Shown here: piece after piece, positions 1 to 64,000 of the stretch
Layout of the letters: each line of letters starts with the position of its first letter
Numbering within the stretch: position 1 is the stretch's first letter
Assembly: GCA_018436925.1 (NCBI GenBank)
Contig: JAHDKI010000030.1
Span: forward strand, 2,598-66,597
Source: Syntrophaceae bacterium
GTDB taxonomy: Bacteria > Desulfobacterota > Syntrophia > Syntrophales > Smithellaceae
Direction: 5' to 3'
DNA length: 64,000 nucleotides
The notes under the pieces: generated by a model
The model's input: only the letters and a program-made list of their open reading frames with translations
Databases searched by the model: none
What the model was told of the DNA's origin: nothing
Program-made: the position numbers and the translations under genes

Positions 1-836
1 TGGCCGCCGATCCGGACCGCCGTTCGCTTTTGCGAACCGAATGGATGAATGAATTTTTTAAAACATCTTCCCATCCGGCCGGTCACGGTTTCAATCCGGC
101 GGACGCCCGGAAGGGGTTTGCCTGTTACAGCTTTGTTCCCAAGTCGAATGTTCCGCTCAAGGTGATCGTGCTCGACAATACGCAAAAGGAAGACGACGGT
201 TCCGCCGACATACACGGGCACGGCTTTCTGGATGAAGCGCGGTGGGCCTGGCTTAAAAAGGAACTCGCCGATGGGACCGCAGCAGGGCAGCTCATGATCA
301 TTGCCGCGCACGTGCCGATTGGTGTGGAAGTCACTGCGCCCAATTCCGAAATGGGCTGGTGGATGAATCCCCAAAACGCCGTGACCCTGCCGGGGCTGAT
401 TGCCGAGCTTCACCGCCATCCGAACCTGATTCTGTGGCTTGCCGGGCACCGCCACTTAAATACAGTGAAAGCCTTCATCTCGCCTGATCCGACCAAGCCG
501 GAAAAAGGCTTCTGGCAGGTGGAAACTGCGTCGCTGCGGGATTTCCCGCAGCAGTTTCGGACGTTTGAAATTTATCTCCAAAGCGACGGGACACTGTCCA
601 TTGTGACCACCAATGTTGATCCGGCGGTTCAAGCAGGAACGCCGGCGGCGCAATCGCGCCGATACGCCATCGCGACAGCGCAGATCATCGGGAGCCTGCC
701 TGCCGTCACGAATACGAACCCGACGAAGGATCCCACCATCAAGCCCATGCCGACGGGGTCCTACAATGCGGAGCTTCTAAAACAACTGAGCCCTGAAATG
801 AAGATGAAGATGCGGTCATTGTACACCAGACCATAG
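1..836 (+). CDS. Calcineurin-like metallophosphoesterase, C-terminal part (5' end lies left of the window)
   Basis: Frame 3 is open from nt 3 to the stop at 834-836, so the listed TTG at 30 is not the true start. The IIAAHVPIG and WLAGHRHLN blocks match the His-containing motifs of metallophosphoesterases. Confidence 0.7.
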   Translation, partial: AADPDRRSLLRTEWMNEFFKTSSHPAGHGFNPADARKGFACYSFVPKSNVPLKVIVLDNTQKEDDGSADIHGHGFLDEARWAWLKKELADGTAAGQLMIIAAHVPIGVEVTAPNSEMGWWMNPQNAVTLPGLIAELHRHPNLILWLAGHRHLNTVKAFISPDPTKPEKGFWQVETASLRDFPQQFRTFEIYLQSDGTLSIVTTNVDPAVQAGTPAAQSRRYAIATAQIIGSLPAVTNTNPTKDPTIKPMPTGSYNAELLKQLSPEMKMKMRSLYTRP

Positions 837-1028
837 AAAACGCACCTGTTTGAGGGGTCTTCCCGCTTTGCCGGAAGGCCCCTTCCCAGGCAGCGCGCCG
901 CACCCATTCGGGCTTCCCGAAACGGCTGTCCGTCTTTACTGTTTACAAACACTGTCAAAAGAGTTAGCCTGCTTTCCAAAACGTCGGCTGCTGCAGAAAC
1001 GGATCATACGGCACAGGGAGGATTTGTC

Positions 1029-1601
1029 ATGAAGATACTGGGGGTTCTGGGAAGTCCGAGAATCGGGGGCAACAGCGACATTCTCTTGAGCCAGGCGCTC
1101 GCCGGCGCAAAGGAGGCCGGCGCGGACGCGGTTGAAAAAATCATTCTCGACCGAAGGCGCATCGCGGGCTGCAAGGATTGCAAGAAATGCAACAAAACGG
1201 GATTCTGCGCCATCAAGGACGACATGGCCGATATCCAGAAGCATATTCTCGACGCGTATGCCGTCATTCACGCCAGCCCCGTTTACTTCTGGTCGATGAC
1301 CGCGCAGATGAAGGCCTATCTGGACCGCTGGTGCGTCTTTTTCGACGCGGACTGGAAATGGCAGAAGCTTTACTATCCGAAGATGCGCGCCAAGCGCATC
1401 GGGTTGATCACGGTCTGCGGCGATATCAACACGCACACGGCGGATCCGATTGTGCACAGTTTCAAGACCACCGCCGAGATGACAAAAATGACTTGGCTGG
1501 GCGAGGTGATGGCCTCCGCCAATGAAAAAGGCGAAATCGTCAGCGATAATATGGCGCTCAAGCAGGCTTTCGAACTGGGCGTCAAAGCGGCAACCCCCTA
1601 G
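1029..1601 (+). CDS. Iron-sulfur flavoprotein (ISF) / NADPH-dependent FMN reductase-fold protein
   Basis: ATG is preceded by GGGAGGA. The flavodoxin-like N-terminus MKILGVLGSPRIGGNS is present. A compact CX2CX2CX5C cluster (C48,C51,C54,C60: GCKDCKKCNKTGFC) sits at the position of the ISF 4Fe-4S motif. Confidence 0.75.
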   Translation: MKILGVLGSPRIGGNSDILLSQALAGAKEAGADAVEKIILDRRRIAGCKDCKKCNKTGFCAIKDDMADIQKHILDAYAVIHASPVYFWSMTAQMKAYLDRWCVFFDADWKWQKLYYPKMRAKRIGLITVCGDINTHTADPIVHSFKTTAEMTKMTWLGEVMASANEKGEIVSDNMALKQAFELGVKAATP

Positions 1602-1682
1602 ACGCGGCGTCCTGCCGCCCACCGCTCAACACACCGAGCCGGTATCGGACAGAAGACAACCGACGGCAAAAGGATCTGCACG

Positions 1683-2171
1683 ATGAAGAACTTAACAATA
1701 AAAGTCCTGCTTTGCCTGCCGTTTGCGCTTTGCCTTTTTATGCTTGTCAGCTGCGGCGGATATTCGGTTCTTCCCAAAATCGGGGTCAACACGGCGCCCC
1801 CGGGTGCTTACTCGCGCATCATCAAGTTGTACAATCCCGACGGAATGCCCGAAAACACGCTCGCCGGCGTCGTGCACGTGATCGGAGGCGCAAACGTCTG
1901 CACGGACCACCCCCGCGAAGAGCGGATAAACAGTTTGGACGATCTGGATATCCTGGAAAAAAAGGCCCTCCCCTACTTCCAGACATACAGGATTGAAGAC
2001 GGGGGCGTGACGCTGGGCTATGTGTCCATCCCGGTGGAATACCAGGTGAACCTCTGGCGCAACAACAGGCCGGACGCAACTTGCCGATATACCGTTCAGA
2101 TCATTCTGCCGCAGCGCGGCAGGGGATTGAGCGACTACGACCGCGCCAGCCCGAGCGCAACCAACTGGTAG
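1683..2171 (+). CDS. Lipoprotein of unknown function
   Basis: Signal peptide with lipobox MLVSC-GG (MKNLTIKVLLCLPFALCLFMLVSCGG). I recognise no domain. Confidence 0.6.
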   Translation: MKNLTIKVLLCLPFALCLFMLVSCGGYSVLPKIGVNTAPPGAYSRIIKLYNPDGMPENTLAGVVHVIGGANVCTDHPREERINSLDDLDILEKKALPYFQTYRIEDGGVTLGYVSIPVEYQVNLWRNNRPDATCRYTVQIILPQRGRGLSDYDRASPSATNW

Positions 2172-2211
2172 ACTCTTTTCCAGCACCCTCGTAAGGAGGC
2201 AAAACGAAACG

Positions 2212-3012
2212 ATGCAAATAATCCCCCTGCTGCGGATGATTTTGGCTGTTGCAATGATCTTTGCGCTTTCTTCAATCCCCTTTTCCGACTCAGCTTACGC
2301 CCAAAGCTGGTATATCCGCGGCCAGGCGGGTTACGAACAGTCCCTCGACGCCGATTTTTCCGACACGAACTGCGCTTCGGCGCATCCGCCTGCGCTGTTC
2401 GGCTGCGCTGCGGGCCCCGACGGCCGGCCCATCGGCGCCTACGGCGACTTCGGCCGCTATCCACTTTTGGAAATCGCCGCGGGCCGAACGTTTTTGCCCT
2501 GGCTTCGGGCCGATCTGTCTTTGGCCTACCGGTTTGGCATGGACTATCAAGGTCAAGCGAACTTTCTATCCGTGGGCGCCGTCCAGCCGGTTTCGGCCAA
2601 AGCGGAATCCTTTGCCGGCCTGGTCAATCTCTTTATCGATCTAAACGGCTTTTTCAAGCCCGGAACGCTCGGACGCTTTTCCCCTTATGTGGGCGGCGGC
2701 CTCGGCCTGGCGTGCAATCGTCTGGGTGAGATGACCTTCGTGTTTCCTCAAAATCCCGGCGCGCATAAAATCAGCATCGTTCCTGCGGGAGAAAAGACGG
2801 ACTTCGCCTTTGCGCTGGCCGTCGGCACCGGCTTTGCGCTGACTGAAAACCTGATTCTGGATATCGCCTGGCGATATATCGATCTGGGCCGCGTGCAGAC
2901 GGACCCGGGCGGCATGTGGATGAACACGCTGCCTTCCGGCCTTGCGATCAGCAACATTGAAACGCGCCTCAAATCGCACGGCCCGAGCCTCGGTCTGAGG
3001 GTCCACTTCTAA
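2212..3012 (+). CDS. Outer-membrane beta-barrel protein (OmpA-like/OMP_b-brl type)
   Basis: AAGGAGG lies upstream. Signal peptide ends in AYA-QS. The mature protein shows alternating hydrophobic beta-strand patterning and a C-terminal ...LGLRVHF with terminal Phe, typical of OMPs. Confidence 0.7.
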   Translation: MQIIPLLRMILAVAMIFALSSIPFSDSAYAQSWYIRGQAGYEQSLDADFSDTNCASAHPPALFGCAAGPDGRPIGAYGDFGRYPLLEIAAGRTFLPWLRADLSLAYRFGMDYQGQANFLSVGAVQPVSAKAESFAGLVNLFIDLNGFFKPGTLGRFSPYVGGGLGLACNRLGEMTFVFPQNPGAHKISIVPAGEKTDFAFALAVGTGFALTENLILDIAWRYIDLGRVQTDPGGMWMNTLPSGLAISNIETRLKSHGPSLGLRVHF

Positions 3013-3326
3013 ACTTTTTGGAAGAGATAAGTCCCAAAATCACCCGCAGCAGATCCTTGCCGAGACCTCTTCTGCGCGGTGAAGCGCGGAGCGCGGCTCT
3101 TCGCGCGCCGATCAGGCAGGGTGTGCGCGCTGTCCGGACCGATTCGGTCGATCATTGACTTTGGCGGCCTGTTGGATTAAGGAGTGTCCAAGCGGCCAAG
3201 GTCCGGCCGGAAAACACATGATCCGCAAAAAAAACGATCGATTTGAACAAAATTCACGCATTCCCCGGTGTCAACGCGCCGCTTCCTGCGTTGTCCGGAG
3301 ACGGCCGAATCAAGGAGCCTTTTTTT

Positions 3327-6230
3327 ATGACTCGTGACGTCCGATGGATCAAAGACGCGCATCCGTCTTTTCTCCTCATTCTTTTTTTGGTCCTGGGGTT
3401 TTCGGCGGAGCCGGCTGCGGCCGCAAACGCGGCTCAGCCGCATGAGATGGTCTCCATCTGTCAACGCACGGACCCGGTTCGAATCGCCATTCAAAAAGAG
3501 ATCGCCGCCGCGCGTTTCGCCTCCGGAGAGCGGGGCGCCGTTCGCTGCGACCGGGTCGGCGCGGATGAACTTCTAAATCTCGGCTCCCTGCAGATCGTCG
3601 AAAAAGATCTTGCCGCATTGAAACCCGGTGATTTTGACGGCCTCGGCAATTTAAAAACGCTTGATCTGGAAGGCAACAACATCAAAACTCTGGAACCCGG
3701 GGTTCTGGCCGCGCTTTGCAGCCTGGAAAATCTGTTTGCCGCCCGCAATCCGCTGGGAAACGTGGATGAAGCCTTTCACGGGCTTCCCCGCCTGCGCCGA
3801 ATCGATCTTTCCGGCTGCGCACTGTCGTCCATCGCGGCCGGCGCGTTTGACGGCAATCCGCAGTTGGAATCCGTTTTCCTTTCGGACAATGAATTGACCC
3901 GGTTGCCGGACGGCCTTTTCATAAACCATCATTTTCTGCAGACCCTCGATCTGTCCGGCAACTGGCTGTTCGAACTGCCCGGCGCCTTCATTTCGGAGAA
4001 AGCCCCCTTGCGGAGTCTTGATCTTTCCCGAAACCTGATCAGTGAAGCGGGTCAGCCGACTGTCGAAAAATACTCCACGCGAAGCGTTGTGAACTTATCC
4101 GGCAATCCTTTCGATACGAAAAGCGACCGACGCTTTGTTGAGGGGCTGTTCAATCTCACCCCATACGTCCCGGGAAACGATAAAAAGCATGTTCCCTCAT
4201 TTCCCCGAACAAGCCCACGCACAGCGTCAACCGCGCGGACGGACGGCGTCGTGCGCGACGCCATCGAAAATCTCCGGTTCTTCGTGCGCTCGCACTGGCA
4301 TGTGCCGCTTGAGATTTCGGTCGTCTATTCGGCATCCGATGTCGAGTCGGCAGTCGATCCGGGGCGGCGCGCCCGGGAGGAACGCCTGGCGCTAAGGCAA
4401 CTCACCGAAATTCGCCAAGCCTACCGACGGGCGGCCTTTGATTTTTTCGATGTTCAAATTCAGTTCGATGCGCCGGATTCCAGCCGCAAAGCCCCCGCCG
4501 TCAGTTTCGACAAAAAGACACTCGGTCTGATTCTTGTTTTGAAAGCGCCTGAAAACGGCCGCAACCGCGCCTGCCTGATTTCAGACGATTTGATGCTGGA
4601 GACGCTGGCGGATCATTTCAGCCGCAACCGCTCCATCGCCTGGTATGCAGGCGAATCGCAAAACGACCTGCGGGCGGCGCTGAAACGCGATTATGAAAAA
4701 ATCGCCCGCATGGATGACGAACTCCGTTTTGACATCATCCGCCTGGACGATCTCATCGAAACGGCCATGGAGAGGATGGACCAGGCGGGCGGAAAAAAAT
4801 TTTTCTCCGAAACCGAACTGACCGGCGCACGCCTGATCCAGTTCCGCATGATGCTGACGTTCCAGAGGCTGGAAAATACTATGGCTCGCTGGCGGCTGGC
4901 CGAGTCCGATCCCGCCTTTCCATACCGGCCCGAAACCCGTCTGATTCTGGCTCAGGCGGCAGGCATGTACGAAACCTATCTGGACGGATTTTTAACCATT
5001 GTCCTGGGCAACCGTCCACGGTTCAACATCCTCGATGAGGATTGGTATCGCCTCAACCCGATTTTTAAGATTCTGGATTCTGAAGTTCCGGCGGGTTTTT
5101 TTAATCTCGAAGGACGGATCTCCACACGGATTCCCGCCGGCGCGGTTCGCGATCTGCTGAAAAACCGCCTCAACGCGCCGCTTTTGCATTTCCTGTTCGG
5201 ACTTAAAACACTCGATCGAAAAGTTTCGCCCCGGGACATTGAAACCTCTCCTTTACAATCAGAGATGCGGCAGGCCCGAAAGCGAATCGCGAAAAACCGG
5301 CATCTGCTGGACCGCCAATATCGGATTTCGGATTTCCAGGCGTTTAAAACGCTGTGGGAAGTCAAGGTTAAAAACAGCGTTAAGTTTCCGATTTATCGCG
5401 TCACCACCGGCATCGCCTGCCTGATCGGGGATACGAGGTTTTCCTCCCCCTCTCCGGCCGTGACCGATGAACAAATCGAAGAGCTCAAAGGCATTCTCAA
5501 GCCGGGCGATCTGATCGTTTCACGCTCGGATTACTACCTGTCCAACGCCTTTCTCGGAGGATTCTGGCCGCACGGCATTTTGTATCTGGGACCGAAAGAC
5601 ATCTGGTCGCGCCTGAGGCTGCCCGACGGAACCATTCTGGCGGAAGATCCCTGGATCTTTGAAAATATCCTTCCGAACTATTCTTCGGCCAAAGATGACC
5701 GTCCGGCAATGGTCATAGAGGCCATTTCCGAAGGCGTGGTCTTCAATTCCCTCGAAGACGCCGTCGCAAAAGACTACCTTGTGATTTTCCGCCCCCGTTT
5801 CGCCCCCGAAAAGCAGGAAGCCGCCGTGGCCCAAGCCATTCGGCGGGCGCTTCGCTATCACGGCAGGGCCTACGATTTTGATTTTGACTTCTTCACCGAC
5901 GACAAGCTCGTCTGCACGGAGCTGCTATATCGGGCCTATCATCCCGACATCAATTTCCTTATCCAAAAGCAGGCGGTGGTGAAACCCGATCCGCCTGTGC
6001 CGGGGATGGTTAAAAAAGCCGGCCGCGACACCATGCCGGCCGGAGAAATCGTCAAACTGGCCCTTTATATGCTCGACAACACAAAGCCCGATCCCGCCGT
6101 CGGCTATCCCGGACAGACGCTTGAATTCGTCAGACTTTATATGAAGCAGGCCAAGGACAAACCGGCCCGGATCTTTGAAGGCGCCGACGGCATTGCGGCT
6201 CTGCGGATGACGCTTCGAGACGATCGGTGA
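3327..6230 (+). CDS. Large secreted protein: signal peptide, about 7 leucine-rich repeats, long unassigned helical middle, C-terminal YiiX/YaeF-type permuted papain-like (C92) domain
   Basis: ATG at 3327 lies 9 nt after AAGGAG, so the listed 3243 start is probably too long. Signal peptide is FLLILFLVLGFSAEPAAAANA. LRRs have the form LxxLxLxxNxLxxLxxGxF (LKTLDLEGNNIKTLEPGV, LQTLDLSGNWLFELPGAF and others). The C-terminus (GDLIVSRSDYYLSNAFLGGFWPHGILYLG ... VIEAISEGV ... YDFDFDFFTDDKLVCTELLYRAY) matches the His-then-Cys order of the C92 family. Confidence 0.75.
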   Translation: MTRDVRWIKDAHPSFLLILFLVLGFSAEPAAAANAAQPHEMVSICQRTDPVRIAIQKEIAAARFASGERGAVRCDRVGADELLNLGSLQIVEKDLAALKPGDFDGLGNLKTLDLEGNNIKTLEPGVLAALCSLENLFAARNPLGNVDEAFHGLPRLRRIDLSGCALSSIAAGAFDGNPQLESVFLSDNELTRLPDGLFINHHFLQTLDLSGNWLFELPGAFISEKAPLRSLDLSRNLISEAGQPTVEKYSTRSVVNLSGNPFDTKSDRRFVEGLFNLTPYVPGNDKKHVPSFPRTSPRTASTARTDGVVRDAIENLRFFVRSHWHVPLEISVVYSASDVESAVDPGRRAREERLALRQLTEIRQAYRRAAFDFFDVQIQFDAPDSSRKAPAVSFDKKTLGLILVLKAPENGRNRACLISDDLMLETLADHFSRNRSIAWYAGESQNDLRAALKRDYEKIARMDDELRFDIIRLDDLIETAMERMDQAGGKKFFSETELTGARLIQFRMMLTFQRLENTMARWRLAESDPAFPYRPETRLILAQAAGMYETYLDGFLTIVLGNRPRFNILDEDWYRLNPIFKILDSEVPAGFFNLEGRISTRIPAGAVRDLLKNRLNAPLLHFLFGLKTLDRKVSPRDIETSPLQSEMRQARKRIAKNRHLLDRQYRISDFQAFKTLWEVKVKNSVKFPIYRVTTGIACLIGDTRFSSPSPAVTDEQIEELKGILKPGDLIVSRSDYYLSNAFLGGFWPHGILYLGPKDIWSRLRLPDGTILAEDPWIFENILPNYSSAKDDRPAMVIEAISEGVVFNSLEDAVAKDYLVIFRPRFAPEKQEAAVAQAIRRALRYHGRAYDFDFDFFTDDKLVCTELLYRAYHPDINFLIQKQAVVKPDPPVPGMVKKAGRDTMPAGEIVKLALYMLDNTKPDPAVGYPGQTLEFVRLYMKQAKDKPARIFEGADGIAALRMTLRDDR

Positions 6231-6234
6231 TGCG

Positions 6235-7569
6235 ATGAGATATTATCTGATTGCGTTTTTTTTGCTTATGGCCGTCTGGGCTCATGGGGCGCAGCTGCCC
6301 GACCGGGTCTGGATGAAAAGCGCGACGCAAAGCTTCACGCATGAATATGACGTTGCCATTGACGACGGAAGAATCTGGTACAAATCCCGTAAGTCATCCG
6401 AAGCGGAGCCCAGATGGAAGCTGCTGGGGACAACCGGCTTGCCCGCGTCCCAGCAGAAAAACTTTTCACCCCCGTCATCGGTGAAAGCCCTATCGGCCGA
6501 CGGCGACAATCTCATCGCCATAGGCGACAACGACGTGGTCTATTACATGAAGTGGTCCAGCCGGAAGTGGACCGATCACTGGGGACTGCCTCTCGCGCGG
6601 AAACTTCACCTGCCTCGCGACATCCGTTCCTGGTCGATCTCACACCGGGGATCGCTGGCCGGCGGCTATGCCGATATCGACGGCCATTTTCATCCGATCT
6701 GGGCGGGGGTCACCACCTTGTACGTCCTGAGCAAAGACGGGCTGAGCATTCAATATGCCGACCCCTGGCTGAAGGCGGATTTTGCACATGAAATCTGCCT
6801 GCCGCTCAGAAACCGCTTCCGGGCCAGAGCCCTTGCGGCCAGCGGCTCCACGCTGTTTGTGATTAACGACGCCGGAGATATGTACACCCGTCTTGCCGAT
6901 TTCGACACGCTGGGGCACAATCCGTTGATTGCCTACAGCTATGAACGCAAAATCCGCAGCGCGACGAAAGATAAGGACAAGCGCACCTTGCCGCCTGAAG
7001 ACTGGAAAAAGCAACCGTCCATTCCCGCCCGGCACGGGCGGATCAGCCCGTTCATCACCATTTTTCAAACAGGCCGGGGCAACGACGCCCGAACGCTGCG
7101 CGTCGAAGGCGTCAACCGGCAGGGGGTAAGCGGATTTTTTTCCAAACCGCTCCAGGCAAGCGCCTGGTCATTCACGCCGACCGGCGCGCCGCTCGAAAAG
7201 GCGCTGCTTTCGGCGGATGCCGGAGCCAAAGATGCGGGACCGGACCGGGAGAGATCGCTTCGGGGATCTTTACGAACATCTGAAGAATATGCCGTTTGGG
7301 TGGAAAGATTCAATCCGCCCTGCGCGGAGGCGCGCCTGGTCGTCCTTTTCGGAGAAGACCGCTTGCGCCTTCCTTTATTTATTGCGGCGACATCTTCGCA
7401 GGACCGCAAGATGAAAGGCGCGTTGCTCCTGCCCGACAAGCTCAAGGCCCAGTCGGACCGCAACCCCCGGTTGCGTCAATTTATCGAAAGCGTTTTTGGC
7501 TTAAAGACTGTCGTCAATATTCGCCTCAAGCTCGACAACAAGGATCAGGTTTTGATTCACCTTGATTGA
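6235..7569 (+). CDS. Secreted hypothetical protein, probably co-translated with the LRR/C92 gene
   Basis: Starts 4 nt after the upstream stop. N-terminal signal peptide is MRYYLIAFFLLMAVWAHGA. Recurrent DG..W/Y.. strand motifs (DDGRIWYKS, DNDVVYYMKW, TLYVLSKDG, LFVINDAGDMYT) hint at a beta-propeller-like repeat, which is inference. Confidence 0.6.
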   Translation: MRYYLIAFFLLMAVWAHGAQLPDRVWMKSATQSFTHEYDVAIDDGRIWYKSRKSSEAEPRWKLLGTTGLPASQQKNFSPPSSVKALSADGDNLIAIGDNDVVYYMKWSSRKWTDHWGLPLARKLHLPRDIRSWSISHRGSLAGGYADIDGHFHPIWAGVTTLYVLSKDGLSIQYADPWLKADFAHEICLPLRNRFRARALAASGSTLFVINDAGDMYTRLADFDTLGHNPLIAYSYERKIRSATKDKDKRTLPPEDWKKQPSIPARHGRISPFITIFQTGRGNDARTLRVEGVNRQGVSGFFSKPLQASAWSFTPTGAPLEKALLSADAGAKDAGPDRERSLRGSLRTSEEYAVWVERFNPPCAEARLVVLFGEDRLRLPLFIAATSSQDRKMKGALLLPDKLKAQSDRNPRLRQFIESVFGLKTVVNIRLKLDNKDQVLIHLD

Positions 7570-7819
7570 CGCCAAGAGCCTCTTTTCCGGCCTCCGCCCG
7601 CCGGCCGCGCGGCCAGACCGGGAATGGGCGCCGCCATGACCGATCCGGCGGGCCAGAAACACCTTTAAACCTCTTGCCTTTTGCGTCCCTCGCTTCGGGC
7701 TTTAATGAAGGGACCCTCTACAAAGGGCCGCTTATTCATTTTCAGGGCTTGCCTGCGGCTTCATTTCCTAGTAGAAGGAACCTCATAAACTTTTTATCGA
7801 CGAAGGGGATTCCACCGGC

Positions 7820-9016
7820 ATGCTGAGCACCGACAAACTCGAAAAATATGCGGATGTGCTTTTGTGGGCGCTGGCCACGGCCAGAAAATCCGCCCTGAAA
7901 AAAAACGATATCGTTTTGATTCAATACGACCGGCCGGCGCTGCCGCTCACTGAACTTTTGTATGGCCGGCTGCTTGATCTGGGCGTCCACCCCGTCCAGC
8001 GAATGGTCGCCACCTGCGGCATGGAGCTGGACTTTTTTTCGAAATCCAAACCCGCGCAGCTGACCTTCATCGCCCCCGGCGACAAGGAGCTCTACTCGAA
8101 AATCGCCGGACGGATTTTTCTGCATGCCCCGGAATCGCTTACGCATCTCAAAAGCGTTGAGCCGTCCAGAATCGGCAAGGCTATAGTCGCGCGGAAAGTC
8201 CTGAAGGACATTCTCGACCGGCGCGAAGAAAAGCGGCTCTACAGCTGGACGCTTTGCCTGCTGCCCACTGAAGAGCTCGCCCGTCAGGCCAGAATGACGC
8301 TTCGCCGCTACGCCGAGCAAATCGTGAAAGGCTGTTATCTGGATGCCGACGATCCCGTCGCCCGCTGGAAAGACATCCATCAGGAAGTCACCGCCATCAA
8401 GAAACGTTTAAGCCGACTTCCGGTCCGGGCGTATCATCTGGAATCGGCCAATATGGATCTGATCGTCACACCCGGTGAAAAACGAAAGTGGGCGGGCGTC
8501 TCGGGGCACAACGTGCCCAGTTTCGAAGTCTTCGTTTCGCCGGACTGGCGGGGCACCGAAGGCGTTTACTTCGCCAATCTTCCCTCGTTTAGAAGCGGCA
8601 ACTATGTCAAAGATGTGCGCATCACGTTCGCCAAAGGCGAAGCGGTGAAAATCGAAGCCGCTGAAGGCGAGGCGTTCGTCAAAAAGCAACTGGCCATGGA
8701 TCCGGGCGCCCGCCGGCTGGGCGAGTTTTCGCTCACGGACAAGCGCTTCTCCAGAATCGACCGCTTCATGGCGGAGACGCTCTTCGATGAAAATTTCGGC
8801 GGCAGGGAAGGCAACTGCCATGTCGCGTTGGGGTCGTCCTACAGCGACACCTTTGCGGGCAACCCGGCCCGTCTGACACCCGCGCTTAAAAAAAAGCTGG
8901 GCTTCAACGATTCCGCGCTCCACTGGGATTTGGTCAACACCGAACCCAAAACCGTGACAGCGCATCTGAAAGACGGAAAAAAGATGGTGGTTTATGATCG
9001 AGGGGTGTTTGTTTGA
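7820..9016 (+). CDS. Aminopeptidase, M29 (AmpS/PepS-like) family
   Basis: 398-aa ORF whose N-terminus (LEKYADVLLWALATARKSALKKNDIVLIQYD) and C-terminal block (FDENFGGREGNCHVALGSSY ... HWDLV) are typical of thermophilic-metalloprotease M29 aminopeptidases. Confidence 0.8.
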   Translation: MLSTDKLEKYADVLLWALATARKSALKKNDIVLIQYDRPALPLTELLYGRLLDLGVHPVQRMVATCGMELDFFSKSKPAQLTFIAPGDKELYSKIAGRIFLHAPESLTHLKSVEPSRIGKAIVARKVLKDILDRREEKRLYSWTLCLLPTEELARQARMTLRRYAEQIVKGCYLDADDPVARWKDIHQEVTAIKKRLSRLPVRAYHLESANMDLIVTPGEKRKWAGVSGHNVPSFEVFVSPDWRGTEGVYFANLPSFRSGNYVKDVRITFAKGEAVKIEAAEGEAFVKKQLAMDPGARRLGEFSLTDKRFSRIDRFMAETLFDENFGGREGNCHVALGSSYSDTFAGNPARLTPALKKKLGFNDSALHWDLVNTEPKTVTAHLKDGKKMVVYDRGVFV

Positions 9017-9075
9017 AAGTTTTAAGTTTTAAGGTTTGAAGGTTTGAATTTGAAGTTTCAGATTCTGGTTTGGAG
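9012..9075. repeat. Degenerate tandem 7-8 nt repeat tract (G)TTTNAAG
   Basis: The tract reads TTTGAAAG TTTTAAG TTTTAAG GTTTGAAG GTTTGAAT TTGAAG TTTCAGA TTCTGG TTTGGAG. It starts at the ampS-like stop codon. Confidence 0.4.
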
Positions 9076-9108
9076 TCGGTCACGCAGGCTTTGAATGGAT
9101 GACACCCG

Positions 9109-9582
9109 GTGGCAAAACAACCGATGCTTGAATTTACGATTTCATCGCAGCTTGGCATTCCGCCTGCCAGACTCTGGAGCCGGTTTTCGATGAATTGGGT
9201 CAACTGGGAGCTTTCGCCCCTGCTCCGCATGACCATTCCCGGCAAATGGCGGTTTCTTCCGCTTGCAGATTGGGACACGGGCAGGCCTCTGTTTAAAAGC
9301 TGGATTCTTCTTTTCGGCATGATTCCGGTGGACCGGCATGCGTTTTATCTGGCCGGCCTCCATCAGGGGACCGGATTCCACGAACATTCCTCGTCGCTCA
9401 TCAACCGTCAGTGGAATCATACCCGAACGATTGCTCCCGCGGGGCGGGGCTGCATTTTGACCGACTGTGTCGCCGTGGAGGGCCGCTTCGCGTTTCTGAC
9501 CCGGCGCCTCTTTCCGCTTTATCAAAGAATTTTTAATCACCGTCATCGGCGGCTGCGAGACCGTTATCCGATAATGAACTGA
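9109..9582 (+). CDS. Hypothetical protein (possibly SRPBCC/START-like fold)
   Basis: 157-aa ORF in the only sensible frame between neighbours. No strong RBS, and the start is uncertain (GTG 9109 or ATG 9124). The fold assignment is a weak impression only. Confidence 0.45.
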   Translation: MAKQPMLEFTISSQLGIPPARLWSRFSMNWVNWELSPLLRMTIPGKWRFLPLADWDTGRPLFKSWILLFGMIPVDRHAFYLAGLHQGTGFHEHSSSLINRQWNHTRTIAPAGRGCILTDCVAVEGRFAFLTRRLFPLYQRIFNHRHRRLRDRYPIMN

Positions 9583-9609
9583 ACGCAAACACTTTTGGAC
9601 AAGGAGGAA

Positions 9610-9870
9610 ATGATGGGAATTTTATCCTGGATTTTAATGGGGCTGATCATCGGCGTCGTGGTCAAAGTGTTCCTGCCGGGAACGGGGCCGGGAGGCATTG
9701 TGTCAACGATTATTCTGGGCATCGTCGGCGCCCTGGTCGGCGGCTTCATCGGGCAGGCCGCCGGATTGGGAACAATCACCGGTTTTAATCTGGGCAGCTT
9801 TCTTTTGGCCTTCGTAGGGGCGGTAATCGTCTTGTTCCTGTATCGACTGATTCGCAAAAACAGACCTTAG
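9610..9870 (+). CDS. GlsB/YeaQ/YmgE family (transglycosylase-associated) small membrane stress protein
   Basis: AAGGAGG at 9601-9607 precedes ATG 9610. The sequence is glycine-zipper-rich with three TM segments (GILSWILMGLIIGVVVKVFLPG..GGIVSTIILGIVGALVGGFIG), characteristic of the family. Confidence 0.8.
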   Translation: MMGILSWILMGLIIGVVVKVFLPGTGPGGIVSTIILGIVGALVGGFIGQAAGLGTITGFNLGSFLLAFVGAVIVLFLYRLIRKNRP

Positions 9871-10044
9871 ATCGGCTCTGAACACCGGGGCGTGTTGCGC
9901 CTGATGTCGTGCATTAAACCAGGCGGAAGACGACTCGAAACCGATGCGATTGGCATTTGTGGCGGTTTTATCACAAAAAAAGCCTCCGCATGAGGCCGGG
10001 GCCGGCTATTCCCGCCCGGCCGGGAAACGGATAGCTCTCACGCG

Positions 10045-12840
10045 ATGATCGATTTGGCTTTCATTGTGCTTCTGCCTTTTGCCGGAAGCCTGCTTCCTTT
10101 TGCGGCCCGACGCTTGCGCCGGCCCTGGTGCACCTCGGCCGCCGTTATTCCCGCGGCGCTGACGCTTTTGCTTCTGATCCCGTATGTTCCCGGGATTCTG
10201 GGCGGCAAGACCTTTGTTTTTCATCAACCCTGGCTGGATGCCGCAGGCATGAGCCTGAGCCTGCGGCTCGACGGCTTGAGCTTCGTATTTGTTCTTCTGG
10301 TCTCGGGCATCGGCCTTCTGGTGACGCTGTATGCGCACTATTACCTTGCCGCCAAAGATCCCATGGGGCGTTTCTATGTTTATCTGCTGTGGTTCATGGG
10401 ATCGATGCTCGGCGTCGTGCTGTCGGAAAACCTGTTGTTGCTTTTTTTCTTCTGGGAACTGACCAGTCTGTCCTCATTTTTGCTGATCGGCTACTGGACA
10501 CACGATTCCGACGCGCGCAAAGGCGCGCGGATGGCGCTTATCGTCACCGGAGGCGGTGGGTTGGCGCTTCTGGCCGGAATTCTTCTTCTGGGGCGCATGG
10601 CCGGCAGCTATGAACTCTCCATCGTGCTGGCCTCGGGAGACCTGATCCGGAATCACACGCTTTACCCCGCGGCGCTCGTTTTGATTCTGCTGGGCGTTTT
10701 CACCAAATCCGCGCAGTTTCCGTTCCACTTCTGGCTGCCGCATGCCATGGCCGCGCCGACGCCCGTTTCGGCATATCTGCATTCGGCCACGATGGTCAAG
10801 GCGGGCGTGTTTCTTCTGGCGCGCCTGTATCCGGCGCTTTCCGGAACGGAGACCTGGTTTTATACCGTCACGCTGGTGGGACTCGCGACATTGCTTGTCG
10901 GCGCGGTCACAGCGCTCTTCCGGCATGATCTCAAGGGGCTTCTGGCCTATTCCACCATCAGCCATCTGGGGCTCATCACGCTGTTGTTCGGACTTAATTC
11001 CTCTCTGGCGGTGGTTGCGGCCGTCTTTCACATCATCAATCACGCGACGTTCAAGGCGTCGCTGTTTATGGCCGCGGGCATCATCGATCACGAAACCGGT
11101 ACGCGCGATATCCGCAGGCTCGGCGGCCTGTGGCGCTTTATGCCGCATACGGCAACCCTGGCCATGATCGCCGCGGCGGCCATGGCGGGCGTGCCGCTCT
11201 TCAACGGCTTTTTAAGCAAAGAAATGTTTTTTGACGAGGTGCTGCAGCTCAATATGGCCGCGCCGCTGCGGTTTTTCGTGCCGGTGGCGGCGACGCTGGC
11301 GGCGGTGTTTTCCGTGGCCTATTCGCTGCGATTCATCCATGACGTTTTTTTCAACGGCAAACCGTCCGATCTGCCGCACTATCCGCCCCACGAACCGCCG
11401 CGTTATATGAAGCTGCCCGTGGAAATTCTCGCGGGCGTCTGCCTGCTGGTCGGACTTCTGCCCGGCCTGACGGTGGCGCTTCCGCTTGCGGCCGCCGCAA
11501 AAGCCTCGCTGGGAGGAGCGCTTCCTTCCTACTCGCTGGCCATCTGGCATGGATTCAATCTTCCGCTCGCGATGAGCGCGATTGCGCTTATCGGCGGCGC
11601 CTGGCTTTATGTCAAGCGCAGGCGTTTTTTCGCGTGGAACCGGCGGCTGCCCAAACCGGACGCCGGCCGGATTTTCGAGGCCGCAACGAAGCGGATCGTT
11701 TTTGCCGCCTCCCGGTTCACCGCCTTTTGGGAAAACGCATCCCTGCAAAGCTACCTGGCCTGGATGCTGGCCGCGGCGCTGGCTGCGGCGGGCTTTCAGC
11801 TCATTTCGCTTGAGGCCCTGCATGGCGGCGTCGCGCTGGCGCCTGTCGATGAAGTTACGGCGGTGGCGGCCCTTCTTCTGATGGTTGCGACGCTGGCGAC
11901 GGTCGTCTGGCACAGACGACGATTGGTATCACTGGTGATGCTGAGCGTGGTGGGACTGATGGTGGCACTGGCCTTTGCGCGCTTTTCCGCGCCGGATCTG
12001 GCGCTGACGCAACTGTCGGTGGAAATGGTCACCATCATTCTCTTGATGCTGTCTCTTTTTTTCCTGCCCCGGACGACGCCCGTCGAATCGAGCCCGCTTC
12101 GGCGGGGCCGCGACATGGCGCTGGCCTCCGGCGCAGGCCTGTTGGTGGGGGGCCTGTCCTTTGCGATGCTTTCGCGCCCTTATGAAACCATTTCCGGTTT
12201 TTTTCTTCAAAAGAGCGTGCCGGAAGGCGGCGGCGCCAATGTGGTCAATGTCATTCTGGTGGACTTCCGAGGCTTCGACACGCTGGGCGAAATATCCGTT
12301 CTGGCCATCGCAGGGCTGGCGATCTACGCGATGATCGAGCAAATGAAACTCAACGTGCCTCAGACCGACGCGCTGAATCGCCCCTGGGCGATGGACGCCC
12401 ATCCGTTGATGCTCGTCAATCTCTCCCGCGTGATTCTGCCTCTGGCGCTTCTGATTTCCGTTTTCATTTTCTTTCGCGGCCACAACCTGCCGGGCGGCGG
12501 GTTCATCGCGGGGCTGATCACGGCCATTGCGCTGATTCTGCAATACATTGCAGGCGGCGCGGCCTGGACCTCCAAACGCTTCCGGGTAAATTTCCAGGTG
12601 CTGGCCGGGCTGGGCGTCGCCGTCGCGGGGCTGACCGGCGCGGCAAGCTTTTTCTTTCATCGTCCCTTTCTGACGAGCGCCTTCGGGCATGTGCGACTGC
12701 CGGCGCTGGGCGAGTTCGAGTGGGCCAGCGCCATGGCCTTTGATCTGGGTGTGTATCTGACTGTAGTCGGGGCGACGATGCTGATTTTATCGAATCTCGG
12801 GAAGCTCTCTACGGGACGGGTTTCGGGGAGGAAGATCTGA
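10045..12840 (+). CDS. mrpA: Na+(K+)/H+ antiporter Mrp/Mnh/Pha subunit A with fused subunit B (NuoL-like)
   Basis: 931-aa polytopic protein with NuoL/MrpA blocks (WELTSLSSFLLIGYW, PTPVSAYLHSATMVKAGVFLL). The C-terminal about 140 aa are MrpB-like. It is the first gene of a 6-gene operon with overlapping stops and starts. Confidence 0.9.
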   Translation: MIDLAFIVLLPFAGSLLPFAARRLRRPWCTSAAVIPAALTLLLLIPYVPGILGGKTFVFHQPWLDAAGMSLSLRLDGLSFVFVLLVSGIGLLVTLYAHYYLAAKDPMGRFYVYLLWFMGSMLGVVLSENLLLLFFFWELTSLSSFLLIGYWTHDSDARKGARMALIVTGGGGLALLAGILLLGRMAGSYELSIVLASGDLIRNHTLYPAALVLILLGVFTKSAQFPFHFWLPHAMAAPTPVSAYLHSATMVKAGVFLLARLYPALSGTETWFYTVTLVGLATLLVGAVTALFRHDLKGLLAYSTISHLGLITLLFGLNSSLAVVAAVFHIINHATFKASLFMAAGIIDHETGTRDIRRLGGLWRFMPHTATLAMIAAAAMAGVPLFNGFLSKEMFFDEVLQLNMAAPLRFFVPVAATLAAVFSVAYSLRFIHDVFFNGKPSDLPHYPPHEPPRYMKLPVEILAGVCLLVGLLPGLTVALPLAAAAKASLGGALPSYSLAIWHGFNLPLAMSAIALIGGAWLYVKRRRFFAWNRRLPKPDAGRIFEAATKRIVFAASRFTAFWENASLQSYLAWMLAAALAAAGFQLISLEALHGGVALAPVDEVTAVAALLLMVATLATVVWHRRRLVSLVMLSVVGLMVALAFARFSAPDLALTQLSVEMVTIILLMLSLFFLPRTTPVESSPLRRGRDMALASGAGLLVGGLSFAMLSRPYETISGFFLQKSVPEGGGANVVNVILVDFRGFDTLGEISVLAIAGLAIYAMIEQMKLNVPQTDALNRPWAMDAHPLMLVNLSRVILPLALLISVFIFFRGHNLPGGGFIAGLITAIALILQYIAGGAAWTSKRFRVNFQVLAGLGVAVAGLTGAASFFFHRPFLTSAFGHVRLPALGEFEWASAMAFDLGVYLTVVGATMLILSNLGKLSTGRVSGRKI

Positions 12841-13169
12841 TGGAGCTTCTCTATTCAATGGTTCTGGGAGGACTGGCCGCCGCCGGCGTCTATCTGCTGT
12901 TGCGGGGGCGCACGTTTCCGGTCGTCGTGGGTCTGACGCTGCTGAGCTATGCGGTGAACCTCTTTTTGTTCGCCACCGGACGGCTCGCGACGGGGCTTCC
13001 CGCCGTCATCGGACACAGTGAAACTTACGCCGATCCGCTGCCGCAGGCCCTGGTGCTCACCGCCATTGTGATCGGTTTCGCGCTGACGGCGCTCGCGGTC
13101 ATCCTGGCGCTGGCGGCGCTTTCCGCCTCCGGGCACGACGGCGTGGACGACGAAAAGGAGCAGCCGTGA
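12840..13169 (+). CDS. mrpC: Mrp antiporter subunit C (NuoK-like)
   Basis: Its ATG shares one nt with the mrpA stop. 109 aa with 3 TM segments, at the canonical position in the operon. Confidence 0.85.
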   Translation: MELLYSMVLGGLAAAGVYLLLRGRTFPVVVGLTLLSYAVNLFLFATGRLATGLPAVIGHSETYADPLPQALVLTAIVIGFALTALAVILALAALSASGHDGVDDEKEQP

Positions 13170-14689
13170 ATCATCTGCCGATCCTGCCCATTTTAATTCC
13201 TCTGTTTGCCGGCGCGATCATGGCGATGATTCCGGGCGATCGCCTGCCGCTCAAAAGACTTATATCGTCTTTGGCAGCATTCTTGCAGATTCCCGTCGCC
13301 GTCGGGCTTCTGATCGGGGCAGGCGGTGGCGTCCTGGTGTACCGCTTGGGCGACTGGCCCGCGCCGTTCGGCATTATTTTAGCGGTTGACCGTCTGTCGG
13401 CGCTCATGCTTTTTGTCGCCTCGATTCTGGCTGCGGCCGCCTGGCTATACGCCCTGCGCGGCGACGACCGCCAGGGACGGGGCTTTCACGCGCTTTTTCA
13501 GTTTCAGATAATGGGCATCTTCGGCGCTTTCCTCACCGGCGATCTGTTCAACCTGTTCGTGTTTTTTGAAATCCTGCTGATCGCTTCCTACGCGCTCTTG
13601 CTGCATGGCCGGACGACCGACCGCATCCGCGCGGGACTGCATTACGTCCTTCTCAATATTTTCGGATCTTCTTTGTTTCTGATTGCCGTGGGCGCGCTCT
13701 ACGCGATGACCGGCACGCTCAACATGGCCGACATGGCGCTTCGCATCGCTTCCGCCCCGCCTGCGGATGCGCCGCTTCTGGGGGCCGCCGGAACGCTTCT
13801 GATCATCGTCTTCGGCCTCAAGGCGGCCGTGTTTCCGCTTTATTTCTGGCTGCCGCGCGCGTATGCGGCCGCCGCGGCGCCGGTGGCCGCGCTGTTTGCC
13901 ATCATGACCAAAGTGGGACTATATTCGATCCTGAGGGTCCATACGCTGATTTTCGGCGCGGATGCAGGCGACCTGTCCGGGCTTGTCCACGAAGCGCTGT
14001 GGATCGTCGCCCTGATCACGCTGGTGGCCGGATGCATCGGAGCGCTTGGGGCCGCCTCGCTCGAAAGGCTTGTTGCGTATCTGGTTATCGTGTCGGTCGG
14101 AACCATTGCCGCCGGTCTGGCGCTGCAAACGCCCGAAGCGATTGCGGCGACACTGTACTATCTGATCCATTCCACCTGGATTGCCGGCGCTCTTTTTCTT
14201 CTGGCCGGAGAATTCGCCCGGATGCGCGGCGAGGCGATCGGCGGACGATTCGTCCCCGGCCCGCCCTTGCCCCGTCCCATGCTTTTGGGCGGCCTGTTTT
14301 TTGCCGCGGCGGTCTCCGTCGCGGGCATGCCGCCTCTGTCGGGTTTTATCGGCAAACTGCTTTTGCTGTCCATCGTGCCCACCGGTTGGCAGACGGTCTT
14401 TTTTTACGCCGCCTTACTGGGCGGAGGGCTTCTGGTGATCACCGCGCTTGGCCGCGCGGGCAGCACCCTCTTTTGGCGCACGGACGCCCGTCTGCCGGGC
14501 GCCGCCGGATGCGATGCCGTGCGGCTTTCCGCCGCCGTCCTCCTTTTAACCGCAGGTGTTTTGCTGGTGATTCTGGCCCAGCCGCTCATGGACTATCTGG
14601 AAGCGGCGGCTGCATCCCTCATCGATCCGAAAGAGTATATCCGGGCGGTTCTACCTGCGGTGTCAGGGGCCAAAGGAGGCGCGCCATGA
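13166..14689 (+). CDS. mrpD: Mrp antiporter subunit D (NuoM/N-like)
   Basis: GTG overlaps the mrpC stop (GTGA). 507 aa with proton-conducting membrane transporter motifs (FFEILLIASYALL, YFWLPRAY). Confidence 0.9.
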   Translation: MNHLPILPILIPLFAGAIMAMIPGDRLPLKRLISSLAAFLQIPVAVGLLIGAGGGVLVYRLGDWPAPFGIILAVDRLSALMLFVASILAAAAWLYALRGDDRQGRGFHALFQFQIMGIFGAFLTGDLFNLFVFFEILLIASYALLLHGRTTDRIRAGLHYVLLNIFGSSLFLIAVGALYAMTGTLNMADMALRIASAPPADAPLLGAAGTLLIIVFGLKAAVFPLYFWLPRAYAAAAAPVAALFAIMTKVGLYSILRVHTLIFGADAGDLSGLVHEALWIVALITLVAGCIGALGAASLERLVAYLVIVSVGTIAAGLALQTPEAIAATLYYLIHSTWIAGALFLLAGEFARMRGEAIGGRFVPGPPLPRPMLLGGLFFAAAVSVAGMPPLSGFIGKLLLLSIVPTGWQTVFFYAALLGGGLLVITALGRAGSTLFWRTDARLPGAAGCDAVRLSAAVLLLTAGVLLVILAQPLMDYLEAAAASLIDPKEYIRAVLPAVSGAKGGAP

Positions 14690-15198
14690 CCTTTTGGCGA
14701 AAGCTTGTCCCGCATCCCTGGCTGAGTTTATTTCTCTTCGGCGTCTGGCAGCTTCTGATGAACGATCTGTCGCCTGCGACGCTCGCCGCAGGCGCGCTTC
14801 TGGCCTTGGGCATTCCATTTTTAACACGGCGCTTCTGGCCGGACCCGCCGCGCCTGCAAAAGCCTTTTGTCGCGCTTAAACTGCTGTGGCGCGTCATCGG
14901 CGATATCATCGCCGCCAACTGGCAGGTTGCTTTGCTGATTCTGGGGCCGGTCAAGAAACTGCGTCCCGCTTTTGTCTGTTATCCGCTGGCGCTTACCGAT
15001 CCGTTCGCCATCAGCGTGCTGGCCAGCATCATTTCGCTGACGCCCGGGACGGTTACGGCCGATGTCAGTCCGGACCATCAAACCCTGCTCATCCATGTGC
15101 TGGATGTCGCAGACGAACGGGAACTCATCTCGACGATCCGAACCCGTTACGAACAACCGCTTCTGGAGGTGTTTCCATGCTCGAAAACGTCATCCTGA
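14686..15198 (+). CDS. mrpE: Mrp antiporter subunit E
   Basis: ATGA overlap with the mrpD stop. The listed 13999 start is a spurious extension through mrpD. MTFWRKLVPHPWLSLFLFGVWQLL... is a typical MnhE N-terminus. Confidence 0.8.
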   Translation: MTFWRKLVPHPWLSLFLFGVWQLLMNDLSPATLAAGALLALGIPFLTRRFWPDPPRLQKPFVALKLLWRVIGDIIAANWQVALLILGPVKKLRPAFVCYPLALTDPFAISVLASIISLTPGTVTADVSPDHQTLLIHVLDVADERELISTIRTRYEQPLLEVFPCSKTSS

Positions 15199-15446
15199 TC
15201 AGCCTGGGCATCATGTCGGCCGCCGCGATCCTCAATACGCTGAGGCTCCTTGCGGGCCCGGATCTGCCGGACCGCATCCTCGCGCTGGATACGCTCTACA
15301 TCAACGCGATTGCGCTCATCATTCTTCTGGGCCTGTATCTGGCGTCGGACCTGTTTTTCGAGGCGGCGCTGCTTCTGGCTGTGATGGGATTTGTCGGCAC
15401 GGTCGCCGTGGCCAAGCATCTGATGCGCGGCGACATCATCGAATAA
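15177..15446 (+). CDS. mrpF: Mrp antiporter subunit F
   Basis: ATG at 15177 overlaps the mrpE 3' end. 89 aa with 3 TM segments, and LAGPDLPDRILALDTL is typical of MnhF/PhaF. Confidence 0.8.
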   Translation: MLENVILISLGIMSAAAILNTLRLLAGPDLPDRILALDTLYINAIALIILLGLYLASDLFFEAALLLAVMGFVGTVAVAKHLMRGDIIE

Positions 15447-15458
15447 GGAGGCGACGGA

Positions 15459-15797
15459 ATGGATATTTCTTTCTGGGTGGACGCGGTTGTGGCCGCGCTG
15501 ATTCTGACCGGCAGCCTTTTTGCGCTTATCGGGTCCATCGGCCTGTGGAAGCTGCCGGATTTTTTTATGCGCCTGCACGGACCGACCAAGGCGACCACGC
15601 TGGGCGTGGGTTCTCTGGTGATCGGATCGCTGGTCTATTTCAGTTCGCGCGGGGAGGGCTTAAGCCTCCATGAATTGCTCATCACCCTTTTTCTTTTCAT
15701 CACCGCGCCGGTTTCCGCCCACCTGCTGGCCAAGGCCGCCATGCATCAGCGCGTCGGGCGAATTGAAAAAACGAAAGGACGGATCTGGCCGCAGTAG
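15459..15797 (+). CDS. mrpG: Mrp antiporter subunit G
   Basis: AAGGAGG lies upstream. LFALIGSIGLWKLPDFFMRLHGPTKATTLG is the MnhG signature region. Confidence 0.85.
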   Translation: MDISFWVDAVVAALILTGSLFALIGSIGLWKLPDFFMRLHGPTKATTLGVGSLVIGSLVYFSSRGEGLSLHELLITLFLFITAPVSAHLLAKAAMHQRVGRIEKTKGRIWPQ

Positions 15798-15820
15798 CAA
15801 GTCCGGGGCCGCTACTTTTT
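15794..15820 (+). terminator. Possible intrinsic terminator of the mrp operon
   Basis: AGTAGC (15794-15799) pairs with GCTACT (15811-15816) across an 11-nt loop, followed by T5. It overlaps the stop region of the convergent M14 peptidase gene. Confidence 0.35.
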
Positions 15821-16861
15821 CACCAGACGCGTGTTCGGCGGCGTGCCGACGACCGGCAGGCCGATGAATTTTAGAAACGCCGGCTGAAACCGCCGGAAAT
15901 ACTCTTCGCCCCGCGCCGGGTCGGATGTGGGCAACTCCAGCGTCAGTGTAAAGATATTGCGCTCGTTGCCGGCGTAATTGCCCAGCGAGCCGGGATAGTA
16001 GCCGAACTTGCGCAGCGGATGATTGGCTTCGCGCGAGATTTGCTCCATCCATTGCTCGAAAGAATCCAAATCCGCCGACGGCCCGTCATAGTCGAAAAAG
16101 TTAAGCGGCGAATGAACGCTCAGAATTTTTTGCGGCTTAAACCGTTTAATCAAAGCGATCTGAAAAAGCGTTTCCTGTTCGGACGCGGCTTTGGATCCGG
16201 GATAGTAGCGTTTGTTCTTCCGGCCTTTCGTCGCCCAGTGTCTGTGCGCGTCGGAATGCCACTTACGCGTGGGGAAATTGCGGTTCAAATCGACACCGGC
16301 GGCATTGGTCCGGGTGGGCCTATCAGCCAGGTAGCCGTCTGGATTCACCAGCGGCGCAATCACCACGCATCGGCCTTTAACCACCTCGGGATTCTCCTGA
16401 AGATAATGCGCCAGCCTGAACATCAGATAGACCGTCGGCAGCTCGTCGCCGTGAACGCCGCCCATAAACAGCATGCAGTTATTCGTTTCGTCTCCGTAAT
16501 AGGCGAACATCAAAGGATGATGGTTGCGGGTTTTTCGGTGATACTCCCATCGGATGTCGGTCAAGCGGATATCGCTCCATCCGTATCTCGTGTTTTGCTT
16601 ATTGAGCCGGTTTAAGAAACCGGCCAGCTCGACGGAGACCGCAACCGGCGGGGCAGCGGATTGCGCCTTCGAGAAAGGCTCTGAAATGACGGACGGCGCC
16701 TGGTCAAGAGGGGACTGGGCCGTTTTCTCTTTTTCCGCAGCCGGATGGAAAAACAAAAAACCCACCGCCAATATCAGTGCTCCCGCGATCAACAAAGCGG
16801 CGGCCCATCGTCTGCGCGACTTCTTCTTTTTCCGGTTTGAGAACTGCTTTGAAACCTCCAT
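15812..16861 (-). CDS. M14 zinc carboxypeptidase-like protein (MpaA / gamma-D-Glu-DAP amidase-like), membrane-anchored
   Basis: N-terminal anchor, then GGVHGDELPT (HxxE zinc motif), NPDGY, and NRNFP blocks typical of the M14 family. Confidence 0.75.
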   Translation of the reverse strand: MEVSKQFSNRKKKKSRRRWAAALLIAGALILAVGFLFFHPAAEKEKTAQSPLDQAPSVISEPFSKAQSAAPPVAVSVELAGFLNRLNKQNTRYGWSDIRLTDIRWEYHRKTRNHHPLMFAYYGDETNNCMLFMGGVHGDELPTVYLMFRLAHYLQENPEVVKGRCVVIAPLVNPDGYLADRPTRTNAAGVDLNRNFPTRKWHSDAHRHWATKGRKNKRYYPGSKAASEQETLFQIALIKRFKPQKILSVHSPLNFFDYDGPSADLDSFEQWMEQISREANHPLRKFGYYPGSLGNYAGNERNIFTLTLELPTSDPARGEEYFRRFQPAFLKFIGLPVVGTPPNTRLVKK

Positions 16862-16896
16862 CCGTGTAAAACTCCCGTTCGTTGTCTTTGTGGGCC

Positions 16897-18345
16897 TTAT
16901 CGGATCGCCGGACAGGCGTTTTTCAACCGGCGGCGCGTCTCGTCCTTTCCCAAAACGGCAAACACCCGATCCAGTTCCGGTCCGGTCGTCCGTCCGGTCA
17001 GTGCGGCCCGCAAGGGCATGAACAGCGCTTTGCCCTTGAACCCGAGCGTTTTTTTCACGTGGCCGATCGCGCCGGCATAAAGCTCTTGAGGGCCGCCCTC
17101 GTTTTCGGAAAGATAGCGATCGAAGGCCGCCAACACAGACGGCGCGCCCGGCTGATCGAGAATACTTGCCGCCTCCGGATCGACCCCGACAAGGTCGTTC
17201 AGAAACGGCGAGGCGTGATGGCCGATATCCGAAAGCGTGGTCAGATCGTTTTTGACAAGATCGACAACTTGCAACAGCCGATCCGGTTCAATCGTTTCGG
17301 ACTCGAATCCGGCCTGCTTCAAGAAAGGCCCCAGCGGCGAAATCAAAGATTGAGCCGAACGGCCGCGAAGGTGGACGGCGTTGAGCCAGCGCAGTTTATC
17401 TTCATCGAATACCGCGCCGCTTTTTGATGCGCGTTCAAGCGCAAAAGCGTCAATCATCTCGGCGGGCGTCAGCACTTCGCGCCCTTCGGCGAACGAACTG
17501 CCCAAAAGCCCCAGATAATTGAGAAGCGCTTCGGGCAGATAGCCTTGCCTGCGGAATTCACCCACGGAAACGGCCCCGTGCCGCTTGCTGAGTTTCAAAT
17601 GATCCTTGCCCAGAATCAGGCAGTGATGGCCGAAAACCGGAGGCTCATAGCCGAATGCGCGATAGAGCATGATTTGCAAGGCCGTATTGGAAAGATGGTC
17701 TTCGCCGCGAATGACATGCGAAATGCGCATGTGATGATCGTCGATGACCACCGCAAAGTTATAGGCGGGCATCCCGTTGGACCGCACGATGATGAAATCG
17801 CCGACGGCTTCGCCTTCGATGCGGACGGCCCCGCGGATCAGGTCGTCAAAAGCCACCGACGCCGCCGGCACCTTGAAACGCCAGGAGGGTTTTCTGCCCT
17901 GAGCTTCCAGCGCCCGGCGCTGGGCGTCCGACAGGGTTTTGCATTTGCCCAGGTACCGCGGCATGCGTTTGCTCAGGATGAGCATCCGGCGTTCCTCTTC
18001 CAGTTCCTCGGGGGTGCAGTAGCAGGGATAGACGCAATCGGCGTCAATGAGTTTTTTCAGATGCGCGGCATACAGATCGAGCCTTTCGCTCTGACGGTAA
18101 GGTCCGTAAGCCCCGCCCTTTTCCGGCCCCTCGTCCCAGGTGAGCCCCAGCCAGGTCAGATCGTCAATGAGGGCCGTCTGATAGGACAGCGCGCTGCGCG
18201 TCTCATCCGTGTCTTCAATGCGCAGCACGAACGTCCCGCCGGTGTGGCGGGCAAATAGCCAGTTGAAAAGCGCCGTGCGGGCATTGCCCACATGCAGCTC
18301 GCCGGTGGGCGAGGGAGCGAAACGGACTCGAAATTCACAGGCCAT
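16897..18345 (-). CDS. gltX: Glutamate--tRNA ligase
   Basis: [26 protein letters not shown] (HIGH region) and LSKRHG (KMSKS variant). 482 aa. Confidence 0.95.
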
Positions 18346-19525
18346 GGGTTATCCTTTCGGCGACGGTCGCCGAGGCGAAGACGGCAATGCCCTCTCCTCG
18401 CCCCACAAATCCCATGCCTTCATTCGTCTTGGCCTTGATGCTGATCCGGGACACGGCGATGCCCAGCGTGCGTGCAAGATTGGCCCGCATCGCATCGGCG
18501 TGCGGCGCGAGTTTGGGCTTTTCCAAAATGACCGTCGCATCGACATGAGAAACGACCAGTCCCGCCCCATCGAGCAGGGTTTTGATCCGAGACAAAAGGA
18601 CAAGACTGTCGGCGTTGGCGTAGGCCGGATCCGTGTCCGGAAAATGCCTTCCGATATCGCCCAGCGCGGCCGCGCCCAAAAGCGCGTCGCCGATGGCATG
18701 AACGAGCGCGTCGGCATCCGAATGCCCTGCAAGTCCCCGGCTGAATGGAATATCAACGCCGCCCAGAATCAGTTTGCGGTTTTCCACCAGCCGGTGCGAG
18801 TCATAGCCGAATCCGGCTCGGATAGGCCGGCTGTCTCCTCTTTCAGAGGTCATGCGTCTTGCCGCCATCGCCAGATCTTCCGGCGTGGTAATTTTGATAT
18901 TGAAGGCCGCTCCTTCGACCATTGTGACGATCCCGCCCGCATGCTCCACCAGCGAGGCATCGTCCGTGCCTGTATAGTCGTCCCGCGCGGCCTGCTCGTG
19001 CGCCCGGCATAAAAGGTCGAAGGAAAAGGCCTGCGGCGTTTGAACCAGCCAAAGCGCCTCGCGCGGCAGGGTCTGCTCGACCCGGCCGTCGGCCGACGCT
19101 TTCTTGATGGTGTCGGTGGCGCGGACGCCCGCGCAGGCTGCGCCGGTCGTCGAGGCGGCCTCAAGCACGCGACCGATCATCGCCTCGGTGACCAACGGAC
19201 GCACGCCATCGTGAACGATCACGAAATCACACGGCCGGGAAACGGCCTGAAGACCGTTATAGACCGAATCCTGCCTTCTTTCGCCGCCGGCCACAACCGC
19301 CGCAATCCGGTTCAATCCATAAAAAGAAACGATCTTTTCCCGGACAAAGTCCAGATCCGCGACGGGAACGACCACGATGATTTGGTCGACGGCAGGCGCG
19401 GCGCAAAAGACGCCGAGCGTGTGGGCCAAAACGGGTCTTTCGCCGAGCATCCTGTACTGTTTGGCCTGATCGCCGCCAAACCGGCGGCCCGAGCCGCCCG
19501 CGCAAATAATTGCCGCTGCCTTCAT
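18335..19525 (-). CDS. ispDF: Bifunctional 2-C-methyl-D-erythritol 4-phosphate cytidylyltransferase / 2,4-cyclodiphosphate synthase
   Basis: N-terminal IspD ([13 protein letters not shown]) fused to C-terminal IspF (GFGYDSHRL ... [11 protein letters not shown] ... [10 protein letters not shown]). Overlaps the gltX start by 11 nt. Confidence 0.95.
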
Positions 19526-19534
19526 AGCCCTCTT

Positions 19535-19568
19535 AAAAAAAAGGCCCGGGAAAGGGTTTCCCCGGGCC
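19535..19568 (-). terminator. Strong intrinsic terminator-like hairpin between yacL-like gene and ispDF
   Basis: On the minus strand: GGCCCGGG-gaaacccttt-CCCGGGCC (8 G/C pairs, 10-nt loop) followed by T8. The T-tract ends 9 nt before the ispDF ATG. Confidence 0.7.
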
Positions 19569-19610
19569 TTGCGCCAGAGTTACACTTTCCGGCCAAATCG
19601 TTTCTCGCGC

Positions 19611-20666
19611 TCAGGCGTTGGTTTTCTTTTCCGCCGTTTCCTTGAGTTCCGTAAAGATCATGCGACCCGCCGTAGTCTGCAAAACACTGGTCACGACGAC
19701 GTCCACCGTTGAATTGATCAGTTTTTGCGCATGATCCACAATGATCATCGTTCCGTCGTCCAAATAGCCCACACCCTGGCCGGCCTCCTTGCCTTCGCGG
19801 ATGATTTTGACCGACATCTGTTCTCCGGGCAGAACAACCGGCTTCATGGCATTGGCCAATTCGTTGACATTGAGCACCCGAACGCCCTGAAGCTCGGCAA
19901 CTTTATTGAGGTTGTAGTCGTTGGTCAGAAGCTTGGCGTTCATTTTTTTGGCCAGCGCGACGAGTTTGCCGTCCACCCCCTTGATCTTGGGAAAATCCTG
20001 CTCGACAATGTCGATATTGATGGTGGTGATTTTCTGCATGCGATTTAAGACATCCAGGCCGCGCCGCCCCCGGGACCGCTTCATCGAATCGGACGAATCC
20101 GCAATAAACTGCAGCTCGTTCAAGACAAAACGCGGAACGATCAGATCCCCTTCCATGAAACCCGCATCGCAGATATCGGCGATCCGGCCGTCAATGATGA
20201 CGGACGTATCCAGAACCCGATGATCGGCATGTCCCTTGGCGTCGGAAGCTGAAAAACTGAATTCCTCAACTTTTTTCGACCCCAAAACCAGACCCAGATA
20301 CCCCAAAATCCCTGTGAGCAAAAGAAAGAGCCACGGCACCACCTGCTGATTTTCCTTGATTTTAATCAATAGATTCAATCCAAAGCCCAAAATCAAGGCG
20401 ATAAGCAGGCCGATGGTCATCCCGATCACACCGCCGGCGATCACCCGCAACGATAGTTTACGAATGTCCTTTTCCAGCCGGATCACAAGAAGCGCAACCA
20501 GTAAGCCTATAATAAAGCCGATAACAGCCCGAAGAATCAGATATGAACTGTCTTGCGCCATGTAATACGCAATCGCGTACCCGCTTGCGGAACAGGCCGC
20601 GACCAAAAGAATTCTTACAATCAATTCGATTCCACCTCCTCCTGAAATATTATTGATAATCAACAA
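19611..20666 (-). CDS. PIN/TRAM domain membrane protein (YacL-like)
   Basis: Four N-terminal TM helices, a PIN domain (VLDTSVIIDGRI), and a C-terminal TRAM-like beta domain. It sits at the conserved position upstream of ispD/ispF/gltX, as in Bacillus yacL. Confidence 0.8.
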   Translation of the reverse strand: MLIINNISGGGGIELIVRILLVAACSASGYAIAYYMAQDSSYLILRAVIGFIIGLLVALLVIRLEKDIRKLSLRVIAGGVIGMTIGLLIALILGFGLNLLIKIKENQQVVPWLFLLLTGILGYLGLVLGSKKVEEFSFSASDAKGHADHRVLDTSVIIDGRIADICDAGFMEGDLIVPRFVLNELQFIADSSDSMKRSRGRRGLDVLNRMQKITTINIDIVEQDFPKIKGVDGKLVALAKKMNAKLLTNDYNLNKVAELQGVRVLNVNELANAMKPVVLPGEQMSVKIIREGKEAGQGVGYLDDGTMIIVDHAQKLINSTVDVVVTSVLQTTAGRMIFTELKETAEKKTNA

Positions 20667-20767
20667 TTTAAAAAAAATGGAGGCAATGTTTCCGCTTTTT
20701 TAAATCGAAAAAAAAGCGCACCTGTCTTTCTCAAATTGTCAAAGAGCAAAAAAGGAAATCCAAAAGG

Positions 20768-21253
20768 TTATTGAACCGTAAAAATCATCTGTAATTCCCG
20801 CTCAACCTTGGATTCCTGGGCGTTGGTGGCTACGGAAATCTCTTTGACCAAGAGGTTTTTGGCCGTATCCATCATTTTCCGCTCGCCGAATGACAAATTC
20901 TTGTCGCTTTTGAGAATGAACAAATCCCTCAAGACGCTGGCAATTTCGAAAACCGACCCGGTTTTGATCTTTTCGAGATACTCCCGGTAACGCTTGTTCC
21001 AGGTCTGCTTATCGATGGTCACGTCTTTATTACGAAGAATTTCATAGACTTTTGGAATTTCCTTTTCCATAATGACCTCGCGCAGGCCGACGGCTTTGGC
21101 CGACGTGGTCGGAATCATGATTTTCATTCCGTTGCCCATGATTTTCATAACGTAAAAGGGCTGTTTCTTGCCCATGACTTCTCTATTTTCAATGGCTTCA
21201 ATGACCCCGACCCCCTGGGCCGGATACACCGCTAAATCCCCTACCTTAAACAT
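20768..21253 (-). CDS. carD: CarD/CdnL family RNA-polymerase-binding transcription regulator
   Basis: MFKVGDLAVYPAQGVGVIEAIE ... FYVMKI is the canonical CarD_TRCF N-terminal domain. 161 aa. Confidence 0.9.
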   Translation of the reverse strand: MFKVGDLAVYPAQGVGVIEAIENREVMGKKQPFYVMKIMGNGMKIMIPTTSAKAVGLREVIMEKEIPKVYEILRNKDVTIDKQTWNKRYREYLEKIKTGSVFEIASVLRDLFILKSDKNLSFGERKMMDTAKNLLVKEISVATNAQESKVERELQMIFTVQ

Positions 21254-21289
21254 TTTTGACCTCGCTTTATTTTACCATAATAACGTGGC

Positions 21290-21318
21290 AGACTACCACA
21301 TTAAGGCCATTTCGTCAA
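21290..21318 (-). promoter_or_regulatory. Candidate sigma70 promoter of carD
   Basis: On the minus strand: TTGACG (21318-21313), a 17-nt spacer ending in TGG (TGn extended -10 context), then TAGTCT (21295-21290). It lies about 35 nt upstream of the carD ATG. Confidence 0.35.
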
Positions 21319-21445
21319 TGATCAATACAATTTACTGAAATGCTTCAGGATTGAAGGGCGGCAGGAGGTTCCGGGCCGCAGACAGTCAAAAAGTGCGCCG
21401 CATCTTGCAGGCAAAGGAATTTTTTGTCTCCGGCAGACCTTTTTT

Positions 21446-22423
21446 TCAAATCAATCGTTCCTTCATGGACGCAATAACCTGTTGAACCGATCCGCCCTGC
21501 CTTTCGAGCCGCTCCAGCAAGCCGGCCAGTCGCAGGCAAACAGCGTCATCTTGAAAATCGGACAGATACCGAACTGCGCCCAAATATTTCCCGTACTGAA
21601 ACAGCCGTTGACGGGCCTCGTCCCAGGACAGGTAGCCGTCAATGGTTTCAAGCAGCCTGGCTTTGTCTTCGGGCAGCGTTCCTTCGAGCTCTTCAAGCAG
21701 GTTCAGAACATGATCGGAAACCAGTCTCGTTTGTTGAAGGTTCAGCAAATCGATAAAAAGGCGAATTTCCCGCACAATTCCGTCATCGGAGGGTCTTTCA
21801 AAATCGCCGCGGCGCGCCATGGCGTCAAGAGCCGTGCCGGGAAGCACATGCAGTGTCCGCAGGCGAATGAGATCCGGCTTGATGTCATTGACCACATCGG
21901 CGCTCATTCGCGCATGCTGTTCGGACAGAAGGCGGCCGCCCAGACCGGGCATCACATAAACCGACAGCTCGATTCCTGCCTTTCGGATGCTTAACCCCGC
22001 CTTCCGATGCCGGTCGGCGTCAACCCCTTTGCGGACGAAAGACAAGACCTCGTCGCATCCGCTTTCCAGACCCATATGAACCCGCGTCAGGCCGGCCCGG
22101 CGAAGATCCGCCAACTCTTCGAGGGGCTTGCGGGCGAGAGTGCCCGATCGCGCATAGCACGTCACCCGGCCGATGAAAGGAAGCTGGCGCCGAAGAAACT
22201 GCAACACGTCCATCAAATCGGGTGTTTTCCAAACCAGCGGATCGGCATCCTGCAAAAACACGTTGCCTGTTTGCCGGTACAGCCAGACGGCCACTCTCAG
22301 AAAACCGTCGCTTGCCGCCCCTGAATCAAAAAGATGTTTCATGACGCCGCGCGTCACACAGCCTGCGTGTCCGAGCGACGCGGACAGATCCCGAATCCGG
22401 TCAACCGTTTCCCGGATCAGCAC
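21446..22423 (-). CDS. Radical SAM protein; 5' boundary unresolved, with coding sequence continuing at least to 22528
   Basis: TIM-barrel radical SAM core blocks are present (RVHMGLESGCDEVL, YVMPGLGG). The SAM-cluster cysteines (RLVRNCPWNRCVFCRSY) are encoded in-frame upstream of the listed GTG at 22423. See the finding on this gene. Confidence 0.7.
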   Translation of the reverse strand: MLIRETVDRIRDLSASLGHAGCVTRGVMKHLFDSGAASDGFLRVAVWLYRQTGNVFLQDADPLVWKTPDLMDVLQFLRRQLPFIGRVTCYARSGTLARKPLEELADLRRAGLTRVHMGLESGCDEVLSFVRKGVDADRHRKAGLSIRKAGIELSVYVMPGLGGRLLSEQHARMSADVVNDIKPDLIRLRTLHVLPGTALDAMARRGDFERPSDDGIVREIRLFIDLLNLQQTRLVSDHVLNLLEELEGTLPEDKARLLETIDGYLSWDEARQRLFQYGKYLGAVRYLSDFQDDAVCLRLAGLLERLERQGGSVQQVIASMKERLI

Positions 22424-22575
22424 AATATCCTTTTTAACCTCCTGCGCGCTGCGCAGGGAAAAAGATGTCCCGGCGTAGCTGCGGCAAAAAACGCACCGGT
22501 TCCAGGGACAGTTCCGGACCAGACGGATCGTTCAAAACGGACATGGCCTGACCTGCAAGAAAGACTTTCCGCCGG

Positions 22576-23388
22576 CTAGGGCAGATAGAAAAGCGGATTG
22601 CGCGCTTTGCCCTTGAGCCGGACTTCGAAATGCATAAAGACTTTTCCGGACGCGTCTTTGACGCCTGCCGATCCGATGACTTGCCCTTGAGTTACAGACT
22701 GGTCCGTCTGGACGCGACGATTTTTCAGATGGGTGTAGACCGTGGCCAGATCATTTGCATGGCGGATGATGACCGTTTCGCCGTAATCCTTCAGCTCGGC
22801 TGAAAAAATCACCGTCCCGGCGGCTGCAGCTTGAATCGGCGCGGAAGGCGGGCAGACAATCCGAATCCAGTTGTGATAGGTCTTATTGGGTTGCAGGCCG
22901 AAACGCGTCGTCACGGTGCCCCGCACCGGCCAGGCCAGCTTGCCTTTGGCCGCGGCGACCTCCGCTCTGGATGCTTTGGGCGCGGGCTGCGGCGCGGGTG
23001 CCGGCGCGGGTTTAACCGCTGGGGACGGCGCGGGTGTCGGCGCCTTCCGGTCCGGATCGGGCGGGCGGTCTTGGGGCGGTTTCGTTTCCGACGCCGCAGA
23101 GGGGTCTGCGGAAACCGGCGGCGGGGCGACTTTGGCCACTACCATGACGTCTTCAATGACCTGATCCGCATCGGGAATAAAAAGCACCTGCCCTTCCCGG
23201 ATCAGGGAGACTTCTTCCAGATGATTGATTTCAGCCAGGTCATCGAGCGAAATCGAATAGGCCTTTGCGATGCTGTATGCGGTTTCGCCTTTTTTGACGA
23301 TGTGATAAACACCTGTCGCACGGCCGGGCCTGATCTCGGGCGCGCTGCAGGCGACCGCCAGCGCCAGGCACATAAGAATCAACGGCAT
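22576..23388 (-). CDS. nlpD: NlpD-like lipoprotein: LysM domain plus degenerate LytM (M23) domain
   Basis: ATG at 23388 gives MPLILMCLALAVAC with lipobox LAVAC; the longer 23484 start would overlap pcm. LysM is YHIVKKGETAYSIAKAYSISLDDLAEIN, followed by a Pro/Ala-rich linker. The M23 domain has substituted metal ligands (YHNWIR instead of HxxxD, FMHFE instead of HxH), as in amidase activators. Confidence 0.8.
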   Translation of the reverse strand: MPLILMCLALAVACSAPEIRPGRATGVYHIVKKGETAYSIAKAYSISLDDLAEINHLEEVSLIREGQVLFIPDADQVIEDVMVVAKVAPPPVSADPSAASETKPPQDRPPDPDRKAPTPAPSPAVKPAPAPAPQPAPKASRAEVAAAKGKLAWPVRGTVTTRFGLQPNKTYHNWIRIVCPPSAPIQAAAAGTVIFSAELKDYGETVIIRHANDLATVYTHLKNRRVQTDQSVTQGQVIGSAGVKDASGKVFMHFEVRLKGKARNPLFYLP

Positions 23389-23438
23389 TTTGAACCCGCG
23401 CGCGCCGGCAAAAAAAACGCGGAGCCATCGATGCCGCT

Positions 23439-24092
23439 TCACTCTTTCCACCCGCTTTCCCCGATCAGGGACACAAAGCGGCAACCGCCTAAGTCTTCTG
23501 GCAGAAGTTCATCGGGCGCATCCGCCTTGCGGGTCATCTTATACAGGGTCTGGACATCGCGGCCGCCGATGGGCGCCACCAGTCTGCCGCCGGGCGCAAG
23601 TTGTTCGATAAGATATGGCGGAATGCGCGGCGCGGCCGCCGTGGTGATGATCGCGTCAAACGGCGCCTCTTCTTTCCATCCCCAGGATCCGTCTCCAACG
23701 CGAATCGCAACGTTGTAAAAATTGAGATGATCGAGAATTCTACGGGCCCGCGAGGCCAACGATGCGATGCGTTCGATGGAAAAAACCCGGTCGCAAAGCG
23801 ACGCGAGAATCGCGGTTTGATACCCCGAGCCGGTGCCGATTTCCAAAACGCGCTCCTTTCCCGTCAGGGACAGGGCCTGCGTCATCAGCGCGACAATATA
23901 AGGCTGGGAAATGGTTTGGCGCTCTCCAATGGGCAGCGGATTGTCGCTGTAGGCCGATGCGATCAGCCCCTCATCCACAAATAAGTGCCGGGGGATGGTT
24001 TCCATGGCTTTGAGCACACGCTCATCGCTAATGCCGCGCGCCCGGATCTGGCCCTCCACCATGCGCAGGCGCTGCTTTTTGTATCGGTCCAT
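23439..24092 (-). CDS. pcm: Protein-L-isoaspartate O-methyltransferase
   Basis: [10 protein letters not shown] and [13 protein letters not shown] (SAM motif I). 217 aa, in the classical pcm-nlpD order. Confidence 0.9.
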
Positions 24093-24463
24093 CAGATTGC
24101 CCGTATTCTTTTCTTTTTCGGCGGGATGCGGTAGATGTCCCGCACAAGGTCGTGTTTTCTCAGTCCCATCGCCTCCCGGGTTACGATCAGATAATAGTAC
24201 TTCAGCTCGGCCAGGCGACAGGCGTCGTTGAACTGGTCGATCAGGTCGTTTACGAGCATCGGGTCAGCGGACGCGTCATCGCGGGAGGCCTCGTCTCCGG
24301 AGTTAAGAAGCGCAATCAGGCGCCGGTCGATCGCCGCCAGCTTCTCGAGCGCGTCTTCGACCGCCCGCCCCGCGCGGCCGAGCACCGCGGCGCGCTCGCG
24401 CAGGAGCTCTTCGGCCAGGATATTCGAACTGTCTTCGCGTATCGATTGAACGGACAAGCGCAC
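24092..24463 (-). CDS. Hypothetical helical protein translationally coupled to pcm
   Basis: Its stop shares one nt with the pcm start (TGATG). I prefer GTG 24463, preceded by AGGAAGGAAAC, over the listed 24640 start. No recognisable domain. Confidence 0.5.
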
Positions 24464-24671
24464 GTTTGTTGTTTCCTTCCTAAAATTCCTAAAGCCGTAA
24501 ACGGTTTCCGTGGGGTGGCTCTTATCACTTAAGCGTTGAATTTTCAAGTCGAAAGCCCGCCGCAGACGGTTCGACACGGCCGACCGGAAAGGTTTTTTTT
24601 CTTTACAGCGGGGCATTATTCCGTTAGACAAAGGCCTCAAACACTGGAATCGTCAAAGATGGTATTCTTTC

Positions 24672-26276
24672 ATGCGCGCTGATATGCACTTTCCTTTATC
24701 CGAAGCTGTCCGCGGAGCCTACCGCAAGGGGCAGGAAGACGAAACACTCGAACCGCTGGTTGCCGCATCGGAAGCCCAAATCCCCATCGGCCGCATCCGC
24801 CCGGATGACGCCGTCATTTTCTACAATATCCGCGGCGAGCGCGAAATTGAACTCACCCGCGCGCTCACCGAAGACGACTTCTCCGAATTCCCTGTGGACC
24901 CGAAGCTGAATCTCGCCTTTGCGACGATGATCGAATACGACCGGCGCCTCAAGACGGCCGTGGCCTTCCCTCCTGAAACGCAGCTGGCCGACACGCTGGG
25001 CGATGTGATTGCCGCTGCGGGGTTGAGGCAGGTCCGGATCACCGAAGCGGAAAAAGCGGTCCATGTCGGTTTTTTCTTAAACGGCAAAAAAGCGGATCCG
25101 CTGCCCGGCGAAGAACGGATTATCGTTCCCACGCGCAAAGACGTGGCTTTGTTTGACGAGGCGCCGGAAATGTCCATCGACCAGATCGCTCAAACCGCTG
25201 TGGAAAAAATCCGCGATCCGCAATGCTCGGTGATCATCGTGAATTTTCCCAACGTGGATGTCGTGGGACATATCGAAAACGAACAGGCGGTCATCCGCGC
25301 CGTCGAAGCGGTGGACCGGCATCTGGGACAGGTGCTGTCCGAAGCCCGAACCATCAACCTGCCGGCTCTGGTCACGGCGGACCACGGCACGGTGGAAAAA
25401 TGGCTCTACCCCGACGGCGCCGTCGACACCGGTCATACAACGAGCCGGGTTCCTTTCATCCTGATCCATCCCGACAAGGATCTGAAACTCGCCTCCGCGG
25501 GCGAGCTGACCGATATCGCGCCCACCATGCTCTCCCTTCTGGGGCTTGCCGTCCCGCAAGTCATGACCGGACGGTGCCTGATTGACAAGCCCGTCGGTCA
25601 CCCGGACGCAAAGAAGCGCCTCTTGCTGATCATCCTCGACGGATGGGGACACAATGACAACGCTGAAGGCAATCTGATTGCCCGGGCGCGCACGCCCGTC
25701 ATGGACGAGCTCCTCAAGCGCCACCCCTGGACAACGCTCGACGCCTCCGGAACGGCCGTCGGGCTGCCCGACGGCACGGTCGGCAATTCAGAGGCGGGCC
25801 ATCTGCATATCGGCGCCGGACGGCGCATTTACTCCGACCGCCTGAAGATCGACCAGGCCATCGCCGAAGGCGGTTTTTTTTCCAATCCCGCTTTCACCGG
25901 GGTCATGAACACAACCAAAAAGCGGGGCAAGGCCCTGCATCTGATGGGCATCGTTTCCTTCTTCAGCTCTCACGGCTCGATTGAGCACTTGTTCGCTCTC
26001 ATGGAAATGGCCAGAAGGCAGGGGATCAAAGACCTCTACATTCACGGCATGCTGGGCCGGCGCGGCGAACTGCCGGAAAGCGGCGCCCGGTACATCCGCC
26101 AGGTGGAGGAAAAATGTCAAAGTCTCGGCTTGGGGCGCGTGGTCTCCGTGATCGGCCGCTACTGGTCGATGGATCGCGAGGAAAACTGGGACCGGATTGA
26201 AAAAACCTACCGGATGCTGATTTCCGGCGACGGGGAAAAAGTCCCCGCGGAGTCGACGCATGAACACAACAGTTAA
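24672..26276 (+). CDS. gpmI: 2,3-bisphosphoglycerate-independent phosphoglycerate mutase, circularly permuted domain order
   Basis: All iPGM blocks are present but in rearranged order. The first about 304 aa carry [42 protein letters not shown] and the C-terminal MTGRCLI. Then comes a linker, then the canonical N-terminus: [45 protein letters not shown]. Confidence 0.85.
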
Positions 26277-26790
26277 TCAAACGCGAATCGAAGTGGCCCA
26301 AGGCGACATCACCCTGGAAACCGTTGACGCCATTGTCAATGCGGCCAACAGCCGCCTGGCCGGCGGCGGCGGTGTGGACGGCGCCATTCACCGGGCGGGA
26401 GGCCCGGCGATTATGGACGCGTGTCGGCAAATCGGCGGCTGTGCGACCGGCGAGGCCGTCATCACCACCGGCGGCAATCTTCCCGCCCGCTTTGTCATCC
26501 ACACGGTGGGGCCGGTCTGGCGCGGCGGCCAGCATGGCGAGGCCGGGCTTCTGGCTGCGGCCTACCAAAACAGCCTTGCCCTCGCGTCGCAAAAGGGTTT
26601 GCAAAGCATCGCCTTTCCGGCTATAAGTTGCGGGGCTTACGGTTATCCGGTCTCAGACGCCGCCTGCCTGGCGCTTGCCGCCTGCATGGAATTCGCCCGC
26701 GCGGAAACGGGAATCCGGCTGATCCGCCATGTTCTGTTCGATCGAGTCACGTATGATGTGTTTGCCCAGGAATTTGCGAAACGGATTTAA
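26260..26790 (+). CDS. Macro-domain protein (O-acetyl-ADP-ribose deacetylase / ADP-ribose binding, YmdB-like)
   Basis: [37 protein letters not shown] ... [14 protein letters not shown] is the canonical macro-domain signature. Overlaps the gpmI 3' end by 17 nt. Confidence 0.85.
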
Positions 26791-26804
26791 ACTCTGGTGC
26801 CGGG

Positions 26805-28823
26805 ATGGATGCAAGGCCGACTTACCAGCAACTTGAAGACAAGATCGCCGAGCTGTCCGATAGGATTCATCAGCAGATCAATCTGGAAAACCAGTACCGC
26901 AATCTGGTGGACTCCACAAGCGACTCGCTGTATCTGGTCGATGAAGACGGCCGCTACCTTTTCATGAATCAAAACCACGCCCGGCGCCTGGGGCGGCCCC
27001 GCGAAAAGATCGCCGGATTGTCGTATCTGGATTTTCATTCCCCCGAACAATACAAGCACTTCGCGGCCAAAATCAAAACCGTCTTTGAGACGGGCATCTC
27101 CATCCGCGACGAACACTCCAGCGAACGGGACAACCGCTATTTTCTGCGGACGTTTTCGCCGGTTCGGGATCCGCGCGACGCCAAACGGATCGTCGCCGTT
27201 TCAGTGGTGTCCAAAGACATCACCGACAGACGACAGACGGAGGAGGCCCTCAAGCGCTCGGAAGAAAAATACCGCCAGCTCATCGAACACTCTTCCGAAG
27301 CGATCTTCATTCTCAATCAGGGCCGCTTCAGTTACGCCAATCCCCGAACCGGGCAGATGCTGGGCCATGCCCAGGACGAGCTCCCGCTTATTTCATTTCT
27401 CAACCTGGTCATCGCTGAAGACCGCGAGATGGTGTTCGACCGCCAGAAAGCCATTCTGGAGGGAGATCATTCAACAACGACCTACAATTTCCGCATCGTC
27501 AACCGAGACGACGCCACGATCTGGGTCGAAACCAACAGCGTGTTTATTCTCTGGGAAAAACAGCCCTCCACGCTGAACTTCATGCGGGATATCACCCGTC
27601 AGAAGCGCACGGAAACCCGGCTTCTACAGGCCCAGAAAATGGAATCCATCGGCACGCTGGCCGGCGGCATCGCCCATGATTTCAATAATCTCCTCATGGG
27701 GATTCAGGGCCACACCTCTTTGGCCCTTTTGAATCAGGACAAGAGCGATCCCAATTTCGAGCATCTCAAAACCATCGAATCGCTGGTGGCCAGCGGCGCG
27801 AATCTGACCAAACAGCTTCTGGGCTTCGCCCGCGGCGGCAAATATGAAGTCAAGCGAGTCGATCTCAACGCGCTGATCACAAAGACGTCCGATACCATCG
27901 GCCGCACCAGAAAGGACATCTCCATCCATCGCCAACTGGAGAAGAATCTCTGGACGACGGATGTGGACCAGGGGCAGATCGAACAGGTTCTGCTCAATTT
28001 GCTGGTCAATGCCTCACAGGCCATGCCCGGAGGCGGCGAACTCTACCTCGAAACCCAAAACATCGTTCTGGATGAAAGCCGATTCAAACCGGTCGCCAGG
28101 CGCAAAGGCCCCTTTGTTAAAATCTCCGTCACCGATACGGGCATCGGCATGGATGAAAAAACAAAAGACCGCATTTTCGAACCTTTTTTCACCACCCGTG
28201 AAATGGGGCGCGGCACGGGTTTGGGGCTGGCCTCCGCATACGGCATCATCAAAAATCACAGCGGCTTTATCAATGTGTACTCGGAAAAGGGGCAGGGAAC
28301 GACTTTCAACATCTATCTGCCCGCATCCATCCGCAAAGGAACGCAGGACAGTCTGCCCGACGCCGAAACCGAACCCGAAACGGCGGTGTTTGACGAGACG
28401 ATTCTGATCATCGACGACGAAGCCATGATCCTCAACGTCGCCACGGACATGCTCAAGACGCTGGGCTACAGGATTCTGACGGCGAACAACGGACCGGCGG
28501 CCATCGAACTGTACCGCCAGCAGATGAACCGCATCGATCTGATCATTCTCGATATGATCATGCCGGACATGAGCGGCTCGGAAGTTTTCGATGAACTCAA
28601 AAGGATCAACCCCCGGATCAAAATCCTTTTATCGAGCGGATACAGTTTAAACAGCCAGGCCGCGCAGATTCTGGACCGCGGATGCGACGGTTTTATTCAG
28701 AAACCCTTCACGCTCCGCGACATCTCCCGCCAGATGAGGGAAATCCTCGGCAACAAGACCAAAGCGTCGCCCCAACTGCCGTTGCCGATCATCCTCGACG
28801 CCCGGCAAGAGGACGGATTATGA
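26805..28823 (+). CDS. Hybrid sensor histidine kinase: coiled coil, 2 PAS, HisKA (AHDFNN type), HATPase_c, REC
   Basis: H-box [14 protein letters not shown]. ATPase N, G1 and G2 boxes are [16 protein letters not shown] and GTGLGL. The C-terminal receiver is ILIIDDE...[14 protein letters not shown]...KPF. Confidence 0.85.
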
Positions 28824-29311
28824 GGAAAAGACGCTCGGGAAGCGCCCCGCAACCGCTGGGCGATATCCTTTATGCCGCGCTCAAACGGCGCGGCATGACG
28901 GCCGGTCTGGACATTCACGCGGTCCTCAAACTCTGGCCCGCGGCGGTCGGACCCCGCATCGCGGCGCAAACCCGACCCGACGGGCTGCGAGCAGGCCGGC
29001 TTTTCGTCCGCGCCGCCTCGTCCGTCTGGGTTCAGCAGCTGCATTTTCTCAAACAGGAAATTATTGAAAAGCTCAATGCGCTTTGCGGCAAGCCAACCGT
29101 TCGGGAAATTCTCTTCACTGTCGGGCACATTCCGGCGGCCGAGCTCTCCTTGCCGCTGCAAACACCACCCGCACTGGAGGCGCGAGACCGGAAAATGATC
29201 GAGGAGTCCACCGCCGGACTGGCCGATCGGGAACTGGCGGCGATTCTCCGGCGCGTCATGGAAAAAGAAATCAGCCGGAGGCGCCGTCTGGAGGCGCTGC
29301 GAGGCCGGTAA
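28820..29311 (+). CDS. DUF721 (DciA-like) protein
   Basis: ATGA overlap with the kinase stop. PQPLGDILYAALKRRGM ... VLKLWPAAVGPRIAAQTRPDGLRAGRLFVRAASSVWVQQLHFLKQEIIEKLN is the typical DUF721 pattern. Confidence 0.7.
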   Translation: MRKRRSGSAPQPLGDILYAALKRRGMTAGLDIHAVLKLWPAAVGPRIAAQTRPDGLRAGRLFVRAASSVWVQQLHFLKQEIIEKLNALCGKPTVREILFTVGHIPAAELSLPLQTPPALEARDRKMIEESTAGLADRELAAILRRVMEKEISRRRRLEALRGR

Positions 29312-30071
29312 AGACGTCTTTCATGTCCTTCGTGTAGACGCCCCGCGATTCGTAGATAAAAAGAGGCGGTTCCACTTTCAGTTCTTCCCGCGCGAAAAGC
29401 CTTCCTTCGGCCAGAACGAATTGCGCGGGCGACGAAGAATCGGAAAACACCAGCCTCATCCGTTTAGGTTCAATCCGGTGGCGCCGGAATTCGCAGACCA
29501 GGTGCGCCAGTCTCGAGGCGGGATAGATCGTGCAGACCCGTCCGGAGGGCTTGAGCACCTGCCGGGCCGCCGATAGAAACACGGGCAAAGATCCCAGAAT
29601 TTCGTGACGGGCGGCCGCTTTTTCTTCCTGCGGATTGATTCGGCCCGATTGCAGACGGCGATAGGGCGGATTGAAAATGACGGAATGAAAAGAGGCGGGT
29701 TTGAACAGCCGGCGGATGTCTTGCGCATCGCCTGCCACAATTTCCGCACGGTCCGACAGGCCATTGCTTTGCACATTGAGGCGGGCCAGAGCAGCCAGTT
29801 GCGGCTGGATCTCCAGCCCCGTCCAGCGGGCGCCCGGCCGGTTTCCGGCCATGACCAGCAAGATAATGCCGTTTCCGCAGCCGAGATCCAGATGGGATCC
29901 CCGGACCGGCGGCTTGGCAAAATGCGCAAGAATCAGCGAATCCAGATTGAACCGGTAGCCCCGGCGACTCTGGTGAATCACCAGCGCCCCGCCCAGAATC
30001 TCGTTGCACGTTTCATCCGTCAACATCGGCAGCCCCTCACCGGACAGGTTGTCCACATACGGCCAGCTCAT
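29271..30071 (-). CDS. SAM-dependent N6-adenine methyltransferase, tRNA1(Val) m6A37 (YfiC/TrmN6)-like
   Basis: SAM motif LDLGCGNGIILL and the catalytic NPPY tetrad (VIFNPPYRR). 266 aa. Its 3' end overlaps the convergent DUF721 gene by 41 nt. Confidence 0.75.
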   Translation of the reverse strand: MSWPYVDNLSGEGLPMLTDETCNEILGGALVIHQSRRGYRFNLDSLILAHFAKPPVRGSHLDLGCGNGIILLVMAGNRPGARWTGLEIQPQLAALARLNVQSNGLSDRAEIVAGDAQDIRRLFKPASFHSVIFNPPYRRLQSGRINPQEEKAAARHEILGSLPVFLSAARQVLKPSGRVCTIYPASRLAHLVCEFRRHRIEPKRMRLVFSDSSSPAQFVLAEGRLFAREELKVEPPLFIYESRGVYTKDMKDVFTGLAAPPDGASG

Positions 30072-30244
30072 GACACAGGCTTGGCCGCGAAATCAAGTTT
30101 TTTTGACGGCCTTCCGACGCCGCTCATTCGGCAACGACGCAAGCGCCGTCATTCAGCATTGACTTTCCCGCTGACTTCGGCTTATGAAACTCACCGCTTC
30201 CGGTCTGGTCCGGTTCACCGCCCTTAAACGAAAGGAAAAATATC

Positions 30245-30514
30245 ATGGCCTCAAAATCCTCCAAAAGCCCTGTTTGGATTCTTGCCGCCATCGGCTTTGT
30301 CATAGGCGGCCTGGCGGGTTTTCTCTTCCGTCCTTCAGCGTTTCTCATCGGCCAGCTGCCCTTCGACGTGGTCATCACGCGCGGCATCTTTCTGCAGGGC
30401 ATGGATCGCGTGATGGTCGGCCTGGCACAGTCCTCCTTCAACCAGATGCTTGTCATCGCCTGCATCGGCGCGGCCGTCGGTCTGGCCCTGGGATCCCTCA
30501 TTGCCAGAAGATGA
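30245..30514 (+). CDS. Small membrane protein of unknown function
   Basis: AGGA lies 9 nt upstream of the ATG. Two clear TM segments (VWILAAIGFVIGGLAGFLF, MLVIACIGAAVGLALGSLI). The overlapping minus-strand ORF looks less protein-like. Confidence 0.5.
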   Translation: MASKSSKSPVWILAAIGFVIGGLAGFLFRPSAFLIGQLPFDVVITRGIFLQGMDRVMVGLAQSSFNQMLVIACIGAAVGLALGSLIARR

Positions 30515-30800
30515 CTCGCGGCGGTTCCTGAAAACAAAACCGCATCGCACATCGAGCGGGGAAAGGCCCGCGGCGTTTCCGAATTTCAATTGACACGCCG
30601 GGTCGAATCTCCTATACTTTCCGCCACAAAACCAAACGGCTTTTTGAAACATCCACGCTTTAACATCAACGGGAACGATTTCAAATGGGCAGAATCGATC
30701 CCCCGGCTGAACACCGCCCAGGCGCCGTTGCCCATCCGCGGCGGACATCCAGGCCTTCTTAGGCCGCGTCGGCGCGGTTTTGGAAAAGAGACGTCATTGC

Positions 30801-33826
<3,026 letters not shown>

Positions 33827-33830
<4 letters not shown>

Positions 33831-34312
33831 AAACAGACACTTTAATGCAGACCATCCTCATTATTGACGATGAAGTCACCAATATCAACGTCCTCAACGA
33901 ACTGCTGCAATCGCAGTATCATGTCCTGTTTGCCAAAGACGGCAAAACGGGACTGAAAATCGCCCACTCTACCACTCCGCCGGATCTGATTTTGCTCGAC
34001 ATCATCATGCCGGAGATCGACGGATATGAAGTGGCCCGGCTTTTGAAAAGCGACGAAAGCACCAGCAAGATCCCCGTCATTTTCATCACGGCCAAAGGCG
34101 AGGAAGAGGATCAGGCCAAAGGATTCCGGATCGGCGCGGTGGATTATATCACCAAGCCCTTCAGTCCGGTGGTCGTCAAGGCCCGCGTGAAAGCGCATCT
34201 GGAGCTCAAAAGACATCGGGATTTTCTGGAATGGATGCTCAAGGAACGCACCAAAGAACTTCATCAGATGGAAAAAGAGTATCTCAATTTATTTTACCGC
34301 AAAGGAAGATGA
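33827..34312 (+). CDS. Single-domain response regulator with short C-terminal helix
   Basis: ILIIDDE...DLILLDIIMPEIDG...FITAKG...KPF receiver motifs. TTG 33827 is preceded by AGGAGGA and overlaps the kinase stop; ATG 33845 is an alternative start. Confidence 0.8.
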
Positions 34313-34487
34313 CGCGCTTCGTCCACCGGCGTTCATGGCTTTTCAACCCGATGGCCCCTTTTCGCCGGCGGAGGATTCTTGATCAGCCGCGCCGGTTCAA
34401 TTTTTTTCGACCGCAAAAGCTTGGCGATGTCTTTTTGCCTGCGTGTGGTTTTCTGTCCGGTCATAATTGCTCCCTCCATCGAGCCGG

Positions 34488-34778
34488 TCAGATGCATTCC
34501 TCAAGCGGAATCGTAAAAGCGCGCAGGCCGGATCGGGGATGCTGGGCTTTGAGGCGGTTGGCCAGATGGCACAACCTGGGAATCTCCTCGTCAGGCACGG
34601 CCAAAAACAGCGCATTGTTTTTTCCCGGCCAGACATGCGTGCCGAGTTTCGGCTCCGTTTCCTCCCCTTCCCCCATCGCGCCCGACATCTTGGTGTAGTT
34701 GCGGAAGCCTTCCTGTTTGAAGGCGGCAAGAATGCTTTCATCCGTCGCCTCCGCGTAGATCACAAAAAACATTTTCAT
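34488..34778 (-). CDS. Small P-II-like transporter-associated protein (DUF3240 / PG0541-type)
   Basis: 96 aa, and the last gene of the RND operon (21 nt after the pump stop). The beta-alpha-beta pattern MFFVIYAEATDESILAAFKQEGFRNYTKM...ALFLAVPDEE resembles the small proteins commonly linked to RND pumps, identified from memory. Confidence 0.6.
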   Translation of the reverse strand: MKMFFVIYAEATDESILAAFKQEGFRNYTKMSGAMGEGEETEPKLGTHVWPGKNNALFLAVPDEEIPRLCHLANRLKAQHPRSGLRAFTIPLEECI

Positions 34779-34799
34779 GGCAACTCCTCCCGCCGGATT

Positions 34800-37700
34800 T
34801 CACGGAGGCGCTTTCCGATCTCCGGTCTTTTTCCCGTTTTTGAACCGTTCAATCCATTCATCGAAGATATCGTACGCGGCCGGAACGACCACCAGCGTCA
34901 AGACGAGCGACGTCAGCAGGCCTCCGATCACCGCAATGCCCATGGGCGCTCGGGTTTCCGCCCCTTCCCCGACCGCGAGCGCGATCGGCAGCATGCCGAA
35001 AATCATCGCAAACGTCGTCATGAGAATCGGCCGCATCCGGACGGGTCCGGCCTGCAGAATGGCATCGCGCCGCGAAAGCCCCCGCGCGCGCAGCACATTG
35101 GTGTAGTCCACCAGCAAAATGGCGTTTTTCTTGACAAGGCCCATGAGCAAAATCAGCCCGATCAGGCTGAAGATGTTGAGCGTCTTGCCCGTCAGGAAAA
35201 GCGCGCCGAACGCGCCGATGAAAGACAGCGGCATCGACAAGAGCACCGTGATCGGATGGACGAAACTCTCGAACTGGGAGGCGAGAATCATATAGGCCAT
35301 CACGATTCCCAGAAGAAGGGCAAACAGCAGATAGACGAACGATTCCTTCATCACGTCCGCCATGCCCAGCGACTTGGTCAGATAATCCGGCGGCAGCACG
35401 CGCGCCGTGATGGCTTCCAGCTCGGCCTGCGCCTGGCCCAGAGGCTTATCTTCCAGATTGGCAAAGATCGTCACCGCGCGCTGGCGGTCCACGCGGTTGA
35501 TGACGCTGGGACCGCTGCCTTCTTCAATCGTCACCACGTTGGCCAGTTCAACGAGTTTGCCGTCGCGGGCGCGCACATGAATGCGCTCAAGCGATCCGGC
35601 GCTGTTTCGATCTTCGGGGTCAAGCCGGACGCGGATATCGTAGCGTTTGCCTTTGGCTTCATCCTTGAAGCGGCCCACGTCCAACTCACCGCTCACCAGA
35701 AGATTCACCGCCTCGGCGATTGCGGCCGCATCGACGCCCAGAGAGGCCGCCCGGTCGCGGTCGATATAGACCTTGAATTCGGGCTTCCCGACTTCCAGCG
35801 ATGTGTCCACATCCACAATTCCCGGAAGTTTGGAAAACTCGGCGCTGATCTGCCGGGCATAGGTCTGCAGAGCCTCGATATTCTGTCCTCGGATGCTGAA
35901 CTGAATCGGCACCTGGCGCTGGCCGCCGCGGACGACCGTAATATCCTCGGCGGACACCTTCAGCCCGGCGATCTCTCTCAATTTGAGACGCGCGATTTTC
36001 TTAATATCTTCCTGGCTGTTTTTGCGCTGCTTCTTCGGAATGAGATTGACGATCATCAGCGAGCGGTTCGCATAGTTGCCGTACCCTTGAACAAAATACA
36101 CGGACTTGACTTCCGGAATGTTCCGGATCAAATCCTCCGTGCCGGCCAGATGTCTTTCCACTTGCTCGACCGAATAGTCGATCGGCGATTCCATCCGGAT
36201 CATGAAAATGCCCTGGTCCTCGGGCGGAACGAATTCCTTTCCCAGCCCGAACGCCATGATGAGAAGGCTCGCCAGAAAGACCGCCAGCGCTCCGCCCAGC
36301 ATCGTTTTTCGGTACTGCAGGGAAAACCCCAAAACGTGTCGGTACAACGCCTCAAGCCGGGCATAAGAGCGATCCAAAACATCGCCCGCCTGATGCACAA
36401 GGTCTTTGATGGTCGAGCGCTTCATGCCCCTGGCGGAGGAAATCGTCCCCAAAGGATTGGGAACGACGTTTCGGCGGGCCTTCAAAAAAATCGACGCCAT
36501 CATGGGCGTCAGCGTAAATGAAACCAGCAGGGACACCAAAACGGCAAACACGATTGTGAGCGCGAACTGCAAAAAGAACCGGCCGATAATGCCTTTCATA
36601 AAAGCGACCGGCAGAAAGATGGCGACAATGGCGAAAGTTGTCGCCATGACGGCCAGGCCGATCTCGGAGGTGGCAAAGGTCGCCGCCTCCCGGGGCGCCA
36701 TCCCCTCTTCGACATGGCGATAGATGTTTTCGATGACGATGATCGCGTCGTCGATGAGCAACCCCACCGACAGCGTCAAGGCCAGCATCGTCATATTGTT
36801 GAACGTAAAGCCGAACGCATTGATGACGGCAAACGTCGAGATGACCGAAACCGGCAGCGCGACCGCGCTGATCAGCGTGGTGCGGATGTTCTTCAAAAAC
36901 AGAAAAACGGCCAGAATCGCAAAGAGGCTTCCCACAATCAGGTGAAATTGAACCTCCTTGATGGAGCGCTCAATGAAGAGCGACTGATCCATGGCGATGT
37001 TGATTTCCATCCCCGGCGGCAGGGTCTTTCTGATGCGCTCGACTTCCGCCTTCACGCGATGGGCCACTTCCACGGTATTCGTGCCGGACTGTTTCTGAAT
37101 CGCCATGCCGACGGCCGGAATGCCGTTGAACCGCGAATAGGAACGCCGCTCTTCAATGCTGTCTTCGGCGCGGCCGATATCGCGGATGCGCACCGGGGCG
37201 CCGCGGTAGTAGCTGACGATCAGATCGTTGAAATCCAAAACCGTTGGAAATTCGCCCTTGATGCGGACGGTGTATTCCTTGGTGGTCGTCTCGATGCGTC
37301 CGCCGGGCAGCTCGATGTTTTCTCGTTTGAGCGCGACGATCAGATCATTGGGCGCCACCTGGTAGGCGTGCATTTTGGAGGCATCGAGCCAAATGCGCAC
37401 CTGGCGGAGCCGCAAACCGTAAAAGATGACGTCTCCCACGCCGTTGATCCGCTGGAGCTGCTCCTTGAGAATTTCATCGGCATAAGTCGAAAGATCCCGC
37501 ACCGACCTCTGGCCGGAAAGATTCATCGTTAAAATCGGCGACGCGTCCGGATCGACCTTGGCGATGCGAGGCTCTTCGATATCCTCGGGCAAACGGTTCC
37601 GAATGCCCGACACTTTTTCCCGAACGTCCTGGACGGCCTGATCGATATCCCGCTCCAGAACGAATTCAATGGTCGTGCGCGACACGCTTTCAGTGCTCAC

Positions 37701-37946
37701 CGACGTGATGCCCTTCACGCCGTTGATCGTATTGACCGCGCCTTCGATGCGGTCGGTGACATCCACGTCCATGACTTCGGGGCTTGCGCCCTTAAGCGTG
37801 GTGGTAATGGTCACAATCGGGAAATCGACCTTGGGAAAAAGATCCACGCCGATGGAGGGGTAGCTGACCAGCCCCAGCACCACCAGAGCCAGAATCACCA
37901 TCGTGGCGAAAACAGGGCGTTTGACGGAGGTTTCAGCGAGCCACAT
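34800..37946 (-). CDS. RND efflux transporter permease (AcrB/CzcA superfamily)
   Basis: ATG 37946 lies 9 nt after AAGGAG; the listed TTG 37985 is less likely. The N-terminus SVKRPVFATMVILALVVLG is typical. 12-TM architecture with two large periplasmic loops. Confidence 0.9.
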   Translation of the reverse strand: MWLAETSVKRPVFATMVILALVVLGLVSYPSIGVDLFPKVDFPIVTITTTLKGASPEVMDVDVTDRIEGAVNTINGVKGITSVSTESVSRTTIEFVLERDIDQAVQDVREKVSGIRNRLPEDIEEPRIAKVDPDASPILTMNLSGQRSVRDLSTYADEILKEQLQRINGVGDVIFYGLRLRQVRIWLDASKMHAYQVAPNDLIVALKRENIELPGGRIETTTKEYTVRIKGEFPTVLDFNDLIVSYYRGAPVRIRDIGRAEDSIEERRSYSRFNGIPAVGMAIQKQSGTNTVEVAHRVKAEVERIRKTLPPGMEINIAMDQSLFIERSIKEVQFHLIVGSLFAILAVFLFLKNIRTTLISAVALPVSVISTFAVINAFGFTFNNMTMLALTLSVGLLIDDAIIVIENIYRHVEEGMAPREAATFATSEIGLAVMATTFAIVAIFLPVAFMKGIIGRFFLQFALTIVFAVLVSLLVSFTLTPMMASIFLKARRNVVPNPLGTISSARGMKRSTIKDLVHQAGDVLDRSYARLEALYRHVLGFSLQYRKTMLGGALAVFLASLLIMAFGLGKEFVPPEDQGIFMIRMESPIDYSVEQVERHLAGTEDLIRNIPEVKSVYFVQGYGNYANRSLMIVNLIPKKQRKNSQEDIKKIARLKLREIAGLKVSAEDITVVRGGQRQVPIQFSIRGQNIEALQTYARQISAEFSKLPGIVDVDTSLEVGKPEFKVYIDRDRAASLGVDAAAIAEAVNLLVSGELDVGRFKDEAKGKRYDIRVRLDPEDRNSAGSLERIHVRARDGKLVELANVVTIEEGSGPSVINRVDRQRAVTIFANLEDKPLGQAQAELEAITARVLPPDYLTKSLGMADVMKESFVYLLFALLLGIVMAYMILASQFESFVHPITVLLSMPLSFIGAFGALFLTGKTLNIFSLIGLILLMGLVKKNAILLVDYTNVLRARGLSRRDAILQAGPVRMRPILMTTFAMIFGMLPIALAVGEGAETRAPMGIAVIGGLLTSLVLTLVVVPAAYDIFDEWIERFKNGKKTGDRKAPP

Positions 37947-39123
37947 GGAGTTTGACTCCTTCCGACAGGTTGCTCTGTCCGACAACGACCACCTGCTCGC
38001 CTTCAGACAGCCCGCCCGTCACTTCCACAACCTCGCCGAAACGGCCGCCGGTTTGAATGATGCGTTCACGCGCCGTGTCGCCTTGGGCGACAAAAACGCG
38101 AACCGTTTGGCCGTCATAAAGCAGAGACGTCACCGGAATCACCACCGCATCATAAGGTTTCCCGGTTTGAATCCGCACGCGGGCAAACTGTCCGGGCCTC
38201 AGCGACCGATCGGTGTTGGGGACCACAGCCTCGGCCTGAAGCGTTCGGGTGCGCTCCTCCAGATGGGGATACAACAGACTGACCCGTCCGGTAAAAGCGG
38301 TCTCACCTGCCGCATCGACCGTGAAGGACACGGTCTGACCGATCTTCAACAGGGCGATATCCTTTTCGGCAACCGTGAAAACCAATTTGAGCGGATCGGT
38401 TTTGATCAACTGCATCATCGGGACGGAGTTGCGCACATAGTCGCCGGCATTGACTTTCTTTTCTTTGACCGCGCCGTTAAGCGGCGAATGGATTCGCGTG
38501 CGCGCCAGACGCTCCCGCGCGATGGCGGCCGTCGCCTGCGCCCGCGCCAGCTCGGCCTCGGCCAGCGCCAGACGCGTAGTCACATCGTCATACTGTTGCT
38601 TCGTGATAAGCTCTTCGGCATATAAAGCCCCTTTGCGGGCGTACTCGGAACGGGCATTGGCCAGCGAGGCCTCAGCCTGCTTTAAAGCCGCCTCGGCGCG
38701 CGTCAGATCCAGTCGATAATCCGTATCCCGGATTTCGGCCAGAAGCTGCCCCCGGGAAACCACATCCCCTTCATCCACGAAAATGGATTGAATGATGCCC
38801 TCCACCTCGGAGCTCACCGTGACTTCGCGGTCCGCCCGCAGGGTGCCGGTTGATTCAAGATAGGGGGCAACGCGCAATCGCTGCGCTGCCCGAACGCGGA
38901 CGTTGACCCGCCGCTCGGGCTCCGCCGGTTTCTCTCCTTTGATGCGCGACACGATTTTCTTCCAAAACGGCGGGGAGGACGCCTTTTGAGAATCGCCGGA
39001 TGAATCCGCGCACGATATCAACAGCAGACACATCACCGCCAGGCCCAAAGAGGCCAATCGGCCCAATGTCCTGCCGGACTTCCAGTGTGAAAATTGCATC
39101 CTCTGACTTGCCGCTTTCCCCAT
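37933..39123 (-). CDS. RND efflux periplasmic adaptor (membrane fusion protein), lipoprotein
   Basis: GGAG RBS lies before ATG 39123. Lipobox LLISC. Contains the barrel-sandwich hybrid, coiled-coil hairpin (LDLTRAEAALKQAEASLANARSEYARK) and beta-barrel domains. Overlaps the pump start by 14 nt. Confidence 0.85.
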   Translation of the reverse strand: MGKAASQRMQFSHWKSGRTLGRLASLGLAVMCLLLISCADSSGDSQKASSPPFWKKIVSRIKGEKPAEPERRVNVRVRAAQRLRVAPYLESTGTLRADREVTVSSEVEGIIQSIFVDEGDVVSRGQLLAEIRDTDYRLDLTRAEAALKQAEASLANARSEYARKGALYAEELITKQQYDDVTTRLALAEAELARAQATAAIARERLARTRIHSPLNGAVKEKKVNAGDYVRNSVPMMQLIKTDPLKLVFTVAEKDIALLKIGQTVSFTVDAAGETAFTGRVSLLYPHLEERTRTLQAEAVVPNTDRSLRPGQFARVRIQTGKPYDAVVIPVTSLLYDGQTVRVFVAQGDTARERIIQTGGRFGEVVEVTGGLSEGEQVVVVGQSNLSEGVKLHVAR

Positions 39124-39152
39124 GAAGCTCTCCCCTCCCGCGACTGCGCTCG

Positions 39153-40454
39153 CTATTTTTCGATTCCGACATACTCCAGCAGCGTTCCGGCTGCGCGCCG
39201 CACGCTCAAATCCGCCAGACGGAAATTATATTGCGATTCCACGAGATTTTTTTCCGACGCCAGCAAAAGCGAATTGGCATCCATCACGTCCAGACTGGTC
39301 GCCAGACCGTTTTCGAACTGGCGCAACACCGCATTGTAATTATCCCGGGCAAAAGTCTCTTGATCCTCAAGATAATTCAGCGCGCCCTGCTGGGTTTCCA
39401 GTTCAAGACAGGCCCGCTGAAGTTCAATGTCGACCGTTTTTCGAAAATCTTCGTACATCAATCTGGCCTGTCGCTCGCGGGCTTTGGCCTCTCGAAGTTC
39501 GGCCAGGCGCAGCCCGCCTTCAAAAAACGGAAACGAAAGCGACACGCCGGCGACCAGACTCTCCCGATTCAGAGACGGGGTCGGATTATCCTGGTCGGCG
39601 CGGTTGTACACCGCGAAAAGCCCCAGACTGGGCCAGAACGCGCCGCGCGCGAAGGTCACCTGACGGCCGGCAATCTGCGTCTGCACATCGTAGCTCTGCA
39701 AATCCGGCCGCGAGGACATCGCCGTCTGCCGCATCCTTCCGAGATCGCAAGACGCATCCGGCGTCGTGTTTTCTTCAACCAGACGAAACGCCTCGTCGAT
39801 GCCCGTCAGGCGAACAAGCGCCGCACGGGACAGGCGAAGCGCGTTGGTCGCCCGCAAAAAGTCCGCGCGCGCCCCGGACAGCTCGCCCTCCGCGCGCAAA
39901 AGCGCCGTGCGGGTCAGCTCTCCCACCTGAACCCTTTTGGCCACCGACTGACGGTAATGCGTCAGTCGTTCCAGGTTGGCCGCCGTAATCTCCAGGGTTT
40001 TTTTGGTCTTGAGCACATCGAAATAGGCCGACGCCACGGCCAGAACGAAATCCGATCGGGCCGCGGCAAGATCGTATTCGCTTTTGACGACGGATTGTCC
40101 GGCGATGGCAAGCGCGTCGAGTTCGCGCGCGGAAAGCGAAAACCCCTGGTCCGCGCGAAGGCCCCACGTCCCCGACTCGCGCGGCTGAATCAGCGTTCCC
40201 GCGTCCGTGCGCTTTTGTTCGGAATAAAGATTGTAGGTTCCGAAAGCGGTCAGACGGGGCATGAGAAGCGACATCGCCTTGCCCCGCCCGGTCTGGGCGA
40301 TTGCGACATTCTCCCGGGCCAGTTCCATCTTTTCGGAATGAATGAGCGCTTCGCGATAGACGTCAGCCAGCGTATAGTCCCGCGCCGGCGCCGGCGTCGC
40401 CGGAGCGGCCAAAAGCAGCATCACGATTCCAAAGCAGAAAAAGTATTTTCTCAT
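39153..40454 (-). CDS. TolC-family outer membrane efflux protein
   Basis: ATG 40454 lies about 9 nt after GAGG and gives the signal peptide MRKYFFCFGIVMLLLAAPATPAPA. Two OEP repeats with the typical YREALIHSEKMELAREN and coiled-coil pattern. Confidence 0.85.
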   Translation of the reverse strand: MRKYFFCFGIVMLLLAAPATPAPARDYTLADVYREALIHSEKMELARENVAIAQTGRGKAMSLLMPRLTAFGTYNLYSEQKRTDAGTLIQPRESGTWGLRADQGFSLSARELDALAIAGQSVVKSEYDLAAARSDFVLAVASAYFDVLKTKKTLEITAANLERLTHYRQSVAKRVQVGELTRTALLRAEGELSGARADFLRATNALRLSRAALVRLTGIDEAFRLVEENTTPDASCDLGRMRQTAMSSRPDLQSYDVQTQIAGRQVTFARGAFWPSLGLFAVYNRADQDNPTPSLNRESLVAGVSLSFPFFEGGLRLAELREAKARERQARLMYEDFRKTVDIELQRACLELETQQGALNYLEDQETFARDNYNAVLRQFENGLATSLDVMDANSLLLASEKNLVESQYNFRLADLSVRRAAGTLLEYVGIEK

Positions 40455-40477
40455 CTGTGACATCCTCGGTTGGTTGA

Positions 40478-41131
40478 TCACTCGGGCCGCCTGCGACAGA
40501 CGCGTCGGGGTTCGGCATCGGCACCGGCGGCCTGTTTGACGCCGTGCAGAAATATATCGAGAATCACGTCCTTTTTGGCCGACAACGAGGTCTTTGAGGA
40601 AACCAAAAGCCAATGAACGGAAACGGATCGCAGAATATGGATGAGCGCGCCGGCCATTTCTTCCGGGGGGAGGCGCCGAAGCACGCCCTTTTTGACGCCG
40701 TCTTTGATCAGCCGCTCGATCAAAGCCAGCTGCCGGAAGTAATCCTCATAGATCACCTCCCGGACCGGCGACATCGCGTCGGTTTCGCCGCGCACGAAAA
40801 TGCGGCAGAAGTCTCTGTTTTCCTCGACGAACCGAAGCTGCGAGGCGACCAGCGCGTCAATCCGGCCGATCGGATCGGAGGCCTCCCCCACGGCGGCGCG
40901 GATCGTTTCGTACAAAACGCCGAGTTTCTCGCTGATCAGGCTCCGGTAGAGGTGTTGCTTGCCTTCAAAAAAACGGTACAAAAAACCGGTGGAAAAACCG
41001 GCGGCGGCGGCGATTTCCGCCACCGTCACCTGGTGATAGCCCCGCGCGGAAAAGATTTTTTCGGCTTCCTCTAAAATGGCGGCGCGCCGCATCTGATATT
41101 CGCGCTCCTTGCGCTGGGTTTTCCGGGTCAC
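40478..41131 (-). CDS. TetR/AcrR family transcriptional repressor
   Basis: GTG 41131 lies 5 nt after GGAGGA. The HTH is ILEEAEKIFSARGYHQVTVAEIAAAAGFSTGFLYRFFEGK. It is the first gene of the efflux operon. Confidence 0.85.
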   Translation of the reverse strand: MTRKTQRKEREYQMRRAAILEEAEKIFSARGYHQVTVAEIAAAAGFSTGFLYRFFEGKQHLYRSLISEKLGVLYETIRAAVGEASDPIGRIDALVASQLRFVEENRDFCRIFVRGETDAMSPVREVIYEDYFRQLALIERLIKDGVKKGVLRRLPPEEMAGALIHILRSVSVHWLLVSSKTSLSAKKDVILDIFLHGVKQAAGADAEPRRVCRRRPE

Positions 41132-41141
41132 GTCGTCCTCC

Positions 41142-41176
41142 GTGAATGGCGATTCACATCGTGAACGACCGTTCAC
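41142..41176. promoter_or_regulatory. Two tandem 16-bp perfect palindromes, candidate TetR operators
   Basis: GTGAAT-GGCG-ATTCAC (41142-41157) and GTGAAC-GACC-GTTCAC (41161-41176), 3 bp apart, sit immediately upstream of the tetR RBS. A perfect TTGACA lies on the minus strand at 41197-41192. Confidence 0.5.
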
Positions 41177-41247
41177 ATAAAAGGACTGCTTTGTCAAGAT
41201 GATTCCTGTTCGCGCATCGACGCGCTTGCAGCCGGGCAGGAATCCTG

Positions 41248-41276
41248 TTGAAAACGCCTCTGGAATATGCGATAAA
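41248..41276 (+). promoter_or_regulatory. Candidate sigma70 promoter of the HDOD operon
   Basis: TTGAAA (41248-41253), a 17-nt spacer, then GATAAA (41271-41276), about 43 nt upstream of the ATG at 41319. Confidence 0.3.
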
Positions 41277-41318
41277 AACCGCACTGAAAAAAAAACATCG
41301 ATCCGTCAAGGCTGATCC

Positions 41319-42176
41319 ATGAAAACGACCTTCGCCCCCATTCCGGATATCGTCGCGGACATCCCCTCACTGCCGGTGGTCGCAACGCGCATCTTGCAGA
41401 TCATCGCCGACGAAGCCGCTTCGCTTTTAGAGCTCAAAAAAGTCATCGCGCTGGACCAGTCGTTTTCCGCCAGGTTGCTTCGCGTCGCCAATTCCCCGTA
41501 TTACCGGGCGCAAAAAACCATTTCGGACATCACCGACGCCATCGCCCGAATCGGGTTAACGACCGTTCAGGCGCTCATCTTCGCCGTTTCCTTAAGAGAT
41601 TTGCGCCGCTCGGCCGACCGGCTCGACCGGATGATATGGGAACACAATCTGGGCGTGTCCGTCGCCTCACAGCTGGTCGCCCGCACCGCCGGATTTCCGG
41701 GCATGGCGGACATCGCAGTGCACGGGCTTTTGCACGACATCGGCAAGGTTTTTCTCAACCTTCTGGATAAACACCGCTACGCGGATGTCATCGAGGAGGT
41801 CGACAACAAAGAGATCCCTTTCTTCGAGGCGGAGCAAAGGGTGTTCGGCTATGATCACGCGGACATGGGCCGCCATGTGGCCAAATACTGGATGCTGCCC
41901 GAGGCGCTGGTCTTTACGATTGCCAACCATCATGAACCGGATCTTTTGGACATGAAAGACGCGGGACTCAAGCGCAAAGCGCTGGTCGTCAAAATCGCCG
42001 ACGCCATCTGTTCGGATGCCGGCATCGGCCTTTCAAGAAGCGGCGCTCCGACGGATGAGGAATGGCAGTATCTCAAGCTGCAAAACCCCAAAAAACGAGC
42101 GGCGCTTGCAGACGATATCCGCCGGGAATATGAAACCTATCGCGATTTTGTCCTGGGCGCCCGTTCAAAATCGTAA
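41319..42176 (+). CDS. HDOD domain protein (HD-related output domain)
   Basis: LPSLPVVATRILQIIADEAASLLELKKVIALDQSFSARLLRVANSPYY ... GLLHDIGKVFL matches the HDOD signature. Confidence 0.8.
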   Translation: MKTTFAPIPDIVADIPSLPVVATRILQIIADEAASLLELKKVIALDQSFSARLLRVANSPYYRAQKTISDITDAIARIGLTTVQALIFAVSLRDLRRSADRLDRMIWEHNLGVSVASQLVARTAGFPGMADIAVHGLLHDIGKVFLNLLDKHRYADVIEEVDNKEIPFFEAEQRVFGYDHADMGRHVAKYWMLPEALVFTIANHHEPDLLDMKDAGLKRKALVVKIADAICSDAGIGLSRSGAPTDEEWQYLKLQNPKKRAALADDIRREYETYRDFVLGARSKS

Positions 42177-42211
42177 ACGGCCGGACGCGCAACCTGCCGG
42201 GAAAGGAATCG

Positions 42212-42718
42212 ATGGACCTGACACAATCTCCGGGACGACAGGAAGTCCTTTATCGCTTTGCGGCCCGAAAGGCGCTGGACGATCTCCGCAAAGGCGCCCC
42301 TCTCGATGAAACCCTTGTGGAACATTTGGGTACGCAGCCCGTTTTGACCTATTGCCGGGAGGCCGTCGCCAAAGAAGATAAAGATCTGCTCAAGGACATC
42401 GCGCGCAACGCCAAAGAGCCTCTTCCTTTGAGGCGATTCTGCCTGAAGCTTCTGCGGCCGTTTGAAAAGGACAAGGATGTGCGGGACTGTTTCTACGAGC
42501 TTTGGAAGACGGCTTTCGACTACGAAATCAAAATGGAGGTTCTCTGGGGGCTTCTGGGGCACGCGGATCTGTCGGCCGAAATCTACGCGGACATCGTCAG
42601 CCAGTTCGACAAAGCCAACTGGGACCAGTGGCTGCCGCTCATCGTGGAAAAGCTCGACGGCGAAGCCGGGGAAAAATCCCAGGTCAAGGAACTGATGAAA
42701 ATATATTTCAATCTATAA
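42212..42718 (+). CDS. Hypothetical helical-repeat protein
   Basis: 168-aa ORF 35 nt downstream of the HDOD gene. Composition is helical and HEAT-like. No recognised domain. Confidence 0.55.
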   Translation: MDLTQSPGRQEVLYRFAARKALDDLRKGAPLDETLVEHLGTQPVLTYCREAVAKEDKDLLKDIARNAKEPLPLRRFCLKLLRPFEKDKDVRDCFYELWKTAFDYEIKMEVLWGLLGHADLSAEIYADIVSQFDKANWDQWLPLIVEKLDGEAGEKSQVKELMKIYFNL

Positions 42719-43168
42719 CGGTTTCATCGGCGCTCCGACAAGATCGGACAGTTGCGCCCGGCTGTCGGCATGACGCAGAAGATAGTCTCCGTATTGCACG
42801 TCGAGCATCGTGGTGTGATCCCGGACCCATTCCTTGAGAAACAAAACCATGTTAAACCCCAGTTCAGGGTCTTCCGCCTCGTGGCCCTTTAAAAAGGCGG
42901 CGATTTTCTCCGTGAATTTCTGATGCTCCCGGTTGTGCTCGGCCAGACGGGGATAGCCGATTTTCATCATGATGATGTGCTCCAGATGAAAATGGACCGT
43001 CAAATACTCCACCAGTTCCTCAATCACCGGCAAATACGATCCGGCGTCGCTTTCAAAAAGGTCGATCATCCGGTTGACGATATCAAACAGCTTCCGGTGC
43101 TGCTCATCGAGCGCCTCCACATGGACACTGTAGACCGGATTCCAGACAATCTTCGGAATTTTAACCAC
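42713..43168 (-). CDS. Bacteriohemerythrin (hemerythrin-like metal-binding protein)
   Basis: AAGGAGG lies upstream of GTG 43168. Contains IVWNPVYSVHVEALDEQHRKLF, HFHLEH, HNREHQKF and WVRDH (diiron His/Glu/Asp ligand pattern). Confidence 0.85.
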   Translation of the reverse strand: MVKIPKIVWNPVYSVHVEALDEQHRKLFDIVNRMIDLFESDAGSYLPVIEELVEYLTVHFHLEHIIMMKIGYPRLAEHNREHQKFTEKIAAFLKGHEAEDPELGFNMVLFLKEWVRDHTTMLDVQYGDYLLRHADSRAQLSDLVGAPMKPL

Positions 43169-43226
43169 TGAAAAGGAACCTCCTTACCGTTGCAGTCTTT
43201 ATCGCTTACGTGGTTTCGTCATTTCT

Positions 43227-45485
43227 TCATTTTTTCTTGAGCGCGTCGGCAAAAGGATTATAAAAGGGATCTTTGGCCGGTTTGGCTTTGATCGGCGGCC
43301 GCGCGCCGCCTCCGGCGCGCTTTCCGGACCCGGCGGCATCGGGCTTTTGTCCGGGGTTTTTCTTCATGGACAGAGCAATCCGGTTTCGAGCCGCGTCGAC
43401 CGCCACAACGGTCACGTCCACCTTCTGCCCCACTTTCACCGCCTCCGAGGGCGTCCGGATGAATCGGTCGGCCATTTCACTGATGTGCACCAGACCGTCT
43501 TGATGAACACCCACATCGACAAATGCGCCAAACGCGGTGATATTGGTGACGATGCCGACCATCTTCATCCCCGGCGTCAAATCCGTAATTTTCTCAACGC
43601 CTTCGGCAAATACCACGGGGTCGAATTGCCGTCGGGGATCTCTGCCCGGTCTGGCAAGCTCCGACATAATATCGCCAAGCGTCGGCAATCCGACCGAATC
43701 ATCCAGATAATCCGACAGATTAATCCTGCGCCTTTTTTCTTCATCCGCCATCAAATCCGTAACCGAGCAACCCTGGTCCGCCGCCATTTTTTCCACAATG
43801 GCGTATCTTTCCGGATGGACGGCTCCGGCATCGAGCGGATTGACCCCGTCGCGAATGCGTAAAAAGCCCGCCGCCTGTTCAAAGGCTTTTTCACCGAAGC
43901 GCTTGACCTGTCGAAGCGCGTCGCGCGACAAAAAAGGCCCGTTGGCTTCCCGGTGTTTGACGATGTTCTCGGCAAGCGCCGGCCCCACGCCTGAAACATA
44001 CGACAACAATTCGACGCTCGCGGTGTTGACCTCGACGCCTACGGCATTGACGCAGCTGATCACCACATCATCGAGAGCCTTCTGAAGCAGGCTCTGATCC
44101 ACGTCATGCTGATACTGGCCCACGCCGATGGACTTGGGATCGATCTTGACGAGTTCCGCCAGCGGGTCCATGAGTCGCCGCCCGATGGAGACGGCTCCGC
44201 GCACCGTGATGTCATGGTCCGGAAACTCGCGACGCGCCGCATCCGAGGCCGAATACACCGATGCGCCGCTTTCGTTGACCATGACGACAACCGGCGCGGC
44301 AGACAAAGCCAGCCCGCGCAGAAAACGTTCCGTCTCTCTGCCGGCCGTGCCGTTTCCAACCGCAACCGCTTCGATGCCGAACCGCTCGCAGAGCGTTTCC
44401 ACCTGACGCGCCGCCCGCGCGCGGGCCGCCTCTGAACCGAATGGCTGGATGGTTTCAAAGTGCAGGAGCTTCCCCTGACGATCCAGACATACAAGCTTGC
44501 ACCCCGTGCGAAATCCCGGATCGACCGCCAAAACGGATCGCTGTCCCAGAGGGGGCGCCAAAAGCAGCTGGCGCAGATTCTCGGCAAAGACCCGGATGGC
44601 GGTTTCATCGGCTCTTTTTTTGGTGTCCAGGCGGACCTCCGTCTCAATGGACAAAGACAACAGGCGTTTGTAGCCGTCGGAAACCGCCTGTCTCACCTGA
44701 TCGGAGGCCTCGCCGGCCCCCGTGATGAAAAGCGTTTCCAAAACGGCCAGAGCTTCCGGTTCCGGCGGCATCATGGACAAAGAAAGGATTTCTTCCCGTT
44801 CTCCCCGACGCATGGCCAGCACCCGATGGGACGGCGCGGCGGCAATCGGCTCTTCCCAATCGAAATAATCCCGGTATTTGGCGCCGGTTTCTTCTTTTCC
44901 GGAGATCACCTTTGAGCGGATCTTTCCCTGATTCATAAATACATTGCGCATTTGGGAGCGAGCGGCCGCATCCTCGCTGATGCGTTCGGAAATAATGTCC
45001 CGGGCGCCGGAAAGCGCCTCCTTCGCGGATGCCACCCCTTTTTCGGGATCGACAAAGCCTAAAGCCTCGGTCAGCACGTCAAAATCCTCCTGACGGAAAA
45101 TCTTTTCCGCAAGCGGGTCCAGACCTTTTTCCCTCGCCACGGTCGCCCTCGTTCTGCGTTTGGGCCGATGAGGCAGATAGATATCTTCAAGCGCGGCAAG
45201 GGTTTCCGCGCCGTGGAGCCGCGCTTCGAGCTCCGCTGACAGCAAATTGCGCTCCTGGAGAGATTTGATGATCGCCTCCCTGCGGGCTGCAAGCGCCGCC
45301 AACTCCTTGAGGCGGTCGCGGATGGCGGCAATCGCCACTTCGTCGAGCGAGCCGGTCATCTCTTTTCGGTAACGCGCGATAAAGGGCACGGTTGCGCCAT
45401 CGTCGAGCAACTGCGCGACGGACGATACCTGTTTTTCAGTCATTTCAAGCTCTTTTGCGACCTTCACGATCGGATTGACGGGCAT
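43227..45485 (-). CDS. tex: Tex-like transcription accessory protein (YqgF/HhH/S1 domains)
   Basis: ATG 45485 gives MPVNPIVKVAKELEMTEKQVSSVAQLLDDGATVPFIARYRKE, the canonical Tex N-terminus. The C-terminal S1 domain is GMKMVGIVTNITAFGAFVDVGVHQDGLVHISE. Confidence 0.9.
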   Translation of the reverse strand: MPVNPIVKVAKELEMTEKQVSSVAQLLDDGATVPFIARYRKEMTGSLDEVAIAAIRDRLKELAALAARREAIIKSLQERNLLSAELEARLHGAETLAALEDIYLPHRPKRRTRATVAREKGLDPLAEKIFRQEDFDVLTEALGFVDPEKGVASAKEALSGARDIISERISEDAAARSQMRNVFMNQGKIRSKVISGKEETGAKYRDYFDWEEPIAAAPSHRVLAMRRGEREEILSLSMMPPEPEALAVLETLFITGAGEASDQVRQAVSDGYKRLLSLSIETEVRLDTKKRADETAIRVFAENLRQLLLAPPLGQRSVLAVDPGFRTGCKLVCLDRQGKLLHFETIQPFGSEAARARAARQVETLCERFGIEAVAVGNGTAGRETERFLRGLALSAAPVVVMVNESGASVYSASDAARREFPDHDITVRGAVSIGRRLMDPLAELVKIDPKSIGVGQYQHDVDQSLLQKALDDVVISCVNAVGVEVNTASVELLSYVSGVGPALAENIVKHREANGPFLSRDALRQVKRFGEKAFEQAAGFLRIRDGVNPLDAGAVHPERYAIVEKMAADQGCSVTDLMADEEKRRRINLSDYLDDSVGLPTLGDIMSELARPGRDPRRQFDPVVFAEGVEKITDLTPGMKMVGIVTNITAFGAFVDVGVHQDGLVHISEMADRFIRTPSEAVKVGQKVDVTVVAVDAARNRIALSMKKNPGQKPDAAGSGKRAGGGARPPIKAKPAKDPFYNPFADALKKK

Positions 45486-45615
45486 GGCGATTCCTTTGTC
45501 GAAAAAGTGAGCGGCAGCATTAGCACACCCTCTTTTGGGTTGCAACCGGGCAGTTTATGTTTTAGGTTTTTTGTCCGATATATCATTAGGAATGGCAAAG
45601 GCGGCGGCAGAATGA

Positions 45616-48600
45616 ATGTTCTCCGATGCATGCAGATTTTTCGATGCCAACCGCCCGGACCGGACACTCCGCGATAATCATGAACCGATCCGGGTCGACG
45701 ATCGTTCAACGGACAGCCGAATGAGAAAAGCCGCAGATCAATCTCCCTGGGAGGTCTTCCTGACCGCCCTCGATAAAGCCGCGGAAGGCGATTACACAAA
45801 GAGGATCGAAACCGGCCAGGGCGACGATGCCCTGCTTGCGCGCGCGGCTGCGGCCGTCAATACGCTTCTGGATAAAACCCAAAAACGCATCGACGGCCTT
45901 GAGACCTTCGTCCGGGATCAGGCCCGCGACGCCAGGCGCTACCGCCACATGCTCGATACGATGGAGGAATCCTATTTCGAAGTCGATTTGAAAGGCAATC
46001 TGGAGTTTCACAACGAGACGGTCGTTCGCGATACGGGCTATTCGGAGTCGGAACTCCGGGGCATGAATTTCAAACAGCTGGCGGACGAACAAAGCCACGA
46101 AAGAGTCTATTCGACGTTTCATCAGGTTTTTCTCACGGGCCAGGCCGTCAAGGGCTTCGACTGGGTCATTCGCAAAAAAGACGGCGGCGTGATCGATGTC
46201 GAAGCCTCGGTGGCGCTTCTGCGCGACGCCTCCGGCAAACCGTGCGGATTCCGGGGCGTTGTAAGGGATGTCACCGGCCGGAAACGCTCTGAGCAGGCGC
46301 TTGTGGCAAGCCGGCGAAAATACCGCGACATCCTGGAAAATATGGAGGAAACCTACCTCGAGACCGATCTCAAAGGCAACTTCTTGTTTTTCAATGATTC
46401 ACTGTGCCGGGTGCTGGGATATTCCCGCTCCGAATTGCAGGGCACGAATTACCGTCTCATCAGTCCGCCGGAAAATCTCTACTCCATCCGGAAAATGTTC
46501 CATGAGATTTATGTCACCGGACAGCGTAAAACCTTTTTCAATCATCGGCTCATCGCCAAAAACGGCTCCGACATCTACCTGGAGATGTCCATATCGCTTC
46601 TGCGTTCGCCTTCGGGCGAGCCGTTGGGGTTTGCCGGCGTCGGGCGGGATGTCACCGAAAAGCTCGCGGCCGAGCGACAGCTTGTCGAAAGAGAAAGGCG
46701 TCTGCGGCTCATCACGGACAACATCCGCGACGTCATCTGGACGATGGACTTCGATTGGAATTACACTTACATCAGCCCCTCCATCCAACACCTGATCGGC
46801 TATACCCCCGAAGAAGTCAAAAGGACTCCCTTTGGAAAAACCGTTCCGCCCGATATTTTCAAAAAGATGCAAAAAGGCCTTGCCGAGGCGCTGGCGCGGG
46901 AAAAAGACAAGAACCCCGTCATTCCGGGAGAAAGCCGGATTTATGAAGTGCCCCTGCGGCGGCGCGACGGCGAAATCGTCTGGACGGAGGTTCGGTCGAA
47001 TTTCAATCGGGATGAAAACGGCAACCCCTTCGAACTGGTCGGCGTCGTGCGCGACATCACTGAACGCAAGAAAGTTCAAGACGCGCTGGCCGAAAGCGAA
47101 GCCATTTACCGCAAAACGCTCGAGACCACCAGCGACGGCGTCGCCATCATCCAGGAGGGGCGCTACGTCTATTTCAATGAACGATTCTTAAGCACATTGG
47201 GCATTCCTGAAGGCTACCAGGCCGGCGGTGAACCGCTGGGCGCGCTGATGCATCCCGACGACCGCACAGCCGTCCTCGACAGCTACGGTAAACACCTCCG
47301 GGGCCAATCGGCCCCATCGAAGCATGAGGTGCGCGTCATTCGCCCCGACGGAAAAATGATCACCTTGATGGTGACCTCCGCGGCGACCGTCTATCGGGGC
47401 AAACCGGCCGTTTTGAATTTCATGCAGGACATCACCGAGGCCAAACGCGCGGAGCAGGCGCTCAAGGAAAGCGAACAGCGCCACCGCCTGATTGCCGAAA
47501 ATGTCGATGATATCATCTGGACGATGGATTTTGACATGAACTGGACGTATCTAAGCCCATCGGTCCAGCGCCTGACGGGATTTTCGGCGGACGAAATTCT
47601 GCGGATTCCCGTCCGCGCCATGCTGCCTCCGGAAACATACAGCCGGGTTCGAACCCTCATCGACGAGGAACTGGCCAAAGAAAAAAACCGCGACGTTTCA
47701 GAAAAACGCGAGCCGGTCACCATTCAAATGCCGCTGATGCGCAAGGACGGATCGGTCTTCTGGGTGGAGCTCAGCGCCAACTTCAATCGCGATGAAAACG
47801 GCAGGCCTTTTGAAATCGTCGGCGTCACCCGCAACATCTCGGAACGCAAAAAAGCGGAGGAAGCCCTTCTGGCAAGCGAACAGCGTTACCGCATTCTGTC
47901 GGAAAACATCAACGATGTGATCTGGATTCTTGACCTGAATATGAACTACCTCTACGTCACCCCCTCGAACTCGCGCATCACCGGCTATACGACCGAGGAG
48001 GTGATGCGCTCGTCGCTGGCCGAGCTCATCACACCCGACTCGCTAGAACGGGCGGGGGCCGTACTGGCCGAAGAGCTGGCTGTGGAAAACAGCGGCCAGC
48101 CTGTCAATCCGAACCGCTCCCGCATGCTGGTCATTGAAGCCAAGGCAAAGGGCGGAGGCACGGTTTGGCTGGAGGTCATCGCCACGTTCAACCGCGACGC
48201 GGAAAACAGACCCACGGAAATTCTGGCCGTGGGGCGCGATATCACCGAACGCCGCCGCATGGAGCAGGCGCTCGCCGAAAGCGAACATCGCTACCGTCTG
48301 ATCGCCGAAAATGTCAATGACATCGTCTGGACCATCGGTCTGGATCTCAAATTTCTTTACGTGAGCCCCTCTTCCACACGCGTGACCGGCTATTCGCCGG
48401 AAGAGGTGATGAACGATGCCTTGGAAAAGGTTCTCTCTCCGGATTCTTATCTTTCAGCCACCCGGCGTCTGGCTGAAGAGCTGGAGCTGCAGAAGGATCC
48501 GCCTCCGGAGGGATTCAATCGCGCCGTGACGCTGGAGGTCGAAGCGATCCACAAAAACGGAAACACCTTCTGGCTTGAGGTCACCGGCACCTTCAACCGC

Positions 48601-50643
48601 GATTCCACAGGAGCCATCACCGAGATTCTCGCCGTGGGACGCGACATCACCGAACGAAAGAAAGTGCAGCAGTCGCTCAAGGAAAGCGAACAGCGCTACA
48701 GAATGATCGTGGAAAACGTTCACGACAGCATTGCGATTCTGGATCTGGACCTGAATTATCTCTATGTCAGCCCTGCAGAGGAAAAAATTACCGGATTCAA
48801 GCCCGAGGAAATCGCGAAGATCCCCCTTCGGGAGCAGATGACACCCGCCTCTTACGCCCGAGTGGAGCGGGCCTTCGCAGAGGAGATTGAACTTGAATTC
48901 AGCGGCAAACCCTTGGATCCGAACCGGTCGCGAACGCTCGAGCTCGAAGTGTACCACAAAAACGGCGGCACAATCTGGGAGGAATTAACGGCGGCCTTCA
49001 CCCGCGACGGGCAGGGACGCCCCAACGGGCTGATGATCACCACCCGCAACGTCACCGAAAGGATTCAAGCGGAAGAAGAACTCAAAAGGAGCGAACAGCG
49101 CTACCGGATGATCATCGAAAACATGCGCGAAGTGATCTGGACAACGGATTTGAGTTTGAACAACACCTATGTCAGCCCATCATGCCGGCAACTGACCGGA
49201 TACACGCCGGAAGAGATTCTCAAAACGTCTCCGGAGCAAATTATGACGCCGGAATCGATGGCTGTGACGGCGAACATCGTGCAGGAAGAAATGAACCGTG
49301 AATTTTCAGGCGAGCCGGCCGATCCGCATCGGACACGCACCCTTGAACAGGAAATCATCTGCAAAGACGGCTCCACGGTCTGGCTCGAGGTGACGGGAAC
49401 CTTCATTCGCGATGAACAAGGGCAGGCCACCGGCATGCTGATGGCCGGCCGCGATGTAACGGCGCGTAAAAAAGCGGAAAATGAACGGACCAGTCTGGAA
49501 CAGCAGTTGATGCAGGCTCAGAAAATGGAAACGGTCGGCCGCCTGGCCGGCGGCGTCGCCCACGACTTCAACAATATGCTCAGCGTCATTTTAGGTTACG
49601 TCGATCTGGCCAAAATGCGCCTGGCCAGACAGCATCCGGTTTTGAAGGACATTGCGGAAATCGAAAAAGCGGCGCTGCGGTCGCGGGACATCACCATGCA
49701 GCTTCTGGCTTTCTCCCGCAAACAGGTCATCGAACCCAAAATCGTCGATCTGTGCGAGCTCGTCGCCCATACGCAAAAAGCCATCGCGCGGCTCATCGGC
49801 GAGGATATCGATCTTACGGTGCTTGCCGGAGACGGCATCGGAGCGGTCAAGATCGATCCGTCACAGGTGGAGCAAATTCTCATCAACCTGGCCGTCAATG
49901 CCCGCGACGCCATGCTCCAGGGGGGCAAACTGATTATCGAGATCGCCGACGCGACGCTCGATGAGGCCTACTGCGAAAGGCATATCGGATCCACCCCGGG
50001 GCGTTATGTCCGCTTGTCGGTCAGCGACAACGGCACCGGCATGGATAAAGAAACGCTCAAACACATCTTCGAGCCGTTTTTCACCACCAAGGAAGAAGGC
50101 AAGGGAACGGGGCTGGGTCTGGCTACGGTCTACGGTATCATCAAACAAAATGACGGCTACATCAACGTATACAGTGAACCGGGATACGGAACGACCTTTT
50201 CGCTTTATCTGCCGAGTGTCGGAGACATCATCGACAAGCAGGATTCAGCGGAGGATTCCGACATCGACCTGACCGGCAGCGGGCGGATTCTGCTTGTGGA
50301 AGACGATCCGATGGTTTTACAAATCGCCAGGGGCATGCTCGAATCTCTGGGGTATTGGGTTACGGCAACCCACCACCCCAAAGAGGCCATCGCGATTTTC
50401 ACGGAGGCTGAAGAACCTTTCGATCTGGTGATCACGGACGTGGTGATGCCGTCCATGAGCGGAAAAGATCTGAAAAGCCGGCTGAATGAAACCCGGCCCG
50501 ACCTCAAGGTGCTTTTCATGTCCGGCTACACCGCGGACATCATCGCCCACCACGGCGTCCTCGAAGAAGGCATCCAGTTTCTGCAAAAACCTTTCACCAT
50601 TCAGTCGCTCGCCCGGAAGGTCAACGATATTCTACTGAAATAG
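45616..50643 (+). CDS. Giant cytoplasmic hybrid histidine kinase: HAMP-like remnant, 9 PAS domains, HisKA (AHDFNN type), HATPase_c, REC
   Basis: Nine PAS units, each ending in ...[12 protein letters not shown]-box is [15 protein letters not shown] and G boxes are [17 protein letters not shown] and GTGLGL. Receiver is ILLVEDDP...[14 protein letters not shown]...KPF. The start could also be ATG 45721. Confidence 0.85.
46670..49490 (+). repeat. Intragenic tandem array of PAS-encoding modules (about 405 nt period)
   Basis: The module-initial string GAAAGCGAACAGCG or a close variant recurs at 47467, 47872, 48277, 48682 and 49088. Spacings are 405, 405, 405 and 406 nt. Related copies lie near 46686 and 47092. 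Confidence 0.7.
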
Positions 50644-50653
50644 GACGCGTCAG

Positions 50654-51115
50654 TTATTCGGGCTTCTGCGCCGTGATGAGCTTGACAAACCGGTTCTGGA
50701 CCAGATGGTTTTTGCCGTCCATCTCCAGCCGGAAAAAGGCGTCGCGCGAATTGAGAAAGTCCGACAGGCGCGAATGCGTCTCCGGCAGGGCGAAAGACAC
50801 TTTGCCGCTTAAGACCTTGCCGTTGAGCAACAGAATATCAACCCGCACCTGCTTGTATCCGGGCAGAAAGTTGTCCGACTCTTCATCGCCCTCGATGGAC
50901 GCCATCATGATGTTTTCCTTCCGCAGCAAAACAATTTCCCCCGTTTCGGACACTTCAAAGGGAAGATAATTGCGGTCCCGGGACAAAAGCTCTGAAATCA
51001 GCTCGGTGCCGGAATGATCTTCCGCCGCGACGGAGACAAAAAAGGATCCCGTCATCCGGCTTCCGTCTTCGAAACAAAGGACAACCTGTTTTTTGACCGT
51101 TTCAATTTTCAGCAT
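50654..51115 (-). CDS. Hypothetical protein made of two tandem copies of an about 70-aa beta-rich module
   Basis: The halves align: KKQVVLCFEDGSRMTGSFFVS...LSRDRNYLPFEV...EIVLLRKENIMM against YKQVRVDILLLNGKVLSGKVSF...LNSRDAFFRLEM...NHLVQNRFVKLI. It is the last gene of the pilT operon, 36 nt after the upstream stop. Confidence 0.6.
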   Translation of the reverse strand: MLKIETVKKQVVLCFEDGSRMTGSFFVSVAAEDHSGTELISELLSRDRNYLPFEVSETGEIVLLRKENIMMASIEGDEESDNFLPGYKQVRVDILLLNGKVLSGKVSFALPETHSRLSDFLNSRDAFFRLEMDGKNHLVQNRFVKLITAQKPE

Positions 51116-51151
51116 AGTCTACCCTTTTCTTAAGATCTGTTGTCCGAACGC

Positions 51152-53161
51152 TCAGGCCTGGCCGCCGACGCCGGCCTCATCGGCCAGACGCGCCCATTCC
51201 ATTAATAGCGACATGGCGCTGTCATGAATCGTCCGGTTTGGAAAATTCGTTGAGGTGGTGATTTCAAAGTCGCCGTCCTGCCAGGCCATCAGGCGGTAAA
51301 ACGCTTCTTGTCCCTCCATCCGGTCGGTCTGCGCGTGGATGATTTCCCCCTGGCGGATGTAGATGACCCCTTTTTGGTTTTGACTGTTGGTGAAATGGAC
51401 TTCCACGTCCTTCTCGCCGATCGTCAGCGTCTGAATGATATCCGTGGCGCTCATGTCCTGAAGCGTGCCGGTGATGCCTCGGCGCGCGCCGCGGGCCGCT
51501 TTGAGATTGAGGATGTTGCGCGCCTTGAGCGACAGCATATCCAGATCGACCGGCTTTCGGAAAAAATCGTCGGCGCCCGCCTCGAGGCACTGCGCGGCAA
51601 GCTTTGCCCCCTCTTCCGCGGTCAAAAAGAAAAACGCGATCCCCGCTGAAGACGGGTTCTGGCGCAGGACGCGGCAGAACTGCAGGCCGTCGGTTTTCGG
51701 CAGCGTCACTTCGGAGATCACCAGATCCGCGCCCATGTCGAAAACGACCCGGGCCGCCTGATGGGCGTCGGCCACCACCGTGACGTCATAGCCGTCGTTG
51801 GCGAGCCTGAGCGCCAAAGCGGATTCTTTTGAACTCTCCGGATCGACCACCAGGACGCGCCCGCCCGCGCGGCCCGCGTTTTTGAGAAATTCCTCATCCT
51901 TGATCACATTGAGAAAAGCCTCGAGTAGCGACTTGTCCGTTGCCCCGTCGCCTCGCGCGCCCAATTCCCGGCGGACCCGATCCATATCGCCTGCGATCTC
52001 CGGCCGGGTCTTTTTCATGTCCATGTATTTGTTCACCAGCGCCAGAATCTGGGCTTCCACCCTCCCCCGTATGGCTTTTTGTTCTTCGAGATCCAAAATG
52101 TCTTCTAAAGGGTAAGGCGCGGCAAGATGCTCCCGAATCATCGGGCCGACGCCGGGCGCGGACAACCAGGCCGCCAGCACGACGCCGTCGACCTGCACGG
52201 AGGCAAGCCCCATCCGCATCGACAACAATTTGCAGTAGCGCGCCTTGGTGACGATCTGACCGAGCTGATCCTGGTCTTTGACGGCCCGGCGGACGATAAA
52301 CATGACCAGCGAAATGAGCGCCTCGCTCATCTGCGCGTAAGGGTATTCCTGCCCCAGAAGCATGGTCCGCAGATTATAGCAGGAAATAAAATGCGGCAAA
52401 ACGTCCGCCGGAATGTCCCGGGTCCAGGTTCCGTGAGGCTTAAAGTAGCGGCCGTTGGCCACGATCATGTCGGCCTGTTTTTCCGCAAGCAGGGCGGCCG
52501 CGTCCTTGGCGGAAGCCGCCCAACGGACATCGGGATACCCTTCCCGCCGCAGAAGCGTCAAAAGCGCGCGGGCACGGTCGAGATCCGGTTCCAGAAGGAC
52601 CATCTTGCTGCCGCTTTGCGGCTCTTCCTCCAGATCCATCCCTTCCCGGGTCTTTCGATCCGACGTGACAATGGTAAACCCCTTGGGGACTTCGAGCTCC
52701 CGTTCGGGAACATAGGCTTTTCCCTGATAATGGACGCCGATGGCTGTGAGAATTTCGGACGCGGACGCAACGGTGAATTCCAGATTGACGGGAGTGCCGA
52801 TGCTTCTGGTGATGTTTTTGTGCAGCTCGGGATCGTGCGGATCGTCGGAGGCCAGCACCAGCGTTGCGGTTTTCTCGTCGTATCGGTAGGGAAAGACTTT
52901 CAGCGACTGCGCCGTCCGGGCCGGCAGCTTCTTTTTAGCCGCCTGCTGGGGCGCTTCGTGCAGAAGCGGCCGGTAAGGGCGGAAATGCATCTCGGAGAGG
53001 GCTTCGCCCAGGGCGGCATGGCTGAGCATTTTCAGAAAAACGATGGCCTCATCCAAAGGCATGTCCATGGTGAGCGCATAATCCTGGGCCCGCGCGAGCT
53101 GGTCCTCGGAAAGTCTGCCCGATGCAATGAGATGTTGACTGAATCCTGAAACGTCCTTCAT
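51152..53161 (-). CDS. Multidomain signalling protein: GspE_N (T2SSE_N)-like domain, pseudo-receiver, degenerate HD-related helical domain, REC-like domain, DUF4388
   Basis: The N-terminus LIASGRLSEDQLARAQDYA...LVLASDDPHDPEL...ILTAIGVHY resembles T2SSE_N. The first receiver-like domain has Asn at the acceptor site (ADMIVANG). The second has Glu (ADLVISEVTLPKTDG) but keeps the T and K positions (FLTAEE, FFRKPV). The C-terminal LQDMSATDIIQTLTIGEKDVEVHF...GVIYIRQGEIIHAQ...GQEAFYRLMAWQDGDFE matches DUF4388. Confidence 0.8.
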   Translation of the reverse strand: MKDVSGFSQHLIASGRLSEDQLARAQDYALTMDMPLDEAIVFLKMLSHAALGEALSEMHFRPYRPLLHEAPQQAAKKKLPARTAQSLKVFPYRYDEKTATLVLASDDPHDPELHKNITRSIGTPVNLEFTVASASEILTAIGVHYQGKAYVPERELEVPKGFTIVTSDRKTREGMDLEEEPQSGSKMVLLEPDLDRARALLTLLRREGYPDVRWAASAKDAAALLAEKQADMIVANGRYFKPHGTWTRDIPADVLPHFISCYNLRTMLLGQEYPYAQMSEALISLVMFIVRRAVKDQDQLGQIVTKARYCKLLSMRMGLASVQVDGVVLAAWLSAPGVGPMIREHLAAPYPLEDILDLEEQKAIRGRVEAQILALVNKYMDMKKTRPEIAGDMDRVRRELGARGDGATDKSLLEAFLNVIKDEEFLKNAGRAGGRVLVVDPESSKESALALRLANDGYDVTVVADAHQAARVVFDMGADLVISEVTLPKTDGLQFCRVLRQNPSSAGIAFFFLTAEEGAKLAAQCLEAGADDFFRKPVDLDMLSLKARNILNLKAARGARRGITGTLQDMSATDIIQTLTIGEKDVEVHFTNSQNQKGVIYIRQGEIIHAQTDRMEGQEAFYRLMAWQDGDFEITTSTNFPNRTIHDSAMSLLMEWARLADEAGVGGQA

Positions 53162-53183
53162 CAGGAATGCTCCGCCTCGCCGA

Positions 53184-54221
53184 TCAGATGTCTATTCTGT
53201 TTGAGTAAATATCCGCTTCTTCCTGCGAAATCACGCCGTCTTGCAGCAATTTTTTGATGTGATCGACCATGGGCTGCATGCCGATATTCTTGCCGGTCTG
53301 CATCACGGACACAATCTGGAACGTTTTGGCCTCCCGGATGAGATTCTGAATGGCTGCATTGCAAATCATGACTTCAACCGCCGCCACTCGTCCGCTGCGG
53401 TCCGCCTTGCGAAGCAGATTCTGGGACACGACCCCTTTTAGCGATTCGGCCAGCATCGTCCGGATCTGAGCCTGCTGGGTGGTTGGAAACACGTCGATGA
53501 TCCGGTCGACCGTTTTCGGCGCGCTGGACGTGTGCAAGGTACCCAGCACCAAAAGACCCGTTTCCGCCGCCGTCAGCGCCAACTGGATGGTGTCGAGGTC
53601 GCGCATCTCGCCGACGAGCACGACATCCGGATCCTCGCGCAGCGCCGCCTTGAGGCCTGCGGCGAAACTTTCCATATGAAATCCGAGCTGCCGCTGATGG
53701 ATCAGGCACTTCCCCTTGGGGTGGATAAACTCAATGGGATCCTCCAGCGTGATAATATGCGCGCTTTTTTCCTTGTTGATTAAATCGAGCATGGCCGCAA
53801 GCGTCGTGGATTTGCCTGAGCCCGTCGCGCCGGTCACCAGGACCAATCCTTTTTTCAAGCGCGCCAGCGAATAGACCGCCTCGGGAATCCCCAGCTCGCG
53901 CAGGGTTTTGATGTTGGTGGGAATCACGCGAAACGCGCCGCTGTACCCATGTCGTTCCAAAAAAATGTTGCCGCGAAACCGGGCGACGCCTTCGAGTTCG
54001 TAGGCAAAATCGATGTCCTTTTTGCTTTTCAGCAGGGCAAGCGTTTTTTCGTCGAGCATTTCCAGAAGCAGAACTTCAACCTCTTCTTTGGCCAGATCAT
54101 GATACTTTGCGCGCTGCAATTCGCCGTTGATGCGCAAAAGGGGCGGCTCGCCCACACAGACATGCAGGTCTGAAGCTTTATATTCCAGAATCATTTTGAG
54201 CAAAACGTCGATTTTCGCCAT
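53184..54221 (-). CDS. pilT: Type IV pilus retraction ATPase PilT
   Basis: ASDLHVCVGEPPLLRINGEL, Walker A GATGSGKSTT, ITLEDPIEF, VLVGEMRDLDTI and GTLHTSSA. 345 aa. Confidence 0.9.
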   Translation of the reverse strand: MAKIDVLLKMILEYKASDLHVCVGEPPLLRINGELQRAKYHDLAKEEVEVLLLEMLDEKTLALLKSKKDIDFAYELEGVARFRGNIFLERHGYSGAFRVIPTNIKTLRELGIPEAVYSLARLKKGLVLVTGATGSGKSTTLAAMLDLINKEKSAHIITLEDPIEFIHPKGKCLIHQRQLGFHMESFAAGLKAALREDPDVVLVGEMRDLDTIQLALTAAETGLLVLGTLHTSSAPKTVDRIIDVFPTTQQAQIRTMLAESLKGVVSQNLLRKADRSGRVAAVEVMICNAAIQNLIREAKTFQIVSVMQTGKNIGMQPMVDHIKKLLQDGVISQEEADIYSNRIDI

Positions 54222-54394
54222 GCATCATCCTTCGTCTATTATATTGTCGGCAGACCGGCCGGAAAATTAAGCAAGGCTTGCACAATCTCCCGTGATAAAG
54301 CGTCTTCTCAAAAGAAAGCCTCGAAACATCGAACCGTTATATGACCCTCCCTTGCGGGATCCGCCCCGCATGCGGCTCAGCCGACCGGCGAAAA

Positions 54395-55243
54395 TCAGGG
54401 ATACGAAGGCGGACGAACCGGATAGGAAGTCCCGTCCGGCATGACCTCGACGTCCCTGCCGTCGATGGTCTCAATGCGGGTCAAGACGGCCGGGACGCGG
54501 CGGTTGCCGGCTGCGAGAACGGCCTGCTCGACGGTTTGAAAGACGGCCAGCTCTTCGAGTGTCGCCAACTGCGGTAAAACCAGGTCGATGCGGCCGGCCC
54601 GATATTCCCGCAACGCGGACGACGGCCGGATCCACAGATGTTTTGTCAACTCCCGCCCATCACAGGACACAGACTGTCCCGACGGCGCAGGCGTGAGAAA
54701 AAAACGCACGTCATAGCGCAAAGAAAACGGTTCGGGAGTAATCCAGTGTGAAAAATAATGCAGTCTGTCCAGCGGCAAAAGAAGTTGTTCTTTGTCGAGA
54801 ATTTGAGCAAAGGTCATCTCGTTTATGGTAAGCGCCCGTCGGTATCGTTCAAATCGGTCCGCCTCGGAAGCGGTCCGCACTGAAAACGGCGTCCGATCGG
54901 CCCGCAGCGCCGGCAGCAGTCCGGTCTCTTCAAAAAGTTCCCGGAAGGCCGCAACCCAGGCGCCGATGGCCTTTCCGGGCTGCGCCATATCCGAAAGAAT
55001 CTCCGCCGCCCGCTTTCTGTCGAGCCCCCGCGCAACGCGATCCACCTCTGAATGATAGTCCTGCGCTTCGATGGACCCGCCGGGAAAGACATAGTAGCCG
55101 GGCACGAAACTGTCCCTGACGCTTTTTAAAACGAGCAGGCACTCAATGTCGCTGCCCCCGCAGTCGGCGCAGGGTCTCACCAGAATAACCGTCGCGGCAT
55201 CGGCCGGCTTGTTCGTCATCGTCTGTCTCTTCCCGCCGTCCAT
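54395..55243 (-). CDS. NUDIX-family hydrolase (Nudix box interrupted by an insertion)
   Basis: FPGGSIEAQD ... AAFRELFEETGLL gives the G...E and REUxEExGU halves of the Nudix box, separated by about 35 extra residues. Confidence 0.65.
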   Translation of the reverse strand: MDGGKRQTMTNKPADAATVILVRPCADCGGSDIECLLVLKSVRDSFVPGYYVFPGGSIEAQDYHSEVDRVARGLDRKRAAEILSDMAQPGKAIGAWVAAFRELFEETGLLPALRADRTPFSVRTASEADRFERYRRALTINEMTFAQILDKEQLLLPLDRLHYFSHWITPEPFSLRYDVRFFLTPAPSGQSVSCDGRELTKHLWIRPSSALREYRAGRIDLVLPQLATLEELAVFQTVEQAVLAAGNRRVPAVLTRIETIDGRDVEVMPDGTSYPVRPPSYP

Positions 55244-55253
55244 TTCCGGACAT

Positions 55254-56423
55254 TCACTGCACGGCTAAAGCGAGTCTTTTCCCCAACGGGGAGGATTTGC
55301 CCAGAACCACTTTGAAGTATTCGAGCATGAGCGCTTCAATCATCTGCTGTCTGGATGTGTCGGTAAAATCATCTTGCTTTCGCATGTCTTTTTTTCTGAT
55401 CCTGCCTGAAACCACCGCGAGATCCTGCCTGGCCTGAATCAGCGCGGCATAACGCCGGCTTAAATCCTCCGTCGGCAGCGCGCCCAGGCGCCGGTAAATA
55501 CCGGCCAGCTCCGCGGCCGGCGGCAGTTTGGGCGACTCGAGGATGGACTTGGTGTTTCTGGCATGGCGCTCAATCCCTTTGATCACGTGATCGGATTGGG
55601 CAAAGTTGATCCCGGACCAGCCGGCGCGAATCCATTGAAAGACGCCGCAGCGGATCGTGGACGGCGACGAGTCCGCTTCGACATAAACGCCCACGGCAAA
55701 GAAATCATAGATGTAGGATTTCACCCATCCCAGCCCGGCTTTGGCCGATCCGACCTCATCGGTGTAGAGATAGTTCCAGTCGTCGTCGCTGAGAATAAAC
55801 CCCTTCTTGCCCACATCGGACACATCGACCTGCTTCGAGACGGATATGAGCACATTGCGCCCTTTGTACTGCAGAAGGATCAGCGCACGCAGAAGGTCAT
55901 ACTCATAGTAGACCTCTGTGGTCAAATCCGGCGTAATCCCGTCGCGTTGAATGCCGCGAATCACCAGGGGCTGCGCCGGATCGGCAGGCAGCATCCAGCG
56001 CTCCGGCAACAGCTGCGATTTGGACCCGTTGGTGCGCCACAGAGAATACCGAAGCGACGCCGGAGAGGTCAGCGCCGAAGGAACCTGACGGCTGTAAGAA
56101 TACTGCAGGAAATCGGTAAATCCCACGTTGAGATCATACTCATAGTAAGCGCCGCTGGCTTTGCGAATTTTGGGAAGTTCGGCCTTCCGCACTGATTTTT
56201 TTTCAAGGACGGCATCGATCAGCGCGCCGACGGCCTGCAAATCGAGCTTCGCATTGGAATCCACCGCAAAATCAACCAGCTTTAAAGCAGCCGACGAGGC
56301 AGACTGGCGGCTCTCCACAAAAGATTGCGCATCAGCCGGGGTTGGAATCGCAAAGATGAACAGCGCCGCCGCGCACACAAAAAAACGGCCGAAGCCGGCA
56401 TTTTTCCTTTGTTGTCCAGTCAT
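55254..56423 (-). CDS. Secreted hypothetical protein
   Basis: Signal peptide FFVCAAALFIFAIPTPADA-QS. 389 aa, ending 10 nt before the NUDIX start. No recognised domain. Confidence 0.6.
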   Translation of the reverse strand: MTGQQRKNAGFGRFFVCAAALFIFAIPTPADAQSFVESRQSASSAALKLVDFAVDSNAKLDLQAVGALIDAVLEKKSVRKAELPKIRKASGAYYEYDLNVGFTDFLQYSYSRQVPSALTSPASLRYSLWRTNGSKSQLLPERWMLPADPAQPLVIRGIQRDGITPDLTTEVYYEYDLLRALILLQYKGRNVLISVSKQVDVSDVGKKGFILSDDDWNYLYTDEVGSAKAGLGWVKSYIYDFFAVGVYVEADSSPSTIRCGVFQWIRAGWSGINFAQSDHVIKGIERHARNTKSILESPKLPPAAELAGIYRRLGALPTEDLSRRYAALIQARQDLAVVSGRIRKKDMRKQDDFTDTSRQQMIEALMLEYFKVVLGKSSPLGKRLALAVQ

Positions 56424-56787
56424 TAAGAAATCCTTGGTTTTTAGTAAATTTGATGGACTCTAGCGAATAATACCCCTGTTGTAAAGCCCCTAATCCAACC
56501 TGTCAGGTAGATTTAATTCAAACGGCAATGCGCGGGCACTCAGACGAAGGAAATCGGATTGGGCCTGCTGACGACGCGTTTTCCTGAGCGCTACGCAATG
56601 TCGGAATACCTTACACCTGTAATACATTGTTTGCAAGTCACGCCCTGCAATTTTTTTTGTTCTAAAAAAACATGAACAAATCGTCAATGATTCAAACGGC
56701 CTGACCTCTGCCGTCCGAATCCCCTCCGTCAAGGGTATATTTTGTGCATGAATATCAGCACTTCCCTCCGGACTTAAGGACGTCGAG

Positions 56788-57276
56788 ATGAAAAAGGACA
56801 GTTCGATTTGTTTTCGCGCCAGCAGGGAGCTGCATCATGCGCTCATCGCTATTTCAAGGCAGGAGCGGCGGTCGCTGTCGTCCACGATCAATATCATTTT
56901 GGCCGATTATCTGAAGGAAAGACCGGCGACAAACGAGGCTGTGCGGGAAAAACGCCAGTATCCGCGCGAGGCGCTTTCCGTTCCGGCCGTCATTGACCAG
57001 CCTGACGTCGCACAACCGGGCATTGTGACCATCGCCGACGTATCACTGGGCGGGCTTAAAATTTCCATCCCCCGCACGCAGGAAAACCGGCCGGCGATTG
57101 ATGCGGAAGGAGCGCGTTTCCACGCCGTCTTCCACCTGCCGTCAAGCCATTTCCAGATCCGACTGGCCTGCGAATCGCGGTATGCCCTCGACATGGCGGA
57201 CAGAACTTGTGTGGGAGCGGTGTTCGTCGACGGTAATTTTCAAAGTTATCGAACCCTTCAATCCTTTCTGGTCTGA
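56788..57276 (+). CDS. Ribbon-helix-helix (CopG/Arc-like) domain fused to a PilZ c-di-GMP-binding domain
   Basis: AAGGA RBS. The N-terminus ICFRASRELHHALIAISRQERRSLSSTINIILADYL fits the beta-alpha-alpha RHH pattern. The PilZ motifs RxxxR (KRQYPRE) and DxSxxG (ADVSLGGL) are present about 25 residues apart. Confidence 0.75.
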   Translation: MKKDSSICFRASRELHHALIAISRQERRSLSSTINIILADYLKERPATNEAVREKRQYPREALSVPAVIDQPDVAQPGIVTIADVSLGGLKISIPRTQENRPAIDAEGARFHAVFHLPSSHFQIRLACESRYALDMADRTCVGAVFVDGNFQSYRTLQSFLV

Positions 57277-57309
57277 GGCCGCCGCAAAATCCGCAACATG
57301 GCATTTTCA

Positions 57310-57348
57310 TAAAAAAGCCCCGCGGCTTGTTCTTCCGCGGGGCTTTTT
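57310..57348. terminator. Bidirectional intrinsic terminator between the RHH-PilZ and PEP-CTERM genes
   Basis: GCCCCGCGG (57317-57325) pairs with CCGCGGGGC (57335-57343) across a 9-nt loop. It is flanked by A6 upstream and T5 downstream, between two convergent stop codons. Confidence 0.8.
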
Positions 57349-57376
57349 CAGGCGCATATCGTTTTTCTAACACCCG

Positions 57377-58189
57377 TCACTTTCTTTGAAGCCACCCGAT
57401 GCCGGCCAGCCCCAGCCCCAGAAGCAGGAGGCTTAGCGGTTCGGGAACCTGCGTTCCGGTTCCTTCGGTGCTCGCCAACGCCCACAGCGTGTCATTGAGC
57501 TCGATGGATCCAACCACATTACCTGCGTTATCCAGCGTAACCAGCATATTGTTGGTATCGCTCAGGTATAAATACTTCCCATCGTAGGCCATGCCGACGA
57601 CGCTACGCAGGATATCCGGCACTGCGGCAAACCAAACGGCATCGGCGTCCACTTCCGGATCAATCTCCCAGATGCCGTACTGCTGGCCGACCCAGCCGAC
57701 GGTAAAAATCGCCCCGCCGTTGTCGCCGGCCATGGATTGCGGATCCTCCACGTTGGAATAATAGAAATACGGCGATGAGCCGCCCACTGCATTATAGCGG
57801 TGAACATCGTTGACGGAACAGCCGGATGTGTAAATGTAGCTGTCGGTGGTGTTGCTCCAGTAGCCCAGGCCGTCGATCTCCCAACCACCGCTCACCATGT
57901 AATTGCCTGACGACAATCCTGTTGCCGGATCGATCAGATAAATCTTGCCGTTTTCCACATCGGCGTTGGTGTAGAAAAGCTGGGAGCTCCAGCCGGCCAG
58001 GCCGATTTCCGTATTGCCGCTGGCATAATTCGGCGCCGTGTAGACGGTGGTTATGGTTCCGGTAAAGGGATCAATTTTAATGATTTCATTCACATCGTCC
58101 GCCGCTCGCACGCCCCAGACATCGGCCGACGCGTTAAACGGACAAACCGCGACGCAAATTAAAAAAAGTAAAACGAAAATTTTTTTCAT
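57377..58189 (-). CDS. PEP-CTERM sorting-domain secreted protein (repeat/beta-propeller-like body)
   Basis: ATG 58189 lies 5 nt after GGAGG. Signal peptide is MKKIFVLLFLICVAVCPFNASA. The C-terminal VPEPLSLLLLGLGLAGIGWLQRK has the PEP motif, a TM helix and a basic tail. Confidence 0.8.
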   Translation of the reverse strand: MKKIFVLLFLICVAVCPFNASADVWGVRAADDVNEIIKIDPFTGTITTVYTAPNYASGNTEIGLAGWSSQLFYTNADVENGKIYLIDPATGLSSGNYMVSGGWEIDGLGYWSNTTDSYIYTSGCSVNDVHRYNAVGGSSPYFYYSNVEDPQSMAGDNGGAIFTVGWVGQQYGIWEIDPEVDADAVWFAAVPDILRSVVGMAYDGKYLYLSDTNNMLVTLDNAGNVVGSIELNDTLWALASTEGTGTQVPEPLSLLLLGLGLAGIGWLQRK

Positions 58190-58531
58190 AAACGCCTCCA
58201 TACGGGGAAAAAGGCCCTGGGCTTCCGTCCGCTTTGCCGCCCTTATTTGGACGCGGTAAATTCAGACGCATCAAACGCTTTCGGGAAAATCCGGATCATG
58301 AAGTGCGTGAGAGGTCTTGCGCCGGTTTACCGACACGAGAAATGGCATATCAAACAGAAGAAACACGTTTAATGAATAGAATTAGCAATGATTATACCGG
58401 TTTTGCACCCGAATCCTGCATCGGCGGCAAAGACTTTGCTGAGTCTTGCAATTATTAGGGTTTTTCTCGTCGAAAGCCGTCGCCGCGATTCTCCCGGGCC
58501 GCCGCGGATCAGAAGCGCTCGCCATAATCGT

Positions 58532-58569
58532 AAAAAAAGCCGACAAACGTTTTTGATCGTCGAACCGGC
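58532..58569 (-). terminator. Intrinsic terminator downstream of cydB
   Basis: On the minus strand: GCCGGT..CGACG-loop-CGTT..GTCGGC, an interrupted stem (lower 6 pairs including 2 G-U, upper 4 pairs), followed by T7. It starts 4 nt after the cydB stop. Confidence 0.55.
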
Positions 58570-58572
58570 CGC

Positions 58573-59589
58573 TTAGCCGTCGTAATGTCCGTCGGCTTTT
58601 GCTTTGCCTTTGAACAAACGGTAGACAAAAATCGTATAGCCGATGACGACCGGCATGCCGGCCAAACCGATGACGCTCATCACCTGGAGGGTGTAAAGAC
58701 CGGTCGAGCTGTTGAAAATCGTAAGCCCCCAATCCGGAACGTTTGACGCCCGGATCAGATGCGGAAACTGGGCCGCGCCTGCGGCCAGCCACAGACCGAG
58801 AAAGGAAAGCGAAGAGGCCGCCAGAGGGCGTCCGTCGCGTCTTGACCTCAGCGACAAATGAAGCCCCATCCACCCGACAAGAGAGACGCCAACGGCGATA
58901 TAGAATAACGGGCGCCCGGCCAATTCGGAAAAGGTGAAAGCCAAAACGGCAAAGTAAGCCAGCGAAGCGATCACATTGCCCCACAACAACACAAAGGCGA
59001 CACGATAGGCCCGATCACGAAGGGCTCCGTCGGTTTTAAGAATCGCCCAGGCGGCGCCCTGCAGCAGCACCGCGAAAAGTCCCGTGATCCCGAACAGCAA
59101 AGGAACCGGCCGCAAAAGAGTGATGAAATCCCCCGCATACTCCATGTGCTCGTCCAGGGGAACCCCGTAAATAATGTTTCCCAGGGCCACGCCGAACAGA
59201 AACGCCGCGCCCAGAGAGCCGCAGATCAGGGCTTTTTCCCACCATCCGGCGCGCGAAGGATCGAGCGCGCGAAATTCCATGGACACAGCGCGGAAGATCA
59301 GCGCAAACAAAACCAGCATCATTGCCGGATAAAATCCGGAAAACGCCGTGGCATAGGCATGGGGAAAAGCGGCGAAAAGGGCGCCGCCGGCCGTAATGAG
59401 CCAAACTTCGTTGCCATCCCAAACCGGTCCGATGGAGGCGATGAGCGTATCTTTGTCTTCCGCGCTTCTCCCCAGAACCGGTAGCAGCGCGCCCACGCCC
59501 AGATCAAAGCCGTCGAGAAGCGAATAGCCCGCCAGCAATAAAAAAATGAGCACAAACCACAGCCCCTGAAAGGTCTCAATCGTTTCCAT
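58573..59589 (-). CDS. cydB: Cytochrome bd-type quinol oxidase subunit II
   Basis: 338-aa polytopic protein. LWFVLIFLLLAGYSLLDGFDLGVG is the canonical CydB N-terminus. Confidence 0.9.
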   Translation of the reverse strand: METIETFQGLWFVLIFLLLAGYSLLDGFDLGVGALLPVLGRSAEDKDTLIASIGPVWDGNEVWLITAGGALFAAFPHAYATAFSGFYPAMMLVLFALIFRAVSMEFRALDPSRAGWWEKALICGSLGAAFLFGVALGNIIYGVPLDEHMEYAGDFITLLRPVPLLFGITGLFAVLLQGAAWAILKTDGALRDRAYRVAFVLLWGNVIASLAYFAVLAFTFSELAGRPLFYIAVGVSLVGWMGLHLSLRSRRDGRPLAASSLSFLGLWLAAGAAQFPHLIRASNVPDWGLTIFNSSTGLYTLQVMSVIGLAGMPVVIGYTIFVYRLFKGKAKADGHYDG

Positions 59590-59630
59590 CGCAAGCCGTC
59601 CCCCGCAAAATGACGTTTTTCCGTGCGGTG

Positions 59631-60938
59631 CTATGCCGCCGGACCGGTTTTAACAATTCTTAGAAACAACACAATAAACATGACCAGCAACAACGAGTAA
59701 ATCAGTCCGAACATCGTCAGGCTGAAGAGAATCTCGGCTTTGGAAACCACAACGGACGCCGCCTCCGAGGTCTTCATCAGACCGTAGATAATCCAGGGCT
59801 GACGCCCGACTTCAGCGGTCACCCAACCGGCTTCGTGCGCGATATGAGGCAACGGAATCAGAAACGGCAGGATAAATAGATACGCCTTTGACGTGTAGAG
59901 TTTTCCCCGCCACAAAAGAAAAGCGCCCAGAAGGCCCGCTGCGATAAACAGCATCCCGAGAGTCACCATCAAATGATAGGATTGAAACACCAGGTTCAAA
60001 GGCGGCCACTCCTGCTTCGGATAGTCGGCAAGTCCCCGTATCTCGGAGTTGACATCGAAGTTGTACAGAAAGCTCAACCCTTTTGGAATGGCCAGTCCAT
60101 AGGTTTTTTCAGCCGTCTCGTCCACATAGCCCAGAACATAGACGTCCGCGCCGCGCGCCGTTTCAAAATGCCCTTCCATCGCGGCGGCCTTGACCGGCTG
60201 GGTGTCGATCACCTGAATGGCGTGCGCGTGCGCCGCCCCCAACTGCAGAAGCGGCGTGACGGCAAACAACAGGATGCCGATCTTCAGCAGCGTTTTGGCG
60301 ACTTCGCCGTGCAGTCCCTTGCGGACATAATAGCCGGCAATGCCGGAAATCAGAATCGCGCAGGTGACCCAGGAGGCCAGAACCGTGTGCAAAAGCCTCA
60401 CAACGGTGGACGGATTAAAGACCGCCTCGCGAAAGCTTGCCAGAACGATTTTGCCGGCCGCGTCGAGTTCATATCCCGCAGGCGTCTGCATCCAGGAGTT
60501 GGCCACCAAAATCCAGAACGCCGACAGATGTCCGCCGACAAAGACCAGCAACGCCGCCATCCAGTACACTCGCGGAGAAACACGGCCGCGGCCGAAGATC
60601 AGCACGCCGATAAAAACCGACTCCAGAAAGAAAGCGATGACGCCTTCGGCGGCCAGAAGCGGACCGAAGATATCCCCCACCGCGCGGGAATAGCCGGACC
60701 AGTTGGTGCCGAAAGAGAACTCCATCACGATGCCGGATGCGGCGCCGACCACGAAAACAAGCGCCAAAAGTCTTGCCAGAAAGTCCGTGATCCGGCGATA
60801 GGTCTCCTCCTTTTTAACGAGGTAAAGGGTTTCGGAAATCAAAATCACCAGGGAGGTTCCCAGCGTCATCATCGGAAAGAGAATATGGAATCCGATGGTG
60901 AAGGCAAATTGTATCCGGGCCAGAAGCAACGCGTCCAT
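59631..60938 (-). CDS. cydA: Cytochrome bd-type quinol oxidase subunit I (short Q-loop type)
   Basis: LARIQFAFTIGFHILFP (heme b558 His region) and GWVTAEVGRQPW. The 435-aa length implies the short Q-loop class. Confidence 0.9.
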   Translation of the reverse strand: MDALLLARIQFAFTIGFHILFPMMTLGTSLVILISETLYLVKKEETYRRITDFLARLLALVFVVGAASGIVMEFSFGTNWSGYSRAVGDIFGPLLAAEGVIAFFLESVFIGVLIFGRGRVSPRVYWMAALLVFVGGHLSAFWILVANSWMQTPAGYELDAAGKIVLASFREAVFNPSTVVRLLHTVLASWVTCAILISGIAGYYVRKGLHGEVAKTLLKIGILLFAVTPLLQLGAAHAHAIQVIDTQPVKAAAMEGHFETARGADVYVLGYVDETAEKTYGLAIPKGLSFLYNFDVNSEIRGLADYPKQEWPPLNLVFQSYHLMVTLGMLFIAAGLLGAFLLWRGKLYTSKAYLFILPFLIPLPHIAHEAGWVTAEVGRQPWIIYGLMKTSEAASVVVSKAEILFSLTMFGLIYSLLLVMFIVLFLRIVKTGPAA

Positions 60939-61297
60939 AACCGCCTCCGATAACGATTAGAAGTGGACGCAGAATATAGAATAACCGGTCCCTTTTCAAT
61001 GATTAAATCGAGCCGCCTGGACAGGGATGAATCCGGCCTCGGACAACGGCCTCGGCCTGATGACTCAAAATGAACAGGTCATCTTGCGCAGCCAGGCGGC
61101 ACAGTCGCAAAGAGTGAATCCGTCCTGCGCCTTGCAGGGAAAGGGTTTTCAGCCTGTCTCCTCTCGGGGCACAGGATTTGCTTTGTTTTACTTGACAGAC
61201 GCTTTGAGTTCTACTAATCAACATGCAGGCATTTCGGTCGTCGCGCCTCAGGGCGTTGAGGGAAACCTTGCAAAACGAAGGAATGAGGGTGTTCGGA

Positions 61298-61864
61298 ATG
61301 GACGATTTCGTCAGATGCAAAGCCTGCGGATACATCACCACCCGCAAGCGGCTTGGAACGGTCTGTCCGGCCTGCGGCGTGCCGGCAAAAATTTTCGAAG
61401 CCTATAAACATCCGCTGTCCGCCGCAAGGCGCATTCCTCTTGACCTGCATACGCATCCCGTCGCGGTGCATTTTCCCCAGGCCTTTTGTCTGATTTTGTT
61501 TTTGCTGTCGCTGGCGGTGGCGATGTTGCCGGAGCATCATTTTGTTCGCGATCTTTATTCCACGCAAAAAGTGCTCGCTCTGATCCTGCCTTTTTTTGTG
61601 CTGTTATCCTTCGCCACAGGCCTGTATGACGCGAAACTCCGATTTCGCAAATGGACCACGCCTTTTCTTCAGAAGAAGATTTTTCTCGGCGGTCTTCTTT
61701 TTTTCATCTCGCTGGCGCTGTTCGGACTGGCCGCATCGGAGCAGTCGGCCCACAGCGCCGTGATTCGAATCCTCTTCACACTGCTTGCGGCGGGAGCCTC
61801 TTTTTGCGGGGGGCTTCTGGGCTGGATCGGCGGGCGGCTTTTGGACGCAAAATTCCCCGGTTAG
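61298..61864 (+). CDS. Rubredoxin-like zinc-ribbon fused to a 4-TM DUF2231-type membrane domain
   Basis: ATG 61298 lies 8 nt after GAGGG. The N-terminus has CxxC-x14-CxxC (RCKACGYITTRKRLGTVCPACG), followed by four TM helices with HTHPVAVHFPQ, typical of DUF2231 by memory. Confidence 0.7.
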   Translation: MDDFVRCKACGYITTRKRLGTVCPACGVPAKIFEAYKHPLSAARRIPLDLHTHPVAVHFPQAFCLILFLLSLAVAMLPEHHFVRDLYSTQKVLALILPFFVLLSFATGLYDAKLRFRKWTTPFLQKKIFLGGLLFFISLALFGLAASEQSAHSAVIRILFTLLAAGASFCGGLLGWIGGRLLDAKFPG

Positions 61865-61944
61865 CACAACCGGTGCAATCGTTTCAGATGGATGCTGCGG
61901 TTTCGCCAGTCAATGGCAACAATGCTTTTTAAGGGAGGTCGGCC

Positions 61945-62325
61945 ATGTTACGAAAATTCAGAAGGTTTCATCGATTATCCGTCATCCTTGCTGCGTGCCC
62001 TTTGTTGATTGTCCTGTCTGCGACATCAGGCTTATCCTCGCCGCCGGAAAAGCTCGACGTCAAATATGTTTATCAGACCCAAAAGCTCCTCGTCGAGATC
62101 ACACACAACTCCATGTTCAAAGGATCGCACTACATCAAATACGTGGAAATTAAAAAAAACGGCTCGATCGTCAGCCTCAACACGTACACCTCCCAGCCGA
62201 CCGGCGACACCTTCGCCTATGTCTATAGCATTCCGGCGGAAGACGACGACGTGTTTGAAGTCACCGCAACCTGCAGCCGGGGGGACAGCAAAACGGCCGC
62301 CCCGTTGACCGTTCGAACCCGTTAA
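61945..62325 (+). CDS. Small secreted protein, paralog 1, desulfoferrodoxin Fe-binding-domain-like (tentative)
   Basis: GGGAGG RBS and a signal peptide. VEITHNSMFKGSHYIKYVEIKKNG ... VTATCSRGD parallels the HPMxxxHxIxWIEL ... CNxHG blocks of superoxide reductases but lacks part of the ligand set. Confidence 0.55.
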   Translation: MLRKFRRFHRLSVILAACPLLIVLSATSGLSSPPEKLDVKYVYQTQKLLVEITHNSMFKGSHYIKYVEIKKNGSIVSLNTYTSQPTGDTFAYVYSIPAEDDDVFEVTATCSRGDSKTAAPLTVRTR

Positions 62326-62345
62326 AAACGCATGGGAGAAATCAT

Positions 62346-62729
62346 ATGAAGAGACATCGATCGCTTATCCGTGCCGCCTGTTTCATCGCGCTGGGGATTG
62401 CCGCCGGCGTGCTGGCCGCCGCTTCGCCGGCCCAGGCCGATCCCCCGCAAGAGGTTGCCCTGTCTTATGACAACGCCGCCCAGGTATTAACCGTCAGCGT
62501 CACGCACAAAACGCTTTTTTCCGGCCTGCATTATGTCAAGCGGATCGACATCAAGAAGAACGGCGCGCCGGCCGGCACTTTCGATTTTAAATCCCAGCCT
62601 GATAAAAAGACGTTCAGCCAGTCCTGGCCGATTGAGGCCAAAGCGGGAGATACTCTGACTGTCACGGCGGAATGCAACCTTCAGGGAAATACAACCGCCA
62701 CGCTGGTCGTCGGAGCCCCCCCGAAATGA
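62346..62729 (+). CDS. Small secreted protein, paralog 2, desulfoferrodoxin Fe-binding-domain-like (tentative)
   Basis: GGGAGA RBS. Signal peptide ends in AQA-DP. VSVTHKTLFSGLHYVKRIDIKKNG ... VTAECNLQGN is collinear with paralog 1 and with the SOR domain (CNLHG becomes CNLQG). Confidence 0.6.
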   Translation: MKRHRSLIRAACFIALGIAAGVLAAASPAQADPPQEVALSYDNAAQVLTVSVTHKTLFSGLHYVKRIDIKKNGAPAGTFDFKSQPDKKTFSQSWPIEAKAGDTLTVTAECNLQGNTTATLVVGAPPK

Positions 62730-62845
62730 CGTCTTCCTGTCCGCGTCAGATCCCGCCGAAGGTCCTGCATCGCTCCGGCTGCGCCCGCCCAACCCCGGAG
62801 AACACGCGCGGGTCTGGCGGGAGGATCCTCTTTTCGTTCTGAATC

Positions 62846-64000
62846 ATGCAACACATCGCCGATCAAACATTCGATATCCTCATTGAAGGCGGCACGGCTC
62901 TAACCCTGTCGCAGAACCGGGAAATCATCGAGGACGCCGTGATCGGCATTGCCGGCGGATGGATCGGCTTCATTTCTGACAAAAACGATCCGGTCTGCCG
63001 CGGACTTAAAGCGAAAGAGCGGATCCAGGCCGATCGGTGTCTGGTCATGCCCGGCCTGATCAACACCCACACACACCTGCCGATGGTTTGTTTCCGCGGC
63101 ATGGCCGATGATCTGCCGTTGATGGATTGGCTGACGAAACACATCTTTCCGGCGGAAGCAAAGTACGCAACCAAACAGATGGTTCATGACGGCGCCCTGC
63201 TGGCCATGGCCGAGATGATTCTGTCGGGCACCACCACTTTCTGCGACGGCTATTTTTTTGAAAACCAGGTGGCTCAAGCCGCTCTGGACTGCGGCCTGCG
63301 TGCGGTCGTTTGCCAGGGCTTCGCCGATTTCGCCACGCCTGACCCCTCCGATTTCAAAAAGATGATGGCGGCCGCGTCAAGATTCGTCGCACGCTGGCAA
63401 TCTCACTCGCCTTTGATCACGCCGGCGTTTTTCTGCCACTCTCCCTATACCTGTTCGCCGGAAACGCTCGTCAATGTGAAAGAAGCGGCCCGGGAAGCCG
63501 GCATCCTCTACTTGATTCATCTTCTGGAAAACAGCGACGAAAGCGGCATGATTGAAAAAAAATACGGCAAGACGCCTGTGGCGCATCTGCTGGATCTCGG
63601 CGTTTTGGATGAGACGACCGTTGCCGTCCACTGCAACTGGCTGACTGACGGCGATATCGACGTCTTTGCGGATCTGGGCGTCGGCGTCTCTCATAACCCG
63701 CGCAGTTCCATGAAACTGGCGGCCGGAATTGCTCCCGTTCCCCGGATGATCGACAAAGGCCTTGAGGTCGGTCTGGGAACGGACGGCGCCGCCAGCAACA
63801 ACAACCTGGACATGTTCACGGAAATGGATTCCTGCGCAAAGATACACAAAGTCGCCGCGCTCAATCCCGCCGTCATGGACGCACGATCCGTCGTGCAAAC
63901 GGCCACGATCGGCGGAGCGCGCCTTTTAGGCTTGGGAAAGGTGGTCGGTTCACTGGAGGCGGGTAAGCAAGCCGACATCATCATTGTGGATATGGATCAG
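62846..64000 (+). CDS. mtaD: 5-methylthioadenosine/S-adenosylhomocysteine deaminase-like amidohydrolase (3' end beyond the window)
   Basis: This ORF is not in the supplied track because it has no stop inside the window. My translation from ATG 62846 gives MQHIADQTFDILIEGG...VMPGLINTHTHLPMVCFRGMADDLPLMDWL...HLLEN...GTDGAASNNNLDMF...GSLEAGKQADIIIVD, which are the MtaD/amidohydrolase metal-binding blocks. Confidence 0.85.
   Translation, partial: MQHIADQTFDILIEGGTALTLSQNREIIEDAVIGIAGGWIGFISDKNDPVCRGLKAKERIQADRCLVMPGLINTHTHLPMVCFRGMADDLPLMDWLTKHIFPAEAKYATKQMVHDGALLAMAEMILSGTTTFCDGYFFENQVAQAALDCGLRAVVCQGFADFATPDPSDFKKMMAAASRFVARWQSHSPLITPAFFCHSPYTCSPETLVNVKEAAREAGILYLIHLLENSDESGMIEKKYGKTPVAHLLDLGVLDETTVAVHCNWLTDGDIDVFADLGVGVSHNPRSSMKLAAGIAPVPRMIDKGLEVGLGTDGAASNNNLDMFTEMDSCAKIHKVAALNPAVMDARSVVQTATIGGARLLGLGKVVGSLEAGKQADIIIVDMDQ

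Follow-up and report, generated by a model that had tools for sequence, protein, structure and literature searches.

Domain order of the reading frame at 24672..26276

The open reading frame at positions 24672..26276 of the window (the whole 64-kb stretch of DNA that was analysed) codes on the plus strand, in a single reading frame, for a protein of 534 aa. Its segments can be assigned by alignment to the canonical cofactor-independent phosphoglycerate mutase (iPGM, GpmI) of known structure, PDB 1EJJ, the residue numbers of which are given in brackets after those of the window protein:

24672..26276, plus strand: whole ORF, 534 aa and stop codon, circularly permuted iPGM-family enzyme
24672..24701, plus strand: new N-terminus, aa 1-10, opened in the loop equivalent to 1EJJ ~212-217
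24702..24977, plus strand: aa 11-102 (1EJJ 218-310), transferase domain part 2, with FYNIRGERE; R54 (R261), R57 (R264)
24978..25586, plus strand: aa 103-305 (1EJJ 311-510), phosphatase C-part, ending in the ancestral C-terminus MTGRCLID; K128 (K336), D196/H200 (D403/H407), D237/H238 (D444/H445), H255 (H462)
25587..25607, plus strand: linker, aa 306-312, KPVGHPD, 7 residues, joining the ancestral C- and N-termini
25608..25832, plus strand: aa 313-387 (1EJJ 2-76), phosphatase N-part; D323 (D12) and the nucleophile S373 (S62) in GNSEAGH
25833..26237, plus strand: aa 388-522 (1EJJ 77-211), transferase domain part 1, with the altered motifs SFFSSHGS and LGRRG; H434 (H123), R464 (R153), R496 (R185), R502 (R191)
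26238..26276, plus strand: C-terminal tail, aa 523-534, and stop codon, pLDDT<50
26260..26790, plus strand: macro-domain gene (Pfam Macro, 2.8e-46), with a 17-nt overlap with the end of the permuted gene

For this map the domain limits of 1EJJ were assumed to be residues 1-76 and 311-511 for the phosphatase domain and 77-310 for the transferase domain, and the Pfam coordinates of the window protein are consistent with these limits. The new N-terminus varies in length and sequence among homologues, and the linker, which has a low pLDDT and evolves in a near-neutral manner, likewise varies in sequence and length.

When the window protein was compared with all PDB sequences using phmmer, only iPGMs were matched, every one of them in two swapped blocks, and the iPGMs of the PDB (11 of 11 distinct sequences) are all canonical in order. 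Residues 218-510 of 1EJJ correspond to aa 11-305 (208 bits) and residues 2-211 to aa 313-522 (202 bits), with an identity of about 40-42% over both blocks, which together cover 1EJJ completely save for a 6-residue loop, in rotated order and in one ORF. Indeed, when the two 1EJJ blocks are rejoined in the permuted order, a single collinear HSP of 513 aa is obtained by tblastn against the window, with 41.9% identity and an E value of 1.8e-128. The order of the segments is transferase-C, phosphatase-C, linker, phosphatase-N and transferase-N, and the collinear order of canonical iPGMs was not found. The first-pass annotation of this DNA had proposed a circular permutation of iPGM in a single ORF, which should appear as two swapped segments against 1EJJ instead of normal collinearity, and this is what the alignment coordinates reveal, in agreement with a predicted structure for which iPGMs are the best matches. 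The short linker that it had placed at about nt 25581-25617 was located within that range, and its claim that the ORF ends where the new N-terminus begins also holds. The chain starts 10 aa ahead of the equivalent of residue 218 and ends with a 12-aa tail after the equivalent of residue 211, so that the new termini meet in one canonical loop (~211/218) without a duplicated overlap. No other iPGM-like, dPGM-like or ApgM-like segment and no duplicated iPGM fragment left over from the permutation was detected by tblastn in the 64-kb window.

The family profiles give the same picture. The Metalloenzyme (PF01676, 196.9 bits, best at aa 99-292) and iPGM_N (PF06415, 187.9 bits) profiles of Pfam are each split in two stretches, and the best stretch of iPGM_N, aa 393-523, which corresponds to profile positions 1-131, lies near the C-terminal end of the protein. 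The equivalog profile TIGR01307 also matches in two stretches and, at 498.1 bits, is passed (cutoff 330.65). The stricter NCBIfam equivalog used by PGAP, NF003897, is not passed (438.3 bits, cutoff 862), which fits the name 'alkaline phosphatase family protein', the only one that RefSeq gives to the orthologue of Syntrophus buswellii. Profiles of ApgM (TIGR00306) and DeoB match weakly and only at aa 164-297, with E values from 1e-8 to 1e-3, far under their cutoffs. These two enzymes have the metalloenzyme core of the alkaline-phosphatase superfamily in common with the window protein, but differ from it in a non-homologous cap domain (PhosphMutase) and are not its permuted relatives.

The AF2 model, built from 24 family members, has a pLDDT of 83 and a pTM of 0.80, with the linker residues 309-311 and the new termini among its low-confidence stretches. 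The top 22 matches of this model in the PDB were all iPGMs, found by Foldseek over ~300 columns at a TM of ~0.5, values that are expected given that an aligner dependent on sequence order meets a permutant. On this model the window protein would have the iPGM fold. In the arrangement that would result, the ancestral N- and C-termini, both in the phosphatase domain, would have been fused via a short and freely evolving linker, and the new termini would lie where a surface loop of the transferase domain (canonical ~211 to ~218) has been opened. Both inter-domain hinges would be kept and the insertion topology would be inverted, with a contiguous phosphatase domain (aa ~103-387) enclosed by the two parts of the transferase domain (aa 1-102 and 388-534), whereas in canonical iPGM it is the transferase domain that is inserted within the phosphatase domain.

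Conservation and phylogeny of the permuted proteins

Homologues of the window protein were found in more than 120 clusters, with 64-93% identity and a collinear alignment that spans 97-100% of its length. When each GTDB species was represented by a single genome, 459 relatives were confirmed by tblastn, and the best 80 of these 459 all belong to Syntrophales (Smithellaceae and Syntrophaceae), with query residues ~1-527 matched in one piece. Among these best 80 are closed MAG chromosomes as well as S. buswellii DM-2, an isolate (WP_408998307.1). The permuted gene is carried by complete genomes such as NZ_CP175563.1, OY820932.1, OY821638.1 and OY764159.1. Measured against the S. buswellii protein, the collinear orthologue of S. 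gentianae has 85% identity and that of S. aciditrophicus SB, which lies on a chromosome of 3,179,300 bp, has 80%. The same junction, by which a genuine permutation was to be recognised in related genomes according to the first-pass annotation, is therefore present in the genomes of at least 80 Syntrophales species. The permutation is genuine, and the protein is no lone case: it belongs to a large family that is already in the databases under generic names.

Comparison with a 78%-identical orthologue (in L001) gave a dN/dS of ~0.17 overall and of 0.11-0.25 in each of the four domain segments, with a 10-residue linker that is nearly unconstrained (pN 0.51, pS 0.75). Purifying selection acts on all four domain segments. 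What generally defines a natural circular permutant is found here, namely a rotated order, full coverage, no retained duplication and presence in at least 80 genomes. From its sequence, the ORF at 24672-26276 almost certainly encodes a naturally circularly permuted enzyme of the iPGM (GpmI) family, and the permutation is both real and selected.

Permuted iPGMs are not confined to this family. When 1.84 billion cluster representatives were searched exhaustively by phmmer, 12 of the best 150 matches were collinear with the window protein and 138 had the two-block pattern of canonical iPGMs. The permuted proteins were separated in two groups. Group 2 comprises the window's family together with P0121, P0130, P0147, P0162, P0170 and P0190, and reaches beyond Syntrophales, given that its named members include a protein of Ca. 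Desulfofervidus auxilii (HDD45277.1) and one of a Pseudomonadota MAG. Its members, which diverge down to 37% identity, have the motifs S-SHG, RGERE, ESEK and GNSEAGH in common and are monophyletic in 200/200 NJ bootstraps of the re-permuted alignment. Group 1 comprises P0129, P0144 and possibly P0124 and P0215. These proteins have the breakpoint loop of the window protein and a linker of similar length (10-13 aa separating positions 508 and 6), with canonical motifs. Of the 80 columns with at least 90% conservation in canonical iPGMs, they retain nearly every one, D151, G152, D154 and V122 among them. NJ trees place these proteins within the canonical iPGMs and do not group them robustly with the clade of the window protein. 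The breakpoint loop is common to all permuted proteins, with 10-18 residues between positions 508 and 6. A group-1 permutant is included in the sister of group 2 in 48/200 NJ replicates, and the trees are thus compatible both with a single origin of the permutation and with several.

Catalytic residues, gene context and probable reaction

Catalytic residues were surveyed in 120 collinear homologues aligned with the re-permuted 1EJJ. D12, S62, H123, R153, R185, R191, R261, R264, K336, D403, D444, H445 and H462 are present in 120/120 of these close homologues and H407 in 119/120. This upholds the statement of the first-pass annotation that every catalytic or metal residue it listed has a counterpart in the query. 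A wider comparison was made between 11 members of the deep permuted clade and 134 canonical representatives, using the 80 columns conserved at 90% or more in the latter. The nucleophile, the metal ligands, H123, R185, R191, R261, R264 and K336 are kept in 11/11 of the clade members, and R153 in 9/11. The window protein therefore resembles canonical GpmI/iPGM (G. stearothermophilus, PDB 1EJJ/1O98) in its two domains, its nucleophilic Ser, its binuclear-metal ligands, His123, Lys336 and Arg153/185/191/261/264, and iPGM structures are the best matches of its predicted fold.

The canonical enzyme differs from the window protein in its collinear order and in the motifs SDGGVHSH and LDGRD and the residue Asp154, and the window protein further carries V64A, D263E and N447T. 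Canonical SDGGVHSH is replaced by SFFSSHGS and LDGRD by LGRRG, changes that are invariant in the window's family. The equivalents of GGVHSH and LDGRD that had been indicated from the letters do align (SSHGSIEH and MLGRRG), although their sequence is substantially changed. In the 134 canonical representatives D151, G152 and D154 are 99% conserved; Asp154, which we take to contact the substrate in B. stearothermophilus iPGM, is lost from the permuted clade, where position 154 is Gly or Ser in 11/11 members. The changes found across the clade are V64A, V122S, D154G/S, D263E, G409x and N447T/x. Replacements D151G and G152R are confined to Syntrophales and P0121, and the DGRD motif is variable across the deep clade, where it appears as LGRRG, LDGRS, LDRPG or FNRHG.

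The best explanation of these observations, to which we give a probability of roughly 70%, is a permuted iPGM that works as a Mn-dependent 3PG/2PG mutase. The window protein would be catalytically active, and interconversion of 3PG and 2PG is also its probable physiological reaction, stated with a little more reserve. In such a mechanism closure of the two domains would enclose the substrate, 3-phosphoglycerate would give up its phosphate to Ser373 at the binuclear Mn site, and the glycerate would be held and re-oriented by the cluster of Arg, His and Lys residues before the phosphate is given back to yield 2-phosphoglycerate, with the reverse direction serving gluconeogenesis. This role is favoured because the residues of the chemistry and the cluster for an anionic substrate are intact and the cutoff of TIGR01307 is passed. 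It is made less certain by the loss of Asp154, by the coexistence of archaeal-type homologues, and by gene neighbourhoods that are varied and non-glycolytic. The earlier view that the enzyme looks functional thus stands as far as the catalytic set is concerned, but with Asp154 and two motifs altered a PGM role is probable and not certain.

The genome of S. aciditrophicus SB bears on this question. It encodes no dPGM, one bacterial-type iPGM and three archaeal-type iPGM homologues, and the Syntrophus gene was counted as an ordinary iPGM (Foster et al. 2010, PMC2964296, Table S1). This lone bacterial-type iPGM is the permuted protein, and there is no canonical iPGM in that genome. The three archaeal-type homologues could supply PGM activity in S. 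aciditrophicus.

Within Syntrophales the surroundings of the gene are constant, with pcm divergent upstream in 74/80 loci and the macro-domain gene on the same strand directly downstream in 75/80. The macro-domain gene is missing beside the permuted gene in the loci of distant clade members that were inspected, which makes it a lineage-specific synteny. It is probably an operon partner within Syntrophales only, and as a functional clue it was set aside for the same reason. Distant members are found in other contexts. One is the last gene of an operon with LysR and an importer (SBP, fused permease and ATPase), another adjoins a GDPD gene and an ABC importer, and another overlaps the end of a gene for a 2,401-aa protein containing PPDK_N. 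Yet another is separated by 2 nt from a downstream ApgM-like gene and PRK-family kinase, in a cluster with LacI, KduI and an oxidoreductase. In group 1, P0129, which looks like an independent permutant, overlaps the stop of pgi, and therefore a glycolytic role is not at odds with the permuted topology. Upstream of the permuted gene, the search for RNA elements in Rfam gave only one sub-threshold chance match, and neither a sigma-70-like promoter nor an obvious Shine-Dalgarno sequence was seen in the upstream region.

Several of these observations would also suit a neofunctionalised permutant, in which the phosphoserine and metal chemistry is kept for another phosphorylated acid or sugar-acid, or for a phosphatase or phosphotransferase reaction, and the glycolytic PGM step is left to ApgM homologues. 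The clade-wide loss of Asp154 and of other near-invariant residues in the domain that holds the substrate, together with the variable DGRD motif, points in this direction, as do the member found upstream of the ApgM-like and kinase genes, those in the LysR importer operon and beside the GDPD gene, and the three archaeal-type homologues of S. aciditrophicus. Nonetheless, H123, R185, R191, R261, R264 and K336, which form a pocket of the size of an anionic phosphoglycerate, are invariant throughout the clade, the equivalog cutoff of TIGR01307 is passed, and S. aciditrophicus is devoid of both dPGM and canonical iPGM. Furthermore, an ApgM-like paralogue of a bacterium is often something other than a PGM, one subfamily being the proposed homoserine kinase TIGR02535, and the contexts differ by lineage, such that no single alternative substrate is indicated. 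We consider such a shift of function unlikely, with about one third of the weight of the mutase reading. A related proposal is that the proteins of Syntrophales, Ca. Desulfofervidus and others form an old monophyletic permuted subfamily with a remodelled pocket and a reaction other than 3PG/2PG; the sequences make this an equally doubtful or slightly less likely proposition. Remodelling of the pocket could be seen in the lost Asp154, in Val122Ser and in an extra Arg in Syntrophales.

A decaying or inactive relic, that is, a non-catalytic pseudoenzyme with a structural or regulatory role, is very improbable. The altered motifs of the transferase domain and the upstream region with neither an obvious Shine-Dalgarno sequence nor a sigma-70 promoter could be read in this way, but the nucleophile and metal ligands are all invariant across a clade that has diverged to 37% identity, residues which pseudoenzymes usually lose, and the dN/dS is ~0.17. 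An artefact of assembly or annotation, for instance a chimera joined near nt 25600 or a tandem duplication collapsed there, deserves practically no weight, given that nothing specific speaks for it (the unrelated permuted P0124, which fills a 1520-bp contig end to end, could itself be an artefact) and that junction, breakpoint and gene order are shared by at least 80 independent species genomes, three cultured Syntrophus and closed chromosomes among them, with flanking genes conserved on both sides, uniform composition and no duplicated iPGM fragments in the window. Assembly chimera, fusion of two partial genes and pseudogene were accordingly ruled out by conservation across genomes, synteny and dN/dS.

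Meaning of an inverted insertion topology

To our knowledge, it is rare for a core glycolytic enzyme to be circularly permuted in nature. Full-text literature searches, which included the alkaline phosphatase superfamily, returned no description of a permuted iPGM, in line with the first-pass annotation, which knew of none, and a survey of 338 iPGMs from 2025 does not mention permutation. The gene itself is not new, given that such sequences are abundant in the databases under generic names; the novelty lies in having recognised the topology and the clade. Natural circular permutants of other metabolic enzymes have been described, for example glutathione synthetase, the eukaryotic and bacterial forms of which differ in this way (an example cited in PMC2876114). 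There too a homologous fold has a rotated chain order, but fold and chemistry are unrelated to those of iPGM, and in the window protein the permutation also exchanges the roles of inserted and host domain in a two-domain enzyme that closes around a hinge. A rotated chain order can hide homology or upset annotation.

An inverted domain insertion in an enzyme that works by hinge closure offers a natural experiment in which folding order, the mechanics of the hinge and the tolerance to insertion topology can be studied. Given that one breakpoint is found in permutants with and without canonical motifs, it can be tested whether permutation enabled divergence or whether this loop is the sole permissive one. 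Likewise, the clade-wide loss of Asp154 poses a testable question on the role of a near-universal iPGM residue. Should the reaction have shifted, the candidates would be a mutase of another phospho-(sugar-)acid or a phosphotransferase tied to imported phospho-compounds, and the clade would represent a topologically and functionally new branch of the alkaline-phosphatase superfamily. For Syntrophus and Smithella, which are syntrophic degraders of fatty acids and aromatic compounds, there is also a consequence for annotation: because the strict NCBI equivalog fails, metabolic reconstructions of these organisms may show a missing or mis-assigned PGM step.

Gene neighbourhood in the Syntrophales

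The permuted iPGM gene (24672-26276, + strand, 534 aa) lies in the window among the following features:

10045-14689, +, large polytopic membrane proteins of 931 and 507 aa, of the Mrp/Mnh cation/proton antiporter type as judged from their translations
19611-23484, -, PIN-TRAM protein, CarD, radical-SAM protein, LysM-M23 peptidase (NlpD-like) and pcm
24092 to about 24455, -, conserved short ORF, roughly 120-132 aa in length
26260-26790, +, macro-domain gene (Pfam Macro, 2.8e-46)
26805-33830, +, two PAS-containing hybrid histidine kinases and a methyltransferase

The macro-domain gene shares its first 17 nt with the 3' end of the permuted gene, and a macro-domain gene on the same strand follows the permuted gene in 75 of the 80 Syntrophales loci. 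It does not follow the permuted gene in the distant members of the clade that were examined, and no functional link between the macro-domain gene and phosphoglycerate mutase is apparent. The small ORF, which matches no Pfam family, is located between pcm and the permuted gene and is transcribed divergently. Syntrophus buswellii DM-2 carries a clear homologue at the equivalent position (L072 5353-5751, - strand). This conservation was masked in the count of neighbours across the 80 loci by a 50% coverage filter applied to an over-long ORF call of 182 aa.

The genes flanking the permuted gene are housekeeping or regulatory, with no glycolytic genes among these neighbours, and no tRNA genes are found across the whole 64-kb window. 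The region at 10-16 kb, where GC content is 61% and AT skew is strongly negative (-0.3), coincides with the antiporter-type proteins, and both features are ordinary codon-composition bias.

Surroundings of the distant clade members

The following neighbourhoods are seen around distant members of the deep permuted clade:

L090 921-4949, the clade member P0278, an archaeal-type ApgM-like gene and a PRK-family kinase
L081 839-9572, and also L083, Ca. Desulfofervidus-like contigs with a 2,401-aa gene and the permuted gene
L087 2217-8572 and L084 8666-14038, permuted gene and ABC importer

A gap of only 2 nt separates P0278 from the ApgM-like gene, which is followed by the kinase (398 aa) and, further downstream, by LacI, KduI and a GFO/IDH/MocA oxidoreductase. 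This cluster may encode a pathway for sugar-acid phosphates in which two distinct PGM-like enzymes take part. On the Ca. Desulfofervidus-like contigs the 2,401-aa gene shares its last 44 nt with the permuted gene, and its product combines PPDK_N, a PEP-utilising, ATP-binding domain, with faint matches to P-loop kinases. The importers on L087 and L084 each include a periplasmic binding protein and a double permease fused into one chain (549 and 618 aa). One of the operons also contains genes for a LysR regulator and a TOBE_2 ATPase, and a GDPD gene lies beside the other. Fbp/Afu-like systems of this kind are known for the uptake of phosphorylated compounds.

Permuted iPGMs with canonical motifs

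Several independent contigs carry permuted iPGMs in which every canonical motif is retained:

L088 7001-8626, P0129
L092 4041-5585, P0144

The P0129 gene overlaps the pgi stop codon by 4 nt. Both proteins share the breakpoint loop with the window's protein, and so they either stem from a separate permutation or belong to a slowly evolving branch that goes back to one single event. Two further matches could each be an artefact or something unusual: in P0215 the permuted module occupies residues ~3861-4375 of a predicted protein of 5027 aa (15.6-kb Logan contig), and in P0124 the permuted match spans a 1520-bp contig from end to end.

Database naming and metabolic reconstruction

In RefSeq/PGAP the permuted orthologues go under the name 'alkaline phosphatase family protein', as for WP_408998307.1 of S. 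buswellii DM-2 (NZ_CP175563.1, L072 5974-7566), whereas older GenBank and JGI records name them iPGM. Because of the permutation, these proteins score under the NF003897 equivalog cutoff, and automated reconstructions may therefore show a gap in central metabolism, with this step appearing absent.
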